Assembly (NCBI GenBank): GCA_029238255.1
Contig: JAQWGK010000046.1
Span: 32,708-96,707 of the forward strand
DNA length: 64,000 bases
Direction of reading: 5' to 3'
DNA from: Porticoccaceae bacterium
GTDB taxonomy: Bacteria; Pseudomonadota; Gammaproteobacteria; Pseudomonadales; Porticoccaceae
The position numbers and the translations under genes were made by a program. The notes below the pieces were generated by a model. That model was not told where the DNA came from, did not search any database, and saw only the letters and a program-made list of their open reading frames with translations. This document shows positions 1 to 64,000 of the stretch, one piece after another. Numbering within the stretch: position 1 is the first letter of the stretch; each line of letters starts with the position of its first letter.

Positions 1-951
1 ATTGAACGGGTTAACTATGGCCTCAACAGCCTCTCCCAAACTCCCTATCTGCTCTCCATAGCCGATACCGAGAGCTTTCTTGGCAACTGGGAGGAATCAC
101 AGGATGCGCTGGAAAATGTCTACTCTATTAACTCTCAAGCCTATGGTGAAACTGATCCGCGAATGCTGCCAGTACTCGACGAACTTCTCGACTGGTATAT
201 GGATACCTACAAAGAGAGAACCCGCGATGGCGGTTATCAGAATTTAGTGATGTCCGAGCGTTTGGGCAATCGTATCTCTAAAATCCTCAAAACCCATGTG
301 CCAATCGACGATCCGGATGCCGTATTGCGATACCGCAAAATCGGTCATCTACACTATTTTATTGCCAAACATATCAAAGAGTATGGTGAGCCCTCGGATT
401 CTGGTTTTACTATCAACTCCGGAGCCACCACAAGCAGCCCAAGGAGTACCTCTCACCTGCACTATCAACGGGGTAAAACGGCGCTAAAGAAAGTCATTGA
501 GTCACTTGATCAACAGCCGAACAGCAGCGCTTCCGACAAAGCCAAAGCTATCGCAGAGCTCGGCGATTGGTATCTGGCATTTGGTCAGCGCATGTCTGCC
601 ACCAAGACTTACAAACTTGCCTTCCAAACACTGGCGGAGAGTGACGAATCACCGCAGCTATCTAAAGCTCTTTTTGATCAACCCAGTGTTATTAAATTTA
701 CGGCTATAGAGGGAAGACAGGAAAGGATAGAACCTCAAGAAAAAAATCTTCAGGTATCTATGACTGTCACTAAAACTGGCGTGCCCATTAAAATGGAAAT
801 TCTCAATCCGCCAGAAAATATTACCAAGAGCGAGATTCGCTCAATTCTAAAAGATATCCGCAGCAAACGTTTTAGACCCAGACTTGTAGATGGAATAACC
901 ACTGAGAGTAAATTTGTATTGCCCTATTCAAGCAAAAAGACACAGGGATAA
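1..951 (+). CDS. 5'-truncated CDS: helical-repeat protein with a TonB_C-like C-terminal domain
   Basis: Frame 1 is open from base 1 with no stop before the listed ORF at 163. Stop is TAA at 949-951. The C-terminal segment LQVSMTVTKTGVPIKMEILNPP...RSKRFRPRLVDG...FVLPY follows the pattern of TonB C-terminal domains. It is the first gene of a tightly packed same-strand cluster. Confidence 0.5.
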   Translation: MERVNYGLNSLSQTPYLLSIADTESFLGNWEESQDALENVYSINSQAYGETDPRMLPVLDELLDWYMDTYKERTRDGGYQNLVMSERLGNRISKILKTHVPIDDPDAVLRYRKIGHLHYFIAKHIKEYGEPSDSGFTINSGATTSSPRSTSHLHYQRGKTALKKVIESLDQQPNSSASDKAKAIAELGDWYLAFGQRMSATKTYKLAFQTLAESDESPQLSKALFDQPSVIKFTAIEGRQERIEPQEKNLQVSMTVTKTGVPIKMEILNPPENITKSEIRSILKDIRSKRFRPRLVDGITTESKFVLPYSSKKTQG

Positions 952-964
952 TAAAATAACCGCG

Positions 965-1750
965 ATGAAAATAATGACTGATAAAAAACTCAGCACAAAC
1001 CTGACAACTGGTTCGCAAAGGCCAGTGATTACAGGTTTGCTTGTCGCTTTAATTTTAGGCCTGTGCGCCTGTTCGATGCCATCACCGACTAATAGCGGTT
1101 CCAGTTCTAGCGGCGGTATGCCCAGCTCTGGTGGAGGCTCAGCAGGTCCTTCAAATCCAGGAGGGGGAGTGCCAAATCCGGGAGGGGGAGCACCAAATCC
1201 AGGAGGGGATGCGGGCGGCAGCACACCACCACCCAGTGGCGGTGGTGGTAGTGCTGGTAATGAAAGCTCTGGGGGTGACAGCTCTGAGGCGGGCGATGAT
1301 TCTTCAGGAGAGTCTATAGAGGGGCTCGATGAAGCTCTCGATGAATCTCTGGAAGATTTCGATGAGGCCGTGCTTGCCGAGGGCAATCGCAACAGTACTG
1401 ATAGCATAGATATCCTCAGCCCCAGCGGCACCAGTGGGGGTATCGACAGCGATGAACCCCTGTTTGAAGAAGCCGGCAGCGGCGATGCTCAGGGCAATGC
1501 CTCAATAGAACAGCGAGCCGCGGAGGGAGCGCCACCCGGGACCGAAGATGGAGAAGGCCAGATCGGCCAAGCTAGCTCCGGGCCGGAACAGGTCGACAGC
1601 GAGATTATTCCAATCCCTGACGATATAGATGATGGTCAGGGTGACGATATTGTTTTACGACAAATTCGTGACGCAGCAATCAAAGAGCGAGATCCGGTAC
1701 TCCGCGAAAAGCTCTGGGATGAATACCGCCGTATAAAGAGTCAAGGGTAG
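965..1750 (+). CDS. Lipoprotein with a Gly/Ser/Pro-rich then strongly acidic low-complexity region and a conserved-looking charged C-terminal helix
   Basis: ATG at 965 lies 13 nt after the upstream stop. A signal peptide ends in the lipobox-like ILGLCAC. GGVPNPGGGAPNPGG repeats are present. The longer ORF from 914 overlaps the upstream gene and is less likely. Confidence 0.55.
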   Translation: MKIMTDKKLSTNLTTGSQRPVITGLLVALILGLCACSMPSPTNSGSSSSGGMPSSGGGSAGPSNPGGGVPNPGGGAPNPGGDAGGSTPPPSGGGGSAGNESSGGDSSEAGDDSSGESIEGLDEALDESLEDFDEAVLAEGNRNSTDSIDILSPSGTSGGIDSDEPLFEEAGSGDAQGNASIEQRAAEGAPPGTEDGEGQIGQASSGPEQVDSEIIPIPDDIDDGQGDDIVLRQIRDAAIKERDPVLREKLWDEYRRIKSQG

Positions 1751-1757
1751 AAAAATA

Positions 1758-2990
1758 ATGACAAGAGTGAAGTTAACTATGAGAAGCGGTAAATCTTTTA
1801 GAGCACCTTTTATTAGCGGACTAAACCTACTAATAACCCTGCTACTGCTTACCACACCAGTAACAACAGCCTATGGTGCCGTAGATAAAATAACCTCTTC
1901 AACCACCCTAACACTGGCAACACCGTCGCGATCATTTCCCATAGAGTCACTGTTAGATGTGGGCATTCCAACCCTTAATGACGGGCTCTATCTCACCGAC
2001 GAAGACGACACAGTTTTTCCCGAAGTTCGCTATGCAGAGGCCATTTACTTCTCCAACCAGCTGGGCAAAGTTTTAGAGAAAAGCGGCGCCTGGGGAGCTA
2101 TTCGAGTGACTCCCAACAGTGATGTGATTATGGATCTGTATATCACCGGCACCATCTTTCAGTCCGATGGGGAAACCATGGATCTGGAAATTAAAGTGGT
2201 CGATAGCAGCGGCAAGCAGTGGCTAAAAAAGCGCTATAAACAAACCACCGGCAAATACGCCTATGACCGGCGCTTAAAAAGCCTCGGCGACCCCTTCCAA
2301 AATCTGTTTATCCGGATTGCCAACGACCTGCTCAAGTATCGTGAAAAAATCAGCGATCAGCGAGCGGAGGAACTGCGCACTATCTCTGAACTGCGATTTG
2401 CCAAAAAATTCTCGCCAGAGGCTTTTGACAACTATGTAGAGGAAGACCGCAAGGGTATTTTGAGTATCTCGCGACTGCCCGCCGAAAACGACAGCATTCT
2501 TATTCGCGTACGCAAAATTCGCGAGCGGGATTATCTCTATGTCGACACCATGCAGGATTACTACGACGGCTTCTCCCAGCAGATGCATCTGGCCTATCAG
2601 GATTTTCGTCGCTCCTCCTACGACTCTGTCGTCAAAGCGCGACAGCTAAATGCTCAGGGCAACCGACAGGTTATCGCCGGTATTGGCGCTATTCTGGCGG
2701 GAATTTACGGCCGCTCTCAGGCCCGCACCAGCATGGCTGATGATGCCGGCACCGCCACCGCTGCAGTCGGTGGTTTTGTGATTAAATCCGGTCTCGACAA
2801 AAAACAGAAAGCCTCGGAATTCAACGAGTCGGTAGCAGAGATGGGCTCCTCTTTAGAAGCGGAAATTGCCCCTCAGGTTATCGAACTGGAAGATCGCACC
2901 GTCACCCTGACCGGCACGGTTCAGGCCCAGTATCAACAGTGGCAGGAACTGCTCGGCAAGATCTATCAGCAAGAGCGCGGAACACCCTAA
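1758..2990 (+). CDS. Secreted hypothetical protein with a Gly/Ala-rich C-terminal segment
   Basis: 410-aa ORF starting 7 nt after the upstream stop. The N-terminal hydrophobic signal-like segment is LLITLLLLTTPVTTAYGA. Glycine-zipper-like stretches (IAGIGAILAGIYG, AAVGGFVIKSG) lie near the C-terminus. Confidence 0.5.
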   Translation: MTRVKLTMRSGKSFRAPFISGLNLLITLLLLTTPVTTAYGAVDKITSSTTLTLATPSRSFPIESLLDVGIPTLNDGLYLTDEDDTVFPEVRYAEAIYFSNQLGKVLEKSGAWGAIRVTPNSDVIMDLYITGTIFQSDGETMDLEIKVVDSSGKQWLKKRYKQTTGKYAYDRRLKSLGDPFQNLFIRIANDLLKYREKISDQRAEELRTISELRFAKKFSPEAFDNYVEEDRKGILSISRLPAENDSILIRVRKIRERDYLYVDTMQDYYDGFSQQMHLAYQDFRRSSYDSVVKARQLNAQGNRQVIAGIGAILAGIYGRSQARTSMADDAGTATAAVGGFVIKSGLDKKQKASEFNESVAEMGSSLEAEIAPQVIELEDRTVTLTGTVQAQYQQWQELLGKIYQQERGTP

Positions 2991-2993
2991 ACC

Positions 2994-4487
2994 ATGGATA
3001 CCAGAAACGCCAAACCGACCAGCGCACATCCGGCTTTTAACGGGCACAGCAACAGCCCGCAAAAACCGCTGAACAGTGGCGCGCGTCAAAATGGGGTTCA
3101 AAAAATTGTTATCTCTGTACTTCTGCTGATCGCCACTGTGGTAATTTTTGTCCTCCCCAGGGGCGTCACCGAACCCTGGATTAACTATTCGGCGCAGACT
3201 GAAAATACCCCCGTTAAGCCAACAGCTACTGAAGTCAGTCCCTCGACAGCGGCAGAAAAAACTAAATACCGGCAAGATGCGCAAACGCTATTGGCGCAGA
3301 TTATTGCCTACCGCGACCGCCTTCAGGAAAAGCGAGTCGAGCTGTGGGGAGAGTTTGAATACAAGCAGGGAATAATGCAGATAGAGCGTGGCGATCAGCA
3401 ATACCAATACGGCGAATACGCTGAATCTGTTGCCAGCTACCAGAGCGCCCTCGACCAGCTAAGCGCTCTTGAGGGCCGAGGAAAAACGATTCTCAGCGAA
3501 GCTATAGACAGCACCGCCAGCGCCATTGAAGAAAATATTCTCAGCACCGCTACCACCGCTATAGAACTGGCCAACGCCATGGCTCCCGACAGTAAGCAGG
3601 TGCAACAGCTCAGCCAGCGAGTAGCCAACTTGCCGCAGCTAATCGAAGCGATGCAACTGGGCGAAAAGCTTAGCGCACGCAGCCAACTCAGCGCTGCCAA
3701 AGAAGCATTTAATAACGCAGTTAAACTGGATCCAGAACATAAAAAAGCCGCCGCTGCACTGGCTAAAACCAACCAGAAAATCACCGAACAGCGCTTTCGT
3801 GGTTTTATGAGTGAAGGCTTTAGCGCACTGGATAAGGATAACTTTGTCGAAGCCAAAGCGGCATTTAATCGAGCCGCCACAGTCTATACCGACCACCCTG
3901 CTGTGGCGCAGGCACTGGCACAGCTAGAGACACGCCGCTCGCAACTCTGGGTGACCAGTAATATGGCCCGTGCCGCGGAATTTGAAGCGCAGGAACAATG
4001 GCAGCGTGCCAAAACGGTCTATCAAAAACTGTTACTCGCTGATAGCAGTCTCACCGATGCCAAAGTTAAACAGATTCCGGTGGCCGTGCGCGCCGATTTG
4101 GATAAGCGTATCAACGCTATTATCGAAGACCCTCTCGCGCTTTCAGCTAGTAGCCAATTTCGCAAAGCCCAGCAAGCCCTGCAAGATGCTTCGGGCATTG
4201 CCACTCCCGGCCCAGTGTTAAAACAACAGATTGCCAGTCTCAGGGAGATTCTTAAAGCCTCCCAAACACCGGTAGAGATCGCCCTGACCTCCGACAGCAA
4301 TACAGAGGTCACCTTATTTAGAGTCGCCAAGCTCGGCACCTTTGATAAAACCTCGGTGGCCCTAAAACCCGGCCGTTATATAGTCGCCGGCACCAGAAGC
4401 GGCTATCGGGATGTACGGATTGAATTTACCGTCACCGGCAAAGGCTTCGACACACCGATCAGCATTAGCTGCAATGAGGCTATTTAG
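2994..4487 (+). CDS. Bitopic membrane protein with a periplasmic TPR-like helical region and a PEGA-like beta-sandwich C-terminus
   Basis: Starts 3 nt after the upstream stop. One TM helix (VISVLLLIATVVIFVL) follows a basic N-terminus. Ala/Gln-rich helical repeats follow. The C-terminal LKPGRYIVAGTRSGYRDVRIEFTV resembles a PEGA motif. Confidence 0.5.
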   Translation: MDTRNAKPTSAHPAFNGHSNSPQKPLNSGARQNGVQKIVISVLLLIATVVIFVLPRGVTEPWINYSAQTENTPVKPTATEVSPSTAAEKTKYRQDAQTLLAQIIAYRDRLQEKRVELWGEFEYKQGIMQIERGDQQYQYGEYAESVASYQSALDQLSALEGRGKTILSEAIDSTASAIEENILSTATTAIELANAMAPDSKQVQQLSQRVANLPQLIEAMQLGEKLSARSQLSAAKEAFNNAVKLDPEHKKAAAALAKTNQKITEQRFRGFMSEGFSALDKDNFVEAKAAFNRAATVYTDHPAVAQALAQLETRRSQLWVTSNMARAAEFEAQEQWQRAKTVYQKLLLADSSLTDAKVKQIPVAVRADLDKRINAIIEDPLALSASSQFRKAQQALQDASGIATPGPVLKQQIASLREILKASQTPVEIALTSDSNTEVTLFRVAKLGTFDKTSVALKPGRYIVAGTRSGYRDVRIEFTVTGKGFDTPISISCNEAI

Positions 4488-4605
4488 AATTTAATGGGTT
4501 ATAAATAAAGAGGAAAAGCTCTAGAGAAAAATTTAAACACCAAAGGGAATCAGAGGCCATACTGATATCACGCAAGCCTCACTGACAAAAATATAATTAC
4601 AAACT

Positions 4606-6684
4606 ATGGTCGATAAAAAAGACGCCCAACCACTGACTGCAACCGACTTTACGCCGCTAAAAAGCAAGGCGCAAAAGCGTGGCACCCGACCGTCTGCGGC
4701 ACTGCTGTTAACCACCTTATTCACCGTGGTCGCACTGGTAATTCTAATATTCTTATTTGCCGCACGGGCCATTATCCTGCGCCTCGACCCAACCACTGCG
4801 GTGGTTGATATTAGCGGCCTGAGCTTTCATATTGGTGATAACTATCTTCTGTTACGCGGAGAGCATCAACTCAGTGCCGAAGCTCCGGGCTATTTCCCTC
4901 TAAGTAAAACCATAGAGGTCACCGATCAGGCCACCCAGGAGATCGACGTCGAGCTGCAGCCCTTGCCGGGCAATCTTTTGGTCAATGCCAGCCTCAGTGA
5001 GATAGAGGTATTTATTGACGACCAGTTAGCGGGCACAGTGCCGGGAACTCTCGAAGGCATTAGCCGCGGCGCCCACAAACTCGAATTTAAAAAATACCGC
5101 TATTTCCCCCTGCAACAGGAAGTCGAAATCGAAGGGCTGGGTAAAACTCAGGCCATCGACATTTCCCTGCAACCGGCCTGGGGGCATATTGATTTCATAT
5201 CCGATCCGACCGGTGCAGAGCTGTATATTGATAATCGCCTAATCGGCACAACCCCAATTTCAGCGGAAGTACTGGAAACCGGAAGTCAGCTAACCCTGAA
5301 AGCCAGCGGCTATAAAACCCTGCAACAGCAGGTAACCGTTAAAGCCGGCAGCAAAGCTCAACACCCATTGATCGAAATGATCGTTGCCGATGGCACCCTG
5401 TCTATCAACAGCTCTCCTGCGGGCGCCAGCATTACCATTGATCAACAATTCGCCGGTGTCAGCCCTTTAACCGTTGATGTAGCCCCCTTTGCAAAGCATA
5501 GAGTCGAGCTATTTCTCGAGGGCTATCTAAAAGCCAGCCGCACCCTGCAGGTAAAACCCCAGCAGCAGGCGGAGCTCAGCGTCGACCTCAGACCCAATAT
5601 AGGCACGGTGCAGCTTACAGTCAGTCCCGCAGATGCGGTGGTTAAAGTAGATGGCAAGCCATATAGCAGTGGCAGCCAGACCCTGTCTCTCAATGCCAAG
5701 CCCCACAGCATTAGCGTGGAAAAGCCCGGCTACCAGACCAAATCCATCAGTATCACCCCCAGACCCGCCCATCAGCAGGCATTGACCATCAAACTGCTAA
5801 CGCTGGAGCAGGCCTACTGGGCATCTCGTCCGCCACAGCTAAAGAGCTCAGTGGGTATCAACTTAAAACTCTTCCGCCCCGATCCACAGCAGCCGTTTAT
5901 GCTCGGCGCACCGCGACGCGAGCCGGGCAGACGAGCCAATGAAGCGGAGCGCTCCGTCGCCCTGCAGCGACCCTTTTATCTGGCCACCCATGAAACCACC
6001 AATGCCCAGTACCGGCAGTGGAAAGAGCAACACAGCTCTACCGCCATTAAGGGTCAGACCCTGGATATGAATGATCAGCCAGCCGTCAAAGTCAGCTGGG
6101 AAGATGCCGCGCTATTCTGTAACTGGTTGAGCCGCAGAGAGGGTTTAGCACCGTTCTACAAGGTCGAGCAGGGTCGGGTTACCAGCTTTAACTGGGATGC
6201 TCCCGGCTACCGACTGCCTACCGAGGCGGAATGGGCCTGGGCAGCAAAAATTGATCTGCAGTCGAAAAGCCATATATTCCCCTGGAGCAATGACCTCTAT
6301 CCGCCGCAGGAGATCACCGACAACTACGCGGATAAAAGCGCCAGCGCTTTTCTGACCTTTACCCTGCCCAACTACAATGACCAGTATCCAGTATCGGCGG
6401 TGGTGGGTAGTTTTGAAGCCAACAGCAAAGGGCTCTACGAAATCAGCGGCAATGTCGCTGAATGGGTCAATGACTACTTTGATATCCGCCCAAGCCGCGG
6501 CGAACCTCAACTCGATCCTCGGGGTCCACAGCAGGGCAATAAACATGTGATTCGCGGTGCCAGCTGGGCTCTGGCCTCACGCACAGAGTTGCGTCTTAGC
6601 TACCGAGATTCCGGCAACGATGGACGCATTGATCTGGGCTTTAGAATCGCCAGATATGTTGATAAACCCGGAAGTGATCTATGA
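4606..6684 (+). CDS. Bitopic membrane protein: multiple PEGA repeats fused to a C-terminal FGE-sulfatase (SUMF1/EgtB/PvdO) fold domain
   Basis: N-terminal TM helix LLLTTLFTVVALVILIFLFAA. Repeated PEGA-like motifs (AEAPGYFPL, FKKYRYFPLQQEV, LKASGYKTLQQQV, LEGYLKASRTLQV, VEKPGYQTKSISI). C-terminal FGE-fold signatures (RLPTEAEWAWAA, GNVAEWVNDYF, IRGASWA, LGFRIARY). Confidence 0.75.
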   Translation: MVDKKDAQPLTATDFTPLKSKAQKRGTRPSAALLLTTLFTVVALVILIFLFAARAIILRLDPTTAVVDISGLSFHIGDNYLLLRGEHQLSAEAPGYFPLSKTIEVTDQATQEIDVELQPLPGNLLVNASLSEIEVFIDDQLAGTVPGTLEGISRGAHKLEFKKYRYFPLQQEVEIEGLGKTQAIDISLQPAWGHIDFISDPTGAELYIDNRLIGTTPISAEVLETGSQLTLKASGYKTLQQQVTVKAGSKAQHPLIEMIVADGTLSINSSPAGASITIDQQFAGVSPLTVDVAPFAKHRVELFLEGYLKASRTLQVKPQQQAELSVDLRPNIGTVQLTVSPADAVVKVDGKPYSSGSQTLSLNAKPHSISVEKPGYQTKSISITPRPAHQQALTIKLLTLEQAYWASRPPQLKSSVGINLKLFRPDPQQPFMLGAPRREPGRRANEAERSVALQRPFYLATHETTNAQYRQWKEQHSSTAIKGQTLDMNDQPAVKVSWEDAALFCNWLSRREGLAPFYKVEQGRVTSFNWDAPGYRLPTEAEWAWAAKIDLQSKSHIFPWSNDLYPPQEITDNYADKSASAFLTFTLPNYNDQYPVSAVVGSFEANSKGLYEISGNVAEWVNDYFDIRPSRGEPQLDPRGPQQGNKHVIRGASWALASRTELRLSYRDSGNDGRIDLGFRIARYVDKPGSDL

Positions 6685-6935
6685 TCGGTTGCAGCAAAAA
6701 TCAAAACAGAATTTGCAGTTTTTGGCTGGCACTTTCTATCTTGGCGACAGTCTTTTTTCCAGCGACTGCCTTTTCAGTAGAGACAGAAGAGACCGGAGAA
6801 AACCCCGCCGAGTCATTGCCCGAAAATAACAGTCAGGGGGATCAGGCCGAACAACCGCCAGAGGCCCCTGAGGACTTTAAGCCTAGCGAAGAGATCTCCG
6901 AAGACTTCCCGGTTCCTCTTCCATCAGATATCTAA
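6681..6935 (+). CDS. Small secreted acidic protein
   Basis: ATGA start/stop overlap with the upstream gene implies translational coupling. Signal-like segment ICSFWLALSILATVFFPATAFS. Acidic, proline-rich mature part. Confidence 0.45.
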   Translation: MIGCSKNQNRICSFWLALSILATVFFPATAFSVETEETGENPAESLPENNSQGDQAEQPPEAPEDFKPSEEISEDFPVPLPSDI

Positions 6936-6968
6936 CAAGCCCTTTTTTACAAACTTAGGAATACTCAA

Positions 6969-7763
6969 ATGAAAAGTCATACCAATGAGATGTTCTTCCA
7001 ATTAATCGCCCTGCTACTGGCAGTGATTGTTGTGCACGCGATCTTTGTCACCGTCGTGCGCCCCAATGCCGAGAGCACCATTCGCCAACACGCCGAGATG
7101 GCTGCCGCAGGTGAAGCCTACGAAGTACCGCGATCATTCTTTATTGTGATCAAAGACTTCGAGCAGGAAGCCTGTTTTATTCTAATGTTCTGGGCTCTGG
7201 CCATCATGGGTTACAAAACCCGCAGTGCCATGAACGAACAAAAAATGTTCGCCACACAGTTGGTCTCAATTAGCGAGGGCTCGAGGGTCTTGCCCGAGGA
7301 TGCCAGTCAACTGGCAAGGCCACTGCAATCTCTGCCGGAGGATCAACGGCCGCTACTACTGCCCCGGGCACTGCAAACCGCCCTGACCCGATTTCAGGTG
7401 ACCGACAGTGTTCAGTCCGCAACCGATGCGGTCAATACAGTGTGCAGCAATGAAAATGATCGTCTCGACTCGGAACTGTCGATGGTTCGCTATATCACCT
7501 GGGCAATTCCCTCGATTGGATTTATCGGCACAGTACGCGGTATAGGTGCGGCACTGGGTCAGGCTCATGAAGCCATGGAAGGCAATATTGCCGGCGTTAC
7601 CAGCAGCCTTGGAGTAGCCTTTAACTCAACCTTTATCGCCCTGCTAATCAGTATGGTGGTGATGTTTTTTATGCACCAGCTACAACTTATTCAGGAGCGA
7701 CTGGTACTGGATTCCCACGCCTACTGTGAAAACAATCTGCTGCGATTTTTAAAAGCGAAATAA
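6969..7763 (+). CDS. MotA/TolQ/ExbB proton-channel family protein
   Basis: AGGA sits upstream of the ATG. The C-terminal signature WAIPSIGFIGTVRGIGAALG...SSLGVAFNSTFIALLISMVVMFFM matches the conserved TM2-TM3 hairpin of the ExbB/TolQ/MotA family. An N-terminal TM helix is also present. Confidence 0.8.
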   Translation: MKSHTNEMFFQLIALLLAVIVVHAIFVTVVRPNAESTIRQHAEMAAAGEAYEVPRSFFIVIKDFEQEACFILMFWALAIMGYKTRSAMNEQKMFATQLVSISEGSRVLPEDASQLARPLQSLPEDQRPLLLPRALQTALTRFQVTDSVQSATDAVNTVCSNENDRLDSELSMVRYITWAIPSIGFIGTVRGIGAALGQAHEAMEGNIAGVTSSLGVAFNSTFIALLISMVVMFFMHQLQLIQERLVLDSHAYCENNLLRFLKAK

Positions 7764-7766
7764 ACC

Positions 7767-9083
7767 ATGAGCACTGCTGTTCTCGAACTTAATGATCAGG
7801 CGCTACTGATTAAAACTCAGGCCGGTGAAGTCTATTCCGAGCCGGGCTTTGCCCTGCATACAGAACAGGGCATTATCACCGGTCTTCCCGCCCGTCAGCA
7901 GGCCTGGCTACAGCCGCAAAATATCTATCGCGAGTACTGGCGACAACTCAATCAGGCACCGCTGTCTGGCGATCAGCAGTGGGCCCGCCATCACGCCGAT
8001 ATCGCCTATGCCCAGCTGCACAGTCTGCTGACCAAAGCCGGTACCCCTGAGCAGTTAGTACTCTGCGTTCCCAGTACATTCGATGATCAGCAACTATCAC
8101 TATTGCTTGGCTTAATAGATGCTATCAACACAACCGTAGTCTCAGTGATAGATAGCAGTCTCGCCAACTGTCTGTATCTGGAGGACTATATTGAAAATCT
8201 TCAGACTATTCAGGCAGCGGAAAAACAGACCCTGCATATTGATTTACAGATGCACCAAATGGTTGTCAGTCAGATTAGTTTTGAGCGCAACAGTCTGCGT
8301 ATTGAAGCTCATCAGGTGATTCCGGATCTAGGTGCCAGCCATATCTTCAATGCCCTCGCCGGCTATATCAGAGATCTGGCAATCAAAACCCATCGCTTTG
8401 ACCCACTGCATACCTCCGAGGGCGAACAGGCTATTTATGATCAACTTCCCAGTCTGGTGGCGCGCTTTGGCGGTATCTCTGAATGCGACCTAAGCCTCAG
8501 CTCACCGCGAGGAGATCTACCGATGCTACTGCGCAAGAGCGAAATCGAAGCGCTACTGGAACCCCGCCTGCAGAGCTTAACTCGACTGATCAGCAACAGT
8601 GCCGCCGCGGATATCACCCTCTCCCACAACACAAAATTGATCCCTGCCCTGCACTCAGGTTTTAGCCACGCACGACAACTCAATGAGACTCAGGCGGTTG
8701 ATAACTGCCTAAGGTCTTACGACAGCCTTTTAAAGCACAGCGAAAATCTTCACCGTATTACCTCATTTGAGCAAAAAGTTACCTATAGCGGCAGGCGCAA
8801 AACAGATATAGCACCACCAAAACCGGCCACCCATCTGCTCTATCAGGGTCGAGCCTGGCCCCTAAACGAGCCCCTCAGTATTGGGATAGATGGCAAGCGT
8901 CTGAATATTACTCAGTTAGTCGACAGCAGCGCGGCACTGGTTGTCTCAATCAATAACCACAGCCTCAATATTCTCTATCGCGACAACCAGATTTCAATAG
9001 AACTGCCAGAGAGCGCCGCACCCGGTGGGAAAATTTTTATCGGTGACTTTCGACTGCAATTAATCGAGGTCTGCAATGGCTAA
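7767..9083 (+). CDS. Cytoplasmic protein with a degenerate actin/Hsp70-like ATPase fold and a possible FHA-like C-terminus
   Basis: No signal peptide or TM helix. LVLCVPSTFDDQQLSLLLGLIDAINTTVVSVIDSSLANCLYL parallels the Hsp70/actin-fold segment (vitVPa.f.d.qr...ag..v..li.Ep.AA). The N-terminal AVLELNDQAL replaces the phosphate-1 DxG motif. The C-terminal LSIGIDGKRLNI...KIFIGDFRLQLIEV looks FHA-like. Confidence 0.4.
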   Translation: MSTAVLELNDQALLIKTQAGEVYSEPGFALHTEQGIITGLPARQQAWLQPQNIYREYWRQLNQAPLSGDQQWARHHADIAYAQLHSLLTKAGTPEQLVLCVPSTFDDQQLSLLLGLIDAINTTVVSVIDSSLANCLYLEDYIENLQTIQAAEKQTLHIDLQMHQMVVSQISFERNSLRIEAHQVIPDLGASHIFNALAGYIRDLAIKTHRFDPLHTSEGEQAIYDQLPSLVARFGGISECDLSLSSPRGDLPMLLRKSEIEALLEPRLQSLTRLISNSAAADITLSHNTKLIPALHSGFSHARQLNETQAVDNCLRSYDSLLKHSENLHRITSFEQKVTYSGRRKTDIAPPKPATHLLYQGRAWPLNEPLSIGIDGKRLNITQLVDSSAALVVSINNHSLNILYRDNQISIELPESAAPGGKIFIGDFRLQLIEVCNG

Positions 9084-10134
9084 GAAGCGCCGCAATATTG
9101 CCTTTAGTCTCTCCTTTCTGGACATTATGGCCTGTGGCTTTGGTGCGGTAACTCTGCTGTTTTTAATTCTTCGCCACAATGCCACCGAAATTGAACTACC
9201 TGACCCCAGACTGGCCTCGGAAGTCGATCTGCTGCAGGAAGATATTCGTCAGGCGGAAGAGGAAAAGATCGAACTACTAAATAGCCTTGAACAGTTGCAA
9301 CTGCAGCTAGTCACTGCACAGGGTGCTTCTGAAAGAGTGATTACCGATCTTCAGGAGCAGGAAAAAAGCATTCAGGCCGACCCCAAAGATGATATTGCCA
9401 AACTGCGCCGTCAAGTAGAGCAACTGGAAAAAGAAACCGCGCAGATGGAAGAGGTTGAGTTTGGCGACAAGGTCCGCGAATTTCTTGGGGATGGCAATCG
9501 CCAGTACCTCACCGGCCTTAAACTCGGTGGCGAGCGGGTAATGATTCTTGTGGATGGTTCGGCCAGCATGCTCGCCGATACCGTGGTCAATGCCGTGCGC
9601 CGGCGCAATATGGATGACAGCCTAAAAAAGCAGTCGCCAAAATGGGTATGGACCCTGCGCACCGTCGAGTGGCTGCTTGCCCAACTGCCACCGAGCAGTC
9701 GCTTTCAGGTCTATATCTTTAACACCGGCACCGAGCCAGCAGTTATCGGCACTGAGGGTGAGTGGCTGGATGCTGCAGATTCTCTGGCACTGGAAAAAGC
9801 CGTCGAGGGACTGCGCAATTATTCACCGGGCAATGGCACCAGCCTTATCAATGCTATTGCCGCAGTCAATGACTTTGAAAACAAACCGGACAATCTGTTT
9901 TTACTCACCGACGGATTGCCTACTCAGGGCGCCAGCGCACCGAAAAAATATATGGTCAGCGGCCGCCAGCGCCGCGACTTCTTTGCCGCCGCAGTGAATA
10001 GCCTGCCGCGAGGTATTCCGGTCAATACGATCTTATTCCCAATGGAGGGTGACCCGGAAGCCGCCGCGATGTTCTGGCAACTGGCACTAAATACACAGGG
10101 CGCCTTTATTGCCCCCTCGCGAGACTGGCCATGA
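9076..10134 (+). CDS. ExbD/TolR-like TM anchor + coiled coil + periplasmic vWA domain with an intact MIDAS
   Basis: 8-nt overlap with the upstream gene. The basic N-terminus KKRRN is followed by SFLDIMACGFGAVTLLFLIL, with an Asp at the TM entry as in ExbD FIDVMLVLL. A heptad-rich, Glu/Gln/Leu-rich segment follows. The vWA motifs are VMILVDGSASM (DxSxS), GNGTSL and LFLLTDGLP. Confidence 0.7.
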   Translation: MAKKRRNIAFSLSFLDIMACGFGAVTLLFLILRHNATEIELPDPRLASEVDLLQEDIRQAEEEKIELLNSLEQLQLQLVTAQGASERVITDLQEQEKSIQADPKDDIAKLRRQVEQLEKETAQMEEVEFGDKVREFLGDGNRQYLTGLKLGGERVMILVDGSASMLADTVVNAVRRRNMDDSLKKQSPKWVWTLRTVEWLLAQLPPSSRFQVYIFNTGTEPAVIGTEGEWLDAADSLALEKAVEGLRNYSPGNGTSLINAIAAVNDFENKPDNLFLLTDGLPTQGASAPKKYMVSGRQRRDFFAAAVNSLPRGIPVNTILFPMEGDPEAAAMFWQLALNTQGAFIAPSRDWP

Positions 10135-11120
10135 AACGCCAACGCCGAGCCTCTCAGGAAGCCAGCATTTCATTTTTGGATGTTATCAGCTGTGGCTTTG
10201 GCGCTATTGTCCTATTGCTGGTGATAGCCCGAGTTGGCGATCCCGCCGCCCTTGAACAGGCGGAAAATAAACTGCGCGCCACGGTAAAAGAGTATCAGGA
10301 GCGCCTGTTTGATGTGCGCGGTGAATCCGTCGTGCTTAACGAACAGCTTAAATCCCGCAAGGAACAGCTCTCCGATCTCACCGAGCGTGTAGCCCGCCTG
10401 AAAGCCAAACTGGCCAGTGTTGAAAAGCAGTCCGTGCAGATATCCCAGTCCGAAGCGCGGGAAAAAAAGCAGTTGCAGCTAGTGATGCAGGTTCTCAGTG
10501 AAGAAATGGAGCGCCTGCTCGGCCCGGAGTTTAAACAGCAGAATAAATTGATTGGCGGTATTCCAGTCGACAGTGACTATATTATTTTTGTGATCGACAC
10601 CTCCGGTAGTATGCAGGTCGCGGCCTGGGAAAAGGTCAAAAAAGAGATGATCAATATTCTCGATATTTACCCGGATGTTAAAGGCCTGCAGGTGCTCAAT
10701 GATATGGGCCAGTATATGTTCTCCGCCTACCGTGGACGCTGGATACCAGATAGCCCGGAAATGCGTCAAACCATCGTCACCACTTTAAACACCTGGGCGC
10801 CCTTTAGTAATTCCAGTCCGGTTGAGGGCATTAATGCAGCGATCCAGACTTTTTACAAAGCCGACCGCAAGATCAGTATCTACACCCTCGGCGATGACTT
10901 TCAGGGTCGCTCTATTCGCAATATAGTCAAAGCCATCGACCGGTTAAATCAGGCCCACCGCGGCGCCGACCGGCTGGTGCGTATTCATGCCATAGGCTTT
11001 CCTGTGCACTTTCCACCGGGCGGAACTCCCAGCGCCTCAGCAATTAAGTTCGCCGCTCTTATGCGTGAACTAAGCTATAACAATGGGGGAACCTTTATTG
11101 GCCTTAACAGCCTTAATTAA
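10131..11120 (+). CDS. Paralogue of the upstream gene: ExbD/TolR-like TM anchor + coiled coil + vWA domain with a partly degenerate MIDAS
   Basis: ATGA overlap with the upstream gene. KRQRR is followed by SFLDVISCGFGAIVLLLVI. A coiled-coil-like segment follows. The vWA motif is YIIFVIDTSGSM (DxSxS), but the later MIDAS positions differ (SSPVEGINAAI, IYTLGDDF). Confidence 0.7.
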   Translation: MKRQRRASQEASISFLDVISCGFGAIVLLLVIARVGDPAALEQAENKLRATVKEYQERLFDVRGESVVLNEQLKSRKEQLSDLTERVARLKAKLASVEKQSVQISQSEAREKKQLQLVMQVLSEEMERLLGPEFKQQNKLIGGIPVDSDYIIFVIDTSGSMQVAAWEKVKKEMINILDIYPDVKGLQVLNDMGQYMFSAYRGRWIPDSPEMRQTIVTTLNTWAPFSNSSPVEGINAAIQTFYKADRKISIYTLGDDFQGRSIRNIVKAIDRLNQAHRGADRLVRIHAIGFPVHFPPGGTPSASAIKFAALMRELSYNNGGTFIGLNSLN

Positions 11121-11133
11121 AGGAATCATAATT

Positions 11134-11748
11134 ATGCAGCTATCTAAACTATCAATTATCACCGGCCTTTTTGCCCTGCTATTCATCACTGGCTGCAGCT
11201 CATCGGCACAGGTTCAGGTGGACCGAAACTTCCCGACCGTGGTCTCAAAACCCAAAGCGGTCAGCGCCTCGATTATTTTTAACGACGAATTTAAAGACTA
11301 TGTAGCCACACCGAGCAAGAAAACCACTATCGATATAGGCGCAGCTCAAACCCTTATGCTCGGTAATGCCTTTGCCGGGCTGTTTAGCAATATTGAATTT
11401 GTTCAGTCCAAAGATCAGGTAAGCCTTGAAAATGCGCTGGTAATCACCCCATCGGTTCAGGAAGTTCAGGTCTCCACACCCTCAGATACCTATTTAAATG
11501 TCTATGAAGTGTGGATCAAATACAGCCTCGATATTGAAAACTCACAGGGCGATCAGATCGACAGCTGGTTTATGCCCGCCTACGGCAAGACACCAGACTC
11601 TTTTATGCTGTCAAAAACCAATGCCATTGAAGAAGCGGCCGTTATCGCCCTGCGCGATGCCGGCGCCAAATTACTTCTCGACTTCTACCGTATCCCCAGT
11701 ATCTACAATTGGATGCTACGGGAGCAAAAGCTGGGAGGGGAACAGTGA
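11134..11748 (+). CDS. Lipoprotein, hypothetical
   Basis: ATG at 11134 is preceded by AGGA and lies 13 nt after the upstream stop. MQLSKLSIITGLFALLFITGCSS is a signal peptide plus lipobox. The listed longer ORF from 11083 overlaps the upstream gene. Confidence 0.6.
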   Translation: MQLSKLSIITGLFALLFITGCSSSAQVQVDRNFPTVVSKPKAVSASIIFNDEFKDYVATPSKKTTIDIGAAQTLMLGNAFAGLFSNIEFVQSKDQVSLENALVITPSVQEVQVSTPSDTYLNVYEVWIKYSLDIENSQGDQIDSWFMPAYGKTPDSFMLSKTNAIEEAAVIALRDAGAKLLLDFYRIPSIYNWMLREQKLGGEQ

Positions 11749-12410
11749 ATAAATTTTTCCCACTGCTTATAGCAGCACTAACAACCGCTCTACTCACCGG
11801 CTGCGGTGCCACCACCAGCATCGATGAATACCGTCCAAACAATAATATTATGGAAATTAATAGCGATGAATCGGTGGTTATCCTCGGGCGCAGAGATGCT
11901 GGACATTACGATACGGATAGGGAATTTATCAGCTGTATCGGATCGAAAATGCAGGGCGCGGATATTAGCGTTATGCCCGAACAGCAGTTTATCGACTCTA
12001 TCTACCCCTGGTTTGAACCACGCACCGCACCCAAGGGGTTAAAGCGTTTAACCTATTTAATGAAAGACCCGGATATCAAAAGTCAGGTCGACCGACAGGG
12101 TGTCCGCTATCTGGTATGGCTCGATGGTTCAACCCAAACCCTTGAACAGGGCGGTTCCATTAGCTGCGCGATAGGCCCAGGAGCCGGTGGCTGTTTCGGC
12201 TTTGCCCAGTGGGAAAAAAGCTCTATTTATGAAGCTATAGTCTGGGACCTGAACGACTTTAGTGAAAAGGGCCGACTCCGTGTAGACTCCTCTGGAACCT
12301 CGTACCTGATTGGCGCCGTGGCACCTATACCGCTTTTAACACCGGTCAAAAAAGATGCCTGTAGCAGTCTTGGCAAACAGCTAAAAAAATTTTTTAGCGT
12401 AGATAACTAG
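11745..12410 (+). CDS. Lipoprotein, hypothetical
   Basis: GTG at 11745 overlaps the upstream stop (GTGA) and is preceded by GGGAGGGG. VNKFFPLLIAALTTALLTGCGA is a signal peptide plus lipobox. Confidence 0.55.
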   Translation: MNKFFPLLIAALTTALLTGCGATTSIDEYRPNNNIMEINSDESVVILGRRDAGHYDTDREFISCIGSKMQGADISVMPEQQFIDSIYPWFEPRTAPKGLKRLTYLMKDPDIKSQVDRQGVRYLVWLDGSTQTLEQGGSISCAIGPGAGGCFGFAQWEKSSIYEAIVWDLNDFSEKGRLRVDSSGTSYLIGAVAPIPLLTPVKKDACSSLGKQLKKFFSVDN

Positions 12411-12432
12411 CAGATAAGTAAATGGTGATTCA

Positions 12433-13863
12433 GTGAGACGTTTAAATTTTCAGCTGACTTTTTCTGTTCTATTGTGGGCATCAATGCTCACAGTTGCCTT
12501 AATGCCAGTGCCACTGGCGGCAAAAACTACCGGCGAAGATATCTACAAAGAAGTGCTGCAATCGACGCCCATTTACGACGACCCAGTCCTCGATAGCTAT
12601 ATCAAAGAGCTCGGTAATGAAATTGTCGCCCAGTCGGAAATGGCCGGCGAAGAATTTACCTTTACCCTGCTCGACTCACCAGACCTCAATGCCTTTGCCA
12701 CCCGCGATAACTATGTCTACGTCAACCGCGGCCTGCTCAACTATGTTAGCAACGAGGCACAGCTAGTCTCGGTACTCGCCCACGAAGTCGGGCATATCAC
12801 CAGAAAACATGTCACCGGCCAGGAGGGCAAGGCAACCGGTGCACAGATTCTATCGACCATCGCCGCCGTGCTCTCCGGCAGCGGTGAAGTCTACGAAGCC
12901 GGTATGGCTTACGCCAATTCAATTATCCGCGGCCATGGTCGTCGCAACGAACTCGAAGCCGACGAAGCCGGTGCCGAATATATGGCCAAGCTCGGCTACT
13001 CGCCCAGCGAAATGATCAGCATGCTATCGATTATGAAAGACTACGAAATACTGCAAAAAGATCGCGCCAAAGCCAGGGGAGCAAGCAAGCAGACCTATCA
13101 TGGTATTTTTGCCAGCCACCCGCGCAATGATTCGCGACTGCGAACCGTGGTCAGCAAGGCCCAGCGCCTGCAGTCGACCGAGACCCGCGGCGATGGCGCC
13201 GCCAGATATCGGGAACTCACCGAAGGACTAATCTGGGGCGAAAACTTTCTCGCCAAAGAGAAAAAACCCGAGCGCTACTCGGATATGAAACTGCGGGTAC
13301 GCTTTGATTACCCAAAAGACTGGACTCAGACCAATAATGCCAGCCAACGCAGTTCGGTGGGCACGCCTGAGAGCAAAGAGGCCAAACTCAGCATGACACC
13401 GATTGCGCGCACCGCCCAGAGTCCTGAAGAATATCTCTACAACTTTCTCAAGGCGGCAAAACTCGAACAGGGCAGCGCCATCTCCCCTGCCGGGCTAAAG
13501 GGTTTTAGCGGCATTTTGCCCGGTGGTGAAAGTGGTCCCGACCAGCGTATTGCGGTTATCTATTACAAACTCAATGCCTTTGTATTTAAGGGTGAAGTGG
13601 ATAAACCGGCGCAGTTTGCCGACACCGATAAACTGTTTGTCGAATCGATTAAAAGCTTTCGACCCATTTCACGCCGTGAAATCGCCGGCCAGAAACCGAA
13701 AACCATTCACTATGTGAAAGCCACCAATGCCACCAACTTCGACGCGTTGGGCAAGGCACTGAATCTTAACGCCACGGAATTAGATGATCTGCGTATAATC
13801 AATGGTCATTACCCCAGCGGCGAGCCAGTGGCCGGCGATTGGATAAAAATCTTTAAACAGTAA
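12433..13863 (+). CDS. M48-family zinc metallopeptidase, secreted, with a possible LysM-like C-terminus
   Basis: Signal peptide. The HExxH motif occurs in LAHEVGHITRKH with a downstream E (NELEADEAG), as is typical of M48 peptidases. GTG start lies 22 nt after the upstream stop. Confidence 0.75.
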   Translation: MRRLNFQLTFSVLLWASMLTVALMPVPLAAKTTGEDIYKEVLQSTPIYDDPVLDSYIKELGNEIVAQSEMAGEEFTFTLLDSPDLNAFATRDNYVYVNRGLLNYVSNEAQLVSVLAHEVGHITRKHVTGQEGKATGAQILSTIAAVLSGSGEVYEAGMAYANSIIRGHGRRNELEADEAGAEYMAKLGYSPSEMISMLSIMKDYEILQKDRAKARGASKQTYHGIFASHPRNDSRLRTVVSKAQRLQSTETRGDGAARYRELTEGLIWGENFLAKEKKPERYSDMKLRVRFDYPKDWTQTNNASQRSSVGTPESKEAKLSMTPIARTAQSPEEYLYNFLKAAKLEQGSAISPAGLKGFSGILPGGESGPDQRIAVIYYKLNAFVFKGEVDKPAQFADTDKLFVESIKSFRPISRREIAGQKPKTIHYVKATNATNFDALGKALNLNATELDDLRIINGHYPSGEPVAGDWIKIFKQ

Positions 13864-13885
13864 AAACTTTTACAGCGAAACTCAC

Positions 13886-14620
13886 GTGACTCTTAAAACC
13901 CCCAGACAATTTTTTCTACTGCTGATTATTCTAATGCTGATTTTTGGCGCACTTTTGGGTCTTGGCTACTGGCTTAAAGACACTGATCAGAGCGAAGAGA
14001 ACTGGGCTATGGATCGGCTGACTCAACCGGATAACGCCGAGCTGCAAAGCCGTATAAACAGCAAACTATTTGCAGATAAAATGGTCGATGTGCCCGGTAT
14101 AGGCGCGGATATAGACAACACCATAGATGAGTCTGCCATGGAGGCCAAACTGGCCGGCTTAACCAAAAATGTGACTACAGAAAAAATCCCTACAGCTTCA
14201 CAACTGGAAGGTTTTTATCAACTGAACAAAGATAATTATCGTGAGCCATCGAAACTCTGGCTGTGGGTGGATACCTTTAGCAACGCTCGTTTCGGGGGTC
14301 AGGTTTTCGAAAAAGCACAGCAGGCACTGGATACTTTAGCTATTGAAAGTTCAACCCCAGAGGGTGATCTATTCGATCGCTACGGGGCTATATTATCGAC
14401 GGAGTTAGATGAGAAATATGGCCGCGCATTTACCGACAAGTTGCTGTCGCTAATCGCAGACAGCGAATCACTACCCTGCTGGGCAGGGCCAATAAGCTCG
14501 CCTATTGGCGCACATCTGGTCTGTGTAAAGAAAATAGACTGGGGAACTTACCCAGCCATTGATGAGATAAAATCTCAGCTTATCAATGACTGGCGTTTTT
14601 CAGTGGCAACCGAAAGCTAA
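13886..14620 (+). CDS. Membrane-anchored protein with a parvulin/PpiC-like C-terminal region (tentative)
   Basis: GTG start lies 22 nt after the M48 gene. N-terminal TM helix FFLLLIILMLIFGALLGLGYW. The C-terminal WAGPISSPIGAHLVCVKKI resembles the PpiC rotamase motif. Confidence 0.35.
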   Translation: MTLKTPRQFFLLLIILMLIFGALLGLGYWLKDTDQSEENWAMDRLTQPDNAELQSRINSKLFADKMVDVPGIGADIDNTIDESAMEAKLAGLTKNVTTEKIPTASQLEGFYQLNKDNYREPSKLWLWVDTFSNARFGGQVFEKAQQALDTLAIESSTPEGDLFDRYGAILSTELDEKYGRAFTDKLLSLIADSESLPCWAGPISSPIGAHLVCVKKIDWGTYPAIDEIKSQLINDWRFSVATES

Positions 14621-14628
14621 ATAAAACG

Positions 14629-15396
14629 CTAGGCCATCAACTCGGCAAAGAACTTGCGCAAGCCATCAGCGCCAGACTGTTCCCAAGTTTTTAATGCCGC
14701 AGTACCAACAATGGCCATATCTGCAGAACCGCGCAAGAAGTCCATATCTTCCTTGCCGCTAATACCAAAGCCAACACCAATCTGCGCATCGGTATGCTGG
14801 CGACAGCGTTCGATCAGTGCCAGAACATCATCACCCATATTGGTTTTAGAACCGGTCACACCTTTGCGGGCAACCACATAAACCAAACCGCGACTAACAG
14901 CACCCAGCTGTGCCAGACGCTTATCACTGCTGGTCGGTGTCATCAAAATAATTGGCTCAATACCCGCCTCTTCCGAGAGACGATGAAGATTGGCTGACTC
15001 TTCTACCGGTAGGTCGGGCAGAATATAACCAACACCACCCGCCGCTTTAAGGCGCTTAACAAAGGTCTCTTCACCCATTTTAAAGACCGTATTGTAGTAA
15101 CCCATCATCAGCAGCTGAAAAGGAAAACGTTCGCTAGCCTGCTTCATAAACTCAAAGCAGTCCTCAACCGTAGTACCCGCCTTTAGAGACTGTTCGTTGG
15201 CGTTAACGAATAACGGGCCATCGGCACTGGGCTCAGAAAATGGAAACTGCAACTCAACCAGATCAACACCGGCTTCGGCCATAATCTCCAGTTCTTGCAT
15301 ATTGGCTTCAAAGGAAGGGTAACCGCAGACCACATGGGCCATGACCAACAGATCTTTATCTTTTTTACGTTCGGCAAGAAAGCTTTGCAGACCCAT
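14629..15396 (-). CDS. trpA: Tryptophan synthase alpha subunit
   Basis: Full-length similarity pattern to TrpA (GYPSFE...VDLVELQFPFSEPSADGP...). The start overlaps the trpB stop (ATGA). Confidence 0.9.
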   Translation of the reverse strand: MGLQSFLAERKKDKDLLVMAHVVCGYPSFEANMQELEIMAEAGVDLVELQFPFSEPSADGPLFVNANEQSLKAGTTVEDCFEFMKQASERFPFQLLMMGYYNTVFKMGEETFVKRLKAAGGVGYILPDLPVEESANLHRLSEEAGIEPIILMTPTSSDKRLAQLGAVSRGLVYVVARKGVTGSKTNMGDDVLALIERCRQHTDAQIGVGFGISGKEDMDFLRGSADMAIVGTAALKTWEQSGADGLRKFFAELMA

Positions 15397-16655
15397 TAGT
15401 TTTTCTCCCCGCGGTACTGATCCGCTTTGCCTTCAATAAAGGTCTTCCACTTGGCATCATCTAAAGCATCGGCAATGGTAAAGATATCTTTATCACCGCG
15501 ACCGGATTGGTTGATCAAAATAATTTCGTCTTTACCCATAGTCGGCGCTTCTTTAATGGCCGTTACAAAAGCATGGGTACTCTCCAGCGCGGGAATCAAT
15601 CCTTCCGTACGCATGGTCAGTCGCAAGGCTTCCTTCACTTCAATATCGGTGGCCGCTTCAAAGCGAACCTTACCCTTGTCGTGGAGATGAGAAAAGATCG
15701 GGTTGACGCCGATATAGTCGAGGCCGGCGGCAACCGAATGGGTTTCATTCATATTGCCTTCATCATTCTGCAGGAAGTAGGTTTTAAAACCCTGAGCGAC
15801 GCCAACAGTGGCATCATCATAGGCCAAACGGGCAGCGTGCATATAAGTACCCACACCCTCACCACCAGCTTCACTGCCGATCAGCTCAACATTATCATCG
15901 TCGAAAAAGCCCTGGAAAATACCCATGGCATTTGAACCACCACCGACACAGGCGTAGACACGATCCGGCAATCTGCCGGTCTGAGCAAGCATCTGCTCGC
16001 GAGCTTCAAAGCCAATAATCGACTGGAACCAGCTGACCATCTCCGGGAACGGATGAGGGCCACAGGCAGTGCCGAGAATATAATGCGTATCGGCCATATT
16101 GGTTACCCAATCGCGCATTGCTTCATTAATTGCATCCTTAAGGGTCTTCTGACCATCTTGAACAGCGATAACCTCAGCACCGAGATTTTCCATCCAGAAC
16201 ACATTGGGACGCTGGCGTGCCACATCGACGGCACCCATATAAATTTTACAGTCAAAGCCAAAGCGCGCCGCCATGGTCGCCGTCGCGAAACCGTGCTGAC
16301 CTGCACCGGTCTCTGCAATCACCTTGCTCTTGCCAAGGCGCTGACATAGGAGGCCCTGCCCCATCACATTGTTCACCTTGTGGGAACCGGTGTGATTAAG
16401 ATCTTCACGCTTGACATAAATCTGAGCACCACCCAACTTGCGCGACAGGTTTTCCAAATGAGTCACCGGGGTGGGTCGGCCAGAGTAGCTCTGCATCAAT
16501 GCAACATAGTCCTGCCAGAATTTTGGATCCGATTTGCATTCGCGAAAACAGACCAGCAACTCTTCAATCGTTGCATGTAGAATTTCAGGCAGAAAAACGC
16601 CGCCGTATTCCCCGTAGTAGCCTTCACGACCGTCGGAGAAGTCAAAAATATCCAT
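15396..16655 (-). CDS. trpB: Tryptophan synthase beta subunit
   Basis: PLP-lysine motif HTGSHKVNN, GGGSNAMG, and N-terminal YYGEYGGVFLPE. I chose the ATG at 16655 (MDIFDF), preceded by GAGG, over the longer ORF start at 16715. Confidence 0.9.
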   Translation of the reverse strand: MDIFDFSDGREGYYGEYGGVFLPEILHATIEELLVCFRECKSDPKFWQDYVALMQSYSGRPTPVTHLENLSRKLGGAQIYVKREDLNHTGSHKVNNVMGQGLLCQRLGKSKVIAETGAGQHGFATATMAARFGFDCKIYMGAVDVARQRPNVFWMENLGAEVIAVQDGQKTLKDAINEAMRDWVTNMADTHYILGTACGPHPFPEMVSWFQSIIGFEAREQMLAQTGRLPDRVYACVGGGSNAMGIFQGFFDDDNVELIGSEAGGEGVGTYMHAARLAYDDATVGVAQGFKTYFLQNDEGNMNETHSVAAGLDYIGVNPIFSHLHDKGKVRFEAATDIEVKEALRLTMRTEGLIPALESTHAFVTAIKEAPTMGKDEIILINQSGRGDKDIFTIADALDDAKWKTFIEGKADQYRGEKN

Positions 16656-16765
16656 GGAAACCTCAATAGAAAGCGGTCTACTTCTCGGAAGGAGACCGCT
16701 TTTTGGATGAAACAAAATTAGGTGCTTAGTTTATCCAAGTCACCAGACTGACACAACGTTCAGAT

Positions 16766-16885
16766 TCAATGTTGTTTAGCTTGGCGCCTTTTATGGAATC
16801 TAATCTCTGCGTCTCTTACTAACAAATAACTGCCGTACATAACACCACCAAACAATACTGCCATAACTGTAATTACAGATATCAT
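16766..16885 (-). CDS. Possible unannotated 39-aa single-TM peptide (MISVITVMAVLFGGVMYGSYLLVRDAEIRFHKRRQAKQH)
   Basis: ATG preceded by AAGGGG. A hydrophobic helix is followed by a basic tail. It falls below the 60-aa cut-off of the ORF track and lies upstream of trpB on the same strand. Confidence 0.25.
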   Translation of the reverse strand: MISVITVMAVLFGGVMYGSYLLVRDAEIRFHKRRQAKQH

Positions 16886-17137
16886 AGCTGACCCCTTAAA
16901 TTGCCTGAACCGCAACAGAATGTAATCACCTCATGTCACAGTCCGGCTTTTGCCGTAGTAGTTAGAAATGTTGCATTATTATTTTTCTTATCCTTTTTCT
17001 ATACGCAAGGATCACGTGACTGGTTTATTGATAACGGTCAGTTTTTTGCCGATGCCGCCAACAGTGGGGATCTGCGCGACTTATCCACAAGTTTTTCAAT
17101 GACTTACAAACCGGAAACCCTTTTGTTCAAGAAAAAA

Positions 17138-17184
17138 ACACAAGATATAGTGGATTAGGGCTTGCAAGACACACCATGTAGGAT
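17138..17184 (+). promoter_or_regulatory. Two tandem NrdR-box-like sites upstream of nrdJ
   Basis: ACACAAGATATAGTGG (17138-17153) and ACACACCATGTAGGAT (17169-17184) resemble the acaCwAnATnTwGtgt NrdR box. Their starts are 31 bp apart, which is the typical spacing of tandem NrdR boxes. Confidence 0.5.
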
Positions 17185-17332
17185 AAACTGCTTCTCCAGT
17201 TCCTCAGACAAAAAAATTAAAAATTCGGGAATTTAGACAGAACGTACAGTATATACGTCCCTAAAATAACGTCGGCAATCCTATGCATAAGCATCTGTTG
17301 TTAGCCGAGAATGATGATTAAAAGGCCATTCA

Positions 17333-19486
17333 ATGAGCACCGCACCAAAATTAAAATCAGTTAAAGCCGCGAAAAAAACTCCTGAGATCAAGATGCAAGA
17401 TGCATCACTGGATATCTGGGATAAAAAATACCGACTCAAAGACAAGCAAGAGCAGCCTGTAGATGCAGATATCAATGCAACCTACGAGCGAGTAGCCAAG
17501 GCACTCTCTGATGTCGAAGCCAAAGATAAGCGCGACCAGTGGAAAAAGCGTTTTGTATGGGCACTTCAGCACGGCGCCATTCCCGCCGGCCGAATTATCT
17601 CCAACGCCGGTGCTCAGGCTTACAAGCCAGCCACCTCTACTATTAACTGTACAGTTTCCGGTATTGTTCCCGATTCCATGCAGGGCATTCTCGAGCGCAA
17701 CCTCGAAGCGGGCCTAACACTGAAAGCCGGTTGCGGTATCGGTTATGAATTTTCAACACTGCGTCCTAAAGGTGCTTATGTTTCCGGTGCTGGTGCTTAC
17801 ACTTCAGGGCCGCTGTCGTTTATGGATATCTACGACAAGATGTGTTTTACCGTCTCCTCTGCCGGTGGCCGCCGCGGTGCGCAGATGGCTACCTTTGATG
17901 TCAGCCACCCAGATGTATTTGACTTTGTTCGCGCCAAGCGTGAAGACGGTCGCCTGCGTCAGTTCAACCTGTCGCTGCTGATCACCGAAGAATTTATTGA
18001 AGCAGTTCGCGCCGACAGCACCTGGGATCTGACTTTCCCGATTAGCGCCAAAGAGATCGAAGGCGGGCTCGACCTGAAAGGCGACGATGTTGTCTGGAAG
18101 CACTTCCCAACGACCGAAGCCTACACCACCAATAAAGATGGTCTGGTTGCCTGTCGCATCTATGAAACCATTCGTGCTCAGAAGCTGTGGAATGCGATTA
18201 TGTCGTCCACCTATGACTATGCAGAGCCCGGTTTTATTCTGATCGATCAGGTCAACAAAAATAACAACAACTGGTTCTGTGAAGATATCCGCGCCACTAA
18301 CCCCTGTGGTGAACAGCCTCTGCCTCCCTACGGCAGCTGCCTGCTAGGTTCGGTTAACCTGACCAAGTTTGTGCGCAATCCATTTACCCCAGAAGCTTAT
18401 TTCGACTGGGAAGAGTACGCAGAAGTAGTGGCTGTATTTACCCGTATGCTGGACAACGTCGTTGAGATCAATGGCCTGCCTCTCGAAGGTCAGCGCAAAG
18501 AGATCGAATACAAGCGTCGTCACGGCATGGGCTTCCTCGGTCTGGGTTCAACTCTGACCATGCTGCGCATGAAGTACGGCGAGCAGGACTCACTGGAATT
18601 CACCGAGCGCGTAGCACAGGATATGGCTGTATCTGGTCTGACTGCCGGTCTTGAACTGGCCCGTGAAAAAGGCCCTGCGCCAATTATGGAAGATGATTTT
18701 GAAGTTACTGCCGCCCTGCTATTTAAGCGCCCAGAGCTGGCCAAAGACGGCATCAAGCTTGGCAGCAAAATCAAAGGCAAGGTTCTGCTCGGCAAGTACA
18801 GCCAATATATGCAGAATATCGCCTCTGTTGCCCCAGAGCTGATCGACTCAATTATTGAAGAAGGCTGTCGTTTTAGCCACCATTCATCCATTGCGCCTAC
18901 CGGCACTATCTCGCTGTCACTGGCCAACAATGTAAGTAACGGTATTGAGCCAAGCTTTGCTCACCACTACTCGCGCAACGTAATTCGTGAAGGCAAGAAG
19001 TCGAAAGAGAAAGTTGATGTTTTCTCCTACGAACTACTGGCTTACCGCACGCTGATTAATGAGAAAGCCATGCCTTATGGCACCTCGGAAGAAGAAGCAC
19101 TGCCCGACTACTTTATGAGCTCAGAAAATATTGTGCCCAAGGCTCACGTTGATATTCAGGCCGCCGCACAGAAGTGGGTTGACTCTTCAATCTCGAAAAC
19201 AATCAATGTTCCAACAGATTGCGACTACGAAGATTTTAAAGATATCTATCTCTACGCCGCTGAAAAAGGCCTTAAAGGCTGCACCACCTTCCGCTTTAAT
19301 CCAGAAGCGTTCCAGGGTGTATTGGTTACCGAGAAAGATCTCGAGAACACCACTTACAGCTTTACTCTGGATGATGGCTCAACGGTTGAGTTTAAAGGCA
19401 ACGAAGAGGTTGAATACGACGGTGAAACTCATACCGCCGCCAACCTGTTTGATGCATTGAAAGAAGGTTACTACGGTAAATTCTGA
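17333..19486 (+). CDS. nrdJ: Class II (adenosylcobalamin-dependent) ribonucleotide reductase, large N-terminal polypeptide of a split enzyme
   Basis: 717 aa with RNR catalytic motifs (NPCGEQPLPPYGSCLLGS, SSIAPTGTIS). It is followed by a separate small ORF carrying the C-terminal part, as in the Pseudomonas nrdJa/nrdJb arrangement. Confidence 0.85.
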   Translation: MSTAPKLKSVKAAKKTPEIKMQDASLDIWDKKYRLKDKQEQPVDADINATYERVAKALSDVEAKDKRDQWKKRFVWALQHGAIPAGRIISNAGAQAYKPATSTINCTVSGIVPDSMQGILERNLEAGLTLKAGCGIGYEFSTLRPKGAYVSGAGAYTSGPLSFMDIYDKMCFTVSSAGGRRGAQMATFDVSHPDVFDFVRAKREDGRLRQFNLSLLITEEFIEAVRADSTWDLTFPISAKEIEGGLDLKGDDVVWKHFPTTEAYTTNKDGLVACRIYETIRAQKLWNAIMSSTYDYAEPGFILIDQVNKNNNNWFCEDIRATNPCGEQPLPPYGSCLLGSVNLTKFVRNPFTPEAYFDWEEYAEVVAVFTRMLDNVVEINGLPLEGQRKEIEYKRRHGMGFLGLGSTLTMLRMKYGEQDSLEFTERVAQDMAVSGLTAGLELAREKGPAPIMEDDFEVTAALLFKRPELAKDGIKLGSKIKGKVLLGKYSQYMQNIASVAPELIDSIIEEGCRFSHHSSIAPTGTISLSLANNVSNGIEPSFAHHYSRNVIREGKKSKEKVDVFSYELLAYRTLINEKAMPYGTSEEEALPDYFMSSENIVPKAHVDIQAAAQKWVDSSISKTINVPTDCDYEDFKDIYLYAAEKGLKGCTTFRFNPEAFQGVLVTEKDLENTTYSFTLDDGSTVEFKGNEEVEYDGETHTAANLFDALKEGYYGKF

Positions 19487-19538
19487 TCCCATTAATTAGA
19501 TGCTGTAGCAACCAGCACGGAATAGCACGAGGAATAAA

Positions 19539-20222
19539 ATGAGCAAGAAAATTGAAAAGAAAATTGTCTCTTACAAGGTAAGCACTGAAGAGCAGACCAA
19601 AGAGGCCGAAGCCAAAACAGCGGAGTCCAATATTATCCAGATGCACGAGAAGGTTTCACGACCTGAGGCTCTGGCGGGCAGCACCTACAAGATCAAGACG
19701 CCAATGTCTGATCACGCGCTGTATTTGACCATTAACGATATTATTTTGAACGAAGGCACTGACCATGAGTTGCGCCGCCCGTTTGAAGTCTTTATCAACT
19801 CGAAGAATATGGACCACTTCCAGTGGATTGTTGCACTGACCCGAGTTATCTCTGCAGTATTCCGCAAAGGTGGTGACTGCACATTCCTGGTTGAAGAGCT
19901 AAAGGCTGTATTTGATCCACAGGGTGGCTACTTTAAGCCCGGCGGTAAGTTTATGCCCTCTCTGGTCGCTGAGATTGGTTGGGCGATTGAAGATCACCTA
20001 CAGAAGATTGGTCTTCTAAAGATGCCTGAGATTCCCGAGCACCAGCAGAAAATTTTGGATGAGAAGCGCGCTGAGTTTGAAGGCACAGCTGCTGCGCCTG
20101 CGGCAGAAAGTTCCGATTTTCCGCCCACTGCAGAGGTATGTAAGAAGTGTAGTGTGAAAGCGGTGATCCTGATGGATGGCTGTATGACTTGCCTTAACTG
20201 TGGTGATTCTAAATGTGGTTAA
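19539..20222 (+). CDS. nrdJ: Class II ribonucleotide reductase, C-terminal polypeptide (NrdJb-like) with a Cys-rich tail
   Basis: 227 aa. TYKIKTP...LYLTINDI...PFEVFINSKN matches the RNR C-terminal core. The tail is CKKCSVKAVILMDGCMTCLNCGDSKCG. Confidence 0.8.
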   Translation: MSKKIEKKIVSYKVSTEEQTKEAEAKTAESNIIQMHEKVSRPEALAGSTYKIKTPMSDHALYLTINDIILNEGTDHELRRPFEVFINSKNMDHFQWIVALTRVISAVFRKGGDCTFLVEELKAVFDPQGGYFKPGGKFMPSLVAEIGWAIEDHLQKIGLLKMPEIPEHQQKILDEKRAEFEGTAAAPAAESSDFPPTAEVCKKCSVKAVILMDGCMTCLNCGDSKCG

Positions 20223-20245
20223 GCATTTAGATTTAGTTAGCGGTA

Positions 20246-20277
20246 TAAAAAAACGGCTCTAGGGCCGTTTTTTTATA
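20246..20277 (+). terminator. Rho-independent terminator after nrdJb
   Basis: AAAAAAACGGC-TCTAGG-GCCGTTTTTTT is a stem-loop followed by a T-run. Confidence 0.7.
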
Positions 20278-20387
20278 CTTGGAAATTATCTGTAACTTTA
20301 CTCGTAAAAATCCCTTTATGGGCGCATCAGTACATCAAAAGATTCTATTTCGATGGCCATTATCAAAACCAGACTGTTACAGTGGTG

Positions 20388-21347
20388 TTAGTTACTTATA
20401 GTACTAGGATAGAGGCCCTCGCCAACATAAAGCGGCGCAAAAGAAAATACAGCTTCAGTCGATGTATCCACATGTATTTTAACGGCCTTGGCATCAGGCC
20501 AACCAAATGTTTGCAGGCGAGTAATATTTGCACCAAATGATCTCCCAGGTTTCTTCGAATAGGGGCGATCAATAAGGAATTGGTGATGATCACCGTGAAC
20601 TAACAATACAGGTTTATCAAATTCATCACCCAACTGGCCAATCATTGTGCGCATATCGGCAAAACCGTCCTGTGTGCCAGAAGGTATAAATATATTTGCA
20701 TGACATGCCAAAACCAGCGCCTGGACTCCAGACTCAGCCGCTTGCCTGAAGACTTTTCTCAGCCATTTTTTATTGGCCTCATTGCGCATATAAAACTCTG
20801 AGTTCTTATCCTGAAAACTGTTCTCTTTGAGACCATTGTTAGAACCAACAATATGTACCGTCGCATACAATACCTCACCCTTCTGCCAAAGAGAATTTTC
20901 AACAGTCTCTGCGCCGGCTTGCTGATGCAAAGTCAGCTTCTCCCGTCCAAAACTTATGCCAGCGCTGAAAAATATGTGGCGAAGGGCTTTTAACCTTTCA
21001 ACTGGATCATATTCACCGTTGAGCTTTTTGTGACAATCTGTCCATTCATTATCGCCAGGAGTGTAGATAAGAGGCTTCTCAAACTTACCGAAATCGCCCT
21101 TTACTCTTTGTAAGGTCTCGTCCCCACAATCGGCAAGCCCTAATACATCACCCAAATGGATCGCAAAGGAAGAAGCCTCCTCGTTGATCCGATTTATCAA
21201 GGCATCGTAGGCTATATTGTCATCCGGAATAACATATGCTGTATCGGCAAGCACAATAAAATCGTATGCATTTTGAGTTTTCTGCTTACCACAAGAAGCA
21301 GCCAACAATGCTAAAGAAAAAACACCAACAATCATAAATATCTTCAT
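20388..21347 (-). CDS. Calcineurin-like metallophosphoesterase lipoprotein
   Basis: Signal peptide plus lipobox (LLAASCGK). Metallophosphoesterase motifs are present (HLGD, GDNEW, VHGDHH). The gene is visibly more AT-rich than its neighbours. Confidence 0.7.
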   Translation of the reverse strand: MKIFMIVGVFSLALLAASCGKQKTQNAYDFIVLADTAYVIPDDNIAYDALINRINEEASSFAIHLGDVLGLADCGDETLQRVKGDFGKFEKPLIYTPGDNEWTDCHKKLNGEYDPVERLKALRHIFFSAGISFGREKLTLHQQAGAETVENSLWQKGEVLYATVHIVGSNNGLKENSFQDKNSEFYMRNEANKKWLRKVFRQAAESGVQALVLACHANIFIPSGTQDGFADMRTMIGQLGDEFDKPVLLVHGDHHQFLIDRPYSKKPGRSFGANITRLQTFGWPDAKAVKIHVDTSTEAVFSFAPLYVGEGLYPSTISN

Positions 21348-21479
21348 TTTATACTTCCTGTAAAAAAAGAAAGAACGAAACGCTCTGCTATTACCTCCCT
21401 TAAACTAGTAAAGAAAACTAACCATATCAAGCTGATGTTATCTATCAACGGTGAACAATCGAAAGAGATTAAATGACGA

Positions 21480-21584
21480 TCCGCCATATTGCCGAAGGAG
21501 TTTATTGTAGAAGAACGCAAAATAAATATTCAGATAGATGACTGTATAACCTGCCTGAACTGTGGTGATTCCAAATGCAGTTAA
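21480..21584 (+). pseudogene. Diverged duplicate of the nrdJb 3' end (...INIQIDDCITCLNCGDSKCS*)
   Basis: An in-frame stop lies at 21474-21476 immediately upstream, so only about 35 codons are open. The last codons parallel the authentic tail VILMDGCMTCLNCGDSKCG*. The similarity continues into the downstream terminator. Confidence 0.6.
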
Positions 21585-21610
21585 ACGCCTGATTGGATTT
21601 AGTGGTATTG

Positions 21611-21637
21611 AGAAAGCGGCCTTAGGGTCGCTTTTTT
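21611..21637 (+). terminator. Second copy of the nrdJb-type terminator
   Basis: GAAAGCGGCC-TTAG-GGTCGCTTTTTT resembles the terminator at 20246-20277. Confidence 0.5.
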
Positions 21638-21681
21638 ATTGTCTGATGTTTTTCCTTTGAAAAATACCCCCAACTCTTTCT

Positions 21682-21923
21682 TGTCATCCTGAGCGTAGCC
21701 GAAGGATCTCTTTGGACCGAGCGAGGACAAAGCCTGAAAGTTTCGAGTGGGGGCTGATTTATAGGTTTGGAGATAATCAACAACGATGTGATCTCGAACG
21801 AATGTGAGAGATCTCAGGGGCTAGCAAAAGATCCTTCGGCTACGCTCAGGATGACAAAAATAAATATTCAGGATACCGCGCTAACTTAACTGTCATCCTG
21901 ACAGAGCGAAGCGATGAAGGATC
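21682..21923. repeat. REP/MITE-like elements: a perfect 28-bp inverted repeat pair plus a third copy
   Basis: TGTCATCCTGAGCGTAGCCGAAGGATCT (21682-21709) is the exact reverse complement of 21829-21856. A variant copy, TGTCATCCTGACAGAGCGAAGCGATGAAGGATCT, lies at 21891-21924. Confidence 0.85.
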
Positions 21924-21925
21924 TA

Positions 21926-22516
21926 TTACTCAGTAACTGGTGTTAGCTTTGCGGTTTTCACATCAAAAATAAAACCATGCACCTGAATATGGCTAGGCAC
22001 CAACTCATGGTTTTTAATTTTTTCCACATCCGTCAAAACGCTCTGATGCAAATCGGTAAAGCTGTGCCATTCAATAGACTTCCCCGCCGCAGAACCGGGC
22101 TTGGTATTTTCGCTACTCTGGCGTTCGGGATTCTGCCATTTCTCTCCATCATGAACCGCTGTCTCCAGATCCTCTTCAAGCAACTCAGCAATCTTCTGAT
22201 CAGTGACCGTAGCCATACCGCAGCCAGTATGCTGAATAACATACCATTCCAGTGTGCCTAAAAACTTGTGAGAGATAATCAGTGAACGGATTGCATCGTC
22301 AGTGGCACGGCCACCGGCATTGCGAATCACATGGGCGTCGCCCTCTTCTAGGCCGGCAAATTTGGCTGGATCCATACGCGCATCCATACAGGTAAGAATG
22401 GCAAAATTTTTGGCTGGCGGTGATGCCAGTCCTGACTTATCAAAGGTCTCGGAATAATCTTTATTGGCATCCATCAGTGCGCTTAAATTTTTACTGGGAA
22501 GATTATTGTCAGACAT
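21926..22516 (-). CDS. Beta-class carbonic anhydrase
   Basis: Zinc-ligand pattern CMDAR ... HTGCG (ILTCMDARMDP, VIQHTGCGM). The ATG at 22516 is preceded by GAGGTG. The longer ORF start at 22594 would overlap meaB. Confidence 0.75.
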   Translation of the reverse strand: MSDNNLPSKNLSALMDANKDYSETFDKSGLASPPAKNFAILTCMDARMDPAKFAGLEEGDAHVIRNAGGRATDDAIRSLIISHKFLGTLEWYVIQHTGCGMATVTDQKIAELLEEDLETAVHDGEKWQNPERQSSENTKPGSAAGKSIEWHSFTDLHQSVLTDVEKIKNHELVPSHIQVHGFIFDVKTAKLTPVTE

Positions 22517-22568
22517 TTTGTTCACCTCTGGAGATAATTTAGAAATCTTTTGCCGCGGGATTATAAAC

Positions 22569-23558
22569 CTAGTCGCCTGCTTTGTAATGCTCAATCAGCC
22601 TTTGGGCGGCCACTGTTGCCGGCAAGTTACCTTCGGTAACCGCCTGCTCCAACTCAGGCACCAGCGATTGCACCTGGGGATGATTTTTAAGATCGGCAAT
22701 TAAAGCCTCGGCAGTTTCACTCCACATCCAGGTGCGAGCCTGTAAGGCGCGATTTTGCTCCAGTTCACCAGCTTCTGTTAAGGCACTGCGAAATGCTTCG
22801 ACCTGCTGCCAGACCTGATCTATGCCCTGATTATGCAGTGATGAGCAGGCCATCACCGAAGGCTGCCAATGGGCAAAGCGTGACTTCATAAAATGCAGGG
22901 CTGAGCGGTAATCGTTTAGGGTTTGATCAGCAGTATTAGCCTGCTCACCATCGGCTTTATTAACCAGAATTAAATCTGCCAGTTCCATAATGCCGCGTTT
23001 AATGCCCTGTAACTCATCACCACCCGCGGGAAGTAATAGCAGCAAAAACATATCTGTCATATCCGCCACGGCGGTTTCCGACTGCCCTACACCCACAGTC
23101 TCAACCAGAATCACATCAAATCCCGCCGCCTCACAGAGCAGTAGAGATTCGCGAGTGCGGCGAGTCACACCGCCGAGAGTTTGGCCGGCCGGAGAGGGGC
23201 GCACAAAAGCATTTTCCGCAAAGGCCAGAGTTTCCATACGGGTTTTATCACCGAGAATCGAACCACCGCTAACCGCAGAGGTTGGATCGACGGCCAATAC
23301 AGCGACTGAATGACCCTGCTCAATCAGGTAGTTACCCAGGGCTTCAATAAAAGTGGATTTGCCGACACCGGGAACCCCGGAGATACCGAGACGGATCGAG
23401 TTGCCTGTATCGGGCATTAGAGCCTCTAACAGCACACTGGCCTGCTGACGATGGTCGGCACGGGTTGATTCAACCAGCGTGATCGCTTTAGCCAGAGCGC
23501 GGCGATCGCCGGCTCTAATCTGGTCTCTCAAAATATCTACATTTTCAACCATAGGCAC
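22569..23558 (-). CDS. meaB: Methylmalonyl-CoA mutase-associated G-protein chaperone (MeaB/ArgK)
   Basis: P-loop GVPGVGKST, the NKAD motif (LVNKADGE), and its position in the mutase/carboxylase operon. Confidence 0.85.
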
Positions 23559-23582
23559 TCTTTTTAAATTTTTCTTAAACCC

Positions 23583-25583
23583 TTAGGCAAATTCCAAAAT
23601 AATTTCATCCACCCTAAGACTCTCACCCTCAGTTGCGGAAATTTTAGTCACAGTACCATCTTGAGTTGCACGCAGGCTATTCTCCATTTTCATCGCTTCA
23701 ACTACCGCTAGCTCTTCGCCCTCTTTGACTTCCTGACCCAATTCCACCGCCAGTTTGACTAACAGGCCGGGCATTGGCGACAGCAGGAATCTCGACATAT
23801 CCTCTGGCTCTTTGATATGCATATGTTTGGATAGCATGGCGGCCTTTGGCGACAGCAGCTGAGCAGTGATTTCAGCGCCACGATAAAACAGCCTGTAGGA
23901 GCTCCCAGTGGCTTCCACCTGAACAGACACTTTTTTGCCATTAATATTGGCAATAAATAGCGGATCACCGAGACTCCAATCGGTTTCAACCTGATAGTCG
24001 TTTTGCAAACCCTTCTGACTGTCATCAAGGCTGACTAAATAACCCTTATCCATAAGCTCCACTGTCGCCTTGGTCTGCTGACCTCCTGCAACCACGACCC
24101 AGTCAACCGCAGCCACATGCTCATGGCCAGCCAACTGTCCGGAGAGCAAGCTGGCACGCTCTTCATACAGCTGATGGACTGCCGCTGCCACTACCGGAAC
24201 AATGGATGGATCGTCTTGCACCACCAGATCGGCATTAAAGCCATCGGGAAATTCATCGGCAATAAAGTTGGTGCTCAGGCGGCCTTCAATAAATCGCGGA
24301 TGCACCATCAGCGCATTAAGGAAACTAATATTGTGGTTAACCCCGCGGATATAATAATTATCCAGCGCCTCAACCATTCGCTCTATGGCCTGATTACGGC
24401 TATCGCCAAAGGTAATTAACTTGGCAATCATCGGGTCATAGAACATCGACACTTCGCCCCCTTCATAGACACCACTATCGACTCGCACCCCATCCCCCTG
24501 AGGCTCGGCATAGCCGCTTAAGCGACCGGTGGAGGGCATAAAGTTACGCAGTGGATCTTCAGCGTAGACCCGGGATTCCATGGCCCAACCCTTAAGACTG
24601 ATATCTTCCTGAGTTAGCGCTAAGGGTTCACCTGCGGCAACACGGATCATTAATTCGACCAGATCCTGTCCGGTTACCAGTTCAGTGACTGGGTGCTCGA
24701 CCTGCAGGCGGGTATTCATTTCCAAAAAGTAAAAATTCATATCGGCATCGGCAATAAACTCCACCGTACCCGCCGACTGATAGTCCACCGCTCGCGCCAG
24801 TGCGCAACTCTGCTCTCCCATTTTCTGACGGGTGGCCGGATTTAGAAAGGGTGAGGGGGCCTCTTCAATCACTTTTTGATGGCGGCGCTGAATAGAACAT
24901 TCGCGCTCACCCAGATAGATCACATTGCCATGGCCATCGGCCATAATCTGAATTTCAATATGACGGGGCTGCTGAATATATTTCTCAATAAAGATTCTGG
25001 TATCGCCAAAACTGGAACGGGCTTCATTGGTGGCCCGTTCAAAACCATCGCGGCAATCTGTATCGTCCCAGGCCACACGCATCCCTTTGCCACCGCCACC
25101 GGCTGAGGCTTTAAGCATCACTGGGTAGCCAATTTCGGCACTAATCTCTACCGCGTGGTCAGCGTCCCGAACCACATCTGTGTAGCCGGGAATACAGCTA
25201 ACACCGGCCTTTTCTGCGATTAGCTTAGAGGTGATTTTATCGCCCATGGATTCAATCGTTTTTTTGCCCGGGCCAATAAAGGTAATGCCGGCCACATCCA
25301 GAGCATCGCGAAATTCGCTGTTCTCGGAGAGAAAACCATAACCGGGATGGACCGCGTCGGCACCACTATCGCGACAGGCCTGAATAACTTTATCAATTGC
25401 CAGATAGCTTTCAGTGGAAGCCGATGAACCTATATACACAGCTTCATCGGCCATCTGCACATGCAGCGCATCGCGGTCGGCATCGGAGTAAACCGCTACT
25501 GTGGCTATACCCATTTTTTTGGCAGTGGTGAATACTCGACAGGCTATTTCACCGCGGTTTGCCACCAGAATTTTCTTCAACAT
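23583..25583 (-). CDS. pccA: Propionyl-CoA carboxylase alpha subunit (biotin carboxylase + BCCP domain)
   Basis: N-terminal KILVANRGEIACRV, an ATP-grasp region, and the C-terminal biotinylation motif EAMKMEN. The ATG at 25583 (MLKKILV) is preceded by AAGGAT. The longer ORF start at 25664 was rejected. Confidence 0.85.
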   Translation of the reverse strand: MLKKILVANRGEIACRVFTTAKKMGIATVAVYSDADRDALHVQMADEAVYIGSSASTESYLAIDKVIQACRDSGADAVHPGYGFLSENSEFRDALDVAGITFIGPGKKTIESMGDKITSKLIAEKAGVSCIPGYTDVVRDADHAVEISAEIGYPVMLKASAGGGGKGMRVAWDDTDCRDGFERATNEARSSFGDTRIFIEKYIQQPRHIEIQIMADGHGNVIYLGERECSIQRRHQKVIEEAPSPFLNPATRQKMGEQSCALARAVDYQSAGTVEFIADADMNFYFLEMNTRLQVEHPVTELVTGQDLVELMIRVAAGEPLALTQEDISLKGWAMESRVYAEDPLRNFMPSTGRLSGYAEPQGDGVRVDSGVYEGGEVSMFYDPMIAKLITFGDSRNQAIERMVEALDNYYIRGVNHNISFLNALMVHPRFIEGRLSTNFIADEFPDGFNADLVVQDDPSIVPVVAAAVHQLYEERASLLSGQLAGHEHVAAVDWVVVAGGQQTKATVELMDKGYLVSLDDSQKGLQNDYQVETDWSLGDPLFIANINGKKVSVQVEATGSSYRLFYRGAEITAQLLSPKAAMLSKHMHIKEPEDMSRFLLSPMPGLLVKLAVELGQEVKEGEELAVVEAMKMENSLRATQDGTVTKISATEGESLRVDEIILEFA

Positions 25584-25675
25584 AAATCTTTTATCCTTAA
25601 AAGTTTTTCTGCACTGTTTTTCTGAGAAGTTTTCCTGAGAAGCTTTTCTGACAAGCTTTTCCAAAAAGCAGACTC

Positions 25676-27208
25676 CTAAAGGGGAATATTTCCATGCTTT
25701 CGCCAGGGGTTTTCAATACTTTTATTGCGCAACATCGCCAGCGATCGCGCCACGCGCTTACGGGTACTGTGAGGCATAATCACATCGTCTATATAACCGC
25801 GCTGGCTAGCGATAAAGGGGTTGGCAAATTTCTCGCGATACTCTTCTGTGCGCGCAGCAATTTTTTCAGCATCGCCAATATCTTTACGAAAGATTATCTC
25901 CACCGCGCCCTTCGGCCCCATTACCGCGATCTCAGCGGTGGGCCAGGCCAGATTGGCATCGCCGCGCAGATGCTTGGAGGCCATCACATCGTAGGCACCG
26001 CCATAGGCTTTGCGGGTAATCACCGTGACTTTTGGCACCGTGCATTCGGCATAGGCATAGAGCAATTTGGCACCGTGCTTAATAATGCCGCCGTATTCCT
26101 GGCTGGTGCCGGGCATAAATCCGGGCACATCGACAAAGGTTAAAACCGGAATATTAAAAGCGTCGCAGAAGCGTATAAAACGCGCGGCTTTTTTCGAGGC
26201 ATCTATATCCAGACAGCCTGCCAATACCAGTGGTTGGTTAGCCACAACGCCCACGGTCGACCCTTCGATACGAATAAAGCCGGTAATAATATTTTTTGCG
26301 TAACTGACCTGGGTTTCAAAAAACTCGCCTTCATCGGCGACCTTTAAAATCACCTCGTGCATATCATAGGGCTTGTTGGGATCACTGGGGACTATCGTAT
26401 CCAACGACATCTCAACCCGATCAGCAGGGTCTTCGGTCGGCCATTGGGGGGGCTTTTCACGATTATTAGCGGGTAGATAATTAAAGAAGTGACGCAACTT
26501 GGCCAGTGCTTCGACATCATTTTCAAAGGCCAGATCAGCGACACCGGATTTACTTGAATGGGTTAGAGCGCCGCCCAACTCTTCTGCGGTTACCGTTTCA
26601 TGGGTCACGGTTTTAACCACATCCGGGCCGGTGACAAACATATAGGAACTGTCCTGCACCATAAAGATAAAGTCGGTGATCGCCGGAGAATAGACTGCAC
26701 CACCAGCACAGGGGCCCATCACCATACTGATCTGCGGGATAACACCACTGGCCATAACATTGCGCTGAAATACTTCCGCATAACCCCCGAGAGAGGCAAC
26801 CCCTTCCTGAATTCGGGCACCGCCGGAGTCATTGAGACCAATCACCGGCGCACCCACTTTCATCGCCTGATCCATCAGCTTGCAGATTTTCTCCGCATGG
26901 GCCTCGGAGAGCGAGCCGCCAAAAACCGTAAAGTCCTGACTAAAGACAAACACCAGCCGACCATTAATCGTGCCGTAGCCAATAATCACACCATCACCGG
27001 GGACATGCTGGGAGTCCATATCAAAGTCTGTACAGCGATGCTCGACAAACATATCCCACTCTTCAAAGCTGTCATTATCCAGTAACAGGTCGATACGCTC
27101 GCGGGCGGTCAGCTTGCCTTTGGCGTGCTGGGCATCAATGCGTTTTTGTCCGCCACCGAGTCGCGCTCGGCTGCGTTTTTCTTCTAATTGCTCCAGTATT
27201 TCTTTCAT
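25676..27208 (-). CDS. pccB: Propionyl-CoA carboxylase beta subunit (carboxyltransferase)
   Basis: 510 aa with the carboxyltransferase family pattern ([29 protein letters not shown]). Confidence 0.85.
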
Positions 27209-27247
27209 GGTTATTCCTTTTCTTTTTCTCGACCCTGAGCACTTTCA

Positions 27248-27402
27248 CCTGTCATCCTGTGCCCCCACACCTGTCATCCTGAGCCCCCACATCTGTCATC
27301 CTGAGCCCCCACACCTGTCATCCTGAGAGAGCAAAGCGAACCGAAGGATCTCTGTATAACTCCGGGAGATATTTCCACTCACTTCGTTCGATCAAGATGA
27401 CA
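27248..27402. repeat. 22-bp tandem array of the GTCATCCTG head motif ending in a full REP-like unit
   Basis: CCTGTCATCCTG(T/A)GCCCCCACA occurs three times (27248-27313). It is followed by CCTGTCATCCTGAGAGAGCAAAGCGAACCGAAGGATCTCT and an inverted head variant, TCAAGATGACA (27392-27402). Confidence 0.8.
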
Positions 27403-27414
27403 ATAAGTGGACCT

Positions 27415-29550
27415 CTATTTAATAAGCTCAAGCACCTGTTCTGCCGCTTGGGGAATATTAGTGCCGGGACCAAAGATCGCCGCCACCCCCATAGCCGTTA
27501 ACGCCGCATAATCTTTCGGTGGAATCACCCCACCACAGATCACCAGAATCTCATCCGCACCCTGCGCCTTTAGAGACTCGATCATTTTCGGCACCAATGT
27601 TTTATGACCCGCGGCCTGAGAGGAGACTCCGACTATATGCACATCGTTTTCAATCGCCTGACGCGCCGCCTCTTCCGGGGTCTGAAACATAGGCCCAACA
27701 TCCACATCAAAACCCAGATCGGCAAAGGCGGTGGCAATGACCTTGGCACCGCGGTCATGGCCATCCTGACCCATCTTGACCACCAACATTCGCGGCCGGC
27801 GGCCATGACTAAGCTCAAACTCTTCGACTTTTTTGGTTATATTCATAAACTCTTTATCGCCCTTGTAGGCAGCGCCATAGACACCGCTAATTGATCTGGT
27901 CTGTGCGCGGTGACGACCCCATTGTTTTTCCAAGGCATCACTGATTTCACCGACCGTAGCTCTGGCCCGCGCTGCATCCACCGCCAGCGCCAGTAAATTG
28001 CCCTGACCGGTTTTAGCGGCAACAGACAGTGCCTCCAGCGTTTGCTCACAGATAGCGGGATCGCGCTCAGCGCGAAGTTTGTTCAAGCGAGCAATCTGTC
28101 CATCCCGAACCGCACTGTTATCAATATCCACAACATCCACATCCGGTTCTTCTTCTAGCTGGTATTTATTGACCCCGACAATCACCTGCTCACCGAGATC
28201 GACACGGGCCTGCTGCAGTGCCGCCGCCTCTTCGATGCGCAACTTGGGCATACCGGATTCAACCGCCTTGGTCATTCCCCCCAGTTCTTCCACTTCATTA
28301 ATTAGCACCGTGGCCGCCTCAACCAGTTGATTGGTTAAACTTTCGATGTAATAGGAACCGGCCAGAGGATCGACCACATTGGTAATACCGGTTTCCTCCT
28401 GAATCACCAACTGGATATTGCGCGCAATACGAGCGGAAAATTCTGTGGGTAAGCCCAGTGCTTCATCAAAGGCATTGGTATGCAGAGATTGGGTGCCGCC
28501 CAGTACCGCTGACATCGCTTCGACGGTAGTGCGCATAATATTGTTATGGGGGTCTTTGCTAGTCAGACTTACCCCAGAGGTCTGGCAGTGGGTACGCAAC
28601 ATTAGGGAGCGCTGATCTTTGGGGGCAAACTTTTCTTCCATCAGGGTCGCCCACAAAATCCGCGCCGCGCGCAGTTTGGCGATCTCCATAAAGAAGTTCA
28701 TACCTATGGCAAAGAAGAATGACAGTCGCGGGGCAAACTTATCCACATCCATACCGCTGTCGATTGCGGTGCGAACATATTCGATACCATCGGCAATGGT
28801 ATAGGCGAGTTCCTGCACATTGGTCGCACCGGCCTCCTGCATATGGTAGCCGCTGATAGAGATCGAATTGAACTTGGGCATATGGTTGGCGGTGTAAGCG
28901 ATAATATCCGCCACAATGCGCATCGAGGGTTGCGGTGGGTAGATATAAGTATTGCGCACCATAAACTCTTTGAGAATAACGTTCTGCAGGGTGCCCGCCA
29001 ACTGCTCCGGGGCAACCCCCTGCTCTTCCGCCGCCACTATATAGCTAGCCATGACCGGCAGCACAGCACCGTTCATGGTCATGGAAACCGATACCTGATC
29101 CAGCGGAATAGAGTCAAAGAGGATTTTCATATCCTCAACCGAATCAATCGCCACACCGGCTTTGCCCACATCCCCTTCAACACGGGGATGGTCAGAGTCA
29201 TAACCGCGGTGGGTGGGCAGATCAAAGGCAACCGATAAACCCTGCTGACCTGCAGCGAGGTTGCGGCGATAGAAAGCGTTGGATTTTTCAGCGGTGGAAA
29301 AGCCCGCATACTGGCGAACTGTCCAGGGACGACCGGCATACATGGTTGCCTTGGGGCCGCGCTTAAAGGGAGCAAAACCGGGCAGGCTATCCTGATATTT
29401 AAGCTCGGCCGTATCTTTGGCGGTGTACAGTGGCTTTACCTCAATACCCTCCGGGGTTTGCCACAACAGCTCATCTACAGAGCGACCTTTGCGCTCTTTT
29501 TCGGCAAGCTGCTGCCAATCAGCAATGATTGGCTTTTCCTTTTCTGCCAT
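27415..29550 (-). CDS. scpA: Methylmalonyl-CoA mutase, single-chain type with a C-terminal B12-binding domain
   Basis: 711 aa. It has the mutase core ([21 protein letters not shown]) and the C-terminal cobalamin-binding DxHxxG motif ([11 protein letters not shown]). Confidence 0.9.
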
Positions 29551-29726
29551 TACCCTCTCCGTTTTTTGACTGGATTGGCAAACTATGCAGTAGCATCAGG
29601 CTTATTAGTAGGTCTATTTCTAACAGCTAAAATCACATTTATTGCCATTTTATCTAGATTAAACTCGCCTATATGAGTTAAATTGACCTATAACTCACAA
29701 TTTATATCCTATTACAGAGAGACAAA

Positions 29727-30731
29727 ATGGCTACAATTTGCCACCATCATGTGATCAGCTGTATGCACGGGTTAAGGGCGAGAAACCTCTCCCAACAACC
29801 GGCACTGGAACGCGCCGGAATCAATCCAGCGGTATTGGGTAAAGAGGGTCAGCGGGTTCATACAGATCAGGTGGCGCGGCTATTTAAGACGGTTCAGGAA
29901 ACCCTCGATGACGAGTTTATGGGCTTTACCCAGAGCAACTGTAAGGTCGGCATATTCGCTACCATGACAGAGCTGGTGAGTCGCTGTACCAATCTCGGTG
30001 AACTACTCGAAAAAGCGGTCAGTTTTTACAATCTAATTAGCAATGATATTCCCATGCGCCTAGAGCGCAGCAAGGGCAATGCGGTGCTTAGTTTTGAGAT
30101 GACCAACCCCCAACTGGATCCAGAAAACTTTATGACCGAGTTCTGGCTGGTGATCTGGCACCGTTTTCCCAGCTGGTATATAGGTCAGCCAATTCGATTA
30201 AAGGAAACGCATTTCAGCTTTAGTGCCCCGACTCATAGAAGCGAACTGCAGATTATGTTCCCCGCCCGGCTGCACTTTAATAGCAGTGCCAACCGTTTAA
30301 TCTTTGATGAACATTACCTAGACAAACCTCTGGTTCGAACCGATCAGGAACTGGCACAGTTTGTCCAAAATGCTCCGGCAGATATTATGACTATCCCCGG
30401 TTTTGACAGCACATTGGAAGCCCAGATCGAGCGTATTATCAGTCAGCGTCATCCGGATCGTCTGGTATTTGTGCCCATCCACCAACTTGCTGCCGAACTG
30501 GGGATTAGCTCGCAGACTTTACATAGAAGACTTGTAGAGAGTGCCACTAGCTATCAGAAGATCAAAGATAATTTGAGACGAGAAGTGGCGATTAATAAGT
30601 TGGTCAATGAAGGTCTAACGGTCGAACGGGTGGCGGAGATTGTCGGTTTTACTGAATCGCGATCGTTTACACGGGCGTTTAAACACTGGACAGGGTTAAC
30701 ACCTAGAGAGTACTGCAAGCAGAATGGTTGA
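29727..30731 (+). CDS. AraC-family transcriptional regulator
   Basis: The C-terminal HTH_AraC pattern (ELGISSQTLHRRL...VGFTESRSFTRAFKHWTGLTPREY) is present. The gene is divergent from the mutase operon. Confidence 0.8.
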   Translation: MATICHHHVISCMHGLRARNLSQQPALERAGINPAVLGKEGQRVHTDQVARLFKTVQETLDDEFMGFTQSNCKVGIFATMTELVSRCTNLGELLEKAVSFYNLISNDIPMRLERSKGNAVLSFEMTNPQLDPENFMTEFWLVIWHRFPSWYIGQPIRLKETHFSFSAPTHRSELQIMFPARLHFNSSANRLIFDEHYLDKPLVRTDQELAQFVQNAPADIMTIPGFDSTLEAQIERIISQRHPDRLVFVPIHQLAAELGISSQTLHRRLVESATSYQKIKDNLRREVAINKLVNEGLTVERVAEIVGFTESRSFTRAFKHWTGLTPREYCKQNG

Positions 30732-30773
30732 TACTGTAATACATAGGGGGGCGAAATCTTTATTAATTACCGA

Positions 30774-31772
30774 CTATTCCTTTAATAAAATAAACTGTTG
30801 AGTTAAACGAATCATCAATTCTTTTTGCTCAGGCTTACTTTCTGCTACCAACAGAGCCAAGGCGACTAGGGTATTATCGTTAATTAGACGCTCAACCGGC
30901 TTTGCCAACAGATGCTGGTTATTACGTAAATACCATAAAAACAAAAACGAGCCAGTGCGTTTATTACCGTCCGCCAGAGGATGATTTTTGATCACAAAGT
31001 ACAGTAGATGTGCGGCACGGCTAGCCACATTAGGATAGAACCAACCACCAGCAAAGCCCTGCTCAATAGTTGCGAGTGCGGATGCCAAACCGTCATTCCG
31101 CAATTGGGCAAATAAATTAGTGGCTTCGCCTTTACTGATTAGCTCACGCTTGAGCTGATCTATAGCTACTAGCGTTTCATCTAATACCAGTGACTGCATA
31201 CCTTCTTGCTTACCAGAGGCATCTAAAAGACTTCCCTCATCATAGCCTTGCAGTAATGACCAGCTGCGGGCGTAATCATTGATAACTGCCAGTACCGCTT
31301 CACCCACAGGGTTAACCAGCTGCTGGTTAGCTAGGGTTTCCGAGAGCAGGTCAAGGGCTTGTTCAAATTCAACGCCGCGCTCCTGCAAGCGAGCCTGATT
31401 GAGGGTATAACCCTCCACCAAATACTTCTTTAAGATTTCAGTGGCCCAAATACGGAATTGCGTGGCCCGGCCTGAGTTAACGCGATAACCAACCGATATA
31501 ATGGCATCGAGATTATAGAGCTTGAGGGTACGGCGGACCTTCCTACCTCCCTCGTTTTGAACTTGTAAGGAATCCTTACAAGTTGCCATCTCTATTAACT
31601 CTCCTTCGGAAAATATTTTTCTGAGATGCATGGTGATATTTTGCGGTTTAACCTGAAACAAATCTGCTATCTGCGCCTGAGTCAGCCAAGCAGTGTCTTT
31701 TTCTAAAGAAACTTCCAATTGCACCTTCCCATCGGCAGATTGGAATAGCTGTATTTGACTGTTAGCAGTCAT
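30774..31772 (-). CDS. RhuM-like N-terminal domain fused to a Fic/Doc-family domain
   Basis: The N-terminal part (LYNLDAIISVGYRVNSGRATQFRIWATEILKKYLVEGY) is typical of the RhuM family. The C-terminal part carries a Doc-type motif, HPLADGNKRTG. Confidence 0.75.
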   Translation of the reverse strand: MTANSQIQLFQSADGKVQLEVSLEKDTAWLTQAQIADLFQVKPQNITMHLRKIFSEGELIEMATCKDSLQVQNEGGRKVRRTLKLYNLDAIISVGYRVNSGRATQFRIWATEILKKYLVEGYTLNQARLQERGVEFEQALDLLSETLANQQLVNPVGEAVLAVINDYARSWSLLQGYDEGSLLDASGKQEGMQSLVLDETLVAIDQLKRELISKGEATNLFAQLRNDGLASALATIEQGFAGGWFYPNVASRAAHLLYFVIKNHPLADGNKRTGSFLFLWYLRNNQHLLAKPVERLINDNTLVALALLVAESKPEQKELMIRLTQQFILLKE

Positions 31773-31940
31773 ATCTCAGTCCTTTATTGGAGATTTATTT
31801 GGTAACCGCAGTGTTATGACCGTAGCCGCTTGTAGATAAACCGAATAATTTCCTCTCGCCAAACACCGCAACATACTTATGCAAAGCACCCCCAAAACAA
31901 GTACTCTACAGCTCTAAATATATAGCCTATAAAAGAACCC

Positions 31941-32987
31941 ATGTCCGACAATAAAATTAGACTTACCCAATACAGTCACGGCGCCGGTTGCGGCTGCAAA
32001 ATCGCGCCCGCCGTATTGGAGACCTTTCTTAAAACTGACTACATAGCGCCCGATGATCCGCGCCTGTTAGTTGGTAATAACACTAAAGATGATGCTGCGG
32101 TCTATGATCTTGGCGATGGCACCGGAGTAATTAGTACCACCGACTTCTTTATGCCGATTGTCGATGACCCCTTTGAATTTGGCCGCGTTGCTGCCGCCAA
32201 TGCCATCAGCGACATCTATGCCATGGGCGGCACACCGATGATGGCGATTGCGATTTTAGGCTGGCCGATCAATCTGCTGTCTGCCGAGGTGGCGCAAAAG
32301 GTTATTGATGGCGGGCGACATGCCTGTGGTGAGGCTGGTATTCATCTGGCCGGTGGTCATTCTATTGATTCGCCGGAACCCATTTTTGGTTTGGCCGTTA
32401 CCGGCCGGGTAGCGCTTAAAAAGCTAAAGCAGAACAGCACTGCCAAAGCAGGCGATCTATTATTCCTGACTAAACCCATTGGTGTGGGAATTCTTACCAC
32501 TGCTGAAAAGCAGGGTAAATTAAAGCCTGAACATTCGCGCCTCGCGGTGGAAAGCATGATGAAGCTAAACACCATCGGTGCTGATCTGGCAGAGGTCGAT
32601 GGGGTTAGCTGTATGACCGATGTCACCGGCTTTGGTTTGCTCGGTCATCTGCTGGAGATTTGTCAGGGCAGTAATTTGAGGGCAACGGTTAATGTTAAAG
32701 AAATTCCACTGTTAGATAATGCCGTTATTGATTACCTCAATCAGGGCTGCGTTCCCGGTGGCAGCACCCGCAACTGGGAAAGTATTAGCCAGTATATCAG
32801 TGGCACTAATCAGCAGAGCCAAACATTGCTCTGTGATCCGCAGACCAGCGGCGGCCTGTTAATTGCGGTCGAACCAAAAGATGCGGATAAGGTGAGCCAA
32901 ATACTTAAACAGGCCGGTTGTTATGATCGGTCAATTGGCGAGCTGGCAGCTGTTACCGATAGCCCGCAGATCAGGGTTATTTTATGA
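31941..32987 (+). CDS. selD: Selenide, water dikinase (selenophosphate synthetase), Cys-type
   Basis: N-terminal [15 protein letters not shown] and an AIR-synthase-like fold pattern. The stop overlaps the selU start. Confidence 0.9.
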
Positions 32988-34084
32988 ACCTGCCACTGGT
33001 TAATCATTACCGGCAGCTACTGCTCGATGATACGCCAATGATTGATGTGCGGGCACCGATTGAGTTTGCCAGCGGCGCACTGCCCTTCGCGGCTAATCTA
33101 CCACTTATGGCCGATGAAGAGCGCCATCAGGTGGGACTCTGCTATAAAGAACAGGGTCAGCAGGCAGCGATTGAATTGGGTCATCAGCTGGTTAGCGGCG
33201 ACCTCAAAGCTCAGCGCATTAAGGCATGGCAGGATTTTATGGCTGCCAATCCCAATGCTGTTTTGTACTGCGCGCGGGGTGGTTTGCGGTCACAGTTAAG
33301 TCAGGAATGGCTGGCTGAAGCTGGCATCGAATGCCCGAAGGTCGAGGGTGGTTATAAATCCCTGCGCGGGTTTCTGTTTAACTATCTAAACGATTACTGC
33401 CAGTCCCATAAATTTTTCATATTGTCTGGAATGACCGGTACCGGCAAGACCGATATTATTCAGCAATTGCCCACTGGAATTGATCTTGAAGGCGCCGCCA
33501 ATCATAAAGGCTCGAGCTTTGGCCGGCCACTGGATTGCCAGCCGGCACAAATTGATTTTGAAAATAAAATTGCTCTGGATCTGTTAAAAGTACAAAACCA
33601 GCACCCCGATAAAACGGTTATTCTGGAAGATGAAAGCCGCAATATCGGTGCCCGCCATCTACCCCATTATTTTTCCGATCTGATGGCACAGAGTGCCTTT
33701 GTGGTTATAGATATGGATTTCGAGGAGCGTCTGGAACGACTGTGGCAGGAGTATGTGATTGAGCGCCACCGTAAGACCATGGCGTTTTATGGTTCGACCG
33801 GTGAACAAGAGTTTGCCAATTATCTGACTGAGAGTTTACTGCGGGTACGAAAGCGTTTGGGTGGCCAGCGCACTCAAGAACTTTTGGCCTCAATGGAAAA
33901 TGCTATTGCGGTGCAACATCAGGATAATTTTGCCAGTCATCGCCATTGGCTTACTGTGCTTACTCAGGAGTACTACGATCCTATGTACAGTTATCAGTTG
34001 GATAAGAAGAAAGAGTTGGTGGTGTTTCGGGGGAGTCGTTCTGAGGTTATTGATTACCTAACTTGTTATTCTGAACCTATGTGA
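32984..34084 (+). CDS. selU: tRNA 2-selenouridine synthase
   Basis: Rhodanese active-site loop [10 protein letters not shown]-loop GMTGTGKT, and ATGA coupling to selD. Confidence 0.85.
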
Positions 34085-34252
34085 AGAATCTCTTGGTGCT
34101 GGACGAGGTCCTTCGGCTTCGCTCAGGATGACGGACTACTAAAATAAATCGTTGTCATTTTGATCGAGCACTAAACCACTGTCATTCTGAACGCATATGA
34201 AAAATCTCTTGGTGCTGGTCGAGGTCCTTCGGCTTTGCTCAGGATGACGGGT
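34061..34252. repeat. Two direct copies of a ~72-bp palindromic REP-like unit
   Basis: 34061-34133 and 34178-34250 are near-identical: (T/C)ATTCTGAAC..ATGA..AATCTCTTGGTGCTGG.CGAGGTCCTTCGGCTT.GCTCAGGATGACGG. The first copy contains the selU stop codon. Confidence 0.8.
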
Positions 34253-34269
34253 TACTAAATTAAATTTTG

Positions 34270-35043
34270 TCAGCGTGGCTGCATCCTCACGCCACCGTCC
34301 AGACGAATAGTCTCGCCATTTAGATAACTGTTCTCGGCAATCTGCACCACTAGCTGACCAAATTCACTGGGCTCACCCATACGTTTTGGGAAGGGAATAT
34401 TCGCCACAATTCCATCCTGCACATTTTGCGGCATACCCAACATCAAAGGCGTTGCCATTACACCGGGCGCAATCGAATTGACCCGAATACCCTGACTGGC
34501 CAGATCGCGAGCCATAGGCAATGTCATACCGACAATGCCACCTTTGGTTGCTGAATAGGCGCACTGCCCCATCTGTCCATCAAAGGCTGCGATTGAGGCT
34601 GTATTGATAATCACACCTTTTTCGGATTTTTCATTGGCGGTATTGCGGGCCATAGCTGCCGCTGCGCAGCGAGAAATATTAAAGGTACCAATTAAATTCA
34701 CTTCAACAACCTTGCGGTAGAGATCCAGGTCATGGGGCTCGCCTTCGCGATTGATGGTTTTTGATCCAGCGGCAATTCCGGCGCAGTTAACACAGATATC
34801 CACAGAGCCTAAATCATCGACAATCTTGGCAAAGGCAGTCTCAGCATCCGCACCATTAGAAACATCCAGTTTTATAAAATGTGCCTTGTCGGCCCCTAAT
34901 TCAGAGACTGCCAAGGCTCCTGCCTCTGAGTTCATATCAAAGATAACTACCGTTGCACCACCTTCTACCAGTGCCTGTGCAGCCGCACGACCCAGACCAG
35001 AGGCGCCACCGGTGACTACTGCAACCTTATTCTGTAAATCCAT
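34270..35043 (-). CDS. Short-chain dehydrogenase/reductase of the 3-hydroxyacyl-CoA dehydrogenase type
   Basis: TGGASGLG cofactor motif and the YSATK catalytic motif. It is adjacent to an acyl-CoA dehydrogenase gene. Confidence 0.75.
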
Positions 35044-35071
35044 TTTTTACTCCTGACTATTCAATCTCTAG

Positions 35072-36229
35072 CTATACAATTTCTAACAGTAATTCACGGG
35101 CAATAATAATTCGCTGAATTTCACTGGTGCCCTCATAGATACTGGTGATACGTGCATCTCTTGACCATCGCTCCAGAGGATACTCGGCACTGTAGCCATT
35201 GCCCCCGAGCATTTGCAGCGCGGAGTAACAGGCGGCATTGGCTTTTTCACTGGCAAATACCTTGGCCATAGAGGCCTCTTTGGAAAAGCTTAAACCCTGT
35301 TCTTTTCTTGAGGCGGCCTGCATTAATAACAGCCGCGCTGCCTCAAGCTCGGTATAACGGTCTGCAAGTATCCACTGCAGCCCCTGAAAGTTGGAGAGTG
35401 CCTGACCAAATTGCTGACGCTCGGTAATATATTGTCGCGCGTAATCCATTGCCGCCAGACCAATTCCTAATGCAAATGAACCAACACCTATACGCCCGCC
35501 GGCAAGCTCACCGACGGCAATTTTAAAGCCCTGACTCTCGGCACTTAGAACTGCATCTAACGGAATCCGACAATCGGTAAAGAGTACTTCGTTAGTCGAT
35601 GAGCCTTTTTGACCCATTTTATGTTCGGCTTTACCTATAGAGAGGCCGGGATTATCCGCTTCCACCAGAAAACAGGTAATGCCTTTGCCCTTGGGTGCCT
35701 GCGAATCGGTGACCGCCCAAACTACAAACAGGCCAGCGTATTCGGCGCTAGTGATATACAGCTTGGTACCGTTTAGCACCCAGCTGTCGCCCTCTTTAAC
35801 TGCGCGACATTTCATACCGGCTGGATCTGATCCGGCGGAAGATTCAGTCAGACAGAAACCGGCTGCGGGATATTCTCCCGAACAAAGTTTAGGCAGGTAA
35901 TGTTGTTTTTGTTGATCGGACCCACAGGCCTGAATGACCTCGGCAACCATATTAGTAACAGAGACAGTAACTGCGGTAGAGGCACAGCCGCGACCCAATT
36001 CCGTAAGCGCGACACTAAAGGCTACAGAGCCGGCTTCAGTACCGCCATAATCAGCGGAGATATTAAGGCCCATAAAACCCAGTTCGGCGAGTTTTTTAAG
36101 GTTGTCTAAGAGTAGCTGACGGCCCTCGCCAAGGTCGAGCTTTTCTGCAACGGGCAGCAGTTCGTCTACGGAAAAACGGCGCGCCGTATCCTGAATAAAT
36201 TGTTGTTCTTCATTAAGCTGTAAATGCAT
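35072..36229 (-). CDS. Acyl-CoA dehydrogenase
   Basis: 385 aa with the ACAD family pattern (CLTESSAGSDP, the C-terminal YEGTSEIQR). Confidence 0.85.
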   Translation of the reverse strand: MHLQLNEEQQFIQDTARRFSVDELLPVAEKLDLGEGRQLLLDNLKKLAELGFMGLNISADYGGTEAGSVAFSVALTELGRGCASTAVTVSVTNMVAEVIQACGSDQQKQHYLPKLCSGEYPAAGFCLTESSAGSDPAGMKCRAVKEGDSWVLNGTKLYITSAEYAGLFVVWAVTDSQAPKGKGITCFLVEADNPGLSIGKAEHKMGQKGSSTNEVLFTDCRIPLDAVLSAESQGFKIAVGELAGGRIGVGSFALGIGLAAMDYARQYITERQQFGQALSNFQGLQWILADRYTELEAARLLLMQAASRKEQGLSFSKEASMAKVFASEKANAACYSALQMLGGNGYSAEYPLERWSRDARITSIYEGTSEIQRIIIARELLLEIV

Positions 36230-36266
36230 GCAGCAACTCCTTTGCTAAATTTAATTCCCTATTTTT

Positions 36267-36323
36267 TTAGATTCTATTGACTGACTGCGCCAAAATAAAT
36301 GGCGGAATAACCAGTATTGCAGA
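36267..36323 (-). pseudogene. Diverged duplicate of the last ~15 codons of the 36466-36771 gene
   Basis: The minus-strand translation AILVIPPFILAQSVNRI* parallels the authentic tail ALVIPPFILVQAVS*. Confidence 0.55.
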
Positions 36324-36325
36324 CT

Positions 36326-36460
36326 AAAAGATCCCTCGTCGCTTCGCTCTGTCGGGATGACATACTCCTGTCATTCTAAACCTATATCAAAAATCTCATG
36401 ATACCCGCTGAGATCCTTCGGCTTCGCTCAGGATGACGAAATTATGAACCTATGTGAAGA
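36326..36460. repeat. Cluster of REP-like units of the same family
   Basis: Three elements are present: GATCCCTCGTCGCTTCGCTCTGTCGGGATGACA, TGTCATTCTAAACCTATATCAAAAATCTC...GATCCTTCGGCTTCGCTCAGGATGAC, and a partial GAACCTATGTGAAGAATCT. Confidence 0.8.
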
Positions 36461-36465
36461 ATCTA

Positions 36466-36771
36466 TTAACTGACCGCCTGTACCAAAATAAATGGCGGTA
36501 TTACCAGTGCCCAAACAGTGGCGTTGGCTTCATACCAAGCTAATGCCTGTTGATCGCTGACTTCAAATATTACTTCTTCACTCAGCCACTGCTGAATCTG
36601 AGCGGCGTTATCCTGATGCAGCGCTATGGCTACTTGAATTAAATCGCCAGCCGCTGAAACTGCCAGCACATTACCTAAAGCATAGTGCTTTTGCAGTTCA
36701 TGCCAGTCAATTTTTGCCGTCTCGCCATTTAGACGTGCAATCAGTTCCTGATTATCAGTCAGTTCCGACAT
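36466..36771 (-). CDS. Conserved hypothetical protein (DUF2288-like, tentative)
   Basis: 101-aa ORF lying 5 nt downstream of the hisH stop on the same strand. The family assignment is from memory only. Confidence 0.4.
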   Translation of the reverse strand: MSELTDNQELIARLNGETAKIDWHELQKHYALGNVLAVSAAGDLIQVAIALHQDNAAQIQQWLSEEVIFEVSDQQALAWYEANATVWALVIPPFILVQAVS

Positions 36772-36776
36772 ATTAC

Positions 36777-37427
36777 TTAGCCATTCCAGTTACAGAAATT
36801 GCGCAGTAACTGCAGGCCAGCATCAGCGCTTTTCTCTGGGTGAAATTGAACGGCAAATAGATTTTTATGACTGAGTGCTGCGGCAAAGTTAACCCCGTAA
36901 TCACAGCGCCCGGCAATATAGGACTGCTCTGCTGGAGCGACGTAGTAACTGTGCACAAAATAGAAGCGACTGCCCTGCTCTATGCCCTGCCAGAGCGGGT
37001 GATCTATAGACTGCTGAACATTGTTCCAGCCCATATGGGGAACCTTGAGTTTGTCGCCCTGTTCATCGACAAGATGATTGCCAAAGAACTTTACCTGACC
37101 GGGCAATAGACCCAGACAGTCGACACCGCCATTTTCTTCACTGCTTTGCAGCAGTGCCTGCATACCGACACAGATTGCCAGTACCGGCTTGCTTTTCATC
37201 GCCTGACTGACCACATCACCGACATTGAGCCGTTGGATTTCACCCATGCAGTCGCGTATGGCACCTACACCGGGAAATACCACACGATCGGCATCTTCAA
37301 CCACAGCCGGGTCGGCGGTAATAGAAACTTTGGCACCGGGGCAGACATGCTCTAGCGCTTTGGCAACAGAATGGAGATTGCCCATACCGTAATCAATTAC
37401 GGCAATATGGCTGCGAAAATCACTCAT
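36777..37427 (-). CDS. hisH: Imidazole glycerol phosphate synthase, glutamine amidotransferase subunit
   Basis: The class I GATase pattern is present ([27 protein letters not shown]). Confidence 0.9.
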
Positions 37428-37451
37428 AAGATTTTGTTCGTTTTGGTCGAT

Positions 37452-37485
37452 AAAAAAACAAAAGGCTCCTTATAAAGGGAGCCTA
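37452..37485 (-). terminator. Terminator-like hairpin between hisB and hisH
   Basis: On the minus strand, AGGCTCCC-TTTATAA-GGAGCCT is followed by TTTGTTTTTTT. Confidence 0.5.
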
Positions 37486-37498
37486 TCAAGGCACTCTG

Positions 37499-38092
37499 TT
37501 ACAGAGTACCTTTTGTAGATGGCATTACACCGGCCATACGTTCATCAGCAGTTGCGGCTACGCGCAGGGCGCGACCGAAGGCCTTAAAGATGGTCTCAAC
37601 CTGGTGGTGAGCATTGGCACCGCGCAGATTATCGATATGCAGTGAAACCAGCGCGTGGTTTACAAAGCCCTGGAAGAATTCACGCACCAGATCAACATCA
37701 AAGCTGCCGACATGACTGCGGACAAAATCTGCTTTCATAATCAGACCGGGTCGGCCGGAAAAATCCATCACTACACGAGATAGCGCTTCATCCAGTGGCA
37801 CATAGGCGTGACCGTATCTGGTCAGTCCCTTTTTGTCGCCAATCGCTTTAGTAATCGCCATACCCAGAGTTATGCCAATATCCTCAACCGTGTGGTGGTC
37901 GTCGATATGGGTGTCACCCTTGGCTTGAATATCCAGATCCACCAGGCCGTGGCGGGCAATCTGATCAAGCATATGCTCCAGAAAAGGCACAGGTGTCGCA
38001 AAGTTAGCTTTACCTGTTCCATCCAGATTAACGGTTACTGTAATCTGTGATTCCAGCGTATCACGTGTCACTGTCGCAGTGCGATCAGCCAT
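37499..38092 (-). CDS. hisB: Imidazoleglycerol-phosphate dehydratase
   Basis: The IGPD motifs are present ([32 protein letters not shown]). The ATG at 38092 (MADRTA) is preceded by GGAG. Confidence 0.9.
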
Positions 38093-38224
38093 GGTTTTCT
38101 CCAACGTCAGACTATTTACAGGCGGCATTATAACCGCAATTTTCTATATTTCCGAAACAATTAGATATCTGCACTTTTGGCTGGTTAAACCGGGGTATAG
38201 ATTGAAACTATAAAACTAGAAAGG

Positions 38225-38256
38225 AGGTATTGAGAGACCGCAGTCTCTCAATACCT
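38225..38256 (-). terminator. 14-bp-stem hairpin downstream of the TonB-dependent receptor gene
   Basis: AGGTATTGAGAGAC-CGCA-GTCTCTCAATACCT is a perfect palindrome. On the minus strand it is followed by a moderately T-rich tract. Confidence 0.45.
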
Positions 38257-38276
38257 ATTTGGTGCTTAACCTTATT

Positions 38277-38331
38277 GAACTATGATTAAGAACTATGGTT
38301 AAGAACTATGATTAAGACTTAAGACTAAAAA
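38277..38331. repeat. 13-bp tandem repeat abutting the receptor stop codon
   Basis: GAACTATGATTAA / GAACTATGGTTAA / GAACTATGATTAA are followed by degenerate GACTTAA and GACTAAAAATTAA units. Confidence 0.7.
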
Positions 38332-40638
38332 TTAAAATACAGCTCTAATTTTCAGACCAAGGTTTCTACCTGCTAAAGGAACCTCGTTCTTAACAAATGA
38401 ACTGTGATTTCTGGCAACTTCATCGAGAAGGTTGTTGGCAAACACTGAAACCGTTAAATCACCTTCGCCATTTAAGTTAAAGGACTTCTTAGCTGACAGA
38501 TTAAGCATCTTAAAGCCATCAGTGACTGATTCTCCTTCGCCAATATCGTTTTGTCTTTCAACATCCTTCAAACGCAAGCTCAGTTCCAAATCGCTCTCAG
38601 AGTAAGACAGTGAGTAGATATTTCTTGCCGGAACCAGTCTTGGGATATTGCTGCCATCAGCGAACTCACCTGTCACCGAGTCTCTGCCAAATGATACTAA
38701 GATCTCTCCTTTATCCAGCTCGAAGACCTGACCAAACTCGAGCTCATAACCGCTAAACTCTGCGTCTCTTTGCAGATAATTTGCCAGAATCAAACCACCG
38801 TGATCATCATGGTCATCGTGACCTGCATGATCGTCTTCAGTCTCATCCATCAGGTAAATGTAATCATCGATGTTATTTTGGAATAGAGTGAAATCACCGT
38901 AAAAGCCAGCATTTTCATAACTCAAAGTTAAGTCGATATTGTTTGAGGATTCCGCTTTTAGGTTTGGATTTCCAGTCTCTAATCTGCCAGTAGCAAGGTG
39001 CGGACCATTCATAAACAGCTCTACGGCTGAAGGCGCTCTTACTACTCTGGAGAGACCAATATTGAAATCCCAAAGCGCATTGATCTCTGTTCCAACACTT
39101 AACGCAAAGCTGGTATTGTTTAGATCTCGATCAAATAACTCCAACTCTTCCTCATGATCGCCCTCTTCGGCGTGATCATCGTGCTCCTCTTCATGGTCAC
39201 CTTCTTCCTCATGTTCATCATGACTTAACGACCCGCTTCTGCTGATCATGTCATGACGGACACCAAAATCCACATGGAATGGGCCGAACTTATTGCTGAG
39301 ATAGTAACCAATAGATGTCTCCTCATTATCTGTTGGGCTCATAAATGCTTCAGCACCCATAATGGAGATATCTTCTTGCGTGAGATTGAGGACCAGTTTT
39401 TGCGAAAGAGTATCGTTGGTTAGATCAAAGACCGCACCATACTCTTTAGCTTCATTCTTAAACATGGTGGGACCTTCTTCATGATGTTCATCCTCATGCT
39501 CTTCTTCACCGTGCTCTTCCTCTACGTGCTCATCATGCTCTTCTTCTGCATGCTGCTCGGTCAATAGGTAGTCGCTATCTCGGAAAAAGTAGTCCACTTT
39601 GGTCAGCCAGGGCTTATTAACCTTGTAGGAACCCTCTAGATTAAAGACATCAGACTTAGTGTTTGAGAAAATTCTTTCACCCTCATGCTCACCTTCGTGT
39701 TCATCGGCATGCTCTTCGCCTTCGTGTTCTTCCTCACCGTGCTCTTCACCTTCGTGCTCTTCGCCTTCATGATCCTCATGGTTGTCTCCATGGAAAGGAA
39801 TGCCATAGACACTTTCAACACTATTGGCAGAGATGCCAACATAGCCCCAATCGCCGGTTTTCGACAGACCAATTCGCTTTGAAGTCGAACCGTAATCCGA
39901 GTTTGGCAAATATCCTAGCTGCTCTTCATGTTCCTCGCCATGTTCGTCTTCATCATGTTCTTCTTCATCATGATGCTCCTCACCCTCATGCTCATCGTGC
40001 TCGTCTTCGTGCAAAACAGCGCCATCAGGAATATCGAAGTTACCAAATTGCGAATCTTTGTAAGCCAAGCTCAGATTGAGACCGCCAAGGTTGTTTTGAT
40101 AGGAGACATCATAGGCATCACCATCATTAACAGACTGGGCTTCAGCACCCATGGCTAACCTTGACTGGGTAAAATCAGTTTTGGCAATGGTGTTATCAAC
40201 AATATTGATAATGCCGCCAATCGAACCATTTGAGAAGAACAGTGAGGACGGCCCCTTGGCCACTTCGATCTGCTGAATATCAGTTAAGTCGATATCGTTG
40301 ACATGATCTGCACCAAGGCCTGAAACGTCCCTGACAACTCGTCCGTTGTGTAGAACCTTGACGCGACTGCCAGACATACCGCGTATAACTGGCTGCCCAA
40401 CAGCGGAGCCATAGTCTGCGGATGAAACGCCTAACAGGCCATCAATTGACCCGCCTAGGCTCTGGGTTGCTGCGGTGGAGATATCCTCTCCATCTACAAC
40501 TTGAAGGGGGTTTTCAATGTCGCTTAATGCCTGATCTATAAAGGATGAAGTAACAATTACTTCATCAATTTCTTCTGCAGTTATGTTATTTACTAAAAAT
40601 GCACCCATAACCAAAAGTGCTACATGAAATTTTTTCAT
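38332..40638 (-). CDS. TonB-dependent outer-membrane receptor with five His/Glu/Asp-rich insertions
   Basis: Signal peptide, plug-domain pattern (DEVIVTSS, VIRGMSGSRVKVLHNG), beta-barrel segments and a C-terminal aromatic residue (RAVF). The tracts include HEDEHDEHEGEEHHDEEEHDEDEHGEEHEE. Confidence 0.85.
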   Translation of the reverse strand: MKKFHVALLVMGAFLVNNITAEEIDEVIVTSSFIDQALSDIENPLQVVDGEDISTAATQSLGGSIDGLLGVSSADYGSAVGQPVIRGMSGSRVKVLHNGRVVRDVSGLGADHVNDIDLTDIQQIEVAKGPSSLFFSNGSIGGIINIVDNTIAKTDFTQSRLAMGAEAQSVNDGDAYDVSYQNNLGGLNLSLAYKDSQFGNFDIPDGAVLHEDEHDEHEGEEHHDEEEHDEDEHGEEHEEQLGYLPNSDYGSTSKRIGLSKTGDWGYVGISANSVESVYGIPFHGDNHEDHEGEEHEGEEHGEEEHEGEEHADEHEGEHEGERIFSNTKSDVFNLEGSYKVNKPWLTKVDYFFRDSDYLLTEQHAEEEHDEHVEEEHGEEEHEDEHHEEGPTMFKNEAKEYGAVFDLTNDTLSQKLVLNLTQEDISIMGAEAFMSPTDNEETSIGYYLSNKFGPFHVDFGVRHDMISRSGSLSHDEHEEEGDHEEEHDDHAEEGDHEEELELFDRDLNNTSFALSVGTEINALWDFNIGLSRVVRAPSAVELFMNGPHLATGRLETGNPNLKAESSNNIDLTLSYENAGFYGDFTLFQNNIDDYIYLMDETEDDHAGHDDHDDHGGLILANYLQRDAEFSGYELEFGQVFELDKGEILVSFGRDSVTGEFADGSNIPRLVPARNIYSLSYSESDLELSLRLKDVERQNDIGEGESVTDGFKMLNLSAKKSFNLNGEGDLTVSVFANNLLDEVARNHSSFVKNEVPLAGRNLGLKIRAVF

Positions 40639-40691
40639 GTGACCTCCGAATAAAAATTTAAATTTTTAACAACCTGAAATCTGGGACAGAT

Positions 40692-40973
40692 TTAGATTTT
40701 CGGCGGTGCTCTGGATGAGTAATTAGAAGCTGGAGTCGAGATAACATTTTCAGATATCTCGAAACTGTAGACATTGGCAAGATAATTGACTGAATCTGCC
40801 AGACTTGAGCTCAGTGGCCCGGATATTTCGTTTTTACAAAACTGACATTCGACCTGATAACTATCGTCATCAGCATGGCTGTGTAAAAGAGGGTCGGCAG
40901 TTATGGCAACTGCGAATAAAAAACACGCAAGCAGGCAGAATTGACCTATATATTTATTTCTATTCGCAACCAT
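40692..40973 (-). CDS. Small membrane-anchored His/Cys protein, DUF2946-like
   Basis: N-terminal hydrophobic helix, then HSHADDD...CQFC, then a C-terminal SSRAPP. This H...CxxC...RxPP layout resembles DUF2946 proteins, which are usually found next to metal-type TonB-dependent receptors. Confidence 0.45.
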   Translation of the reverse strand: MVANRNKYIGQFCLLACFLFAVAITADPLLHSHADDDSYQVECQFCKNEISGPLSSSLADSVNYLANVYSFEISENVISTPASNYSSRAPPKI

Positions 40974-41126
40974 GGCTCCATTCTAAAGAACCAGTAATCA
41001 CTGTCAATAAATTCTCGATATGGCTGGAAAGAATTTTTGCCGAAGATTACTAGCCCGAACGGGACGCAACCTGTGCATTGGGTTAATATAGCGCTTCTTA
41101 AAACGATCCCGATTTGAGGCTTAGTC

Positions 41127-43145
41127 TTGGGCAAATTACTAAAATGGCTGGTTAGATCAGCACTGACATCACTTATTCTGGCACTGGCGGCAATTATCTA
41201 CCTGCTGGTGGCGGTAGACCCCAATGATTACAAACCCCAGATCAAAAATCTGGCCGCCAAACAGGGACTTGAACTGTCTCTGGATAAAGAGGGTGCTGGA
41301 GATTTAGCCTGGCAATTTATCCCACAGATAGGTATCACCGTTGAACAGGTGGACTTTGCCTATGCCAACTCTACTTACAGCGCCGCCTCCGGATCTATTG
41401 GCCAACTGACTCTGGCGGTTAACTGGAGTGAGCTGCTAAAACTTCTTAACACCAACCCCGCATCCGGTCAGATGCCAATGGGAACCGTTAAAATTGCAGA
41501 CTCCAGCATTCGCATAGAACCCATTGCACCGGGCGCACTGCCCATTGAGTTGGACAGGGTTAATGCCGTTATCCACAATTTCTCCATTCAGGGTGAGAGC
41601 TTTCCCCTAACCTTCTCAGCAGAGGCAGCTGGGGGATTGAAGCTTTCTCTTAGCAGCGAGATAACACTGAATACTGTTGGTGATCGCTTGCAGACGCTCT
41701 CTATTGAAAATGCGCTGATCAAAATAGATCAGCTGCAAATGGAAGGAAACCTGCTAACCGAGGATGGCTTTATAACCGCCGAAGGCAATCTGCAGGGTGA
41801 TAATTTAAATCTTAAAGAGCAAATAAACAGCCTTGAGCGAGAAAATAGCCTTGGGACGACATTTGCCGCGCTACAATTACCACCAATTCAACTGCCCGCT
41901 ATGGCCGCCGAAGATGCATTAACCGCACTCAGCTTCGACAGCAGCTTTAGCCTTAACGGCAACGAGCAATCTACTATCACCACGAGCCTAACTATCGACG
42001 ATCAACAGCTAATGGTGGATACCCAGATAAACCACCCGACTAATAATCTCTATATAGGCATCTCCGGAGATAGCTTTAATATTGCTAACTATATGGCGGC
42101 TGATTCCGCGGCTGCCCAGAGCGAGAAAAGTGCCCAGAGCGAGAAAAGTGCCCAAAGCGGAAAAAGTGCCCAGAGCCAAAACAGCGCCCTATTCGCCCCG
42201 CTGGCAGCGCCTTTTGCCCTCTGGCATGGCCGCAGCCAACTGGAACTATCTCTGGGTGCGCTAGATTTTGGTGATTTTGCTGCCGGTAATATCTACCTCA
42301 ATCTGTTCGGCAACCAGAAGGTATTGCGCCTTAGCTCCTTTAATGCAGACCTATTTAACGGTCAAGTCAATACCACCGGACGTCTAGATATGCGTCAGGG
42401 CACCCCAGAGTTTGAATTGCAGAACTCCCTGAGCAATATAGATCTGCAACTGGCTCTGCCAGCTATGGCCGACAGCAGTGATATCTCTGGCCTACTCAAT
42501 CTGGATGCCAATCTTCAGGGAACTGGCAATAGCACTGAGGAGCTACTAGGCAGTCTCAGTGGCAATGGTGAACTGACGGTTGCCAACCCCACCTATCTGG
42601 CGATCAATGTCGAGGAGATGTTCTGTAATGCCGCTGCACTATTTGGTAGCAGCTCCAGCAACAGCAACTGGTCAAAAGGTACAGAGCTGGAAAACCTCAG
42701 CAGCCTGTTCACTGTAAGCAATGGCAAGATACGGATTCAAGACCTAAAAACGGGTACCGGAAACCTTTCGATAAATGGTCGAGGTACAGTCCAACTATTG
42801 CAGAAACGCTACAGCATCACAGCCAATACCAGAGTAAACGGCACTACAACCAGCCCCTCCGGATGCTCAGTTAACAAGAGCCTGCGCGATCGCAACCTGC
42901 CATTTATCTGCACCGGCAGTTACGATACAAATGGCAAAACCAACTGTAAGCCCGATGACAATTTGGTCAATGATTTCCTCAAAGGCAGTATTTTTCAACA
43001 ACTTAGCGGGCAACTATTTGATACGCCAGTTACTGATAAAGAGACCGACAAAGAGAGCAGCGATGCACAAGAAGGAGAACAAAAAAGAGAGTCAGACCCA
43101 TTTAAAAGTCTGCTCAAAGATGTTCTGAAAAAGAAACTACAATAA
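41127..43145 (+). CDS. asmA: AsmA-family outer-membrane biogenesis protein
   Basis: TTG start. An N-terminal TM helix is followed by VDPNDYKPQIKN, which is typical of AsmA N-termini. The rest is long, beta-rich and polar. Confidence 0.7.
   Translation: MGKLLKWLVRSALTSLILALAAIIYLLVAVDPNDYKPQIKNLAAKQGLELSLDKEGAGDLAWQFIPQIGITVEQVDFAYANSTYSAASGSIGQLTLAVNWSELLKLLNTNPASGQMPMGTVKIADSSIRIEPIAPGALPIELDRVNAVIHNFSIQGESFPLTFSAEAAGGLKLSLSSEITLNTVGDRLQTLSIENALIKIDQLQMEGNLLTEDGFITAEGNLQGDNLNLKEQINSLERENSLGTTFAALQLPPIQLPAMAAEDALTALSFDSSFSLNGNEQSTITTSLTIDDQQLMVDTQINHPTNNLYIGISGDSFNIANYMAADSAAAQSEKSAQSEKSAQSGKSAQSQNSALFAPLAAPFALWHGRSQLELSLGALDFGDFAAGNIYLNLFGNQKVLRLSSFNADLFNGQVNTTGRLDMRQGTPEFELQNSLSNIDLQLALPAMADSSDISGLLNLDANLQGTGNSTEELLGSLSGNGELTVANPTYLAINVEEMFCNAAALFGSSSSNSNWSKGTELENLSSLFTVSNGKIRIQDLKTGTGNLSINGRGTVQLLQKRYSITANTRVNGTTTSPSGCSVNKSLRDRNLPFICTGSYDTNGKTNCKPDDNLVNDFLKGSIFQQLSGQLFDTPVTDKETDKESSDAQEGEQKRESDPFKSLLKDVLKKKLQ
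42114..42185 (+). repeat. In-frame 18-bp tandem repeat (x4) inside asmA
   Basis: GCCCAGAGCGAGAAAAGT occurs twice, then GCCCAAAGCGGAAAAAGT, then GCCCAGAGCCAAAACAGC. Together they encode AQSEKS AQSEKS AQSGKS AQSQNS. Confidence 0.85.
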
Positions 43146-43158
43146 CGAGCCCAACATC

Positions 43159-44211
43159 CTGTCTCCTAATAAATTTCAAAATGCGGTACTCAACTGGTTT
43201 GACCAATTTGGTCGAACCAATCTGCCGTGGCAGCAAAATATCAGCGCCTATCGGGTTTGGGTTTCCGAGATTATGCTCCAGCAAACCCAAGTCAGCACAG
43301 TAATCCCCTACTTTGAACGCTTTATGCAAAGCTATCCAACAGTGGAATCTTTGGCAGCGGCAGAACTGGATGAAGTACTTCACCATTGGACCGGGCTGGG
43401 TTATTACGCCCGCGCCCGCAATCTCCATAAAACCGCGCAGATTGTGAGGGACCAACTCAAGGGACAGTTTCCCGATAATGTAACTGGGCTGATCGAGCTG
43501 CCCGGTATAGGCCGTTCAACCGCCGGCGCTATCAGTTCCATCGCCTTTAAAAATCAGGCAACCATACTCGATGGCAATGTAAAACGGGTTCTGGCCCGTT
43601 TTAGCGCCACCGAAGGCTGGCCGGGGAAAAGTGCCGTCGTAGAAAAGCTCTGGTTGATCGCCGAGACCTATACCCCCCATAAGCGGATCGCTGACTACAC
43701 TCAGGCGATGATGGATTTAGGTGCAACCCTGTGCACAAGGTCATCACCGAACTGCGAACACTGCCCTTTAATGGAAGGCTGCAAAGCATTTAAACAGGGC
43801 AATCCTCAGGGTTACCCCGGTAAAAAACCAAAGAAAAAACTGCCGGTGAAAACCACCTGCTTTTTAATCATTAAAAATAGCGATGGCGCATTGCTGTTAG
43901 AACAAAACCCTCCAACCGGATTATGGGGTGGACTCTGGGTATTTCCTCAATGTGAGTCTCAAGAGCAATTAGAGAAAACCTGTTTAAAGCTAGGTATAGA
44001 GGCTAACAGTCAGCAGGTTGAGGACGTGAAGCGGCATACTTTTAGCCATTTCCATCTAGATTATCAGCCAGTTCAGATATCTATAGATAACTCTGCGATT
44101 AAGGCTAGCCAAATAGCCGAAGGCAGCAATCAAGTCTGGTATAACCCGCAGAATCCACTATCATTGGGCATGCCTGCTCCAATCAAAGCACTATTACAGA
44201 AACACTTTTAA
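43159..44211 (+). CDS. mutY: A/G-specific adenine DNA glycosylase
   Basis: HhH-GPD and Fe-S cluster motifs ([37 protein letters not shown]). Conserved N-terminal residues ([20 protein letters not shown]) lie upstream of the first ATG at 43273. The start coordinate is therefore uncertain, and I tentatively place it at CTG 43159. Confidence 0.8.
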
Positions 44212-44231
44212 CATTTACCCAGAGGTTAGTT

Positions 44232-44504
44232 ATGGCGCGCATGGTTCACTGTCGCAAACTTAAGCAAGAATTACCCGGACTGGATATGCCTCCATTTCCC
44301 GGACCCAAGGGACAGGAAATTTTCGACAATATCTCGAAACAGGCCTGGGCCGATTGGATGACTCATCAGACAACACTGATCAATGAAATGCGTCTAAATA
44401 TGATGGATTTAACTGCTCGAACTTATCTCTCGGAGCAACGAGAAAAGTTCTTTTCGGGCGAACAGGTCGATCAAGCTGAAGGATACGTGCCACCTACTGA
44501 ATAA
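44232..44504 (+). CDS. yggX: Fe(2+)-trafficking / oxidative-damage protection protein YggX
   Basis: 90 aa with [24 protein letters not shown]...QAWADW, typical of YggX. The gene follows mutY, as it does in enterobacteria. Confidence 0.85.
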
Positions 44505-44508
44505 TCTC

Positions 44509-44537
44509 TTGACGTAGTGCATTTCAGACGCTTTAAT
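44509..44537 (+). promoter_or_regulatory. Sigma70-type promoter for tRNA-Phe
   Basis: TTGACG (44509-44514), a 17-nt spacer and TTTAAT (44532-44537) are followed by a GC-rich discriminator, ACGCGCC. Confidence 0.5.
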
Positions 44538-44572
44538 ACGCGCCTCTCGCAAAGTGCACATTTGATTGCGAC

Positions 44573-44648
44573 GCCCGGTTAGCTCAGTTGGTAGAGCAGA
44601 GGATTGAAAATCCTCGTGTCCTTGGTTCGATTCCGAGACCGGGCACCA
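44573..44648 (+). tRNA. tRNA-Phe (GAA)
   Basis: 76 nt with a cloverleaf, the anticodon loop ATTGAAAAT and an encoded CCA end. It is nearly identical in pattern to E. coli tRNA-Phe. Confidence 0.95.
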
Positions 44649-44654
44649 TATTCT

Positions 44655-44686
44655 AAAAACCCTCAGTGAAAGCTGGGGGTTTTTTG
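44655..44686 (+). terminator. Rho-independent terminator after tRNA-Phe
   Basis: AAAAACCCTCAG-TGAAAG-CTGGGGGTTTTTT. Confidence 0.7.
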
Positions 44687-44906
44687 GTTCTGTAAGGAAG
44701 TCATCGAACGGTTAGATGGATTCGCGCTAAAGCGCTCAGGGTTGCACCCCGCCTTCGCTCTGCGAACGCGCCCAAAATGCTTCGCATTTAGTCCGAGACC
44801 CCGTATTTCTGTGAAATTATTTAGTGTTGGTGGTTATACTGCCCGCCTAGCCAGTTATACCAACTTAATTATGGCCATTTGCTATTTTCCTTCCAGTGAC
44901 GCTTCA

Positions 44907-45914
44907 TCAACATTCGCTCTCATGGTCATAGAGGTTCTTTATTAGTACATCACAAGATGAATAAAAATAGCTTGGCTCACTGGATTTCATAATGGCTGAA
45001 TAGATGTTCTTAGGCTTTTGATTATTCTTAAATTCATACTTGAACTGCAATGAGTTATAAAACTGCTCGTCTAAGTACAACTGCATGGGCTTATGAATAC
45101 CTAACTTGATTGCATTTTTGGCAGAAGCTTCGATAGCTAGAAGCTCCGCAAACGGAACGCCCAAGCTATTTAAACAAATATGATTTTGACTTTCTGATAT
45201 GTGGAGTAAAGGTTCGCCATAATACTCATTACTGCCCTGAGTAAGAACTGCATATATCGTAAGACCGAGCACCTCTTGATAAATAAGATCAAGTTCTTTT
45301 ATTACGTAAAGGATTTTTTCGGGCCTATATGAACATTTAATGCCCTTATGGAAAGATCCAACATCCCAATTAGTTTTAAGTATTAGGCTATCAGCAAAAG
45401 ATATGAATGATATATCGGATTCGGTTTTTGCTAGATTATCTATTCTAGCCCTTAACTGTATAAGCTTGTCTTTGTGAAGAGCATTATCTCTTATAGCATT
45501 CTTTACACCAATGGCGTCGACGAGCGCGAACAGTGAATACTCACGTAGATGAAGATGTTCTAGCCAATCATGATCTATGAATATATAAGGCTTTATATCA
45601 TACTGCCAACAGCCCACACATATCTTGACCATATCTCTAGGGAGACTTATTGAAACCTCATGAAACCGCGTGAGTGTGTTTGGGTACCAAGACAGATCAA
45701 GTGAGTTACTATTTATTTTTCTTGCCACAACACGACTTACATAACCAATTTCATATGGATTGCACCCCTCCTTATGGAACATTTTACTCAACGCCTCATC
45801 AAACTCTCCCATATAAATTTCGCTCATAAGCAAGCATTCTCTGTCGAGAGGGATATTTTCAAAAGGGTATTTATCTATATCGCTATCTTCAAACAACACT
45901 AAAATCTCCGACAA
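44907..45914 (-). CDS. Hypothetical protein in an AT-rich islet, with a motif order reminiscent of a class III nucleotidyl-cyclase/GGDEF-type palm domain
   Basis: 335-aa ORF that is visibly AT-rich. The start is TTG at 45914, or alternatively the internal ATG giving MSEIYMG. The motifs FALVDAIGVKNAI, ISFADSLILK, AVLTQGSNEY and LGVPFAELLAIEASAK occur in the order of the cyclase metal-Asp, second Asp, GxxxG and G..VN.A.R.E motifs. Confidence 0.5.
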   Translation of the reverse strand: MSEILVLFEDSDIDKYPFENIPLDRECLLMSEIYMGEFDEALSKMFHKEGCNPYEIGYVSRVVARKINSNSLDLSWYPNTLTRFHEVSISLPRDMVKICVGCWQYDIKPYIFIDHDWLEHLHLREYSLFALVDAIGVKNAIRDNALHKDKLIQLRARIDNLAKTESDISFISFADSLILKTNWDVGSFHKGIKCSYRPEKILYVIKELDLIYQEVLGLTIYAVLTQGSNEYYGEPLLHISESQNHICLNSLGVPFAELLAIEASAKNAIKLGIHKPMQLYLDEQFYNSLQFKYEFKNNQKPKNIYSAIMKSSEPSYFYSSCDVLIKNLYDHESEC

Positions 45915-45941
45915 GACATTAACGTCTTAAAATAGAATTGC

Positions 45942-46400
45942 CTAATGCTGACTCCAAGTTCGCTCCGCATCGGCCAATGAACCATTGTTATTACTATCCC
46001 AAGCTTTAACAAAGGTATTGGTGAGTTCCAAAAAGCCATCACCTGCCTGTGCATTTTTAGGCGTGGCGCGCAATGTGTAGGTGGATCGGGTCGATGCCTG
46101 AACAGCGAGATCATAATACTTTGTGCCGCTATCTCGAGGGGATTCTGCAAGTTGAGATGGCAGAGCAACCGCAGTGCCGCCAGTATCTTCATCGTAGCGG
46201 TTATTTTCTGTGTAAAAGCGCTCCATATACTGGGCAGCTTCCATTAGAACCGCCTGTGCATCTGTGCGTCTTGCATCAGTAATGCTATCCCTGTAACTGG
46301 GATAGGCTATAGCGCCAAGGATCGCGACTATGGCGACCACAATCATTAACTCGATTAGGCTAAATCCTTTTTGATCTGAGTTTGAAGTCCGCTTTTTCAT
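45942..46400 (-). CDS. pilE: Type IV pilin-like protein PilE (minor pilin)
   Basis: Prepilin leader and cleavage motif MKKRTSNSDQKG|FSLIELMIVVAIVAILGAIAYPSY. It is the last pilin gene of the fimU-pilVWXY1Y2E-type operon. Confidence 0.8.
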   Translation of the reverse strand: MKKRTSNSDQKGFSLIELMIVVAIVAILGAIAYPSYRDSITDARRTDAQAVLMEAAQYMERFYTENNRYDEDTGGTAVALPSQLAESPRDSGTKYYDLAVQASTRSTYTLRATPKNAQAGDGFLELTNTFVKAWDSNNNGSLADAERTWSQH

Positions 46401-46416
46401 AGGTATTCCATTGAGT

Positions 46417-46749
46417 CTACTTGATGATTTCTATGCGTTTTATTTCGGATTTTCGATTATCTTGTCTGCTTAGATACAGCCGAATTTTAGTTCCAACGTC
46501 CATAGCTGATAGTGCAACCGGTTGATTGTTTCGGTTGAAAATAAGCGTGTTAAAAGGGACAAAAAACTCCCGATCACTGGCAACAAAAACCCGCTGCTCT
46601 GTATCTATGTAACTAATAACCACTTGATACTTTTTCCAGTTCGGGTCTATCTGCTGCTCTGCAGATACTGCTGATGTCGAGACTAACAGTGCAGAAATCA
46701 CCGCAGAAATCCAAAAAACAGCCGGTAAAAATAATGTAGAGATTTTCAT
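46417..46749 (-). CDS. Small secreted protein at the pilY2 position
   Basis: 110 aa with a signal peptide, lying between pilY1 and pilE. The assignment is positional only. Confidence 0.4.
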   Translation of the reverse strand: MKISTLFLPAVFWISAVISALLVSTSAVSAEQQIDPNWKKYQVVISYIDTEQRVFVASDREFFVPFNTLIFNRNNQPVALSAMDVGTKIRLYLSRQDNRKSEIKRIEIIK

Positions 46750-46761
46750 ATTTTTATTCCT

Positions 46762-49700
46762 TTAACGAATTTCACGCCATGGGGTTTGGCGGTTGCGACC
46801 GGAGTCTTCAAGAATGGATTCGACTTTACCTTTGGAGGTGGTGACATACTTTGATTCGGTGCGACCATCTGGATGATTGATAATGCCCGGGCGCGAAAGT
46901 ATGCCGGCGTTTTTGCGCTGAATACCTGAGCCATGGACATAGTTGTCTTCACCATCGCCGTCGATATCACCCACATTGATCATATCTGCACTGTTAAAGG
47001 TGCGGTCTTTATTAAAGTCAAAAACCGATTCATCGAGACGACCACCATTGAAGGCATCGACCTCCATTAACCAGCTAGTCCCCTCACCGGCACAGGGGTC
47101 ATTGGCCGGAGTAACGGTAACAAAGATAACTCGCCCATCTCGGAGTGTGGGTGCCTGATGCACTCGCTCGCCGGTCTCTGGCAGGTCTATATACCAACCG
47201 AGTTTTTCGGTTGCCTCGACGGGGCTGCTGCCGTTATCCCATTGAATCGGGGTTTTCGAAACAACTCGGGCACGTAAATCCGTTGATGCAGTGCTATGAG
47301 CCGTGACCGTCTGTTCCAGTAGCCGAGCGCGACTAAAACCATTTGTGTTGTTACCCTTACGATCCCAGATAGCATAGAAAGTCTGCTGACGGGTATCGGT
47401 TAAATCACTTTTACCCAGATATTTTCCGGTTCCGAAGTAGACTAAAAAACCTTCCGATGTGGGGTGATTTTTAACTTTTAGATTAGAGGTAATTGGCTGC
47501 GCCACACTAGAGACTTCTGCGCTAAACAATGGCTGCGGGTTGCTTGAGGAGCCATAGTGCGATGCCCATTGACCTGTATTACTGTCGGATATATCAAAGG
47601 CCCAAACATTACCAAATAGATCACCGGCATAGAGTCGGTCGGCAATAAAATCACCATTTTCATCCACAACACTGGTACCAATAATGCCATTGGGTCGAGA
47701 CAATCCTTCCGGGTCATCGGCACTGCCCTGCTTGGTATCCAGTTTCTTAATAAGAGCACCGGTCTGTGCATCGAGAATAAAGATCACCCCATTGCCTGTG
47801 CTGCTGGCGTTGCCATCGGATTCCGTCGAGTTTAGGCCATTGCCGACAATCACTCCCCACTTGCCATTGGCCAGACGCACCATTGAAGGTTTGGAAAAGC
47901 TGTAACCCAGATCAGCATCGTCACTGTCGGTAAATTCCCAACGTGAAATGGAGGCTGCATTGGCCTCAGTGAAAGCTGCGGGGTCGGTAATATCAAGGGC
48001 AAAATAACCCTGCCCGCCGGTTCCTAAACCAGAGACCAGCAGACTGTGCCAGGCACCGTTGTAATAGACATCATTTTCACTGATTGGCCCATCAACATAG
48101 TTGCGGTGGCTGTAGTCAGCTTTAGTGAGTTCCCATAAGTTGCTAAACAACGAGGCTGGTACATAGGCCAAACTCTCTCGGCCATTGACTGTTTTAAATC
48201 CATGCAACATACCGTTGTTGGAACCTACATAAACCATCGGATCACGATTTTTATAGGCGGTCTTAAAGGAGGCATAGCTTGCGCCTTCAGGAAAGTCAGT
48301 GGAGGAAAAATAGAATCGACCCGGTGGGCCAACATAGGTGGGGATGGATGAAATAATATCCCCTAGCACTGATTTTCGATTACGGAAAATACCGCCCTTA
48401 CCCTTGGCCACTTCCTGCCCTCTGGCACCGCGTAAATAGTTGAGACGCTTGCTACCCAAACTGTCCGATTGGTTTAAAGACGCGCGCTGGGCACCGCCTG
48501 ATTTCAGTGAAGCCCAACGAAATGGGATTGGATTATCGTCGTCGTTGCGGGTAATGATGATTCGATTATTAGGTCTGGTCTTACCCACTCTCTTACCCAA
48601 CTCGGGACAAAATCCTCCCGTTAAACCACAGGCCGCATCCCAGGCAGAGGGGCAGATATTACCCAGTGCCACTGGGCCACAGTTGGTGCCATCGGATATG
48701 GGTTGGGCAATAAGATTACCGGTCCAGTCATTGGTGGTAAAACGGGCGAAAAACAGTGCGGTATCAGAGGAGATTGTGCCGGAGTTAAGTGCAGCAGTAG
48801 CAAAAGAACCGGTTCGATCCAGTACGCTATTAATCACATCGGTAAAGGCGCTGACCAGCTGCTCGGGATTCTGTGCCGAGAGATACTCGCCCCGGGAATT
48901 GATCGATGCGTGCCAGAGATCATCAATTTTTGCCTGATCATTGCCACCACTGGCCGATGGCCAGCTCAGTGTCCCGTCTAACAGTTCATCGTAATCATTG
49001 GGAAAGTCGCGCTCACCGGAGACTCCCAAGCCGATCATAAAGTTGACCATATGCTGCCAGTTGGCCGGATCATTAATTGGGTTCCAGAAAATATCGTTGT
49101 TGTCGGTATCCCCATCACCATCTATATCCGTTGAGAGATCACTGACATTGACTGGCACATTATTTTCCGCCGAGGGACGCAGATCTTTAAACCAGTAGTT
49201 AAAGGCAATATCCCCAAGGTAGGTTGAGTTGCCGTCCCGATAAGGGGCTCTTGGGCTGTAGGTGGTTATGCCATAGTCGTTGGCGGGAATGGTCTGGGAG
49301 CTATTGTCGACGTTGCCAAAGCCAGAGGGTGAGCCGCTATTCCACTCACCGTCAGTCATCATAATATGGAAGTTCTGTCGGCAGGATCGTTCGGTTGAGG
49401 TGCCATCTGAAGGATCATCGCGATAGGGAGCCGTAGTTTCGAAATATTCACCGACTTTATCTAGCGCTTTCAACAATGGTGTACCGCCATTGGCAGGTAA
49501 ATTGTGCAGCCAGTCAAAAAAGTTATTTCTGCGCGTACCGGAAAATGTCTGTACTCCGGTCAGGGTGCTGTTGTTGATACGCTGATAACCCACCCGAATA
49601 TTGGAATTAAAACGCTCAAATGCCAGCGTCGCTGCAGTTTTGGTGACAAAGACACGTTTGCGATAGTAGGAGTACCAGTTGGCAAAGTTTTCCCGCTCAT

Positions 49701-50337
49701 CCACGGTATCGCCCGTACCGGATGTATCACTGACGACAATCTTTTTATAGCAGTCATCATCAGTGGTATTGCCATTACAGCCACTCAGACTGTCATCAAA
49801 GAGATAATAATAGGCCGCCTCTGAAGATGAAGTGGCATAGCGATTATAAAAACCATCGGAGTAGTTGGATGATCCACAGTGAGTCTGGTTAATACCACCC
49901 CAACTGGGTCTGTAGCTTGTGGAGAGATTTTTAGTACAGCTGCCGCTGCCACTTTTATTAAAACCATTGTCCCAAGCTGCAGTAAAAGAGGCGTTACCAA
50001 GACTGTTACCGTTCTCATCTACCGGCGGCTCATAGAGCACCGTAGGGTCGTAATAAATTTTATTGAAGGCGGCGGATTTTGCTCGCTTGGTTGAGGGGTA
50101 GTCACCAACACTGGTGGGCATAAATGACCAGGCCATACTGCCGGAATCATCCATGGTTAAAACAATATTCGGATCCACGCCCGCTAGAGTAAACAGTGGT
50201 GTATCACTTAAATCATGTTGAGCACTAGAAACCGACCCAGTAATAGCCATAATCGCTGTCACAAAAATTACTTTAGCGGCGGTCAAGTGCTGTTTAAAAG
50301 CTCTTCTGGCATATTCTCTGAAAAATTTTGTATTCAT
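46762..50337 (-). CDS. pilY1: Type IV pilus tip-associated adhesin/biogenesis factor PilY1, with an N-terminal vWA domain
   Basis: 1191 aa with a signal peptide. The MIDAS-type motif is VLTMDDSGSM, followed by MMTDGEW. The C-terminal region is beta-propeller-like and carries Asp-rich calcium-type loops (DIDGDGDTDNND, DIDGDGEDNY). Operon context supports the call. Confidence 0.8.
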   Translation of the reverse strand: MNTKFFREYARRAFKQHLTAAKVIFVTAIMAITGSVSSAQHDLSDTPLFTLAGVDPNIVLTMDDSGSMAWSFMPTSVGDYPSTKRAKSAAFNKIYYDPTVLYEPPVDENGNSLGNASFTAAWDNGFNKSGSGSCTKNLSTSYRPSWGGINQTHCGSSNYSDGFYNRYATSSSEAAYYYLFDDSLSGCNGNTTDDDCYKKIVVSDTSGTGDTVDERENFANWYSYYRKRVFVTKTAATLAFERFNSNIRVGYQRINNSTLTGVQTFSGTRRNNFFDWLHNLPANGGTPLLKALDKVGEYFETTAPYRDDPSDGTSTERSCRQNFHIMMTDGEWNSGSPSGFGNVDNSSQTIPANDYGITTYSPRAPYRDGNSTYLGDIAFNYWFKDLRPSAENNVPVNVSDLSTDIDGDGDTDNNDIFWNPINDPANWQHMVNFMIGLGVSGERDFPNDYDELLDGTLSWPSASGGNDQAKIDDLWHASINSRGEYLSAQNPEQLVSAFTDVINSVLDRTGSFATAALNSGTISSDTALFFARFTTNDWTGNLIAQPISDGTNCGPVALGNICPSAWDAACGLTGGFCPELGKRVGKTRPNNRIIITRNDDDNPIPFRWASLKSGGAQRASLNQSDSLGSKRLNYLRGARGQEVAKGKGGIFRNRKSVLGDIISSIPTYVGPPGRFYFSSTDFPEGASYASFKTAYKNRDPMVYVGSNNGMLHGFKTVNGRESLAYVPASLFSNLWELTKADYSHRNYVDGPISENDVYYNGAWHSLLVSGLGTGGQGYFALDITDPAAFTEANAASISRWEFTDSDDADLGYSFSKPSMVRLANGKWGVIVGNGLNSTESDGNASSTGNGVIFILDAQTGALIKKLDTKQGSADDPEGLSRPNGIIGTSVVDENGDFIADRLYAGDLFGNVWAFDISDSNTGQWASHYGSSSNPQPLFSAEVSSVAQPITSNLKVKNHPTSEGFLVYFGTGKYLGKSDLTDTRQQTFYAIWDRKGNNTNGFSRARLLEQTVTAHSTASTDLRARVVSKTPIQWDNGSSPVEATEKLGWYIDLPETGERVHQAPTLRDGRVIFVTVTPANDPCAGEGTSWLMEVDAFNGGRLDESVFDFNKDRTFNSADMINVGDIDGDGEDNYVHGSGIQRKNAGILSRPGIINHPDGRTESKYVTTSKGKVESILEDSGRNRQTPWREIR

Positions 50338-50349
50338 AACTTATATGCC

Positions 50350-50883
50350 TCAATTATTATGCTTTTCCAAGGTGGTTTGTAAGATTGAGCGCGCTCCCTC
50401 AGAACGCCCATTGCCCATCGCAGATACGCTGTAATAGAAAACCCCAGTCAGCTTAGCCAGGGTGTCCGGATCATTATCGGAGGGTTCAAAACCGGACTCT
50501 TCCATAACGTATCTCGGCATTGCATAGAGGTCGCCAAACAGGCTGGTGCTGTTACCTGAACTGCTTCCGTAGACCACACCATGGGTGGGCCAGTCAAAAG
50601 TCGAATTTGCCACGGCATTGGCGACGGAGCCTGTCTGCCAAATACCTGTGGAGCCATCACTACTGGCCTCGATTAAATCCGGCTGAAATAAAAACCACTG
50701 GGCGGCATCAGTCAGTGCTGATTCTGCCGCCTGAAAAGAGCGTGAGTGCTCCCAGTGATTGGAGGCCATGCGCTCTTCCATAGAGGTTCCGCGCATGGAT
50801 GAAATACCGATCATTGACAGCACCAGCATATAAATCATCACTGACACTAGCACTGCACCCTGTTGGTTCCGAGAAGTCATCAT
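50350..50883 (-). CDS. pilX: Minor pilin-like protein PilX
   Basis: The start at MMTSRNQQGAVLVSVMIYMLVLSMIG is preceded by GAGGTG, which overlaps the pilW stop. The hydrophobic N-terminus is typical of PilX. The longer ORF start at 51012 overlaps pilW. Confidence 0.65.
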   Translation of the reverse strand: MMTSRNQQGAVLVSVMIYMLVLSMIGISSMRGTSMEERMASNHWEHSRSFQAAESALTDAAQWFLFQPDLIEASSDGSTGIWQTGSVANAVANSTFDWPTHGVVYGSSSGNSTSLFGDLYAMPRYVMEESGFEPSDNDPDTLAKLTGVFYYSVSAMGNGRSEGARSILQTTLEKHNN

Positions 50884-50890
50884 CTTCACC

Positions 50891-51886
50891 TCAATTAATC
50901 CTGTTGCGCATTGCGGCATAAGTCCAAAATGCCTTGCGTACTCTTGTGTCATCGCCGGCATTAGCCTCGCCACCATTAAAGGTGAAGGATCTGGACTCTG
51001 TGGCGACACCATTGTCGGAGCGCATTAGCAGTCCGACACGAACCCCTATTACCGCTTCCCAATCGACAACAGCAGCGGCATTCACATAGACATCCGGCTC
51101 TTGATCGTCATTGCTATCCTCCGCCAAAAGCAGCTGCATACTTTCAATGCCCTCAGCCATTAATGTTGCAGTGTTCGAGTTAAAGGAATGCTGATAGAGA
51201 CCCGGTTCGCCATTGGCACCAGTGGCAATAAAGTAACTGTGAGCATCAAAAGACATTATCTGTGCATCGTCCTGATAGGGCTTCGACAGGCGGTTATCGG
51301 TGTTTACATTATTGGCATGGGCAATGGTCACAGTAGAACCATCGGAGACTGATGAGGCACGAAAGAGATCGGCATTGGAACAGTCTGAAATCAATATTAG
51401 ATCATTGGCCACTAGCCCATCTGGATTGCCGCCAACTTGAATATTGGCATTATCAGTGGCCATATTTCCTGTTAACTGAGCCCCACTGCCACGGGTTGAT
51501 TGCAGTGTTATAACATCGGTGCCTGCAACTCTGGTCAATGTGGTTGGGTTGGTCCAGCCACTGCCATTTTCATACACGGTTAAACTGTCGGTAAGATTCT
51601 CAAAAGCCGGTGGCGAATTGGCGATAATATTGGGAGTAATTTCTTTGATACTTCGACAACCGGCAAAACCCGCCATACGAATATCATAGAGCAGTGCATC
51701 CGTAGCGTAGCGACCATTTTCCTGAACTCGCGAGAGCTGCTCATTGACCGTGAACATAATCTTACTGTTGCTGTACACATAGACCATGCCGCCTAGCAGA
51801 ATAAATTGGATAGCCATCGCCACCAGTAATTCAACCAGACTTAAACCGGCCTGCCGGCTATTTGGAAAACCTGCAGAGACTTTCAT
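50891..51886 (-). CDS. pilW: Minor pilin PilW
   Basis: Prepilin-type N-terminus SRQAGLSLVELLVAMAIQFILLGG. Size and operon position fit PilW. ATGA overlap with pilV. Confidence 0.7.
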   Translation of the reverse strand: MKVSAGFPNSRQAGLSLVELLVAMAIQFILLGGMVYVYSNSKIMFTVNEQLSRVQENGRYATDALLYDIRMAGFAGCRSIKEITPNIIANSPPAFENLTDSLTVYENGSGWTNPTTLTRVAGTDVITLQSTRGSGAQLTGNMATDNANIQVGGNPDGLVANDLILISDCSNADLFRASSVSDGSTVTIAHANNVNTDNRLSKPYQDDAQIMSFDAHSYFIATGANGEPGLYQHSFNSNTATLMAEGIESMQLLLAEDSNDDQEPDVYVNAAAVVDWEAVIGVRVGLLMRSDNGVATESRSFTFNGGEANAGDDTRVRKAFWTYAAMRNRIN

Positions 51887-52347
51887 TATTGAAGCCTCAC
51901 AACAAGACTAAACTGCTGCGTCGATGAACCGCTTAACCCTCGGCTGTCATCCCATTGCACAGTTAAATTGCAAATACGGGTCGCCTGCACACAGCCGACA
52001 GATCCGATTCCCGAAGGTAATCCGGCAGCTAGATCCGTGCGCCACTGAGTGAGATCGGCAACTTCCAGTCCACCGCTGGTTGGCGGGGTCTGGACTAATG
52101 TCAGATTGTAGTTTCCAGCCAACGCTGATGTCGGGTTAGCCCGCAACTGATCTATAAGTGCACTGGAGATAATCGCAGCCTGACTGCGGAAGTAAGAGCT
52201 GTGATTATTGGAAACGGCGGTCAATTGCATTTTCATTACACTGAACAGGCCGATCACTGAGACCAAAATGGCGATCAATACCTCGATCATGCTGACGCCC
52301 CTCTGACGGGATACGCGACTGCGTCTGGTCGTTTTCATCAACTGCAA
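51886..52347 (-). CDS. pilV: Minor pilin PilV
   Basis: Prepilin-type N-terminus RQRGVSMIEVLIAILVSVIGL. Operon position supports the call. Confidence 0.7.
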   Translation of the reverse strand: MQLMKTTRRSRVSRQRGVSMIEVLIAILVSVIGLFSVMKMQLTAVSNNHSSYFRSQAAIISSALIDQLRANPTSALAGNYNLTLVQTPPTSGGLEVADLTQWRTDLAAGLPSGIGSVGCVQATRICNLTVQWDDSRGLSGSSTQQFSLVVRLQ

Positions 52348-52868
52348 TCTCCGTGGTTAACGGCTGAACGCCCGTTGGGCTGAATGGAAATAACTCGCGA
52401 GTCAATGGTGTCGCAGTCTCCCGGTTCGAGAGTAAAGATAAACGACGCATTGCCGGGAGAGAGAGAGCCTCTCGAATTAAAGGCAATATAGGTATCAGTG
52501 GGAGAATTGGTTGCCGCCAAAGCCAGAGAGCCCTCACCTTCCAGAGCATCCCACTGCATTAAAATATCTTCTGAATCGTCATAATCTGCATCATTATTGG
52601 TGTCGGCAATAACTCTCCAACCAGAGTTCCAGTCGCTGCCACCAATGGAGACAACGCGAACTTCAGTACCGCGTTTAATCGCCTCGCTGCGTGCCATATG
52701 AAAGCTGTAGACCAGATCATTGGCCTGTGAAGTAATACGATTATTGTCGATAAAATTAACGAATGAAGGTAATCCAATGCCGAGCAGAATTGCCACAATG
52801 GAGATGGTGATTAATAATTCAATTAAGGTGAAGCCTTTGCAGACTCTCTGTTTGAAACGTACGTCCAT
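52338..52868 (-). CDS. fimU: GspH/FimT/FimU-family minor pilin
   Basis: Start at MDVRFKQRVCKG|FTLIELLITISIVAILLGIGLPSF. It is the first gene of the minor pilin operon. Confidence 0.65.
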   Translation of the reverse strand: MDVRFKQRVCKGFTLIELLITISIVAILLGIGLPSFVNFIDNNRITSQANDLVYSFHMARSEAIKRGTEVRVVSIGGSDWNSGWRVIADTNNDADYDDSEDILMQWDALEGEGSLALAATNSPTDTYIAFNSRGSLSPGNASFIFTLEPGDCDTIDSRVISIQPNGRSAVNHGDCS

Positions 52869-53149
52869 TTTGCAACCCAACATCCAATGTATATGCAGCG
52901 CTAAACACTTTTAAAAAATCCCACGGCTGTAAGAAAAACCCTGCATATAACTCTTCATTAACTCTACATACAATCCTGAGATGAAATCTGGAAGAATATT
53001 AGCAACTGTGTGGGTTTTCATGCGTGATGTTATTCACAACTTTTTTTGTTTTAGCGTTGTTTTTCTCAGTATAGATCATCACTACTGATGTTATTGAACG
53101 ATCCCCTGAATGGGAGGTTGGCGATTTGAAAGATTAGGCATTACCTGAG

Positions 53150-53178
53150 AAGCCACAGAGATCTACTGTGGCTTTTGC
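53150..53178. terminator. Hairpin downstream of the AI-2E transporter gene
   Basis: AAGCCACAG-AGATCTA-CTGTGGCTT has a 9-bp stem. A short T-run follows on the plus strand only, so its function as a terminator is uncertain. Confidence 0.3.
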
Positions 53179-53214
53179 ACACTACTTTGGGGCTTTAACT
53201 TTTTTATAAAGCTT

Positions 53215-54282
53215 TTAGTTATCAGATTCCGAGCTATCAGCTTCTGTATTAGCCGGTTCTAGCGCCGTTCCGGAACCCAAAAGCACACCAATCCAGCGTG
53301 TCTCTTCCTGATTCTCCAGTGCGATCTTGATCATAATCGTCAGCGGGATCGACAGCAGCATACCCACTGGACCCAACACCCAACCCCAGAGCACCAGAGA
53401 GACAAACACAACCAGTGGCGAGAGATTTAAACCTTTACCCATCCAGCGCGGCTCAAGCATATTGCCCATCACCAAATTGACCACCACAAAGCCGCCAAGG
53501 GTTAAGCCTGCAGAAAAAAGTCCAAGCTGAACAGCGGCCAATAAAACCGCAGGCACTGCAGCGATAAATGAACCCACTGTAGGCACAAAGTTAAGTAAAA
53601 AGGCCACCAGCCCCCAGAGTATGGCGTAATCGACACCCAGAATGGTCAGCCAGACAAAGATCAGCAGTCCGGTCAGCAAGCTAATGGCGGTTTTAATCGC
53701 CAGGTAACTATGCACGCTTTCGGAAAATTTGTTCAACCATTCCTGAGAGACATCTGCGCCCCGAGCCAATCTAAGTTTTTCCCCAAAGCCCATATTTTCT
53801 GCAAGGATAAATATCACTGTCAGCAGAATCATTACCGCGTTAGTCATCACATTGCCAAAGGATGCCAGCGTGCTTCCCGCAAATGACATCACGACACTGG
53901 GGTCAAAACTGTTCTGCCAGAGCTGTTGGTCGATAACAATACCGCGCAGACTCAGCCACTGCTGAACCCCCTCGCTCATAGCCGTCAGTTTGGCGGAATA
54001 AACTGGAATATCCTGACGGAAATTATCCACTGAAGAGCCAACAACTGCAGTTAATAACAAGCCTACCAGCAGAATCAATATCACGATCAGCAGAATAGCG
54101 AAGCCGCCGGGAATACCGCGCTGTTTAAGCCATCCGAGTATCGGCGAGACTATCATGGCGATAAATACTGCCAGTAAAAACGGAACCAATAGAGCTCCGG
54201 CCATTTTCAGGCCTGAGACTACCACCACAAAGGCAGCGGCAATAACCAAAAATCTGGCGATCGGTGATGTCTTTTCAATCAT
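53215..54282 (-). CDS. AI-2E family transporter (PerM/UPF0118)
   Basis: 355 aa, polytopic. It shows the pattern typical of this family (FLLNFVPTVGSFIAAVP, LSPLVVFVSLVLWGWVLGPVGMLLSIPLT). Confidence 0.75.
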   Translation of the reverse strand: MIEKTSPIARFLVIAAAFVVVVSGLKMAGALLVPFLLAVFIAMIVSPILGWLKQRGIPGGFAILLIVILILLVGLLLTAVVGSSVDNFRQDIPVYSAKLTAMSEGVQQWLSLRGIVIDQQLWQNSFDPSVVMSFAGSTLASFGNVMTNAVMILLTVIFILAENMGFGEKLRLARGADVSQEWLNKFSESVHSYLAIKTAISLLTGLLIFVWLTILGVDYAILWGLVAFLLNFVPTVGSFIAAVPAVLLAAVQLGLFSAGLTLGGFVVVNLVMGNMLEPRWMGKGLNLSPLVVFVSLVLWGWVLGPVGMLLSIPLTIMIKIALENQEETRWIGVLLGSGTALEPANTEADSSESDN

Positions 54283-54307
54283 GGTGCTGCTCCGGTTTTG
54301 GCAAAAC

Positions 54308-54649
54308 TTACCTATTTAGAATTTGTTTATTGAGACTTTGCAGTTGCTGTTCCAGCTGCGCCCGACCTGTGTCAGAAAAAACAACCAATCCGCGCTGAAC
54401 TGTCATCTCGGTGAGCGCTAACATAGCACATTGAACGCGAATGTCATCCAGTATGGGATTATGGTGAATTGGCATACCAATAAACACATCCCAGTCAGCC
54501 TCAGTGGCCGTTTGATTGAGCACTGATTCAAGGAGTGTTTTTACATTGATTGCTTCGATTCGATAGACAGGCAGCCCGACATAGCGAAACACTAGCAGCG
54601 CCACCAGAATAAGTGCAAATGAGAGTCCAACGGTAATAATAAAATCCAT
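54308..54649 (-). CDS. Hypothetical membrane-anchored protein
   Basis: 113-aa ORF with an N-terminal TM helix and same-strand neighbours. No recognisable motif. Confidence 0.4.
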   Translation of the reverse strand: MDFIITVGLSFALILVALLVFRYVGLPVYRIEAINVKTLLESVLNQTATEADWDVFIGMPIHHNPILDDIRVQCAMLALTEMTVQRGLVVFSDTGRAQLEQQLQSLNKQILNR

Positions 54650-54671
54650 GTTTTTGCCTATGGAACATTAT

Positions 54672-55292
54672 TTAAAATTGATCTGGATGCTTTCCCTTGA
54701 ACTGACCGTAGTACTCAATAATGGCCGCAATATCAGCTTCATTATCACCGGTGGGTTCAAATACATCACCCAGCACAATACGTTTATTGGGAAAATCCAA
54801 TGCGCCGAGCTGGATTTTGCAGTTATTCTTTTCAGCAATACGCAAAAATCCAGTTTTCCATTTCGGTGATTTCTTTCGGGTTCCTTCTGGGGCTACCACT
54901 ATAACCACGCCATTATCTTTTTTAACCGCTTCATCCACGAAGCCCATCACTGCATCGGGCTTTTCGCGGTTGACCGGAATGCCACCTAGCCAGCGCATAA
55001 ACCAGGTGACACCGGGCTTAAAAATACTGTGCTTGCCAAGCCAGCGAACTCGAGCATTGATCCCTAAAACAGCCGCGATACCAAAAACAAAATCCCAGTT
55101 AGAGGTGTGCGGCGCAGCAACAATTAATACCCGTTCCGAGTTGACTATATTGCCTTCCAGATTCCAGCCGATTGAGCGATAAAAGGTTCTGCCTAACCAG
55201 CGAGTAAAACGACTACGATTGGTGCGCAAATGCTCAGGACATTGCTCCTGCGAGATAGTAGTTACCTTTCTGCTTACACCTGTGTCACTCAT
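54672..55292 (-). CDS. Lysophospholipid (1-acyl-sn-glycerol-3-phosphate) acyltransferase family protein
   Basis: The HX4D motif (APHTSNWD) and the VAPEGTR motif are present. Confidence 0.7.
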   Translation of the reverse strand: MSDTGVSRKVTTISQEQCPEHLRTNRSRFTRWLGRTFYRSIGWNLEGNIVNSERVLIVAAPHTSNWDFVFGIAAVLGINARVRWLGKHSIFKPGVTWFMRWLGGIPVNREKPDAVMGFVDEAVKKDNGVVIVVAPEGTRKKSPKWKTGFLRIAEKNNCKIQLGALDFPNKRIVLGDVFEPTGDNEADIAAIIEYYGQFKGKHPDQF

Positions 55293-55341
55293 AGCTGGCC
55301 TCTATATTTATTCTTATTATTTTATCTACAGCTGACTGTAA

Positions 55342-56913
55342 TTAATGCTCTCGCGTCGAGCGAAATGCAATATCCGGATAGCGCTCTTCGGTAAGGGATA
55401 AATTTACTCGAGTCGGCGCCAGATAGGTTAAATGTCCACCCCCGTCGACTGCCAAATTATCCTGAGTCTTATTTTTAAATGACTCCAGCTGTTTGCTGTC
55501 ATCAGATTCAGTCCAGCGGGCCGAATGCACATTAACCGGTTCGTAGATTGCCTCTACACCGTACTCTTCTTTGAGGCGATAGGCGACAACATCAAACTGC
55601 AACTGACCCACAGCGCCAACAATAACGTCATTGTTGCGGAACGGGAAAAAGACCTGAGTACTGCCCTCTTCCGATAACTGACGAATACCATTATGCAACT
55701 GCTTGGCCTTGAGCGGATCGCTTAAACGAATTCGCTTAAACAGTTCTGGAGCAAAGTGCGGAATACCGCTGAATTTTAGATCTTCACCCTCGGTAAAAGC
55801 ATCGCCAATCTGAATTGAACCATGGTTGTGCAGACCGATAATATCCCCCGCCTGCGCCTCTTCGAGAGAGATACGTTCACCCGCTTTAAAACTGAAGGCA
55901 TCGGCAATACGCACAGACTTGCCGGTGCGTACATGCTTCATCTTCATACCCTTGGTGTATTTTCCTGAGCAGATACGCAAGAAAGCAATCCGATCGCGGT
56001 GCTTGGGATCCATATTGGCCTGAATCTTAAATACAAACCCGCTGAATTTTTTCTCATCGGCAACCACTTCGCGCTCTTTGGTAGCTCGCGGCTGGGGCGG
56101 TGGTGCCCAGCGCACAAAATCATCGAGCATTTCGCGGACACCGAAGTTGCCCATAGCGGTACCAAAGAATACCGGAGCCAGATGGCCGGCTAACAATTCA
56201 TCCATATCAAATTGATGAGTCGCGCCTTTAACCAGTTCCAGTTCTTCGAGTACATCATCGGCATAATCACCGAGAGCCTCATAGGCTTCAGGAGAGTCCA
56301 GACCTTTAATCTGGATATCATCCGACAGGGTGTGGCCCTTACCCTGAGTGTAGACATGAATGGTATCTGTATAGAGGTTGTAGACACCACGGAAACCACG
56401 GCCCATACCTATAGGCCAATTAATCGGCGCCGCTTTAATTTTTAGTACGCTTTCAATCTCGTCCAACAGCTCAATCGGATCACGAATCTCGCGATCCATC
56501 TTATTAACAAAGGCAAAGATTGGCGTGTCACGGAGACGACAGACATCCATCAACTTAATAGTGCGATCTTCCACACCTTTGGCGCCGTCGATCACCATCA
56601 ACGATGAATCCACCGCGGTCAGTGTACGATAGGTATCCTCAGAGAAATCTTCGTGACCGGGAGTATCGAGCAGATTAACCATACAGTCGCGATAGGGAAA
56701 CTGCATCACCGATGAAGTCACCGAGATACCCCGTTCTTTTTCCATCGACATCCAGTCGGAGGTCGCATGGCGATCGCTTTTGCGACCCTTTACGGTACCC
56801 GCCACCTGAATCAGGTTGCCGAGCAGCAATAGTTTTTCGGTGATGGTGGTCTTACCCGCATCCGGGTGCGAGATAATAGCGAAGGTGCGGCGATCTGAAG
56901 CTGAGTCGGTCAT
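55342..56913 (-). CDS. prfC: Peptide chain release factor 3
   Basis: GTPase motifs ([27 protein letters not shown]). Length and overall pattern match RF3. Confidence 0.9.
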
Positions 56914-57159
56914 TGGGTTTTCTGGTTACCAGTACACTGTCTATAAAAGGCGGGCATTATAGCGCTGAAGAGATTGGGGGTCAGCTTTTAAAAACTGATC
57001 ACCAAAACCAATTTAATCCTGCCCACTAAATCCAGCCGCATCTCTACCACGTAAACTTGCGTTAACAATTACTCGATAATATTTGGCGATCGGCGACTCT
57101 TGCAGTATGGTTTCCGCACATCGCATCAACCGAACACTAAAAGCGCATTGGGAGCACAG

Positions 57160-58173
57160 ATGAAGTATCAGGGCCAGACCGAGTATGACCACAAAGGGCC
57201 TTCGCCAAAACGTGGCGTTTTGCTATGCAATCTGGGTACACCAGATGCACCCAAAACCCCTGAGTTGCGTCGCTACTTAAAAGAGTTTTTAAGTGATCCC
57301 CGAGTGGTCGAGGTTCCCCGTCTACTGTGGTGGATGATTCTCAATCTGATTATTCTGCGCATTCGCCCGCGCCGTTCGGCAAAGCTCTATCAAACCGTCT
57401 GGTCTGAGGGAGGTTCTCCGCTGCTGGTTCACAGCAAGGCTCAGGTAGCTGGGGTGAAAAAGATTCTCGATGAAAAATTTAATGATGATGTGCCGGTGGT
57501 GTTGGGAATGCGTTATGGCAATCCTTCTATGGAATCTGCCATTGCCGAGCTGACCGCACAGAATGTTCGCGATATTACCGTGCTGCCTCTCTACCCCCAG
57601 TACTCCGGTGCAACCACCGGTTCAACTTTTGATGCAGTGGCGCAGACATTTACCAAAACCCGCTGGGTTCCGGAACTGCATTTTATTGGCAGTTATCACC
57701 AGACTCCGGCTTATATCAATGCACTCTGCGCCAGTATTCAGGCGCATATCGATGAGCATGGTATGCCCGACAAACTGATGTTCTCCTACCACGGTACACC
57801 TGAGCGCTACCTGCGCAATGGCGATCCCTACCACTGCCTCTGTCATCAGACGACTCGATTGGTGCGCGAGAAGATGGGTCTGGATGAAGATAAGATTATG
57901 ACCACCTTCCAGTCGCGCTTTGGTCGCGAGCCCTGGTTGCAGCCCTACACAGATAAGACCCTTGAGGCTTTGCCCGATCAGGGTGTAAAGCATCTGGCAG
58001 TGATCTGCCCGGGCTTTTCATCTGACTGTTTGGAGACCATCGAAGAGATTGATGGCGAGGGTCGTGAAATTTTCACCGAGCACGGTGGTGAGACTTTTCA
58101 CTATATCCCCTGCCTGAATTCACAGCCGCTGCATCTTGAAGCGCTGGCGGGGATTGTTAGCAAGTATCTTTAA
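57160..58173 (+). CDS. hemH: Ferrochelatase
   Basis: GVLLCNLGTPDAP, PLYPQYS and the FSYHG(T)PERY pattern are present. The ATG at 57160 is preceded by GGGAGC. The longer TTG ORF start at 57100 was rejected. Confidence 0.9.
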   Translation: MKYQGQTEYDHKGPSPKRGVLLCNLGTPDAPKTPELRRYLKEFLSDPRVVEVPRLLWWMILNLIILRIRPRRSAKLYQTVWSEGGSPLLVHSKAQVAGVKKILDEKFNDDVPVVLGMRYGNPSMESAIAELTAQNVRDITVLPLYPQYSGATTGSTFDAVAQTFTKTRWVPELHFIGSYHQTPAYINALCASIQAHIDEHGMPDKLMFSYHGTPERYLRNGDPYHCLCHQTTRLVREKMGLDEDKIMTTFQSRFGREPWLQPYTDKTLEALPDQGVKHLAVICPGFSSDCLETIEEIDGEGREIFTEHGGETFHYIPCLNSQPLHLEALAGIVSKYL

Positions 58174-58199
58174 TGCTTTTGGTTTAAATGCTCTGGACT

Positions 58200-59144
58200 T
58201 TAAAGCACTCGTTTCCCAAAGGCGCTTTTAATTAACGATATGGTGCGCTCGGCTGAGATATTGCCCTGATCGAGAAAGGGGTTGAGTTCGACAACCTCCA
58301 TGGAAAGCATTTTTTGCGTATCCGCGCAGTACTCCAAAAGCAGGTGGGCCTCTCTAAAACTTACCCCTCCGGGCACCAGTGTTCCGGAGCCCGGAATTAC
58401 CGATGGGTCGCAGCCATCCACATCAAAGCTAATATGAAAGCCTGCGGTGCCATTGCAGACTATCTGCATGGCTTCGCGGCTGATCGCGGCCATTCCCCGC
58501 TCATCAATATCGCGCATGGTGTAGACGGTAATTCCTGATCGTTGAATCAACTCTCGCTCGCCAGCATCGATATCGCGGATACCGATTAGCACAACATTTT
58601 CGGGGCGAACCTTTGGGCTAAAGTCCAAAATATTCGCCAGATCAGCATCACCATAACCGAGCAGATGAGCCAGCGGCATTCCATGGATATTGCCAGAGGG
58701 TGAGATGTCCGGAGTATTGATATCACCGTGGGCATCAAACCACAGCAGCCCGATTGACTGCTTTTGTTCCTGATAGTGGCAGGCAACGCCAGCGACCGTG
58801 CCATGGGCTATCGAGTGATCACCGCCGATAATTAATGGGATATCACCTATCGCCAGTGCACTGCGAGTCTGCTCTGCCAGTTCGGTACAGACCTGAAGAA
58901 TCTCAGGTTTGTAGCGCATGGCAGATTGATCCTGACCACAGCTCTCCATCGCTGGTACCGCAATATCCTTTTCTATGGCCAGCTGATATCCCAGTGCTGC
59001 CAACTGCCCACCCAAACCTGCCACTCGCAGTGCTGAGGGACCGCCATCAGTTCCGCGGCGTGAAGCACCGAGATCAATCGGCACACCAATAATTTGAATC
59101 CGCGGCTGAGAGGTTTTACAAGAATCTTTAGAGGTCTCCACCAT
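58200..59144 (-). CDS. rocF: Arginase
   Basis: The ureohydrolase Mn-binding motifs are present (GGDHSIA, DAHGDINT, SFDVDGCDP). The gene is coupled (ATGA-type junction) to ornithine cyclodeaminase, which supports arginase over agmatinase. Confidence 0.75.
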   Translation of the reverse strand: MVETSKDSCKTSQPRIQIIGVPIDLGASRRGTDGGPSALRVAGLGGQLAALGYQLAIEKDIAVPAMESCGQDQSAMRYKPEILQVCTELAEQTRSALAIGDIPLIIGGDHSIAHGTVAGVACHYQEQKQSIGLLWFDAHGDINTPDISPSGNIHGMPLAHLLGYGDADLANILDFSPKVRPENVVLIGIRDIDAGERELIQRSGITVYTMRDIDERGMAAISREAMQIVCNGTAGFHISFDVDGCDPSVIPGSGTLVPGGVSFREAHLLLEYCADTQKMLSMEVVELNPFLDQGNISAERTISLIKSAFGKRVL

Positions 59145-60196
59145 TAGGCGACCCGCCTGATTGTAGTTGCGGCTCTGCCATTGCCGAGCATGGCATAGAG
59201 ATTTTTCGGATCATCATCCATAGTCGGCACCAGTGAAATATCTTCCCCCAGATTTAACTCAAGCGCGGTCTTGTGCAGGTAGCGCAACATTGAGAAGTCC
59301 TCCATAGCAAAGCCCACAGAGTCAAATACCGTAATCTGTTCGGCGCTATCTCGACCGCTGCTATCACCAGTTAATACCTGCCAGAACTCCGTGACCGGAT
59401 GATCTGCCTCCAGCTGTTGAATATCTCCCTCTATGCGAGTCTGTGGCTCGTACTCGACAAAAATTTTGCCGCGGCGAAGAATTTCATGGTGAATTTCAGT
59501 TTTGCCCGGACAGTCGCCCCCAATAGCATTGATATGCATACCGGGTTCCACCATATCCGGCGTCAAAATAGTCGCGTAGGTTTTGTCGGCGGTAATGGTG
59601 CTGACAATATCAGCGCCTTTAACCGCTTCAGCTGTCGATGAGGCAGTAATCACTTTTAGGTTGGGGAATAGAGCCAGATTAGTGACAAATTTTCTAATCG
59701 AAGCGGGGTCTATATCGAAGGCGCGGATTTCTGTAATACCCAATAAAGTATGGAAGGCGATTGCCTGAAACTCACTCTGACAGCCACAGCCAATCATTGC
59801 CATGCTCTTTGATTCCGGTCTTGCCAGTACCCGCGCAGTCATAGCTGAGGTGGCGGCAGTTCTAAAGGCTGTGCTGATAGTTAATTCTGACAGCAGCAGT
59901 GGATAGCCAGTGGCAACTTCGGCAAGGGCACCAAACGCCATAACCGTGGAGAGACCTTTTTGGGTATTGCCGGGATGTCCATTGACGTATTTAAAGCCAT
60001 ATTGCTGCTTATCAGCCGTGGGCATCAGCTCAATAACCCCGATATCACTGTGACAGGCAAGTCGCGCAGACTTATCAAACTGATCCCAGCGTTTATAATC
60101 GTGCTCGATAAACTGGCACAGTTCGGTAAGAAGTTGTTCGATACCCACTGTTTCGACCAGTGTCGCCATGGTATCTGTGTCAATAAATCTTGTCAT
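59144..60196 (-). CDS. ocd: Ornithine cyclodeaminase
   Basis: The similarity pattern to Pseudomonas putida OCD runs nearly end to end (MTRFIDTDTM..., VIELMP, FKYVNGHP, GGDCPGKTE, the C-terminal RRVA). The ATG at 60196 is preceded by GGGGAG. Confidence 0.9.
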   Translation of the reverse strand: MTRFIDTDTMATLVETVGIEQLLTELCQFIEHDYKRWDQFDKSARLACHSDIGVIELMPTADKQQYGFKYVNGHPGNTQKGLSTVMAFGALAEVATGYPLLLSELTISTAFRTAATSAMTARVLARPESKSMAMIGCGCQSEFQAIAFHTLLGITEIRAFDIDPASIRKFVTNLALFPNLKVITASSTAEAVKGADIVSTITADKTYATILTPDMVEPGMHINAIGGDCPGKTEIHHEILRRGKIFVEYEPQTRIEGDIQQLEADHPVTEFWQVLTGDSSGRDSAEQITVFDSVGFAMEDFSMLRYLHKTALELNLGEDISLVPTMDDDPKNLYAMLGNGRAATTIRRVA

Positions 60197-60331
60197 AACC
60201 CGCACTCCCCTCAAATCCAATAAAAAGTAGTCATTAATCGACATTATTGGGACTTGCGCAGCTATAAAAAAGACACCAGAATGTAACTAATTGTAACTAT
60301 TAATGACAAATTGAGAGAGACAAGTAGCATT

Positions 60332-60763
60332 ATGATAAAACTGGACCCTCTGGATAAAATGCTGATTTCGATTCTGCGCTCTGATGCCCGCACACCGGTG
60401 GTGAAGCTTGCGAAACAGCTGAATGTGTCGCGCGCAACCATACAAAATCGGATGCAACTGCTGGAAAGTCGCGGGATTATTTTAAATTACACGGTCAATC
60501 TTAAAAACAGCGCGGAAATCAATCCGATTCGTGCATTTATGAGCATTGCCGTGGAGGGTAAAAAGTCCCCCGCCGTGGTCAGTGCGCTGATGGGAATCCC
60601 GCAAATAGTGACGATCCACAATACCAATGGGCGCTGGGATCTGATTGCGGACATTCGCACCCACAGTTTGGAAGCATTTAACGCCCTGTTGGGTGAGGTG
60701 CGGGAAATTGATGGCGTCTCCTCGACTGAGACGAGTTTATTGTTGGATACTCTTAAGCGCTAA
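60332..60763 (+). CDS. Lrp/AsnC-family transcriptional regulator
   Basis: N-terminal HTH (LDKMLISILRSDARTPVVKLAKQLNVSRATIQNRM) and a C-terminal RAM/ASNC domain. The gene is divergent from ocd-arginase. Confidence 0.85.
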   Translation: MIKLDPLDKMLISILRSDARTPVVKLAKQLNVSRATIQNRMQLLESRGIILNYTVNLKNSAEINPIRAFMSIAVEGKKSPAVVSALMGIPQIVTIHNTNGRWDLIADIRTHSLEAFNALLGEVREIDGVSSTETSLLLDTLKR

Positions 60764-60829
60764 GCATTTAAAGCTAGGTATTTAAAGCTAGGTATTTAAA
60801 GCCAGGCATTTAAGTCAGGCATTAATCAC
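60762..60829. repeat. ~14-bp tandem repeat (about 5 units) directly after the Lrp-family gene stop
   Basis: The units are AAGCATTTAAAGCT, AGGTATTTAAAGCT, AGGTATTTAAAGCC, AGGCATTTAAGTC and AGGCATTAATCAC. Confidence 0.8.
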
Positions 60830-60885
60830 AAGCAAAACGTATAATGTCGCCTTTGCACTATATCAACCCTATCTAATTGAAAATT

Positions 60886-62142
60886 ATGACTATTAAAAGC
60901 TATATGCAGTCTGTCGGCACACAGGCGCGAGAAGCGTCGAGAGTGATTGCCGCCGCTAAAACATCCCTTAAAAATCAGGCCCTACTGGCTATTGCCGATG
61001 CACTGAATAATGACCGCGCCAACCTTCTGGCGGCCAATGCTGTGGATATGGAAAATGGTCGCAACAATGGTCTGGATGCAGCCCTGCTCGACCGCCTTGA
61101 ACTCAACGAAGAACGTATTGATGGCATGATTGAGGGATTGCAACAGGTTGCAGAGCTGCCTGACCCGATAGGCGAAGTTACCGACCTGCAAGATCGTCCC
61201 AGCGGTATCAAGCTCGGCAAGATGCGTGTCCCTCTGGGTGTGGTTGGCATTATTTATGAATCCCGCCCCAATGTGACTATTGATGCGGCCAGCCTCTGCC
61301 TGAAGTCGGGCAACGCGACTATTTTGCGTGGCGGCAGCGAGGCTATTGCCTCAAATCAGGCGATTGCTGCCTGTATCAGCCGCGGCCTGCAAGCGGTGGG
61401 GCTGCCAGAGAATGTGGTGCAGGTTATCAATACCACTGACCGCGCGGCGGTGGGTGAATTGATTACCATGCCTGACTATGTGGATGTGATTGTGCCCCGC
61501 GGTGGCAAAGGCTTGATTGAGCGCATTAGTGCCGATGCCCGAGTGCCAGTTATCAAACATCTGGATGGCAACTGTCATGTCTATATTGACCAAGATGCAA
61601 ATCTGCACAAGGCGCTGGCGATTGCTGTCAATGCCAAGACTCACAGATATGGTGTCTGCAATGCGATGGAGTCTCTATTGGTTGCCGAATCAGTTGCTGA
61701 CCAGCTACTGCCTGAACTGGCGGCTCTCTACACAGAAAAAGGTGTCGAGTTGCGCGGCTGCGAAAAGACCTGCGCCATTATTAAAGAGGCCAAACAAGCC
61801 ACTGAGCAAGACTGGTACGAAGAGTATCTGGCTCCGGTTCTGGCCATCAAAGTGGTTGCCGGTCTCGATCAGGCAATTGAACATATCAATCGTTTTAGCT
61901 CCCAACACACCGAATCCATTGTCACTGAAAACGCCGCCAGTGCTGCGCGTTTTATGCGCGAAGTGGATTCCAGTTCAGTGATGCACAATGCTTCGACAAG
62001 ATTTGCCGATGGTTTTGAATATGGCCTGGGTGCCGAGATTGGTATTTCCACCGACAAGATTCACGCTCGTGGCCCTGTGGGTCTCGAGGGACTAACCAGC
62101 CAGAAATGGGTGGTGTATGGCGACGGACAGATTCGCCAATAA
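60886..62142 (+). CDS. proA: Gamma-glutamyl phosphate reductase
   Basis: The aldehyde dehydrogenase-like ProA pattern is present ([26 protein letters not shown]). I chose the ATG at 60886. Confidence 0.9.
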
Positions 62143-62143
62143 T

Positions 62144-62779
62144 ATGTCGGTCGCTATCTTTGGAGGCACATTTAATCCGGTTCACAATGGCCATCTGCGG
62201 ATTGCCATAGAACTTGCAGAGCTTCTCGAAGTAGATAGCCTGCGGATGATTCCCTGCGCGCTCCCTGCTCATCGCGATGTGCCCAGTGCCTCGCCACAGC
62301 AGCGGTTGGAGATGCTTAAACTGGGCATTGGCGAACAGGCTCAACGGCTTTTAGCCGACGATATTGAACTGTGCCGAGAGGGTCCCAGCTACACCATTGA
62401 TACCCTGCGCGAGATCAGACAGCAGATTGGCAGCGACACACCGCTGTTTCTCTGTGTCGGTATGGACGTACTAACCACATTGGACAGCTGGCAAGATTGG
62501 CAACAGCTAACCGATTATTGCCATCTTGTCGTCTCCTCCCGACCCGGATACCAGATACCGCAATCCGGAACACTGGCCGATTGGATTGCAGAGCGGCTCT
62601 GTGATGATTTACACGAACTAAAACAAGCCAGCACTGGTAGACTGCACCTTTGTAATCTGACCATGCTGGGGATTTCATCCACTGCCATTCGCAACAAAGT
62701 CAGCGCCGGAGAAAAGATCGACTTTCTGACCCCGGCAGCAGTGGTTAACTGTATTCAACAACAACATTTATATGAGTAA
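62144..62779 (+). CDS. nadD: Nicotinate-nucleotide adenylyltransferase
   Basis: The start is MSVAIFGGTFNPVHNGH ((H/T)xGH motif), and ISSTAIR lies near the C-terminus. The ATG at 62144 lies 1 nt after the proA stop. Confidence 0.9.
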   Translation: MSVAIFGGTFNPVHNGHLRIAIELAELLEVDSLRMIPCALPAHRDVPSASPQQRLEMLKLGIGEQAQRLLADDIELCREGPSYTIDTLREIRQQIGSDTPLFLCVGMDVLTTLDSWQDWQQLTDYCHLVVSSRPGYQIPQSGTLADWIAERLCDDLHELKQASTGRLHLCNLTMLGISSTAIRNKVSAGEKIDFLTPAAVVNCIQQQHLYE

Positions 62780-62788
62780 TCTGTTTCT

Positions 62789-63166
62789 ATGACACAAGCA
62801 TTAAAAGATATTGTTATCTCGGCGCTGGAAGACGTTAAGGCGCAAAATATTACCTCACTGGACGTTCGTGAATTGACCGGCGTGATGGACACTATGATTG
62901 TCGCCAGTGGTAATTCCAATCGTCAGGTGAAATCACTGGCAACCAGTGTCGCTGTCGACGGTAAAAAGGCCGGCTATGAAATTATTGGTGTTGAAGGGGA
63001 AGATACTGCCGAGTGGATTCTGGTCGATTTTGGCGATGTGATTGTGCACATTATGCTGCCCGCAACACGCGCCTTTTACGACCTCGAAAAACTCTGGTCA
63101 GTCCGTCCCGGAGATCAGCCCGAGAACGGTGATGACGAGCAGAACCTGCTCGGCGACCTGAGCTAA
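62789..63166 (+). CDS. rsfS: Ribosome silencing factor
   Basis: The RsfS/IojAP pattern is present (DVRELTGVMDTMIVASGNSNRQVKSL, WILVDFGDVIVHIM). Confidence 0.85.
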   Translation: MTQALKDIVISALEDVKAQNITSLDVRELTGVMDTMIVASGNSNRQVKSLATSVAVDGKKAGYEIIGVEGEDTAEWILVDFGDVIVHIMLPATRAFYDLEKLWSVRPGDQPENGDDEQNLLGDLS

Positions 63167-63197
63167 ACTGATTAAAAATTAACATAGCCCAGTCGAT

Positions 63198-63668
63198 ATG
63201 AAACTTAAACTGCTCACCGTAGGTACCCGAATGCCCAGCTGGGTAGAAGCTGGCTGCGGTGAATATGGCAAACGTATGCCCCCAGAGCTGCGTATCGAAA
63301 CCATCGAAATTCCACTGGGTGCGCGGGGCAAAAACCAACCCGCCAGCAAGGCTATCGAAAAGGAGAGTCAGGCTCTATTAAAAGCCATAGGCGCTCAGGA
63401 CTTTGTCGTTGCCCTAGATGTGATCGGGCGATCACTGAGCACCGAAAAGCTGGCGGCAAAATTGGCCGACTGGCAGATGAATGGCCGCGATGTCTGTTTG
63501 ATTATCGGTGGTCCCGACGGCCTCTCGGATGAATGCCTGGCCCGAGCCGATATGCGCTGGTCGCTGTCGGATCTGACCCTGCCCCATCCACTGGTGCGCA
63601 TTGTATTGATGGAGCAGATGTATAGGGCCTGGACGATCAATGCCAATCATCCCTATCATCGCAGTTAA
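63198..63668 (+). CDS. rlmH: 23S rRNA (pseudouridine1915-N3)-methyltransferase
   Basis: 156 aa of SPOUT family. The pattern MKLKLLTVG...IGGPDGL...LSLSDLTLPHPLVR...EQMYRA is typical of RlmH. Confidence 0.9.
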   Translation: MKLKLLTVGTRMPSWVEAGCGEYGKRMPPELRIETIEIPLGARGKNQPASKAIEKESQALLKAIGAQDFVVALDVIGRSLSTEKLAAKLADWQMNGRDVCLIIGGPDGLSDECLARADMRWSLSDLTLPHPLVRIVLMEQMYRAWTINANHPYHRS

Positions 63669-63725
63669 TCGAGGGGCTCTGGATATGGCAAACAAAAATG
63701 CCGGACAACAAGGTAAATAGATAGC

Positions 63726-64000
63726 ATGAGGGATGGTGCCGCTTTTTCAGATCCAGCGCGCGAACGCATTATGTTCGCTCGCCGGCTGCTGGTCACCGCA
63801 GTTATCACAGTGCTGCTAACTGCCCTGCTTATCGCCCGCTACTTTGACTTGCAGATCTCGCGCTACGAAGATTTCGCCACCCAGTCCAACAACAACCGGG
63901 TACTGGTTCGGCCTGTGGCTCCGTCTCGAGGCCTGATCTACGATCGCCACAGCAAACTGATTGCCGATAATCGGCCCAGCTACAACCTGACGATTGTTCC
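63726..64000 (+). CDS. mrdA: Penicillin-binding protein 2 (3'-truncated by the window end)
   Basis: The frame is open from ATG 63726 to the window end. An N-terminal TM helix is followed by LVRPVAPSRGLIYDRHSKLIADNRPSYNL, typical of PBP2. The gene follows rlmH, as in many proteobacteria. Confidence 0.8.
   Translation, partial: MRDGAAFSDPARERIMFARRLLVTAVITVLLTALLIARYFDLQISRYEDFATQSNNNRVLVRPVAPSRGLIYDRHSKLIADNRPSYNLTIV

Follow-up and report, generated by a model that had tools for sequence, protein, structure and literature searches.

We found that 13 consecutive genes (g01 to g13) in a Porticoccaceae bacterium form a conserved unit, its gene order retained across approximately 80 Cellvibrionales species. 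Our preferred interpretation, which we hold to be probable though well short of certain, is that this unit specifies a machine that transmits force across the envelope and is powered by a 5:2 ion-driven motor of the TolQ/ExbB type. Its invariant core consists of g07 and the paralogues g09 and g10, the latter two ending in adhesion-type vWA domains. The core belongs to a previously described class (PMC12204202; Mol Biol Evol 2025, msaf138), and what is new relative to that work is the conserved accessory set that surrounds it.

The window, meaning the whole stretch of DNA analyzed, is 64,000 nucleotides long, and 12 co-directional, tightly packed genes occupy its positions 1–12410 on the + strand. 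This is the layout given in the preliminary description, and a re-check of the open reading frames reproduced its coordinates and junctions. Successive gaps from g01 to g12 measure 13, 7, 3, 118, -4, 33, 3, -8, -4, 13 and -4 nt; 22 nt then precede g13, and another 22 nt precede g14. The window begins inside g01, whose full-length orthologues are ~410–520 aa with a hydrophobic N-terminus, and we consider g01 the first gene of the cluster because a divergently oriented gene sits upstream in two related loci. The cluster adjoins trpBA and nrdJ, a housekeeping neighborhood. The genes are as follows.

g01, 1..951 (5' end cut), + strand: secreted protein with TPRs and, at its C-terminus, a TonB_C-like domain (orthologue profile)
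g02, 965..1750, + strand: very acidic lipoprotein, Gly/Ser-rich and of low complexity, with a conserved C-terminal helix (lipobox LCAC, residues 33–36)
g03, 1758..2990, + strand: secreted protein with a hydrophobic, Gly-rich stretch close to the C-terminus (signal-peptide-like N-terminus)
g04, 2994..4487, + strand: bitopic protein of the inner membrane; TPR repeats in the periplasm, followed by a beta-rich C-terminal domain (TM helix, TPR_2)
g05, 4606..6684, + strand: bitopic protein of the inner membrane with five PEGA stretches in the periplasm and a predicted non-catalytic FGE-sulfatase-like (GldK/PorK-like) domain (Pfam, NCBIfam)
g06, 6681..6935, + strand: small secreted acidic protein (hydrophobic N-terminus; start overlaps the g05 stop, ATGA)
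g07, 6969..7763, + strand: MotA/TolQ/ExbB-family channel subunit (polytopic; Pfam MotA_ExbB)
g08, 7767..9083, + strand: cytoplasmic Hsp70-NBD-like protein (actin/ASKHA fold) with a C-terminal beta domain (AF2, Foldseek; no signal peptide or TM segment)
g09, 9076..10134, + strand: vWA1, with a basic tail, ExbD/TolR-like trans-pore helix, stalk, predicted periplasmic vWA with full MIDAS, and C-terminal DWP (alignment, AF2, Foldseek)
g10, 10131..11120, + strand: vWA2, a paralogue built like g09 but with a variant, conserved MIDAS (helix, identity, motif conservation)
g11, 11134..11748, + strand: lipoprotein (lipobox ITGC)
g12, 11745..12410, + strand: Cys- and Trp-rich lipoprotein (lipobox LTGC)
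g13, 12433..13863, + strand: secreted M48 metalloprotease with a BepA-like protease domain (Peptidase_M48, E 1.4e-31)
g14, 13886..14620, + strand: membrane-anchored protein whose resemblance to parvulin is weak (Rotamase_2 at E 0.022, below threshold)

Topology prediction yields one cytoplasmic protein and five inner-membrane proteins, plus secreted proteins and lipoproteins. The polytopic, bitopic, lipobox and signal-peptide classes assigned earlier to individual genes were confirmed: g04, g05, g09 and g10 each have a single N-terminal TM helix behind a basic tail, g02, g11 and g12 have lipoboxes, and the N-termini of g03 and g06 resemble signal peptides. It had also been suggested that the M48 and parvulin-like genes might belong to the same unit, and here the two genes part ways. 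The M48 gene lies directly after g12 in 67 loci and is a conserved thirteenth member, so the unit is counted as 13 genes rather than 12; its best NCBIfam match is BepA (3e-32, 112 bits against a cut-off of 570). The parvulin-like gene g14 lies downstream in only 10 loci, all from closely related Porticoccaceae, and is not a conserved member.

The motor assignment begins with g07, which matches Pfam MotA_ExbB (E 6.8e-14; 52 bits, cut-off 22.9) and the NCBIfam TolQ model (E 7e-7). Its putative kinship with MotA, ExbB and TolQ is carried by the Pfam profile and not by the solved chains, to which a PDB sequence search detected no similarity. The motifs WAIPSxGFIGTVRGI (T188) and SLGxAFNSTFxAL (T221) are invariant across 21 sequences, one of them verrucomicrobial, and their GTV and NST threonines belong to the pore-lining Thr motifs. 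With a median identity of 60%, g07 is conserved more strongly than any other gene here, and by analogy it is presumed to supply the pentameric part of a 5:2 motor.

The partners of this channel appear to be g09 and g10. Among 22 relatives of g09 (30–73% identity), D16, C20, G23, S162 and D279 are invariant and the terminal DWP nearly so. The Asp and the SFLDxxxCGFGA motif of the helix do not vary among relatives in that range, which supports the proposal that the Asp-bearing helices of g09 and g10 act as ExbD/TolR-type partners; the N-terminal helix of g10 reads SFLDVISCGFGA. Although the vWA domains of both proteins fall under the Pfam threshold by sequence, the AF2 model of g09, with a helix at 14–34, helices at 44–136 and an alpha/beta domain at 154–345, confirms the vWA fold at the level of predicted structure. 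Its top Foldseek matches are all vWA domains (ITIH1, 2e-9; BatB, 6e-8; CLCA1; CMG2), and the stalk is modeled with low confidence (pLDDT <50 over much of residues 82–147). The g10 protein shares ~28% identity with g09, and its MIDAS motifs DTSGS, NSSPVEG and GDD show at least 97% conservation among 80 orthologues. Conserved MIDAS motifs thus support a vWA domain in both proteins, as had been proposed. The two are always found together, and the pair is ancient, given that separate orthologues of each exist in Verrucomicrobia.

Pfam and NCBIfam searches found no tolR, exbD or motB gene in the cluster, and no peptidoglycan-binding domain was found there. The g09 and g10 proteins have neither a TolR periplasmic domain nor a separate TolA or TonB partner. 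Together, the invariant Asp, the channel Thr motifs, the missing tolR/exbD, the vWA fold and the conserved operon bear out the suggestion of a Ton/Tol-like energizer with periplasmic vWA output.

This class was described in PMC12204202 from genomics and AF3 models, as genes for TMH-tethered vWA proteins, mostly in heterologous pairs, closely linked to tolQ-like genes without tolR/exbD and distributed in Proteobacteria and Verrucomicrobia. The AF3 models seat the conserved Asp of the trans-pore helix in the Thr ring of the pentamer, and it is from these models of other family members that we infer 5:2 stoichiometry and helix insertion for g07, g09 and g10. Because that paper describes exactly this class, the motor core is not undescribed, contrary to what the preliminary description had proposed. 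The accessory genes are another matter: a term search of the paper, its supplements and an mBio 2025 paper found no discussion of them, and literature searches returned no other paper on the vWA/TolQ-like class. The further claim that the combination matches no characterized system stands with respect to experimentally characterized ones.

Comparison across genomes, which had been proposed as a check, showed that gene order is kept. Of 46 related loci spanning 19 kb or more, 40, drawn from several Cellvibrionales families, share this gene content and order, a colinearity beyond chance. The vWA protein has relatives in at least 595 species genomes, and sequence conservation is strong for g07, g09 and g10. 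The accessories vary by lineage: one locus (L085) consists of g07–g10 only, and another (L086) lacks g01, g08 and g11–g13 while containing g03. The motor therefore does not require them.

The accessory set comprises the Hsp70-NBD-like protein, the PEGA×5/FGE protein, the TPR+TonB_C protein, the bitopic TPR protein, four to five lipoproteins and the M48 protease. Profile searches of the cluster proteins, also proposed at the outset, matched PEGA, FGE-sulfatase and TPR in addition to MotA_ExbB, in agreement with the PEGA-FGE and TPR proteins first reported. In g05, Pfam identified five PEGA stretches (E 6.6e-48) together with an FGE-sulfatase domain (E 4.6e-36); g04 has a TM helix at residues 37–55, a TPR_2 match (E 1.5e-6) and orthologues in 67 loci. 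The g01 sequence gave a weak Pfam TPR_12 match and, as a single sequence, none to Pfam for its TonB_C-like domain. A profile of 19 orthologues recovered that domain, matching TPR proteins and, at profile positions ~350–420, the solved TonB2/TonB C-terminal domains 2k9k (E 1.8e-6), 6i97 and 6fip (both ~1e-4), as first suspected.

The remaining secreted proteins are mostly without family assignments. No match was found for g02 (Pfam, NCBIfam), which occurs in 55 related loci, or for g03, g11 and g12 (Pfam, NCBIfam, PDB). Orthologues of g03 are mostly lipoproteins (consensus LxGC), g11 is conserved in 75 loci, and g12 has invariant C64, C141, C150 and C206 along with several invariant W and P residues. 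The g06 gene diverges fast and keeps its position, with an ORF of 72–120 aa at the same place in other loci.

For g08, Pfam and NCBIfam profile searches found no family. Its AF2 model (pLDDT 85.4) matches Hsp70/DnaK NBDs in Foldseek (E 5e-18, target TM 0.67–0.74), confirming the actin fold first proposed, and an invariant N-terminal motif, ELNDQ, occupies the position of Hsp70's DLGTT. This protein raises the possibility of an anchored axle with cytoplasmic output. As MotB's peptidoglycan-binding domain does in the flagellar stator, the vWA heads, held by the lipoproteins together with the PEGA/FGE and TPR scaffolds, would fix the g09/g10 dimer in the periplasm, while the g07 pentamer rotates and acts on g08 as the true output or sensor. 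The gene lies between g07 and g09 (3 nt past the former, overlapping the latter by 8 nt), encodes a confidently predicted Hsp70-NBD fold with an extra beta domain, and is retained in 74 of 78 loci and in a minimal four-gene verrucomicrobial module that is without any periplasmic accessories. However, g08 is truly absent from four Cellvibrionales loci and L086, which keep the periplasmic set; it is among the least conserved members (median identity 30%), its nucleotide loops are non-canonical, with the ATP-binding loops not recognizable, and g07 exposes little to the cytoplasm (~87 aa and a 28-aa tail). We consider this arrangement unlikely.

Slightly harder to defend is a machine for surface movement, attachment or secretion, in which the motor moves a vWA adhesin or GldK-like ring, as in Myxococcus Agl-Glt or Bacteroidota GldLM/T9SS. 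Agl-Glt has a similar composition, with a TolQ-like subunit, a heterologous TolR-like pair, and TPR, TonB_C-domain and vWA proteins (PMC3169522), and gliding has been raised as a possibility for vWA transducers (PMC12204202). The best NCBIfam match of g05 is the T9SS ring lipoprotein GldK/PorK (3.6e-26), far under its cut-off. Yet GldK and GldJ were the only Glt/gliding NCBIfam models matched, both far below cut-offs (92 vs 350 bits), and Pfam/NCBIfam profile searches found no outer-membrane beta-barrel, secretin, SprA-like translocon or surface adhesin encoded in the cluster. The vWA domains cannot reach the cell surface, as their inner-membrane tether is only ~95 residues. The carriers are mainly planktonic marine Cellvibrionales, which are not known to glide.

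A Zorya-type anti-phage or conflict system, in which the MotA-like/axle motor senses envelope perturbation and signals to effectors, is very improbable. Domains of the vWA and FGE-like kinds recur in conflict systems, and g07 has very weak ZorA matches (E 0.01 in PADLOC, 0.028 in NCBIfam). Against this, none of the 10 proteins scanned has a significant PADLOC match, profile searches found no nuclease, NTPase or other effector in the cluster, no relative occurs in 72,556 plasmids or 50,697 phages, the core proteins are under strong purifying selection, and the genes sit in their housekeeping setting colinear across whole families rather than patchily. Least credible is a formylglycine-generating, sulfatase-maturation or other FGE-sulfatase-centered pathway with loosely associated motor genes, which the Pfam match of g05 might suggest: neither catalytic cysteine of CxxxxC, at the position we take from human and bacterial FGE, is present in any of 70 orthologues (g05 here has one Cys in total), so that the domain appears non-catalytic and most similar to GldK/PorK, its nearest curated relatives being the non-enzymatic GldK and GldJ, while the cluster has no sulfatase gene and g05 is strictly linked to the motor genes.

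In the force-transducing machine that we favor, five g07 copies would form the channel, by analogy with solved ExbBD, TolQR and MotAB, and a g09/g10 heterodimer would reach into the pentamer with its pair of ExbD/TolR-like helices; in each, the Asp that binds the proton or sodium ion would face the two invariant Thr rings. Ion flow would rotate the dimer relative to the pentamer. Beyond the membrane, g09 and g10 probably run on into a ~95-residue helical stalk, a predicted heterodimeric coiled coil of ~14 nm, at the end of which the vWA MIDAS sites would grip a periplasmic or outer-membrane partner. Candidates are the inner-membrane scaffolds g04 and g05, the secreted TPR-TonB_C adaptor g01, and the outer-membrane-directed lipoproteins g02, g03, g11 and g12. 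The g13 protease may process or quality-control some component, and g08, which is often present yet dispensable, may control the motor or its placement.

The composition of the cluster resembles Tol-Pal, with a motor, a periplasm-spanning transducer, TPR/adaptor proteins and outer-membrane lipoproteins, without an outer-membrane beta-barrel. The cluster likely encodes a Tol-Pal-like transducer that carries force from the inner membrane out to lipoproteins of the outer membrane, and would represent a housekeeping system, powered by ions, for pulling on or organizing outer-membrane lipoprotein complexes in marine Gammaproteobacteria.

The first part of the window (1-14620) carries 14 consecutive open reading frames on the + strand, designated g01 to g14:

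1-951, +, g01, TPR protein with a TonB_C-like domain; 5' end lost at the window edge
965-1750, +, g02, lipobox protein
1758-2990, +, g03, protein with a signal-peptide-like N-terminus
2994-4487, +, g04, TPR protein
4606-6684, +, g05, PEGA-repeat and FGE-like protein
6681-6935, +, g06, small protein with a signal-peptide-like N-terminus
6969-7763, +, g07, TolQ/ExbB-type channel
7767-9083, +, g08, protein with a modelled Hsp70 nucleotide-binding domain (NBD) fold
9076-10134, +, g09, Asp-helix/vWA protein (vWA1)
10131-11120, +, g10, Asp-helix protein paralogous to g09, predicted vWA (vWA2)
11134-11748, +, g11, lipobox protein
11745-12410, +, g12, lipobox protein
12433-13863, +, g13, putative M48 protease
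13886-14620, +, g14, weak parvulin-like match

The successive gaps from g01 to g14 are 13, 7, 3, 118, -4, 33, 3, -8, -4, 13, -4, 22 and 22 nt, in agreement with the tight packing and overlapping junctions claimed in a preliminary description of this DNA. A hydropathy and lipobox script returns the same topologies as that description: g08 is the only soluble cytoplasmic protein and g07 the only polytopic one; g04, g05, g09 and g10 have a single helix after a basic tail; g02, g11 and g12 carry a lipobox; and the N-termini of g03 and g06 resemble signal peptides. The 118-nt gap between g04 and g05 (4488-4605) is lineage-specific; the two genes abut or overlap in other loci. A promoter-like site at 4582-4610, in the region of this gap, was no better than shuffled expectation, promoter and terminator counts across 1-15500 were not above those of shuffled sequence, and an Rfam scan found no RNA element within the cluster.

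It had been proposed that gene-neighbourhood conservation across genomes be checked, and this conservation is extensive. When the window proteins were compared by BLASTP with every ORF of 84 loci, the order and strand of g01 to g13 were kept in essentially every long-enough locus, with g02-g13 complete and colinear in 40 of the 46 loci of at least 19 kb. The neighbourhoods of g07 homologues likewise show this gene order. A 100% identical protein (P0121) assigns the DNA itself to a Porticoccaceae MAG. The suggestion that both the M48 and the parvulin-like gene might belong to the unit held only for the former: g13 is a cluster member in related loci, whereas g14 was seen only in 10 closely related Porticoccaceae loci. 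At the other end, g01 is the first gene of the unit, since the gene upstream of it is divergently oriented in two related loci. Median identity across loci is 60% for g07, 53% for g10, 49% for g09 and lower for the remaining genes, with g08 (30%) and g01 (25%) lowest; g06 holds its position while its sequence diverges fast.

Elsewhere in the window, two adjacent ORFs of 717 aa and 227 aa (17333-19486 and 19539-20222, +) together encode NrdJ, the B12-dependent ribonucleotide reductase, the latter matching C-terminal positions 574-759 of the PRK08665 model; the arrangement resembles the nrdJa/nrdJb split of Pseudomonas. A PilY1 beta-propeller protein of 1191 aa (46762-50337, -) is followed by small ORFs (50350-51886, -) that are probably type IV minor pilins. 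A TonB-dependent receptor (38332-40638, -), an AsmA-family protein (41127-43145, +), a block encoding MeaB, propionyl-CoA carboxylase and methylmalonyl-CoA mutase (22569-29550, -) and one tRNA (44573-44645, Rfam scan) are ordinary chromosomal context.

The channel, g07, matches Pfam MotA_ExbB (PF01618) over residues 134-246, with 52.2 bits against a cut-off of 22.9 (E 6.8e-14), a match that spans the TM2-TM3 core in ExbB numbering. Its motifs WAIPSxGFIGTVRGI and SLGxAFNSTFxAL are invariant, Verrucomicrobia included, and their GTV and NST elements resemble the Thr-containing pore motifs of TolQ/ExbB, containing what we take to be the equivalents of TolQ T145 and T178. Neither the single sequence nor the profile of g07 matched a solved MotA/ExbB/TolQ chain in the PDB; either g07 is too divergent or it was filtered out as a membrane protein.

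Its presumed partners g09 and g10 form a heterologous pair (about 28% identity), with distinct orthologues of each even in Verrucomicrobia. The helix motif of g09, SFLDxxxCGFGA, has an Asp (D16) that never varies among 22 relatives with 30-73% identity; g10 shares this helix, the conserved Asp is also kept in 80-86 orthologues of g09 and g10, and the N-terminal helix of neither protein contains a His or an SHLS motif. Neither protein matches ExbD/TolR (PF02472) at E up to 0.1, and Pfam and NCBIfam identified no tolR, exbD or motB gene among the cluster proteins. The pair is thus ExbD-like in the helix only, the periplasmic part of g09 being a helical stalk and a vWA domain.

Pfam matches to vWA are sub-threshold in both g09 and g10, and a single-sequence search of the PDB with g09 returned nothing useful. 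The AF2 model of g09 begins with a helix at 14-34; long helices follow over residues 44-136, and the alpha/beta domain (154-345) reaches pLDDT 85-93. The top Foldseek matches in the PDB are all vWA (E from 2e-9 to 1e-5), among them ITIH1 (2e-9), Bacteroides BatB (6e-8), CLCA1 and CMG2. The MIDAS residues DxSxS, T and D are conserved in an alignment of relatives, and the 22 relatives keep Ser162, Asp279 (TDGLPT) and a terminal DWP with few exceptions or none. The vWA domains proposed earlier for both proteins are thereby supported by model and structure search for g09 and by sequence and motifs for g10, whose predicted domain has a distinct conserved MIDAS variant (DTSGS, NSSPVEG, GDD). The near-invariant C-terminal Asp-Trp-Pro of the g09 family occurs in an operon that encodes two TPR proteins, and we speculate that this free C-terminus docks to a TPR protein.

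Scanning one genome per species with the g09 alignment recovered relatives in at least 595 species. The best 80 of these are all Cellvibrionales-type, with carriers that include Porticoccaceae, Halieaceae, Microbulbifer, Congregibacter variabilis, Halioxenophilus aromaticivorans, Kineobactrum and Exilibacterium; distant relatives occur in Verrucomicrobia (Opitutaceae, Puniceicoccaceae and Ca. Pelagisphaera phototrophica) and Methylophaga. Near-identical Cellvibrionales-type clusters also appear in MAG records labelled Rhodothermales, Cryomorphaceae, Saprospiraceae, Phenylobacterium and Enterobacteriaceae (L008, L028, L033, L062, L066 and L084), contigs that were probably mis-binned and do not reflect real horizontal spread.

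Reduced loci reveal which genes are separable. Ca. Pelagisphaera phototrophica (L085; CP076039, 1513262-1534326) has a minimal module, g07-g08-g09-g10. Another locus (L086) has g02-g03-g04-g05-g07-g09-g10 without g01, g08 or g11-g13, and in four Cellvibrionales loci (L026, L028, L033 and L036) g08 is truly missing, with g07 abutting g09 and the rest intact. This leaves g07, g09 and g10 as the invariant core, from which both g08 and the periplasmic/lipoprotein set can be separated as add-ons. Immediately upstream of the Ca. Pelagisphaera module is the dcw/ftsQAZ cell-division cluster, and a divergent Gly-zipper_YMGG lipoprotein gene adjoins the module, a setting that might point to some connection with division or the envelope.

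Among the accessory proteins, Pfam recognizes five PEGA repeats and an FGE-sulfatase domain in g05, TPR in g04 and Peptidase_M48 in g13; g02, g03, g06, g08, g11 and g12 match no curated family in Pfam, NCBIfam or PADLOC. An AF2 model of g08, built from 31 homologues (mean pLDDT 85.4), gave exclusively Hsp70/DnaK nucleotide-binding domains as Foldseek matches (E about 5e-18, target TM 0.67-0.74), so that the actin fold first read in this protein takes the form of an Hsp70 NBD, with an additional small beta domain at the C-terminus. A PDB search with the single g08 sequence found nothing useful, and no Hsp70 family in Pfam or NCBIfam matched. Canonical Hsp70s have a phosphate-1 loop DxGTT, a phosphate-2 loop DLGGGT, an adenosine loop GGxxxP and a substrate-binding domain. 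At its N-terminus g08 has the invariant motif ELNDQ in place of DxGTT, and it lacks conserved Gly-rich loops of either the phosphate or the adenosine type. The modelled fold is Hsp70-like, but the loops are non-canonical, which argues that g08 is probably no canonical ATPase.

A profile of 19 g01 orthologues matches TPR proteins and, at the C-terminus, solved TonB2/TonB C-terminal domains (1.8e-6 and about 1e-4), in keeping with the TonB_C-like domain noted earlier. In g01 the TPR repeats come after a signal-peptide-like N-terminal segment; set against a TonB/TolA transducer, g01 has the TonB_C-like domain but no SHLS/His helix. In g05, no orthologue (0/70) has Cys at the catalytic CxxxxC positions 655-660, and the sole Cys is residue 505; the FGE-like domain is predicted to be non-catalytic, and a true FGE/SUMF1 identity was rejected on the absence of the catalytic Cys pair. 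The best curated relatives of g05 in NCBIfam are GldK/PorK and GldJ, at scores well under their cut-offs (92.4 bits against 350 for GldK/PorK TIGR03525, with the FGE-like domain alone covered). An inner-membrane anchor helix and the lack of a lipobox set g05 apart from the outer-membrane (OM) lipoprotein GldK/PorK. Against the BepA model NF052400, whose full length takes in an M48 domain and C-terminal TPR, g13 scores 112 bits versus a cut-off of 570 over its residues 32-250 only; its protease domain is BepA-like, but g13 as a whole is no orthologue of BepA. Profiles of g03, g11 and g12 found no relative among solved structures in the PDB. Most g03 orthologues have a lipobox (consensus LxGC), and in the window copy the Cys is missing from the signal peptide; g03 would accordingly be a soluble periplasmic protein in this lineage and lipid-anchored in others.

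Trans-pore-helix-vWA (TPH-vWA) proteins have been predicted as a 'second family' of putative force transducers, with Idiomarina loihiensis as the reference organism (Mol Biol Evol 2025;42(6):msaf138, PMC12204202). Their genes tightly co-occur with tolQ homologues, without tolR/exbD, mainly in Proteobacteria and Verrucomicrobia. The proteins, mostly heterologous pairs, have a TolR/ExbD-like trans-pore helix with a conserved Asp, and AF3 models place the Asp pair within the Thr ring; the evidence is genomics and AF3 models, no phenotypes were reported and function is unassigned (PMC12204202). The cluster has in common with this class a tolQ-like gene adjoining two heterologous vWA genes without tolR/exbD, an Asp-bearing N-terminal helix, candidate counterparts of the channel Thr residues and a range across Proteobacteria and Verrucomicrobia. 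The defining linkage of a tolQ-like gene to vWA genes (PMC12204202, Figure 4c,d) is present, with g09 and g10 following g08 and about 80 loci alike, and g09 and g10 have the Asp helix without SHLS, the heterologous pairing and the vWA fold, the last by structure for g09 only. On these described features, the cluster is a well-defined new member of the TPH-vWA class.

The mechanism read from the DNA at the outset, a Ton/Tol-like energiser with vWA outputs, was essentially right and agrees with this independent published prediction. The core is for that reason not new, and the preliminary description's term 'undescribed' stands for the accessory set alone. PMC12204202 describes the motor core only, to which the cluster adds 10 further co-conserved genes; Hsp70, DnaK and PEGA are unmentioned in its text and supplements, and an actin-like protein, a sulfatase-type domain and M48 in its main text. 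A 2025 survey of MotAB in mBio does not mention vWA partners, and our literature search found no other papers on the class. As far as we could find, the conserved 10-gene accessory complement has not been described previously.

We consider the cluster to be probably best explained as a 5:2 ion-driven motor, a Tol-Pal-like housekeeping force transducer. The g09/g10 heterodimer would be Asp-bearing axle and periplasm-spanning transducer in one, and its vWA/MIDAS heads would engage the periplasmic scaffolds and the OM-directed lipoproteins encoded alongside. Around the observed domains, folds, motifs, topology, synteny and distribution, we infer the stoichiometry, rotation, ligands and physiological role, as well as the coiled coil of the stalk, where pLDDT is low. 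A housekeeping role is suggested because the neighbourhood holds trpBA, nrdJ and propionate metabolism genes, no relatives were found among 72,556 plasmids and 50,697 phages, and inheritance looks vertical and colinear. Tol-Pal (TolQ-TolR-TolA-TolB-Pal-CpoB) likewise combines a MotA/ExbB/TolQ-family channel and Asp-bearing partner helices with a periplasm-spanning helical transducer, a TPR protein, OM lipoproteins and a TonB/TolA-type C-terminal domain (here in g01), in a housekeeping chromosomal location and with no OM beta-barrel in the operon. It differs in that the TolR and TolA functions are here fused in one chain of pore helix, stalk and head; that the head is vWA/MIDAS rather than TolA domain III; that the cluster lacks a TolB beta-propeller and a Pal OmpA-like domain and has extra PEGA/FGE-like and Hsp70-like parts; and that g07 matches no TolQ structure by sequence.

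Other readings fare less well. That the axle is anchored and g08, the one cytoplasmic protein and one absent from several loci, is the output appears unlikely. Slightly less probable still is an adhesion or gliding-type machine, a reading on which two known systems bear. The Agl-Glt machinery of Myxococcus (Luciano et al., 2011, PMC3169522) has a TolQ-like channel with a heterologous TolR-like pair (AglQ/AglS), several TPR proteins, TonB_C-domain proteins (GltG/J) and a vWA protein (CglB), and its core complex occurs as one operon, with function unassigned, in Cellvibrionales-type Gammaproteobacteria (PMC3169522). However, AglQ and AglS are short members of the TolR family and a separate OM lipoprotein carries the vWA domain, whereas here vWA is fused to the pore helices, and the cluster lacks the Glt beta-barrels. 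Identity with the Agl-Glt core complex was rejected on the short, unfused AglQ/AglS of its published description. The GldLM/PorLM motor with its GldK/PorK-GldN/PorN ring is also of 5:2 type, the long periplasmic stalk of its dimeric partner reaching toward a scaffold that contains a non-catalytic FGE-sulfatase-fold protein. Yet GldL falls outside the MotA_ExbB Pfam family, GldM has no vWA, and g05 is anchored in the inner membrane with PEGA repeats, in contrast to the OM lipoprotein GldK/PorK; the cluster contains no T9SS translocon, and the host phylum differs.

The BatA/BatB proteins of Bacteroides/Leptospira aerotolerance are also membrane-anchored vWA proteins encoded beside TPR proteins, and the closest structural neighbours of the g09 vWA domain include BatB (3ibs) and a B. 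fragilis homologue (4jdu). Bat operons, however, hold MoxR/DUF58 and not a MotA/ExbB channel, and BatA/B have neither an Asp-bearing helix of the ExbD type nor the presumed coiled-coil stalk.

A Zorya-like defence system is very improbable: ZorA matches of the cluster are weak (E 0.01-0.03), the C-terminal tail of g07 is about 28 aa against the long cytoplasmic tail of ZorA, and no matches to ZorB, ZorC, ZorD or ZorE were found in the cluster. Among 10 cluster proteins scanned with PADLOC, none matched a defence system significantly, and a mobile or defence element was rejected on the housekeeping neighbourhood and the lack of plasmid or phage relatives. Least probable of all is a true FGE pathway, which the FGE-like domain of g05 might suggest but for a catalytic Cys pair missing from 70/70 orthologues.

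The Tol-Pal-like reading can be extended, tentatively and with less than even confidence in the whole, to all 13 genes as one complete, unrecognised trans-envelope machine, a third housekeeping relative of Ton and Tol-Pal. In marine Gammaproteobacteria, a rotary TolQ-like pentamer would turn a heterodimeric coiled-coil axle, whose MIDAS vWA heads might form force-bearing, integrin-like bonds with acidic partners, perhaps the disordered lipoprotein g02 or the small g06, on a GldK-like PEGA/FGE scaffold. As a degenerate Hsp70-like pseudo-ATPase, g08 would gate the motor from the cytoplasm, and the output might power a specific OM process, for example lipoprotein/OMP organisation, with the BepA-like protease serving in quality control.

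To our knowledge, only a handful of 5:2 ion-motor machines are known: flagella, Ton, Tol-Pal, Agl-Glt, T9SS/gliding and Zorya. Genomics alone drew attention to the TolQ-like/vWA class in 2025, and the cluster supplies a parts list and candidate interaction partners for it. The Cellvibrionales operon that houses the motor is strictly conserved, comprises 13 genes and covers all compartments of the envelope. The motor core of g07, g09 and g10 is separable from two accessory modules, of which one is the Hsp70-like protein of the cytoplasm and the other the periplasmic/lipoprotein set. Some carriers are in culture and have complete genomes (Congregibacter variabilis IMCC43200, Halioxenophilus aromaticivorans KU68F and Microbulbifer spp.), which gives the class tractable host organisms, and the cluster raises the testable question of whether a MIDAS site may be the force-bearing link of a bacterial motor.

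Follow-up and report, generated by a model that had tools for sequence, protein, structure and literature searches.

Two adjacent membrane-anchored vWA proteins of a Porticoccaceae bacterium as probable paired subunits of a MotA/ExbB-type motor

A stretch of 64,000 nucleotides from contig JAQWGK010000046.1 of a Porticoccaceae bacterium (the window, to which all positions refer) contains two adjacent genes, here termed A and B, encoding proteins with an Asp-bearing transmembrane (TM) helix and a vWA domain (Table 1). A preliminary description of the locus had taken them for a heterodimeric stator-B-like unit in which one vWA domain binds a metal-dependent ligand and the other is structural. Do these proteins serve a membrane motor, and do they do so as a pair with such a division of labour? 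Our analysis suggests that A and B probably form the TPH-vWA pair of a 5:2 motor driven by protons, the pentamer being provided by the gene at 6969-7763.

Table 1. Features of the A/B locus, in window positions
Feature	Position	Strand	Basis
410-aa secreted protein, first conserved cluster gene	1758..2990	+	synteny
497-aa TM-anchored TPR-containing protein, conserved operon partner	2994..4487	+	TPR_2 E 1.5e-6; synteny
692-aa inner-membrane-anchored protein, 5 PEGA and FGE-sulfatase (GldK/PorK-like) domain	4606..6684	+	Pfam PEGA 6.6e-48, FGE-sulfatase 4.6e-36
84-aa small acidic secreted protein	6681..6935	+	ORF
264-aa MotA/ExbB/TolQ-family protein, presumed pentameric partner	6969..7763	+	Pfam PF01618, E 6.8e-14
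438-aa protein without TM segment, divergent Hsp70/actin-fold	7767..9083	+	family profile search of PDB
Paralogue A, 352 aa, bitopic: TM helix with Asp16, coiled-coil stalk, vWA with canonical MIDAS	9076..10134	+	ORF, AF2, Foldseek, family conservation
A predicted TM helix, residues 10-34	9103..9177	+	AF2 helix
A Asp16 codon GAC, within motif SFLDIMACGFGA	9121-9123	+	codon read in sequence
A heptad-periodic helical stalk, residues 44-126, break near 101-102	9205..9453	+	AF2 helices 44-100, 103-126; periodicity p = 0.0005 vs shuffles
A vWA domain, ~residues 150-352	9523..10131	+	Foldseek ITIH1, 4fx5, BatB vWA domains, prob 1.0
A putative MIDAS: D160-x-S162-x-S164 (nt 9553-9567), T255, D279	within 9523..10131	+	family frequencies
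Paralogue B, 329 aa: architecture as in A; putative metal-site constellation non-canonical yet invariant	10131..11120	+	ORF, BLASTP, AF2, Foldseek
B predicted TM helix, residues 11-35	10161..10235	+	AF2 helix
B Asp17 codon GAT, within motif SFLDVISCGFGA	10179-10181	+	codon read in sequence
B continuous heptad-repeat helix, residues 38-130	10242..10520	+	AF2 helix 38-130; p < 0.0005
B vWA domain, ~residues 147-329	10569..11117	+	AF2, Foldseek
B putative site: D156-x-S158-x-S160 (nt 10596-10610), S226-N-S228-S229-P-V-E232-G, G254-D255	within 10569..11117	+	conservation
204-aa conserved lipoprotein, directly downstream of B	11134-11748	+	invariant lipobox Cys; synteny
221-aa conserved lipoprotein, second downstream of B	11745-12410	+	invariant lipobox Cys; synteny
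M48 metallopeptidase with signal peptide	12433..13863	+	Pfam Peptidase_M48 1.4e-31

A and B are paralogues, as had been claimed, with a BLASTP alignment over the full length (E 8e-14, 23% identity); both reading frames lie exactly where the preliminary description had placed them, and all the strings it had quoted are present (VDGSASM, GNGTSL and LLTDG in A; IDTSGSM, SSPVEGI and YTLGDD in B). The stop codon of A and the start codon of B overlap in ATGA. The motif was matched by more than 599 genome stretches, and the best 80, nearly all labelled Gammaproteobacteria, were taken for the comparison of loci. A adjoins B in all loci that are not interrupted by a contig end, and the two orthology groups remain distinct in each of four distant loci and are separable even in Verrucomicrobiota, represented by Puniceicoccaceae bacterium K14 (P0373 and L086). 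The duplication is ancient, and the pairing of A with B is 1:1.

The N-terminus of each protein is basic and is followed by a single TM helix. The shared motif that had been noticed here (a basic patch and S-F-L-D-x-x-x-C-G-F-G-A) occurs in each of the two proteins and is strongly conserved, its D, G and L being invariant in a joint alignment of A and B. A and B alone among the operon's proteins have a TM helix with an acidic residue. The initial reading had been staked on conservation of this Asp in orthologues, and it is kept in 104/104 representatives of the A family (D16; 50%-identity clusters) and, as D17, in 36/36 orthologues and 121/121 additional sequences of B. In A (FLD16), B (FLD17) and ExbD (FID25) alike, the Asp comes third in the hydrophobic segment, and its position matches ExbD D25 and TolR D23 in the pattern hydrophobic-hydrophobic-D-[VI]-[ML] (reference sequences of ExbB and ExbD verified with 5sv0 and 6tyi). 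A and B thus resemble ExbD, TolR and MotB in their small basic cytoplasmic N-terminus, single TM helix and placement of the Asp, but not in sequence. An alignment of the TM region with these three families, which had been proposed at the outset, gave about 0 bits (-0.6, -0.2 and -1.1 bits for ExbD, TolR and MotB, with filters off by --max), and homology to ExbD/TolR is without sequence support. A PDB search with the N-terminal TM profile yielded no chain of ExbD, TolR or MotB at E <= 10, and the CGFGA core is foreign to these families. Pfam PF02472 (ExbD/TolR) is matched neither by A or B nor by 140 family members, and the OmpA-like peptidoglycan-binding domain and MotB_plug gave no match in A, B or family members. 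Unlike ExbD, TolR and MotB, the two proteins lack the ExbD/TolR periplasmic domain, the MotB plug and the OmpA domain, and their periplasmic part would consist of a coiled coil and a vWA domain. The label "ExbD/TolR-like" is therefore a positional and contextual one.

The context is given by the 264-aa protein encoded two genes upstream of the pair, which matches PF01618 with 52.2 bits (cutoff 22.9). Like the pentamer-forming family of ExbB-ExbD, TolQ-TolR and MotA-MotB it has both pore Thr residues: T188 and T221, which correspond in the alignment to ExbB T148 and T181, are conserved to at least 95% in 71 orthologues. ExbB E176 aligns with a Val, an assignment that depends on the alignment. 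Every locus with sufficient upstream sequence has a MotA_ExbB gene there except L085, whose contig, reaching 7.7 kb upstream of the pair and 2 kb downstream of it, contains no MotA-like gene; this synteny holds for all testable gammaproteobacterial loci and for three of the four distant ones, including Verrucomicrobiota. In about 80 loci (the best 80 of more than 599) the cluster contained no exbD, tolR or motB gene, and the sole ExbD/TolR ORF of these loci lies some 9 kb off, in a single locus. Judged by context and conservation, a stator-B role is most likely for A and B, and they most likely replace ExbD, TolR or MotB in a MotA/ExbB-type motor.

Proteins of this kind have already been predicted. 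A study in Mol Biol Evol (2025) predicted the TPH-vWA (transpore-helix vWA) family from gene neighbourhood and AF3 models, with an Idiomarina locus as reference (PMC12204202). The accessible text of the paper describes TM-tethered vWA proteins of Proteobacteria and Verrucomicrobia whose ExbD/TolR-like transpore helix bears a conserved Asp and which occur as heterologous pairs, are tightly linked to a tolQ-like gene, have no tolR/exbD gene and no SHLS motif, and go with a Thr ring in the pentamer; in the AF3 model, for which the pair was used, both Asp lie inside the TolQ-like pentamer with the Thr ring around them (PMC12204202). All these features are found here: A and B each consist of an N-terminal single TM helix with the Asp and a C-terminal vWA domain, they form a heterologous pair linked to a tolQ-like gene without tolR/exbD/motB (L085 being the exception), inspection of their TM helices revealed no SHLS/His motif of the TolA/TonB type, T188 and T221 of the motor protein correspond to the Thr ring, and the hosts are Gammaproteobacteria and Verrucomicrobiota. 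By its described features the pair therefore belongs to the TPH-vWA family, the comparison being with the published description. The accessible text is silent on the coiled-coil stalk, the difference between the metal sites of A and B, their ancient duplication and 1:1 pairing, the Hsp70-fold gene, and the PEGA/FGE-sulfatase, TPR, lipoprotein and M48 partners (PMC12204202).

The vWA fold proposed for both proteins is confirmed by the AF2 models (pLDDT 88.5 for A, 75.5 for B), whose top PDB matches in Foldseek are all vWA domains (prob 1.0); the BatB structures 3ibs and 4jdu are among many matches of A, and 89 of the 104 A members match Pfam VWA_2. That only one of the two has a complete MIDAS is correct as far as the canonical motif is concerned, which in A is conserved at D160 (95 of the 104 representatives), S162 (104), S164 (97), T255 (88) and D279 (104), but B keeps an invariant DxSxS, S228 and D255. 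S228 lies two residues ahead of the helix that matches the one after the MIDAS Thr of A, and D255 follows immediately on the beta-4 strand in the AF2 model; in this reading of the model, an invariant Ser would occupy the Thr position of a MIDAS, and the Asp would be displaced to GD255. The site residues of B (DxSxS, SNSSPVEG and GD) do not vary among 36 orthologues and 121 homologues, in all lineages sampled, whereas the site of A degenerates to E-x-S-x-G in two distant loci (L084 and L085) and in 7-8 of the 104 representatives. The suggested division into a ligand-binding A and a merely structural B does not agree with this pattern, and neither does a reading of B as a decayed structural copy. 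The putative metal site of B is a distinct variant, conserved more strictly than the canonical putative site of A. Since the heads keep differing conserved site residues, they probably recognise different partners.

Between TM helix and head, the heptad-like segments that had been noted are real in both proteins: the hydrophobic power at period 3.5 is 1.34 in A (residues 44-126) and 1.89 in B (residues 38-130), compared to 0.2 +/- 0.2 for 2000 shuffles, and AF2 models long helices. In B, 18 of 27 a/d positions are core-hydrophobic in one register, which is continuous; the register of A is interrupted. The stalk lengths of A and B differ by 4-16 residues in most loci and co-vary across loci (Spearman 0.86, with phylogeny left in).

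The heterodimeric stator-B-like unit of the preliminary description is consistent with the MotA-like gene, the pore Thr residues, the missing exbD/tolR/motB and the adjacency of the genes, with the division into a metal-binding and a structural head taken out. An A-B heterodimer is plausible in view of the 1:1 adjacency, the translational coupling, the ancient divergence and the co-varying stalk lengths. The known 5:2 motors have homodimeric B subunits, and the same pentamer might accordingly be combined with A2 and B2 homodimers, giving two kinds of unit, each with its own vWA head. The unequal stalk lengths, the interrupted register of A beside the continuous one of B and the differing vWA sites would be in line with this, but the strict adjacency, the coupling and the co-variation speak for joint units, and A and B hardly differ in their TM motifs, so that self-sorting into homodimers would have no obvious enforcement. 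The published model, too, used the pair (PMC12204202), and we regard separate homodimers as unlikely.

Quite improbable is a location of A and B outside the pentamer as TolA/TonB-like peripheral transducers, with the true pore subunit elsewhere or absent. Such a mode of action is ascribed to another vWA family in the 2025 paper (PMC12204202), and the L085 pair is without an adjacent motor gene; such a location would, however, give the invariant intramembrane Asp no role, and the missing SHLS/His motif and the operons without exbD/tolR argue against it. A and B might also be vWA scaffold or adhesion proteins anchored in the membrane, either Bat-like or belonging to a regulatory complex of the vWA/Hsp70-like type, and merely co-operonic with a MotA-like channel. 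They share with the aerotolerance proteins BatA/BatB the membrane anchor of a bacterial vWA protein, a TPR protein in the operon and a vWA fold resembling BatB, among many others, and a gene for an Hsp70-fold protein adjoins. The Bat system, on the other hand, is without a MotA-like gene and the TM Asp motif, and the operon described here is without MoxR and DUF58 partners and without a significant match to BatC. A charged residue in more than 260 TM helices demands a functional reason, and together with the conserved synteny of the MotA-like gene it leaves little probability for a scaffold. The probability is close to negligible for a Zorya-like anti-phage system with a MotAB-type motor: the MotA-like protein is weakly similar to ZorA (PADLOC/NCBIfam, E 0.01-0.03), but the component search matched only its MotA core (E 0.01) and found neither ZorB, ZorC or ZorD nor a gene for a nuclease or helicase, and across the gammaproteobacterial loci the cluster keeps family-level synteny beside housekeeping genes, unlike the pattern of a defence island.

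For the paired motor subunits we infer the following mechanism. A and B would insert N-in/C-out, with the invariant Asp in third place within the hydrophobic segment, counted from the cytoplasmic side, and the vWA heads, by the positive-inside rule, in the periplasm. Two TM helices, most likely one of A and one of B, would lie inside the pentamer and take the place of ExbD/TolR/MotB, their Asp residues facing the conserved Thr pairs and being protonated alternately. Each chain would continue into the periplasm as a heptad-periodic helix of about 85-95 residues (about 12-14 nm) with the vWA domain at its end. Proton flow might then turn or strain the stalk relative to the pentamer, and the heads could transmit the work to a periplasmic or outer-membrane partner that they grip via putative metal-ion sites.

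Such a motor would have two B-type chains per unit, like those of ExbD, TolR and MotB, but they would come from two differing genes, and a third subunit of the TonB/TolA type is not apparent. In the Myxococcus gliding motor AglR-AglQ-AglS, too, a TolQ-like protein goes with a pair of unlike B-type subunits. These, AglQ and AglS, are small and of the usual TolR-like kind, lacking a coiled coil and a vWA domain, and the vWA adhesin of this system, CglB, is a separate outer-membrane lipoprotein. The Agl system, which is mentioned in the 2025 paper as well (PMC12204202), is a precedent for non-identical B chains.

The genes around the pair add further conserved components. The 692-aa PEGA/FGE-sulfatase protein is conserved in the gammaproteobacterial loci, in L086 and in L087, co-occurring with the pair out to Verrucomicrobiota; its best NCBIfam match is GldK (E 3.6e-26), at 92.4 bits against a cutoff of 350. 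In distant loci, too, a small ORF occupies the position of the 84-aa gene. The 438-aa gene lies between the motor gene and A, which it overlaps by 8 nucleotides, and the PDB matches of its family profile are almost exclusively nucleotide-binding domains of Hsp70 proteins, colinear in two stretches (best E 0.002). Most loci contain it, with a detectably homologous counterpart in L084; at its position L086 has a gene for about 499 aa without a phmmer match to the 438-aa protein. Family and PDB searches gave no match for the 410-aa secreted protein or for the two lipoproteins, and the M48 metallopeptidase is syntenic downstream in most gammaproteobacterial loci. With GldLM (PorLM) of type IX secretion (T9SS) and gliding the locus shares a MotA-family motor, a neighbouring gene for a protein of FGE-sulfatase fold, which in that system is the lipoprotein GldK/PorK, and a bitopic subunit that would form an elongated periplasmic dimer. 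GldL, GldM and GldN have no match in the operon, and GldM is not known to have an Asp in its TM helix or a vWA domain; the hosts found here are Gammaproteobacteria and Verrucomicrobiota and not Bacteroidota.

A wider reading, tentative and in our view rather doubtful, is that the pair forms the rotor or stalk of a complete trans-envelope machine found from marine Gammaproteobacteria to Verrucomicrobiota, with an Asp helix that arose convergently and independently of ExbD/TolR/MotB. If so, the heterodimeric B unit would give the motor two different vWA "hands". Its partners would be the inner-membrane PEGA/FGE-sulfatase (GldK/PorK-like) protein, the periplasmic TPR protein and the lipoproteins, with the Hsp70/actin-fold protein, degenerate in its nucleotide site, on the cytoplasmic face. 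The machine would then be a functional analogue of GldKLMN or Agl-Glt and might serve secretion, surface movement or outer-membrane remodelling.

Two neighbouring genes of the window, here called paralogue A and paralogue B, encode the paired vWA membrane proteins, and together, most likely as a heterodimer, they probably act in a 5:2 proton motor, in which a pentamer surrounds a central dimer. The coordinates of both open reading frames in the preliminary description match the called ones exactly, and its observation of paired vWA membrane proteins is real. The stop codon of A and the start codon of B overlap in ATGA, and A overlaps by 8 nucleotides with the gene just upstream, which encodes a 438-aa protein; thus the three genes are translationally coupled. 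The paralogy of A and B was confirmed by a full-length BLASTP match (E 8e-14, 23% identity). Public entries that are almost identical to the window's proteins carry the label Porticoccaceae/SAR92, so the window derives from a marine gammaproteobacterium. A scan of the operon showed that promoter- and terminator-like sites inside the cluster are not more frequent than in shuffled sequence.

Coordinates of the genes of the cluster in the window
Feature	Position	Strand	Remarks
410-aa protein	1758-2990	+	first gene of the cluster; ordinary signal peptide
PEGA x5/FGE-sulfatase protein	4606-6684	+	inner-membrane-anchored
84-aa protein	6681-6935	+	secreted, very acidic, ends ...EDFPVPLPSDI
MotA/ExbB/TolQ-family protein	6969-7763	+	two genes upstream of A; PF01618, 52.2 bits vs cutoff 22.9
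438-aa protein	7767-9083	+	no transmembrane segment, no Pfam/NCBIfam family
Paralogue A	9076-10134	+	ORF, 352 aa
Paralogue B	10131-11120	+	ORF, 329 aa
Two lipoproteins	11134-12410	+	directly after B
M48 metallopeptidase	12433-13863	+	secreted; after the lipoproteins

Both proteins start with a basic patch (MAKKRR and MKRQRR), followed by the motif S-F-L-D-x-x-x-C-G-F-G-A. The AF2 model of A (pLDDT 88.5) has a helix at residues 10-34, long helices at 44-100 and 103-126 and then an alpha/beta domain, and the model of B (pLDDT 75.5) has a helix at 11-35, one long helix at 38-130 and again an alpha/beta domain. The best Foldseek PDB matches of both models are vWA domains with a probability of 1.0, including ITIH1, 4fx5, BatB, alpha2delta and ANTXR, so that model and structure search agree on the vWA domain reported for both proteins. 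The Pfam family VWA_2 is matched by 89 of 104 A-family representatives (best 2.7e-12) and by only 11 of 36 B orthologues; the window's own A and B are below the Pfam cutoffs for vWA. In Pfam, NCBIfam and PADLOC scans the vWA and coiled-coil matches of A and B were all sub-threshold, and a PDB sequence search with the full-length proteins returned coiled-coil noise only. The heptad-like segments described earlier were borne out by calculation, since the periodicity of the long helices is well above that of shuffles (p = 0.0005 in A, <0.0005 in B), and core-hydrophobic residues occupy 18 of the 27 a/d positions of the B stalk in a single register. According to the positive-inside rule, stalk and vWA domain would be located in the periplasm.

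When 1.84 billion cluster representatives were searched, 1271 clusters reached E <= 1e-3, of which 267 reached <= 1e-30. The transmembrane Asp as well as G23, L27, S162 and D279 are invariant in 104 full-length A representatives (30-73% identity to A), and D17 together with the whole FLD...CGFGA core is invariant in B (36 orthologues from genomes and 121 further sequences). In a joint alignment of A and B, the columns without any change are Asp, Gly and Leu of the transmembrane helix, the central Ser of the MIDAS, a Trp and a further Gly. A lack of conservation of the Asp in orthologues had been chosen beforehand as one of two refuting observations; the residue is invariant in all A and B sets.

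The vWA strings had been quoted correctly. The conclusion that A binds a metal-dependent ligand and B is structural needs correction, because the site residues of B are invariant and A is the copy with the looser constraint. Invariant in B are D156-x-S158-x-S160, S226-N-S-S-P-V-E232-G and G254-D255 (36 orthologues, 121 homologues). Among the 104 A representatives, D160 is changed to Glu in 8 and S164 to Gly in 7, T255 is replaced in 16, and the site reads E-A-S-G-G-M in the A copies of two further loci, L084 and L085. Judged from these alignments, the constraint on the site of B is stronger than on that of A. In the AF2 secondary structure, S228 of B lies two residues ahead of the helix that matches the one after Thr255 of A, and the beta-4 strand is directly followed by D255 in B and by D279 in A; sequence alignment, unlike the AF2 reading, pairs G254 of B with G280 of A and thereby places the Asp two residues later.

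The designation as ExbD/TolR-like holds for position and not for sequence. Like its counterparts in ExbD (F-I-D25-V-M) and TolR, the Asp occupies the third position of the hydrophobic stretch. None of 140 family members matched Pfam ExbD, no match to ExbD, TolR, MotB or TonB was obtained for A or B in Pfam, NCBIfam and PADLOC, and the N-terminal 50 residues alone were without a Pfam match. Searched against the PDB at E <= 10, a profile of the transmembrane motif (45 positions) retrieved random transmembrane helices (SLC15A4, E 0.8) and no chain of a stator subunit; its scores for ExbD, TolR and MotB were about 0 bits when all filters were disabled. On these profile results a demonstrable homology to ExbD was rejected, homology as such being still allowed, and the homology wording has to be corrected. 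In addition, the periplasmic domain of ExbD/TolR and the OmpA domain of MotB are both missing. Thus, A and B stand outside the ExbD, TolR and MotB families; we propose that they work at the same place.

Alignment with E. coli ExbB and TolQ equates T188 and T221 of the MotA-like protein with T148 and T181 of ExbB, showing that both pore-lining Thr are kept; they are conserved to at least 95% among 71 orthologues (the ExbB and ExbD references agree with 5sv0 and 6tyi). Scanning a single genome for each species gave more than 599 matching stretches, of which the best 80 loci, nearly all from Gammaproteobacteria, were analysed. Cultured carriers among the loci are Microbulbifer agarilyticus (L029), Congregibacter variabilis (L044) and Kineobactrum sediminis (L040). 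All of these that are long enough share the order 410-aa secreted protein, TPR protein, PEGA x5/FGE-sulfatase protein, small ORF, MotA-like protein, 438-aa protein, A, B and two lipoproteins, in most cases followed by the M48 peptidase. B is missing solely where the contig stops right after A, and the only ExbD/TolR-like ORF across these loci lies about 9 kb off in a single locus. Among the operon proteins, only A and B carry an acidic residue in a transmembrane segment.

Five contigs with the full gammaproteobacterial cluster (L007, L027, L051, L054 and L082; 45-73% identity to the window's proteins) bear the MAG labels Rhodothermales, Saprospiraceae, Phenylobacterium and Enterobacteriaceae, which more probably reflect mislabelling or contamination during binning than a genuine host range. 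In the window, the end of the cluster neighbourhood is marked by two overlapping ORFs at 14629-16715 (-) that by eye resemble the alpha (255 aa) and beta (439 aa) subunits of tryptophan synthase, the latter with the pyridoxal-phosphate motif HTGSHKVNN. Three stretches (20-22, 38-40 and 44-46 kb) are low in GC (0.42-0.43 vs about 0.49-0.52 elsewhere), and one of them contains the window's sole tRNA gene, tRNA-Phe at 44573-44648 (+); this may represent an integration site or an island.

The 438-aa protein is conserved in most loci. In the PDB, the matches of its family profile were nearly all nucleotide-binding domains of Hsp70 (two colinear stretches, best E 0.002). IDLQMHQM stands in place of the phosphate loop DLGGGTFD, the glycine-rich phosphate-2 loop being lost. 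This replacement points to a nucleotide-site-degenerate protein of actin/Hsp70 fold, probably on the cytoplasmic side. Its C-terminal ~90 residues look by eye like an FHA-type beta-sandwich. The PEGA/FGE-sulfatase protein occurs alongside the two vWA proteins in Gammaproteobacteria and one Verrucomicrobiota genome (also at L086:1-2060 and L087:5008-7014). Its top NCBIfam match is the T9SS ring lipoprotein GldK/PorK, with a score far under the cutoff; together with the MotA-type motor this gives an architectural likeness to GldKLMN, which we take as a lead and not as membership. The 84-aa protein is probably disordered and weakly conserved in sequence; few loci have a small ORF with detectable homology, and L086 (88 aa) and L087 (50 aa) have a small ORF at that position. 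One may speculate that such an acidic peptide is the type of ligand bound by a MIDAS site. The two lipoproteins, the second with four invariant Cys besides that of the lipobox, and the M48 peptidase follow B in most gammaproteobacterial loci and are absent there in distant loci. Most orthologues of the 410-aa protein have a lipobox-like Cys (consensus L-x-x-C), which the window's copy lacks; a C-terminal glycine-zipper-like stretch has a faint, not significant likeness to SlyB (E 0.23), the best PDB match obtained with profiles of this protein and the two lipoproteins.

In distant loci the pair is kept, and A and B still form separable orthology groups, so the duplication is old. The Puniceicoccaceae locus L086 (Verrucomicrobiota) also has the PEGA/FGE protein and the MotA-like gene; a gene of ~499 aa without phmmer match to the 438-aa protein occupies that gene's position. 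In L084 homology to the 438-aa protein is detectable, and L087 has no such gene. On the metagenomic contig L085 the pair (7736-9768) lies among unrelated housekeeping genes, and neither the 7.7 kb upstream of it nor the 2 kb downstream holds a MotA-like gene, an exception to an otherwise strict linkage.

A reading of A and B as motor subunits is reasonable and already in print as a prediction (2025, Mol Biol Evol 42:msaf138, PMC12204202). That study, whose reference is an Idiomarina loihiensis pair, describes under the name TPH-vWA a family of membrane-tethered vWA proteins in Proteobacteria and Verrucomicrobia. Their genes are closely linked to tolQ-like genes, without tolR/exbD, and occur "predominantly in heterologous pairs"; the proteins share a conserved Asp in a transpore helix of the ExbD/TolR type, which AF3 places inside the pentamer, surrounded by a Thr ring (PMC12204202). 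The membrane tether, the conserved Asp, the pairing, the linkage to a tolQ-like gene without tolR/exbD, the conserved Thr and the distribution all recur in the cluster of A and B, and nothing else relevant on the pair or the wider operon (MotA, vWA, PEGA and FGE-sulfatase) was found in the literature. The 438-aa protein of probable Hsp70 fold and the PEGA/FGE-sulfatase partner are context beyond what the text of that study names.

The 1:1 adjacency of the genes, their translational coupling and the co-varying Asp-to-MIDAS spacing (rho 0.86 in 78 loci, phylogeny uncorrected) suggest a heterodimer, and an arrangement with A2 and B2 in separate motors seems rather unlikely. Binding at the periphery of the pentamer in the manner of TolA or TonB is improbable; a vWA scaffold without motor function is quite improbable. 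A defence system like Zorya is most improbable. No defence family was matched by A or B in Pfam, NCBIfam and PADLOC, and membership in Zorya, Bat or T9SS was considered and rejected. In the preferred 5:2 motor, A and B would supply the two Asp-bearing pore helices, and a coiled-coil stalk of ~12-14 nm would bear two different vWA heads out to periplasmic or outer-membrane partners. The two lipoproteins, the 410-aa protein, the acidic 84-aa protein and the PEGA/FGE protein are candidate ligands of these heads.

In other 5:2 motors, MotB anchors to peptidoglycan, or the force is handed to a third protein (TonB, TolA). If the reading is true, 5:2 proton motors include a class with ligand-binding heads on the central dimer's own long coiled-coil stalk. 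A naturally asymmetric B-type dimer would be a useful tool, since its two Asp could be mutated separately to test alternation in proton flow. The system is frequent among marine heterotrophs of high abundance (SAR92/Porticoccaceae and Halieaceae, for example); its conserved partner genes would be concrete candidates for the pulling target of the motor.
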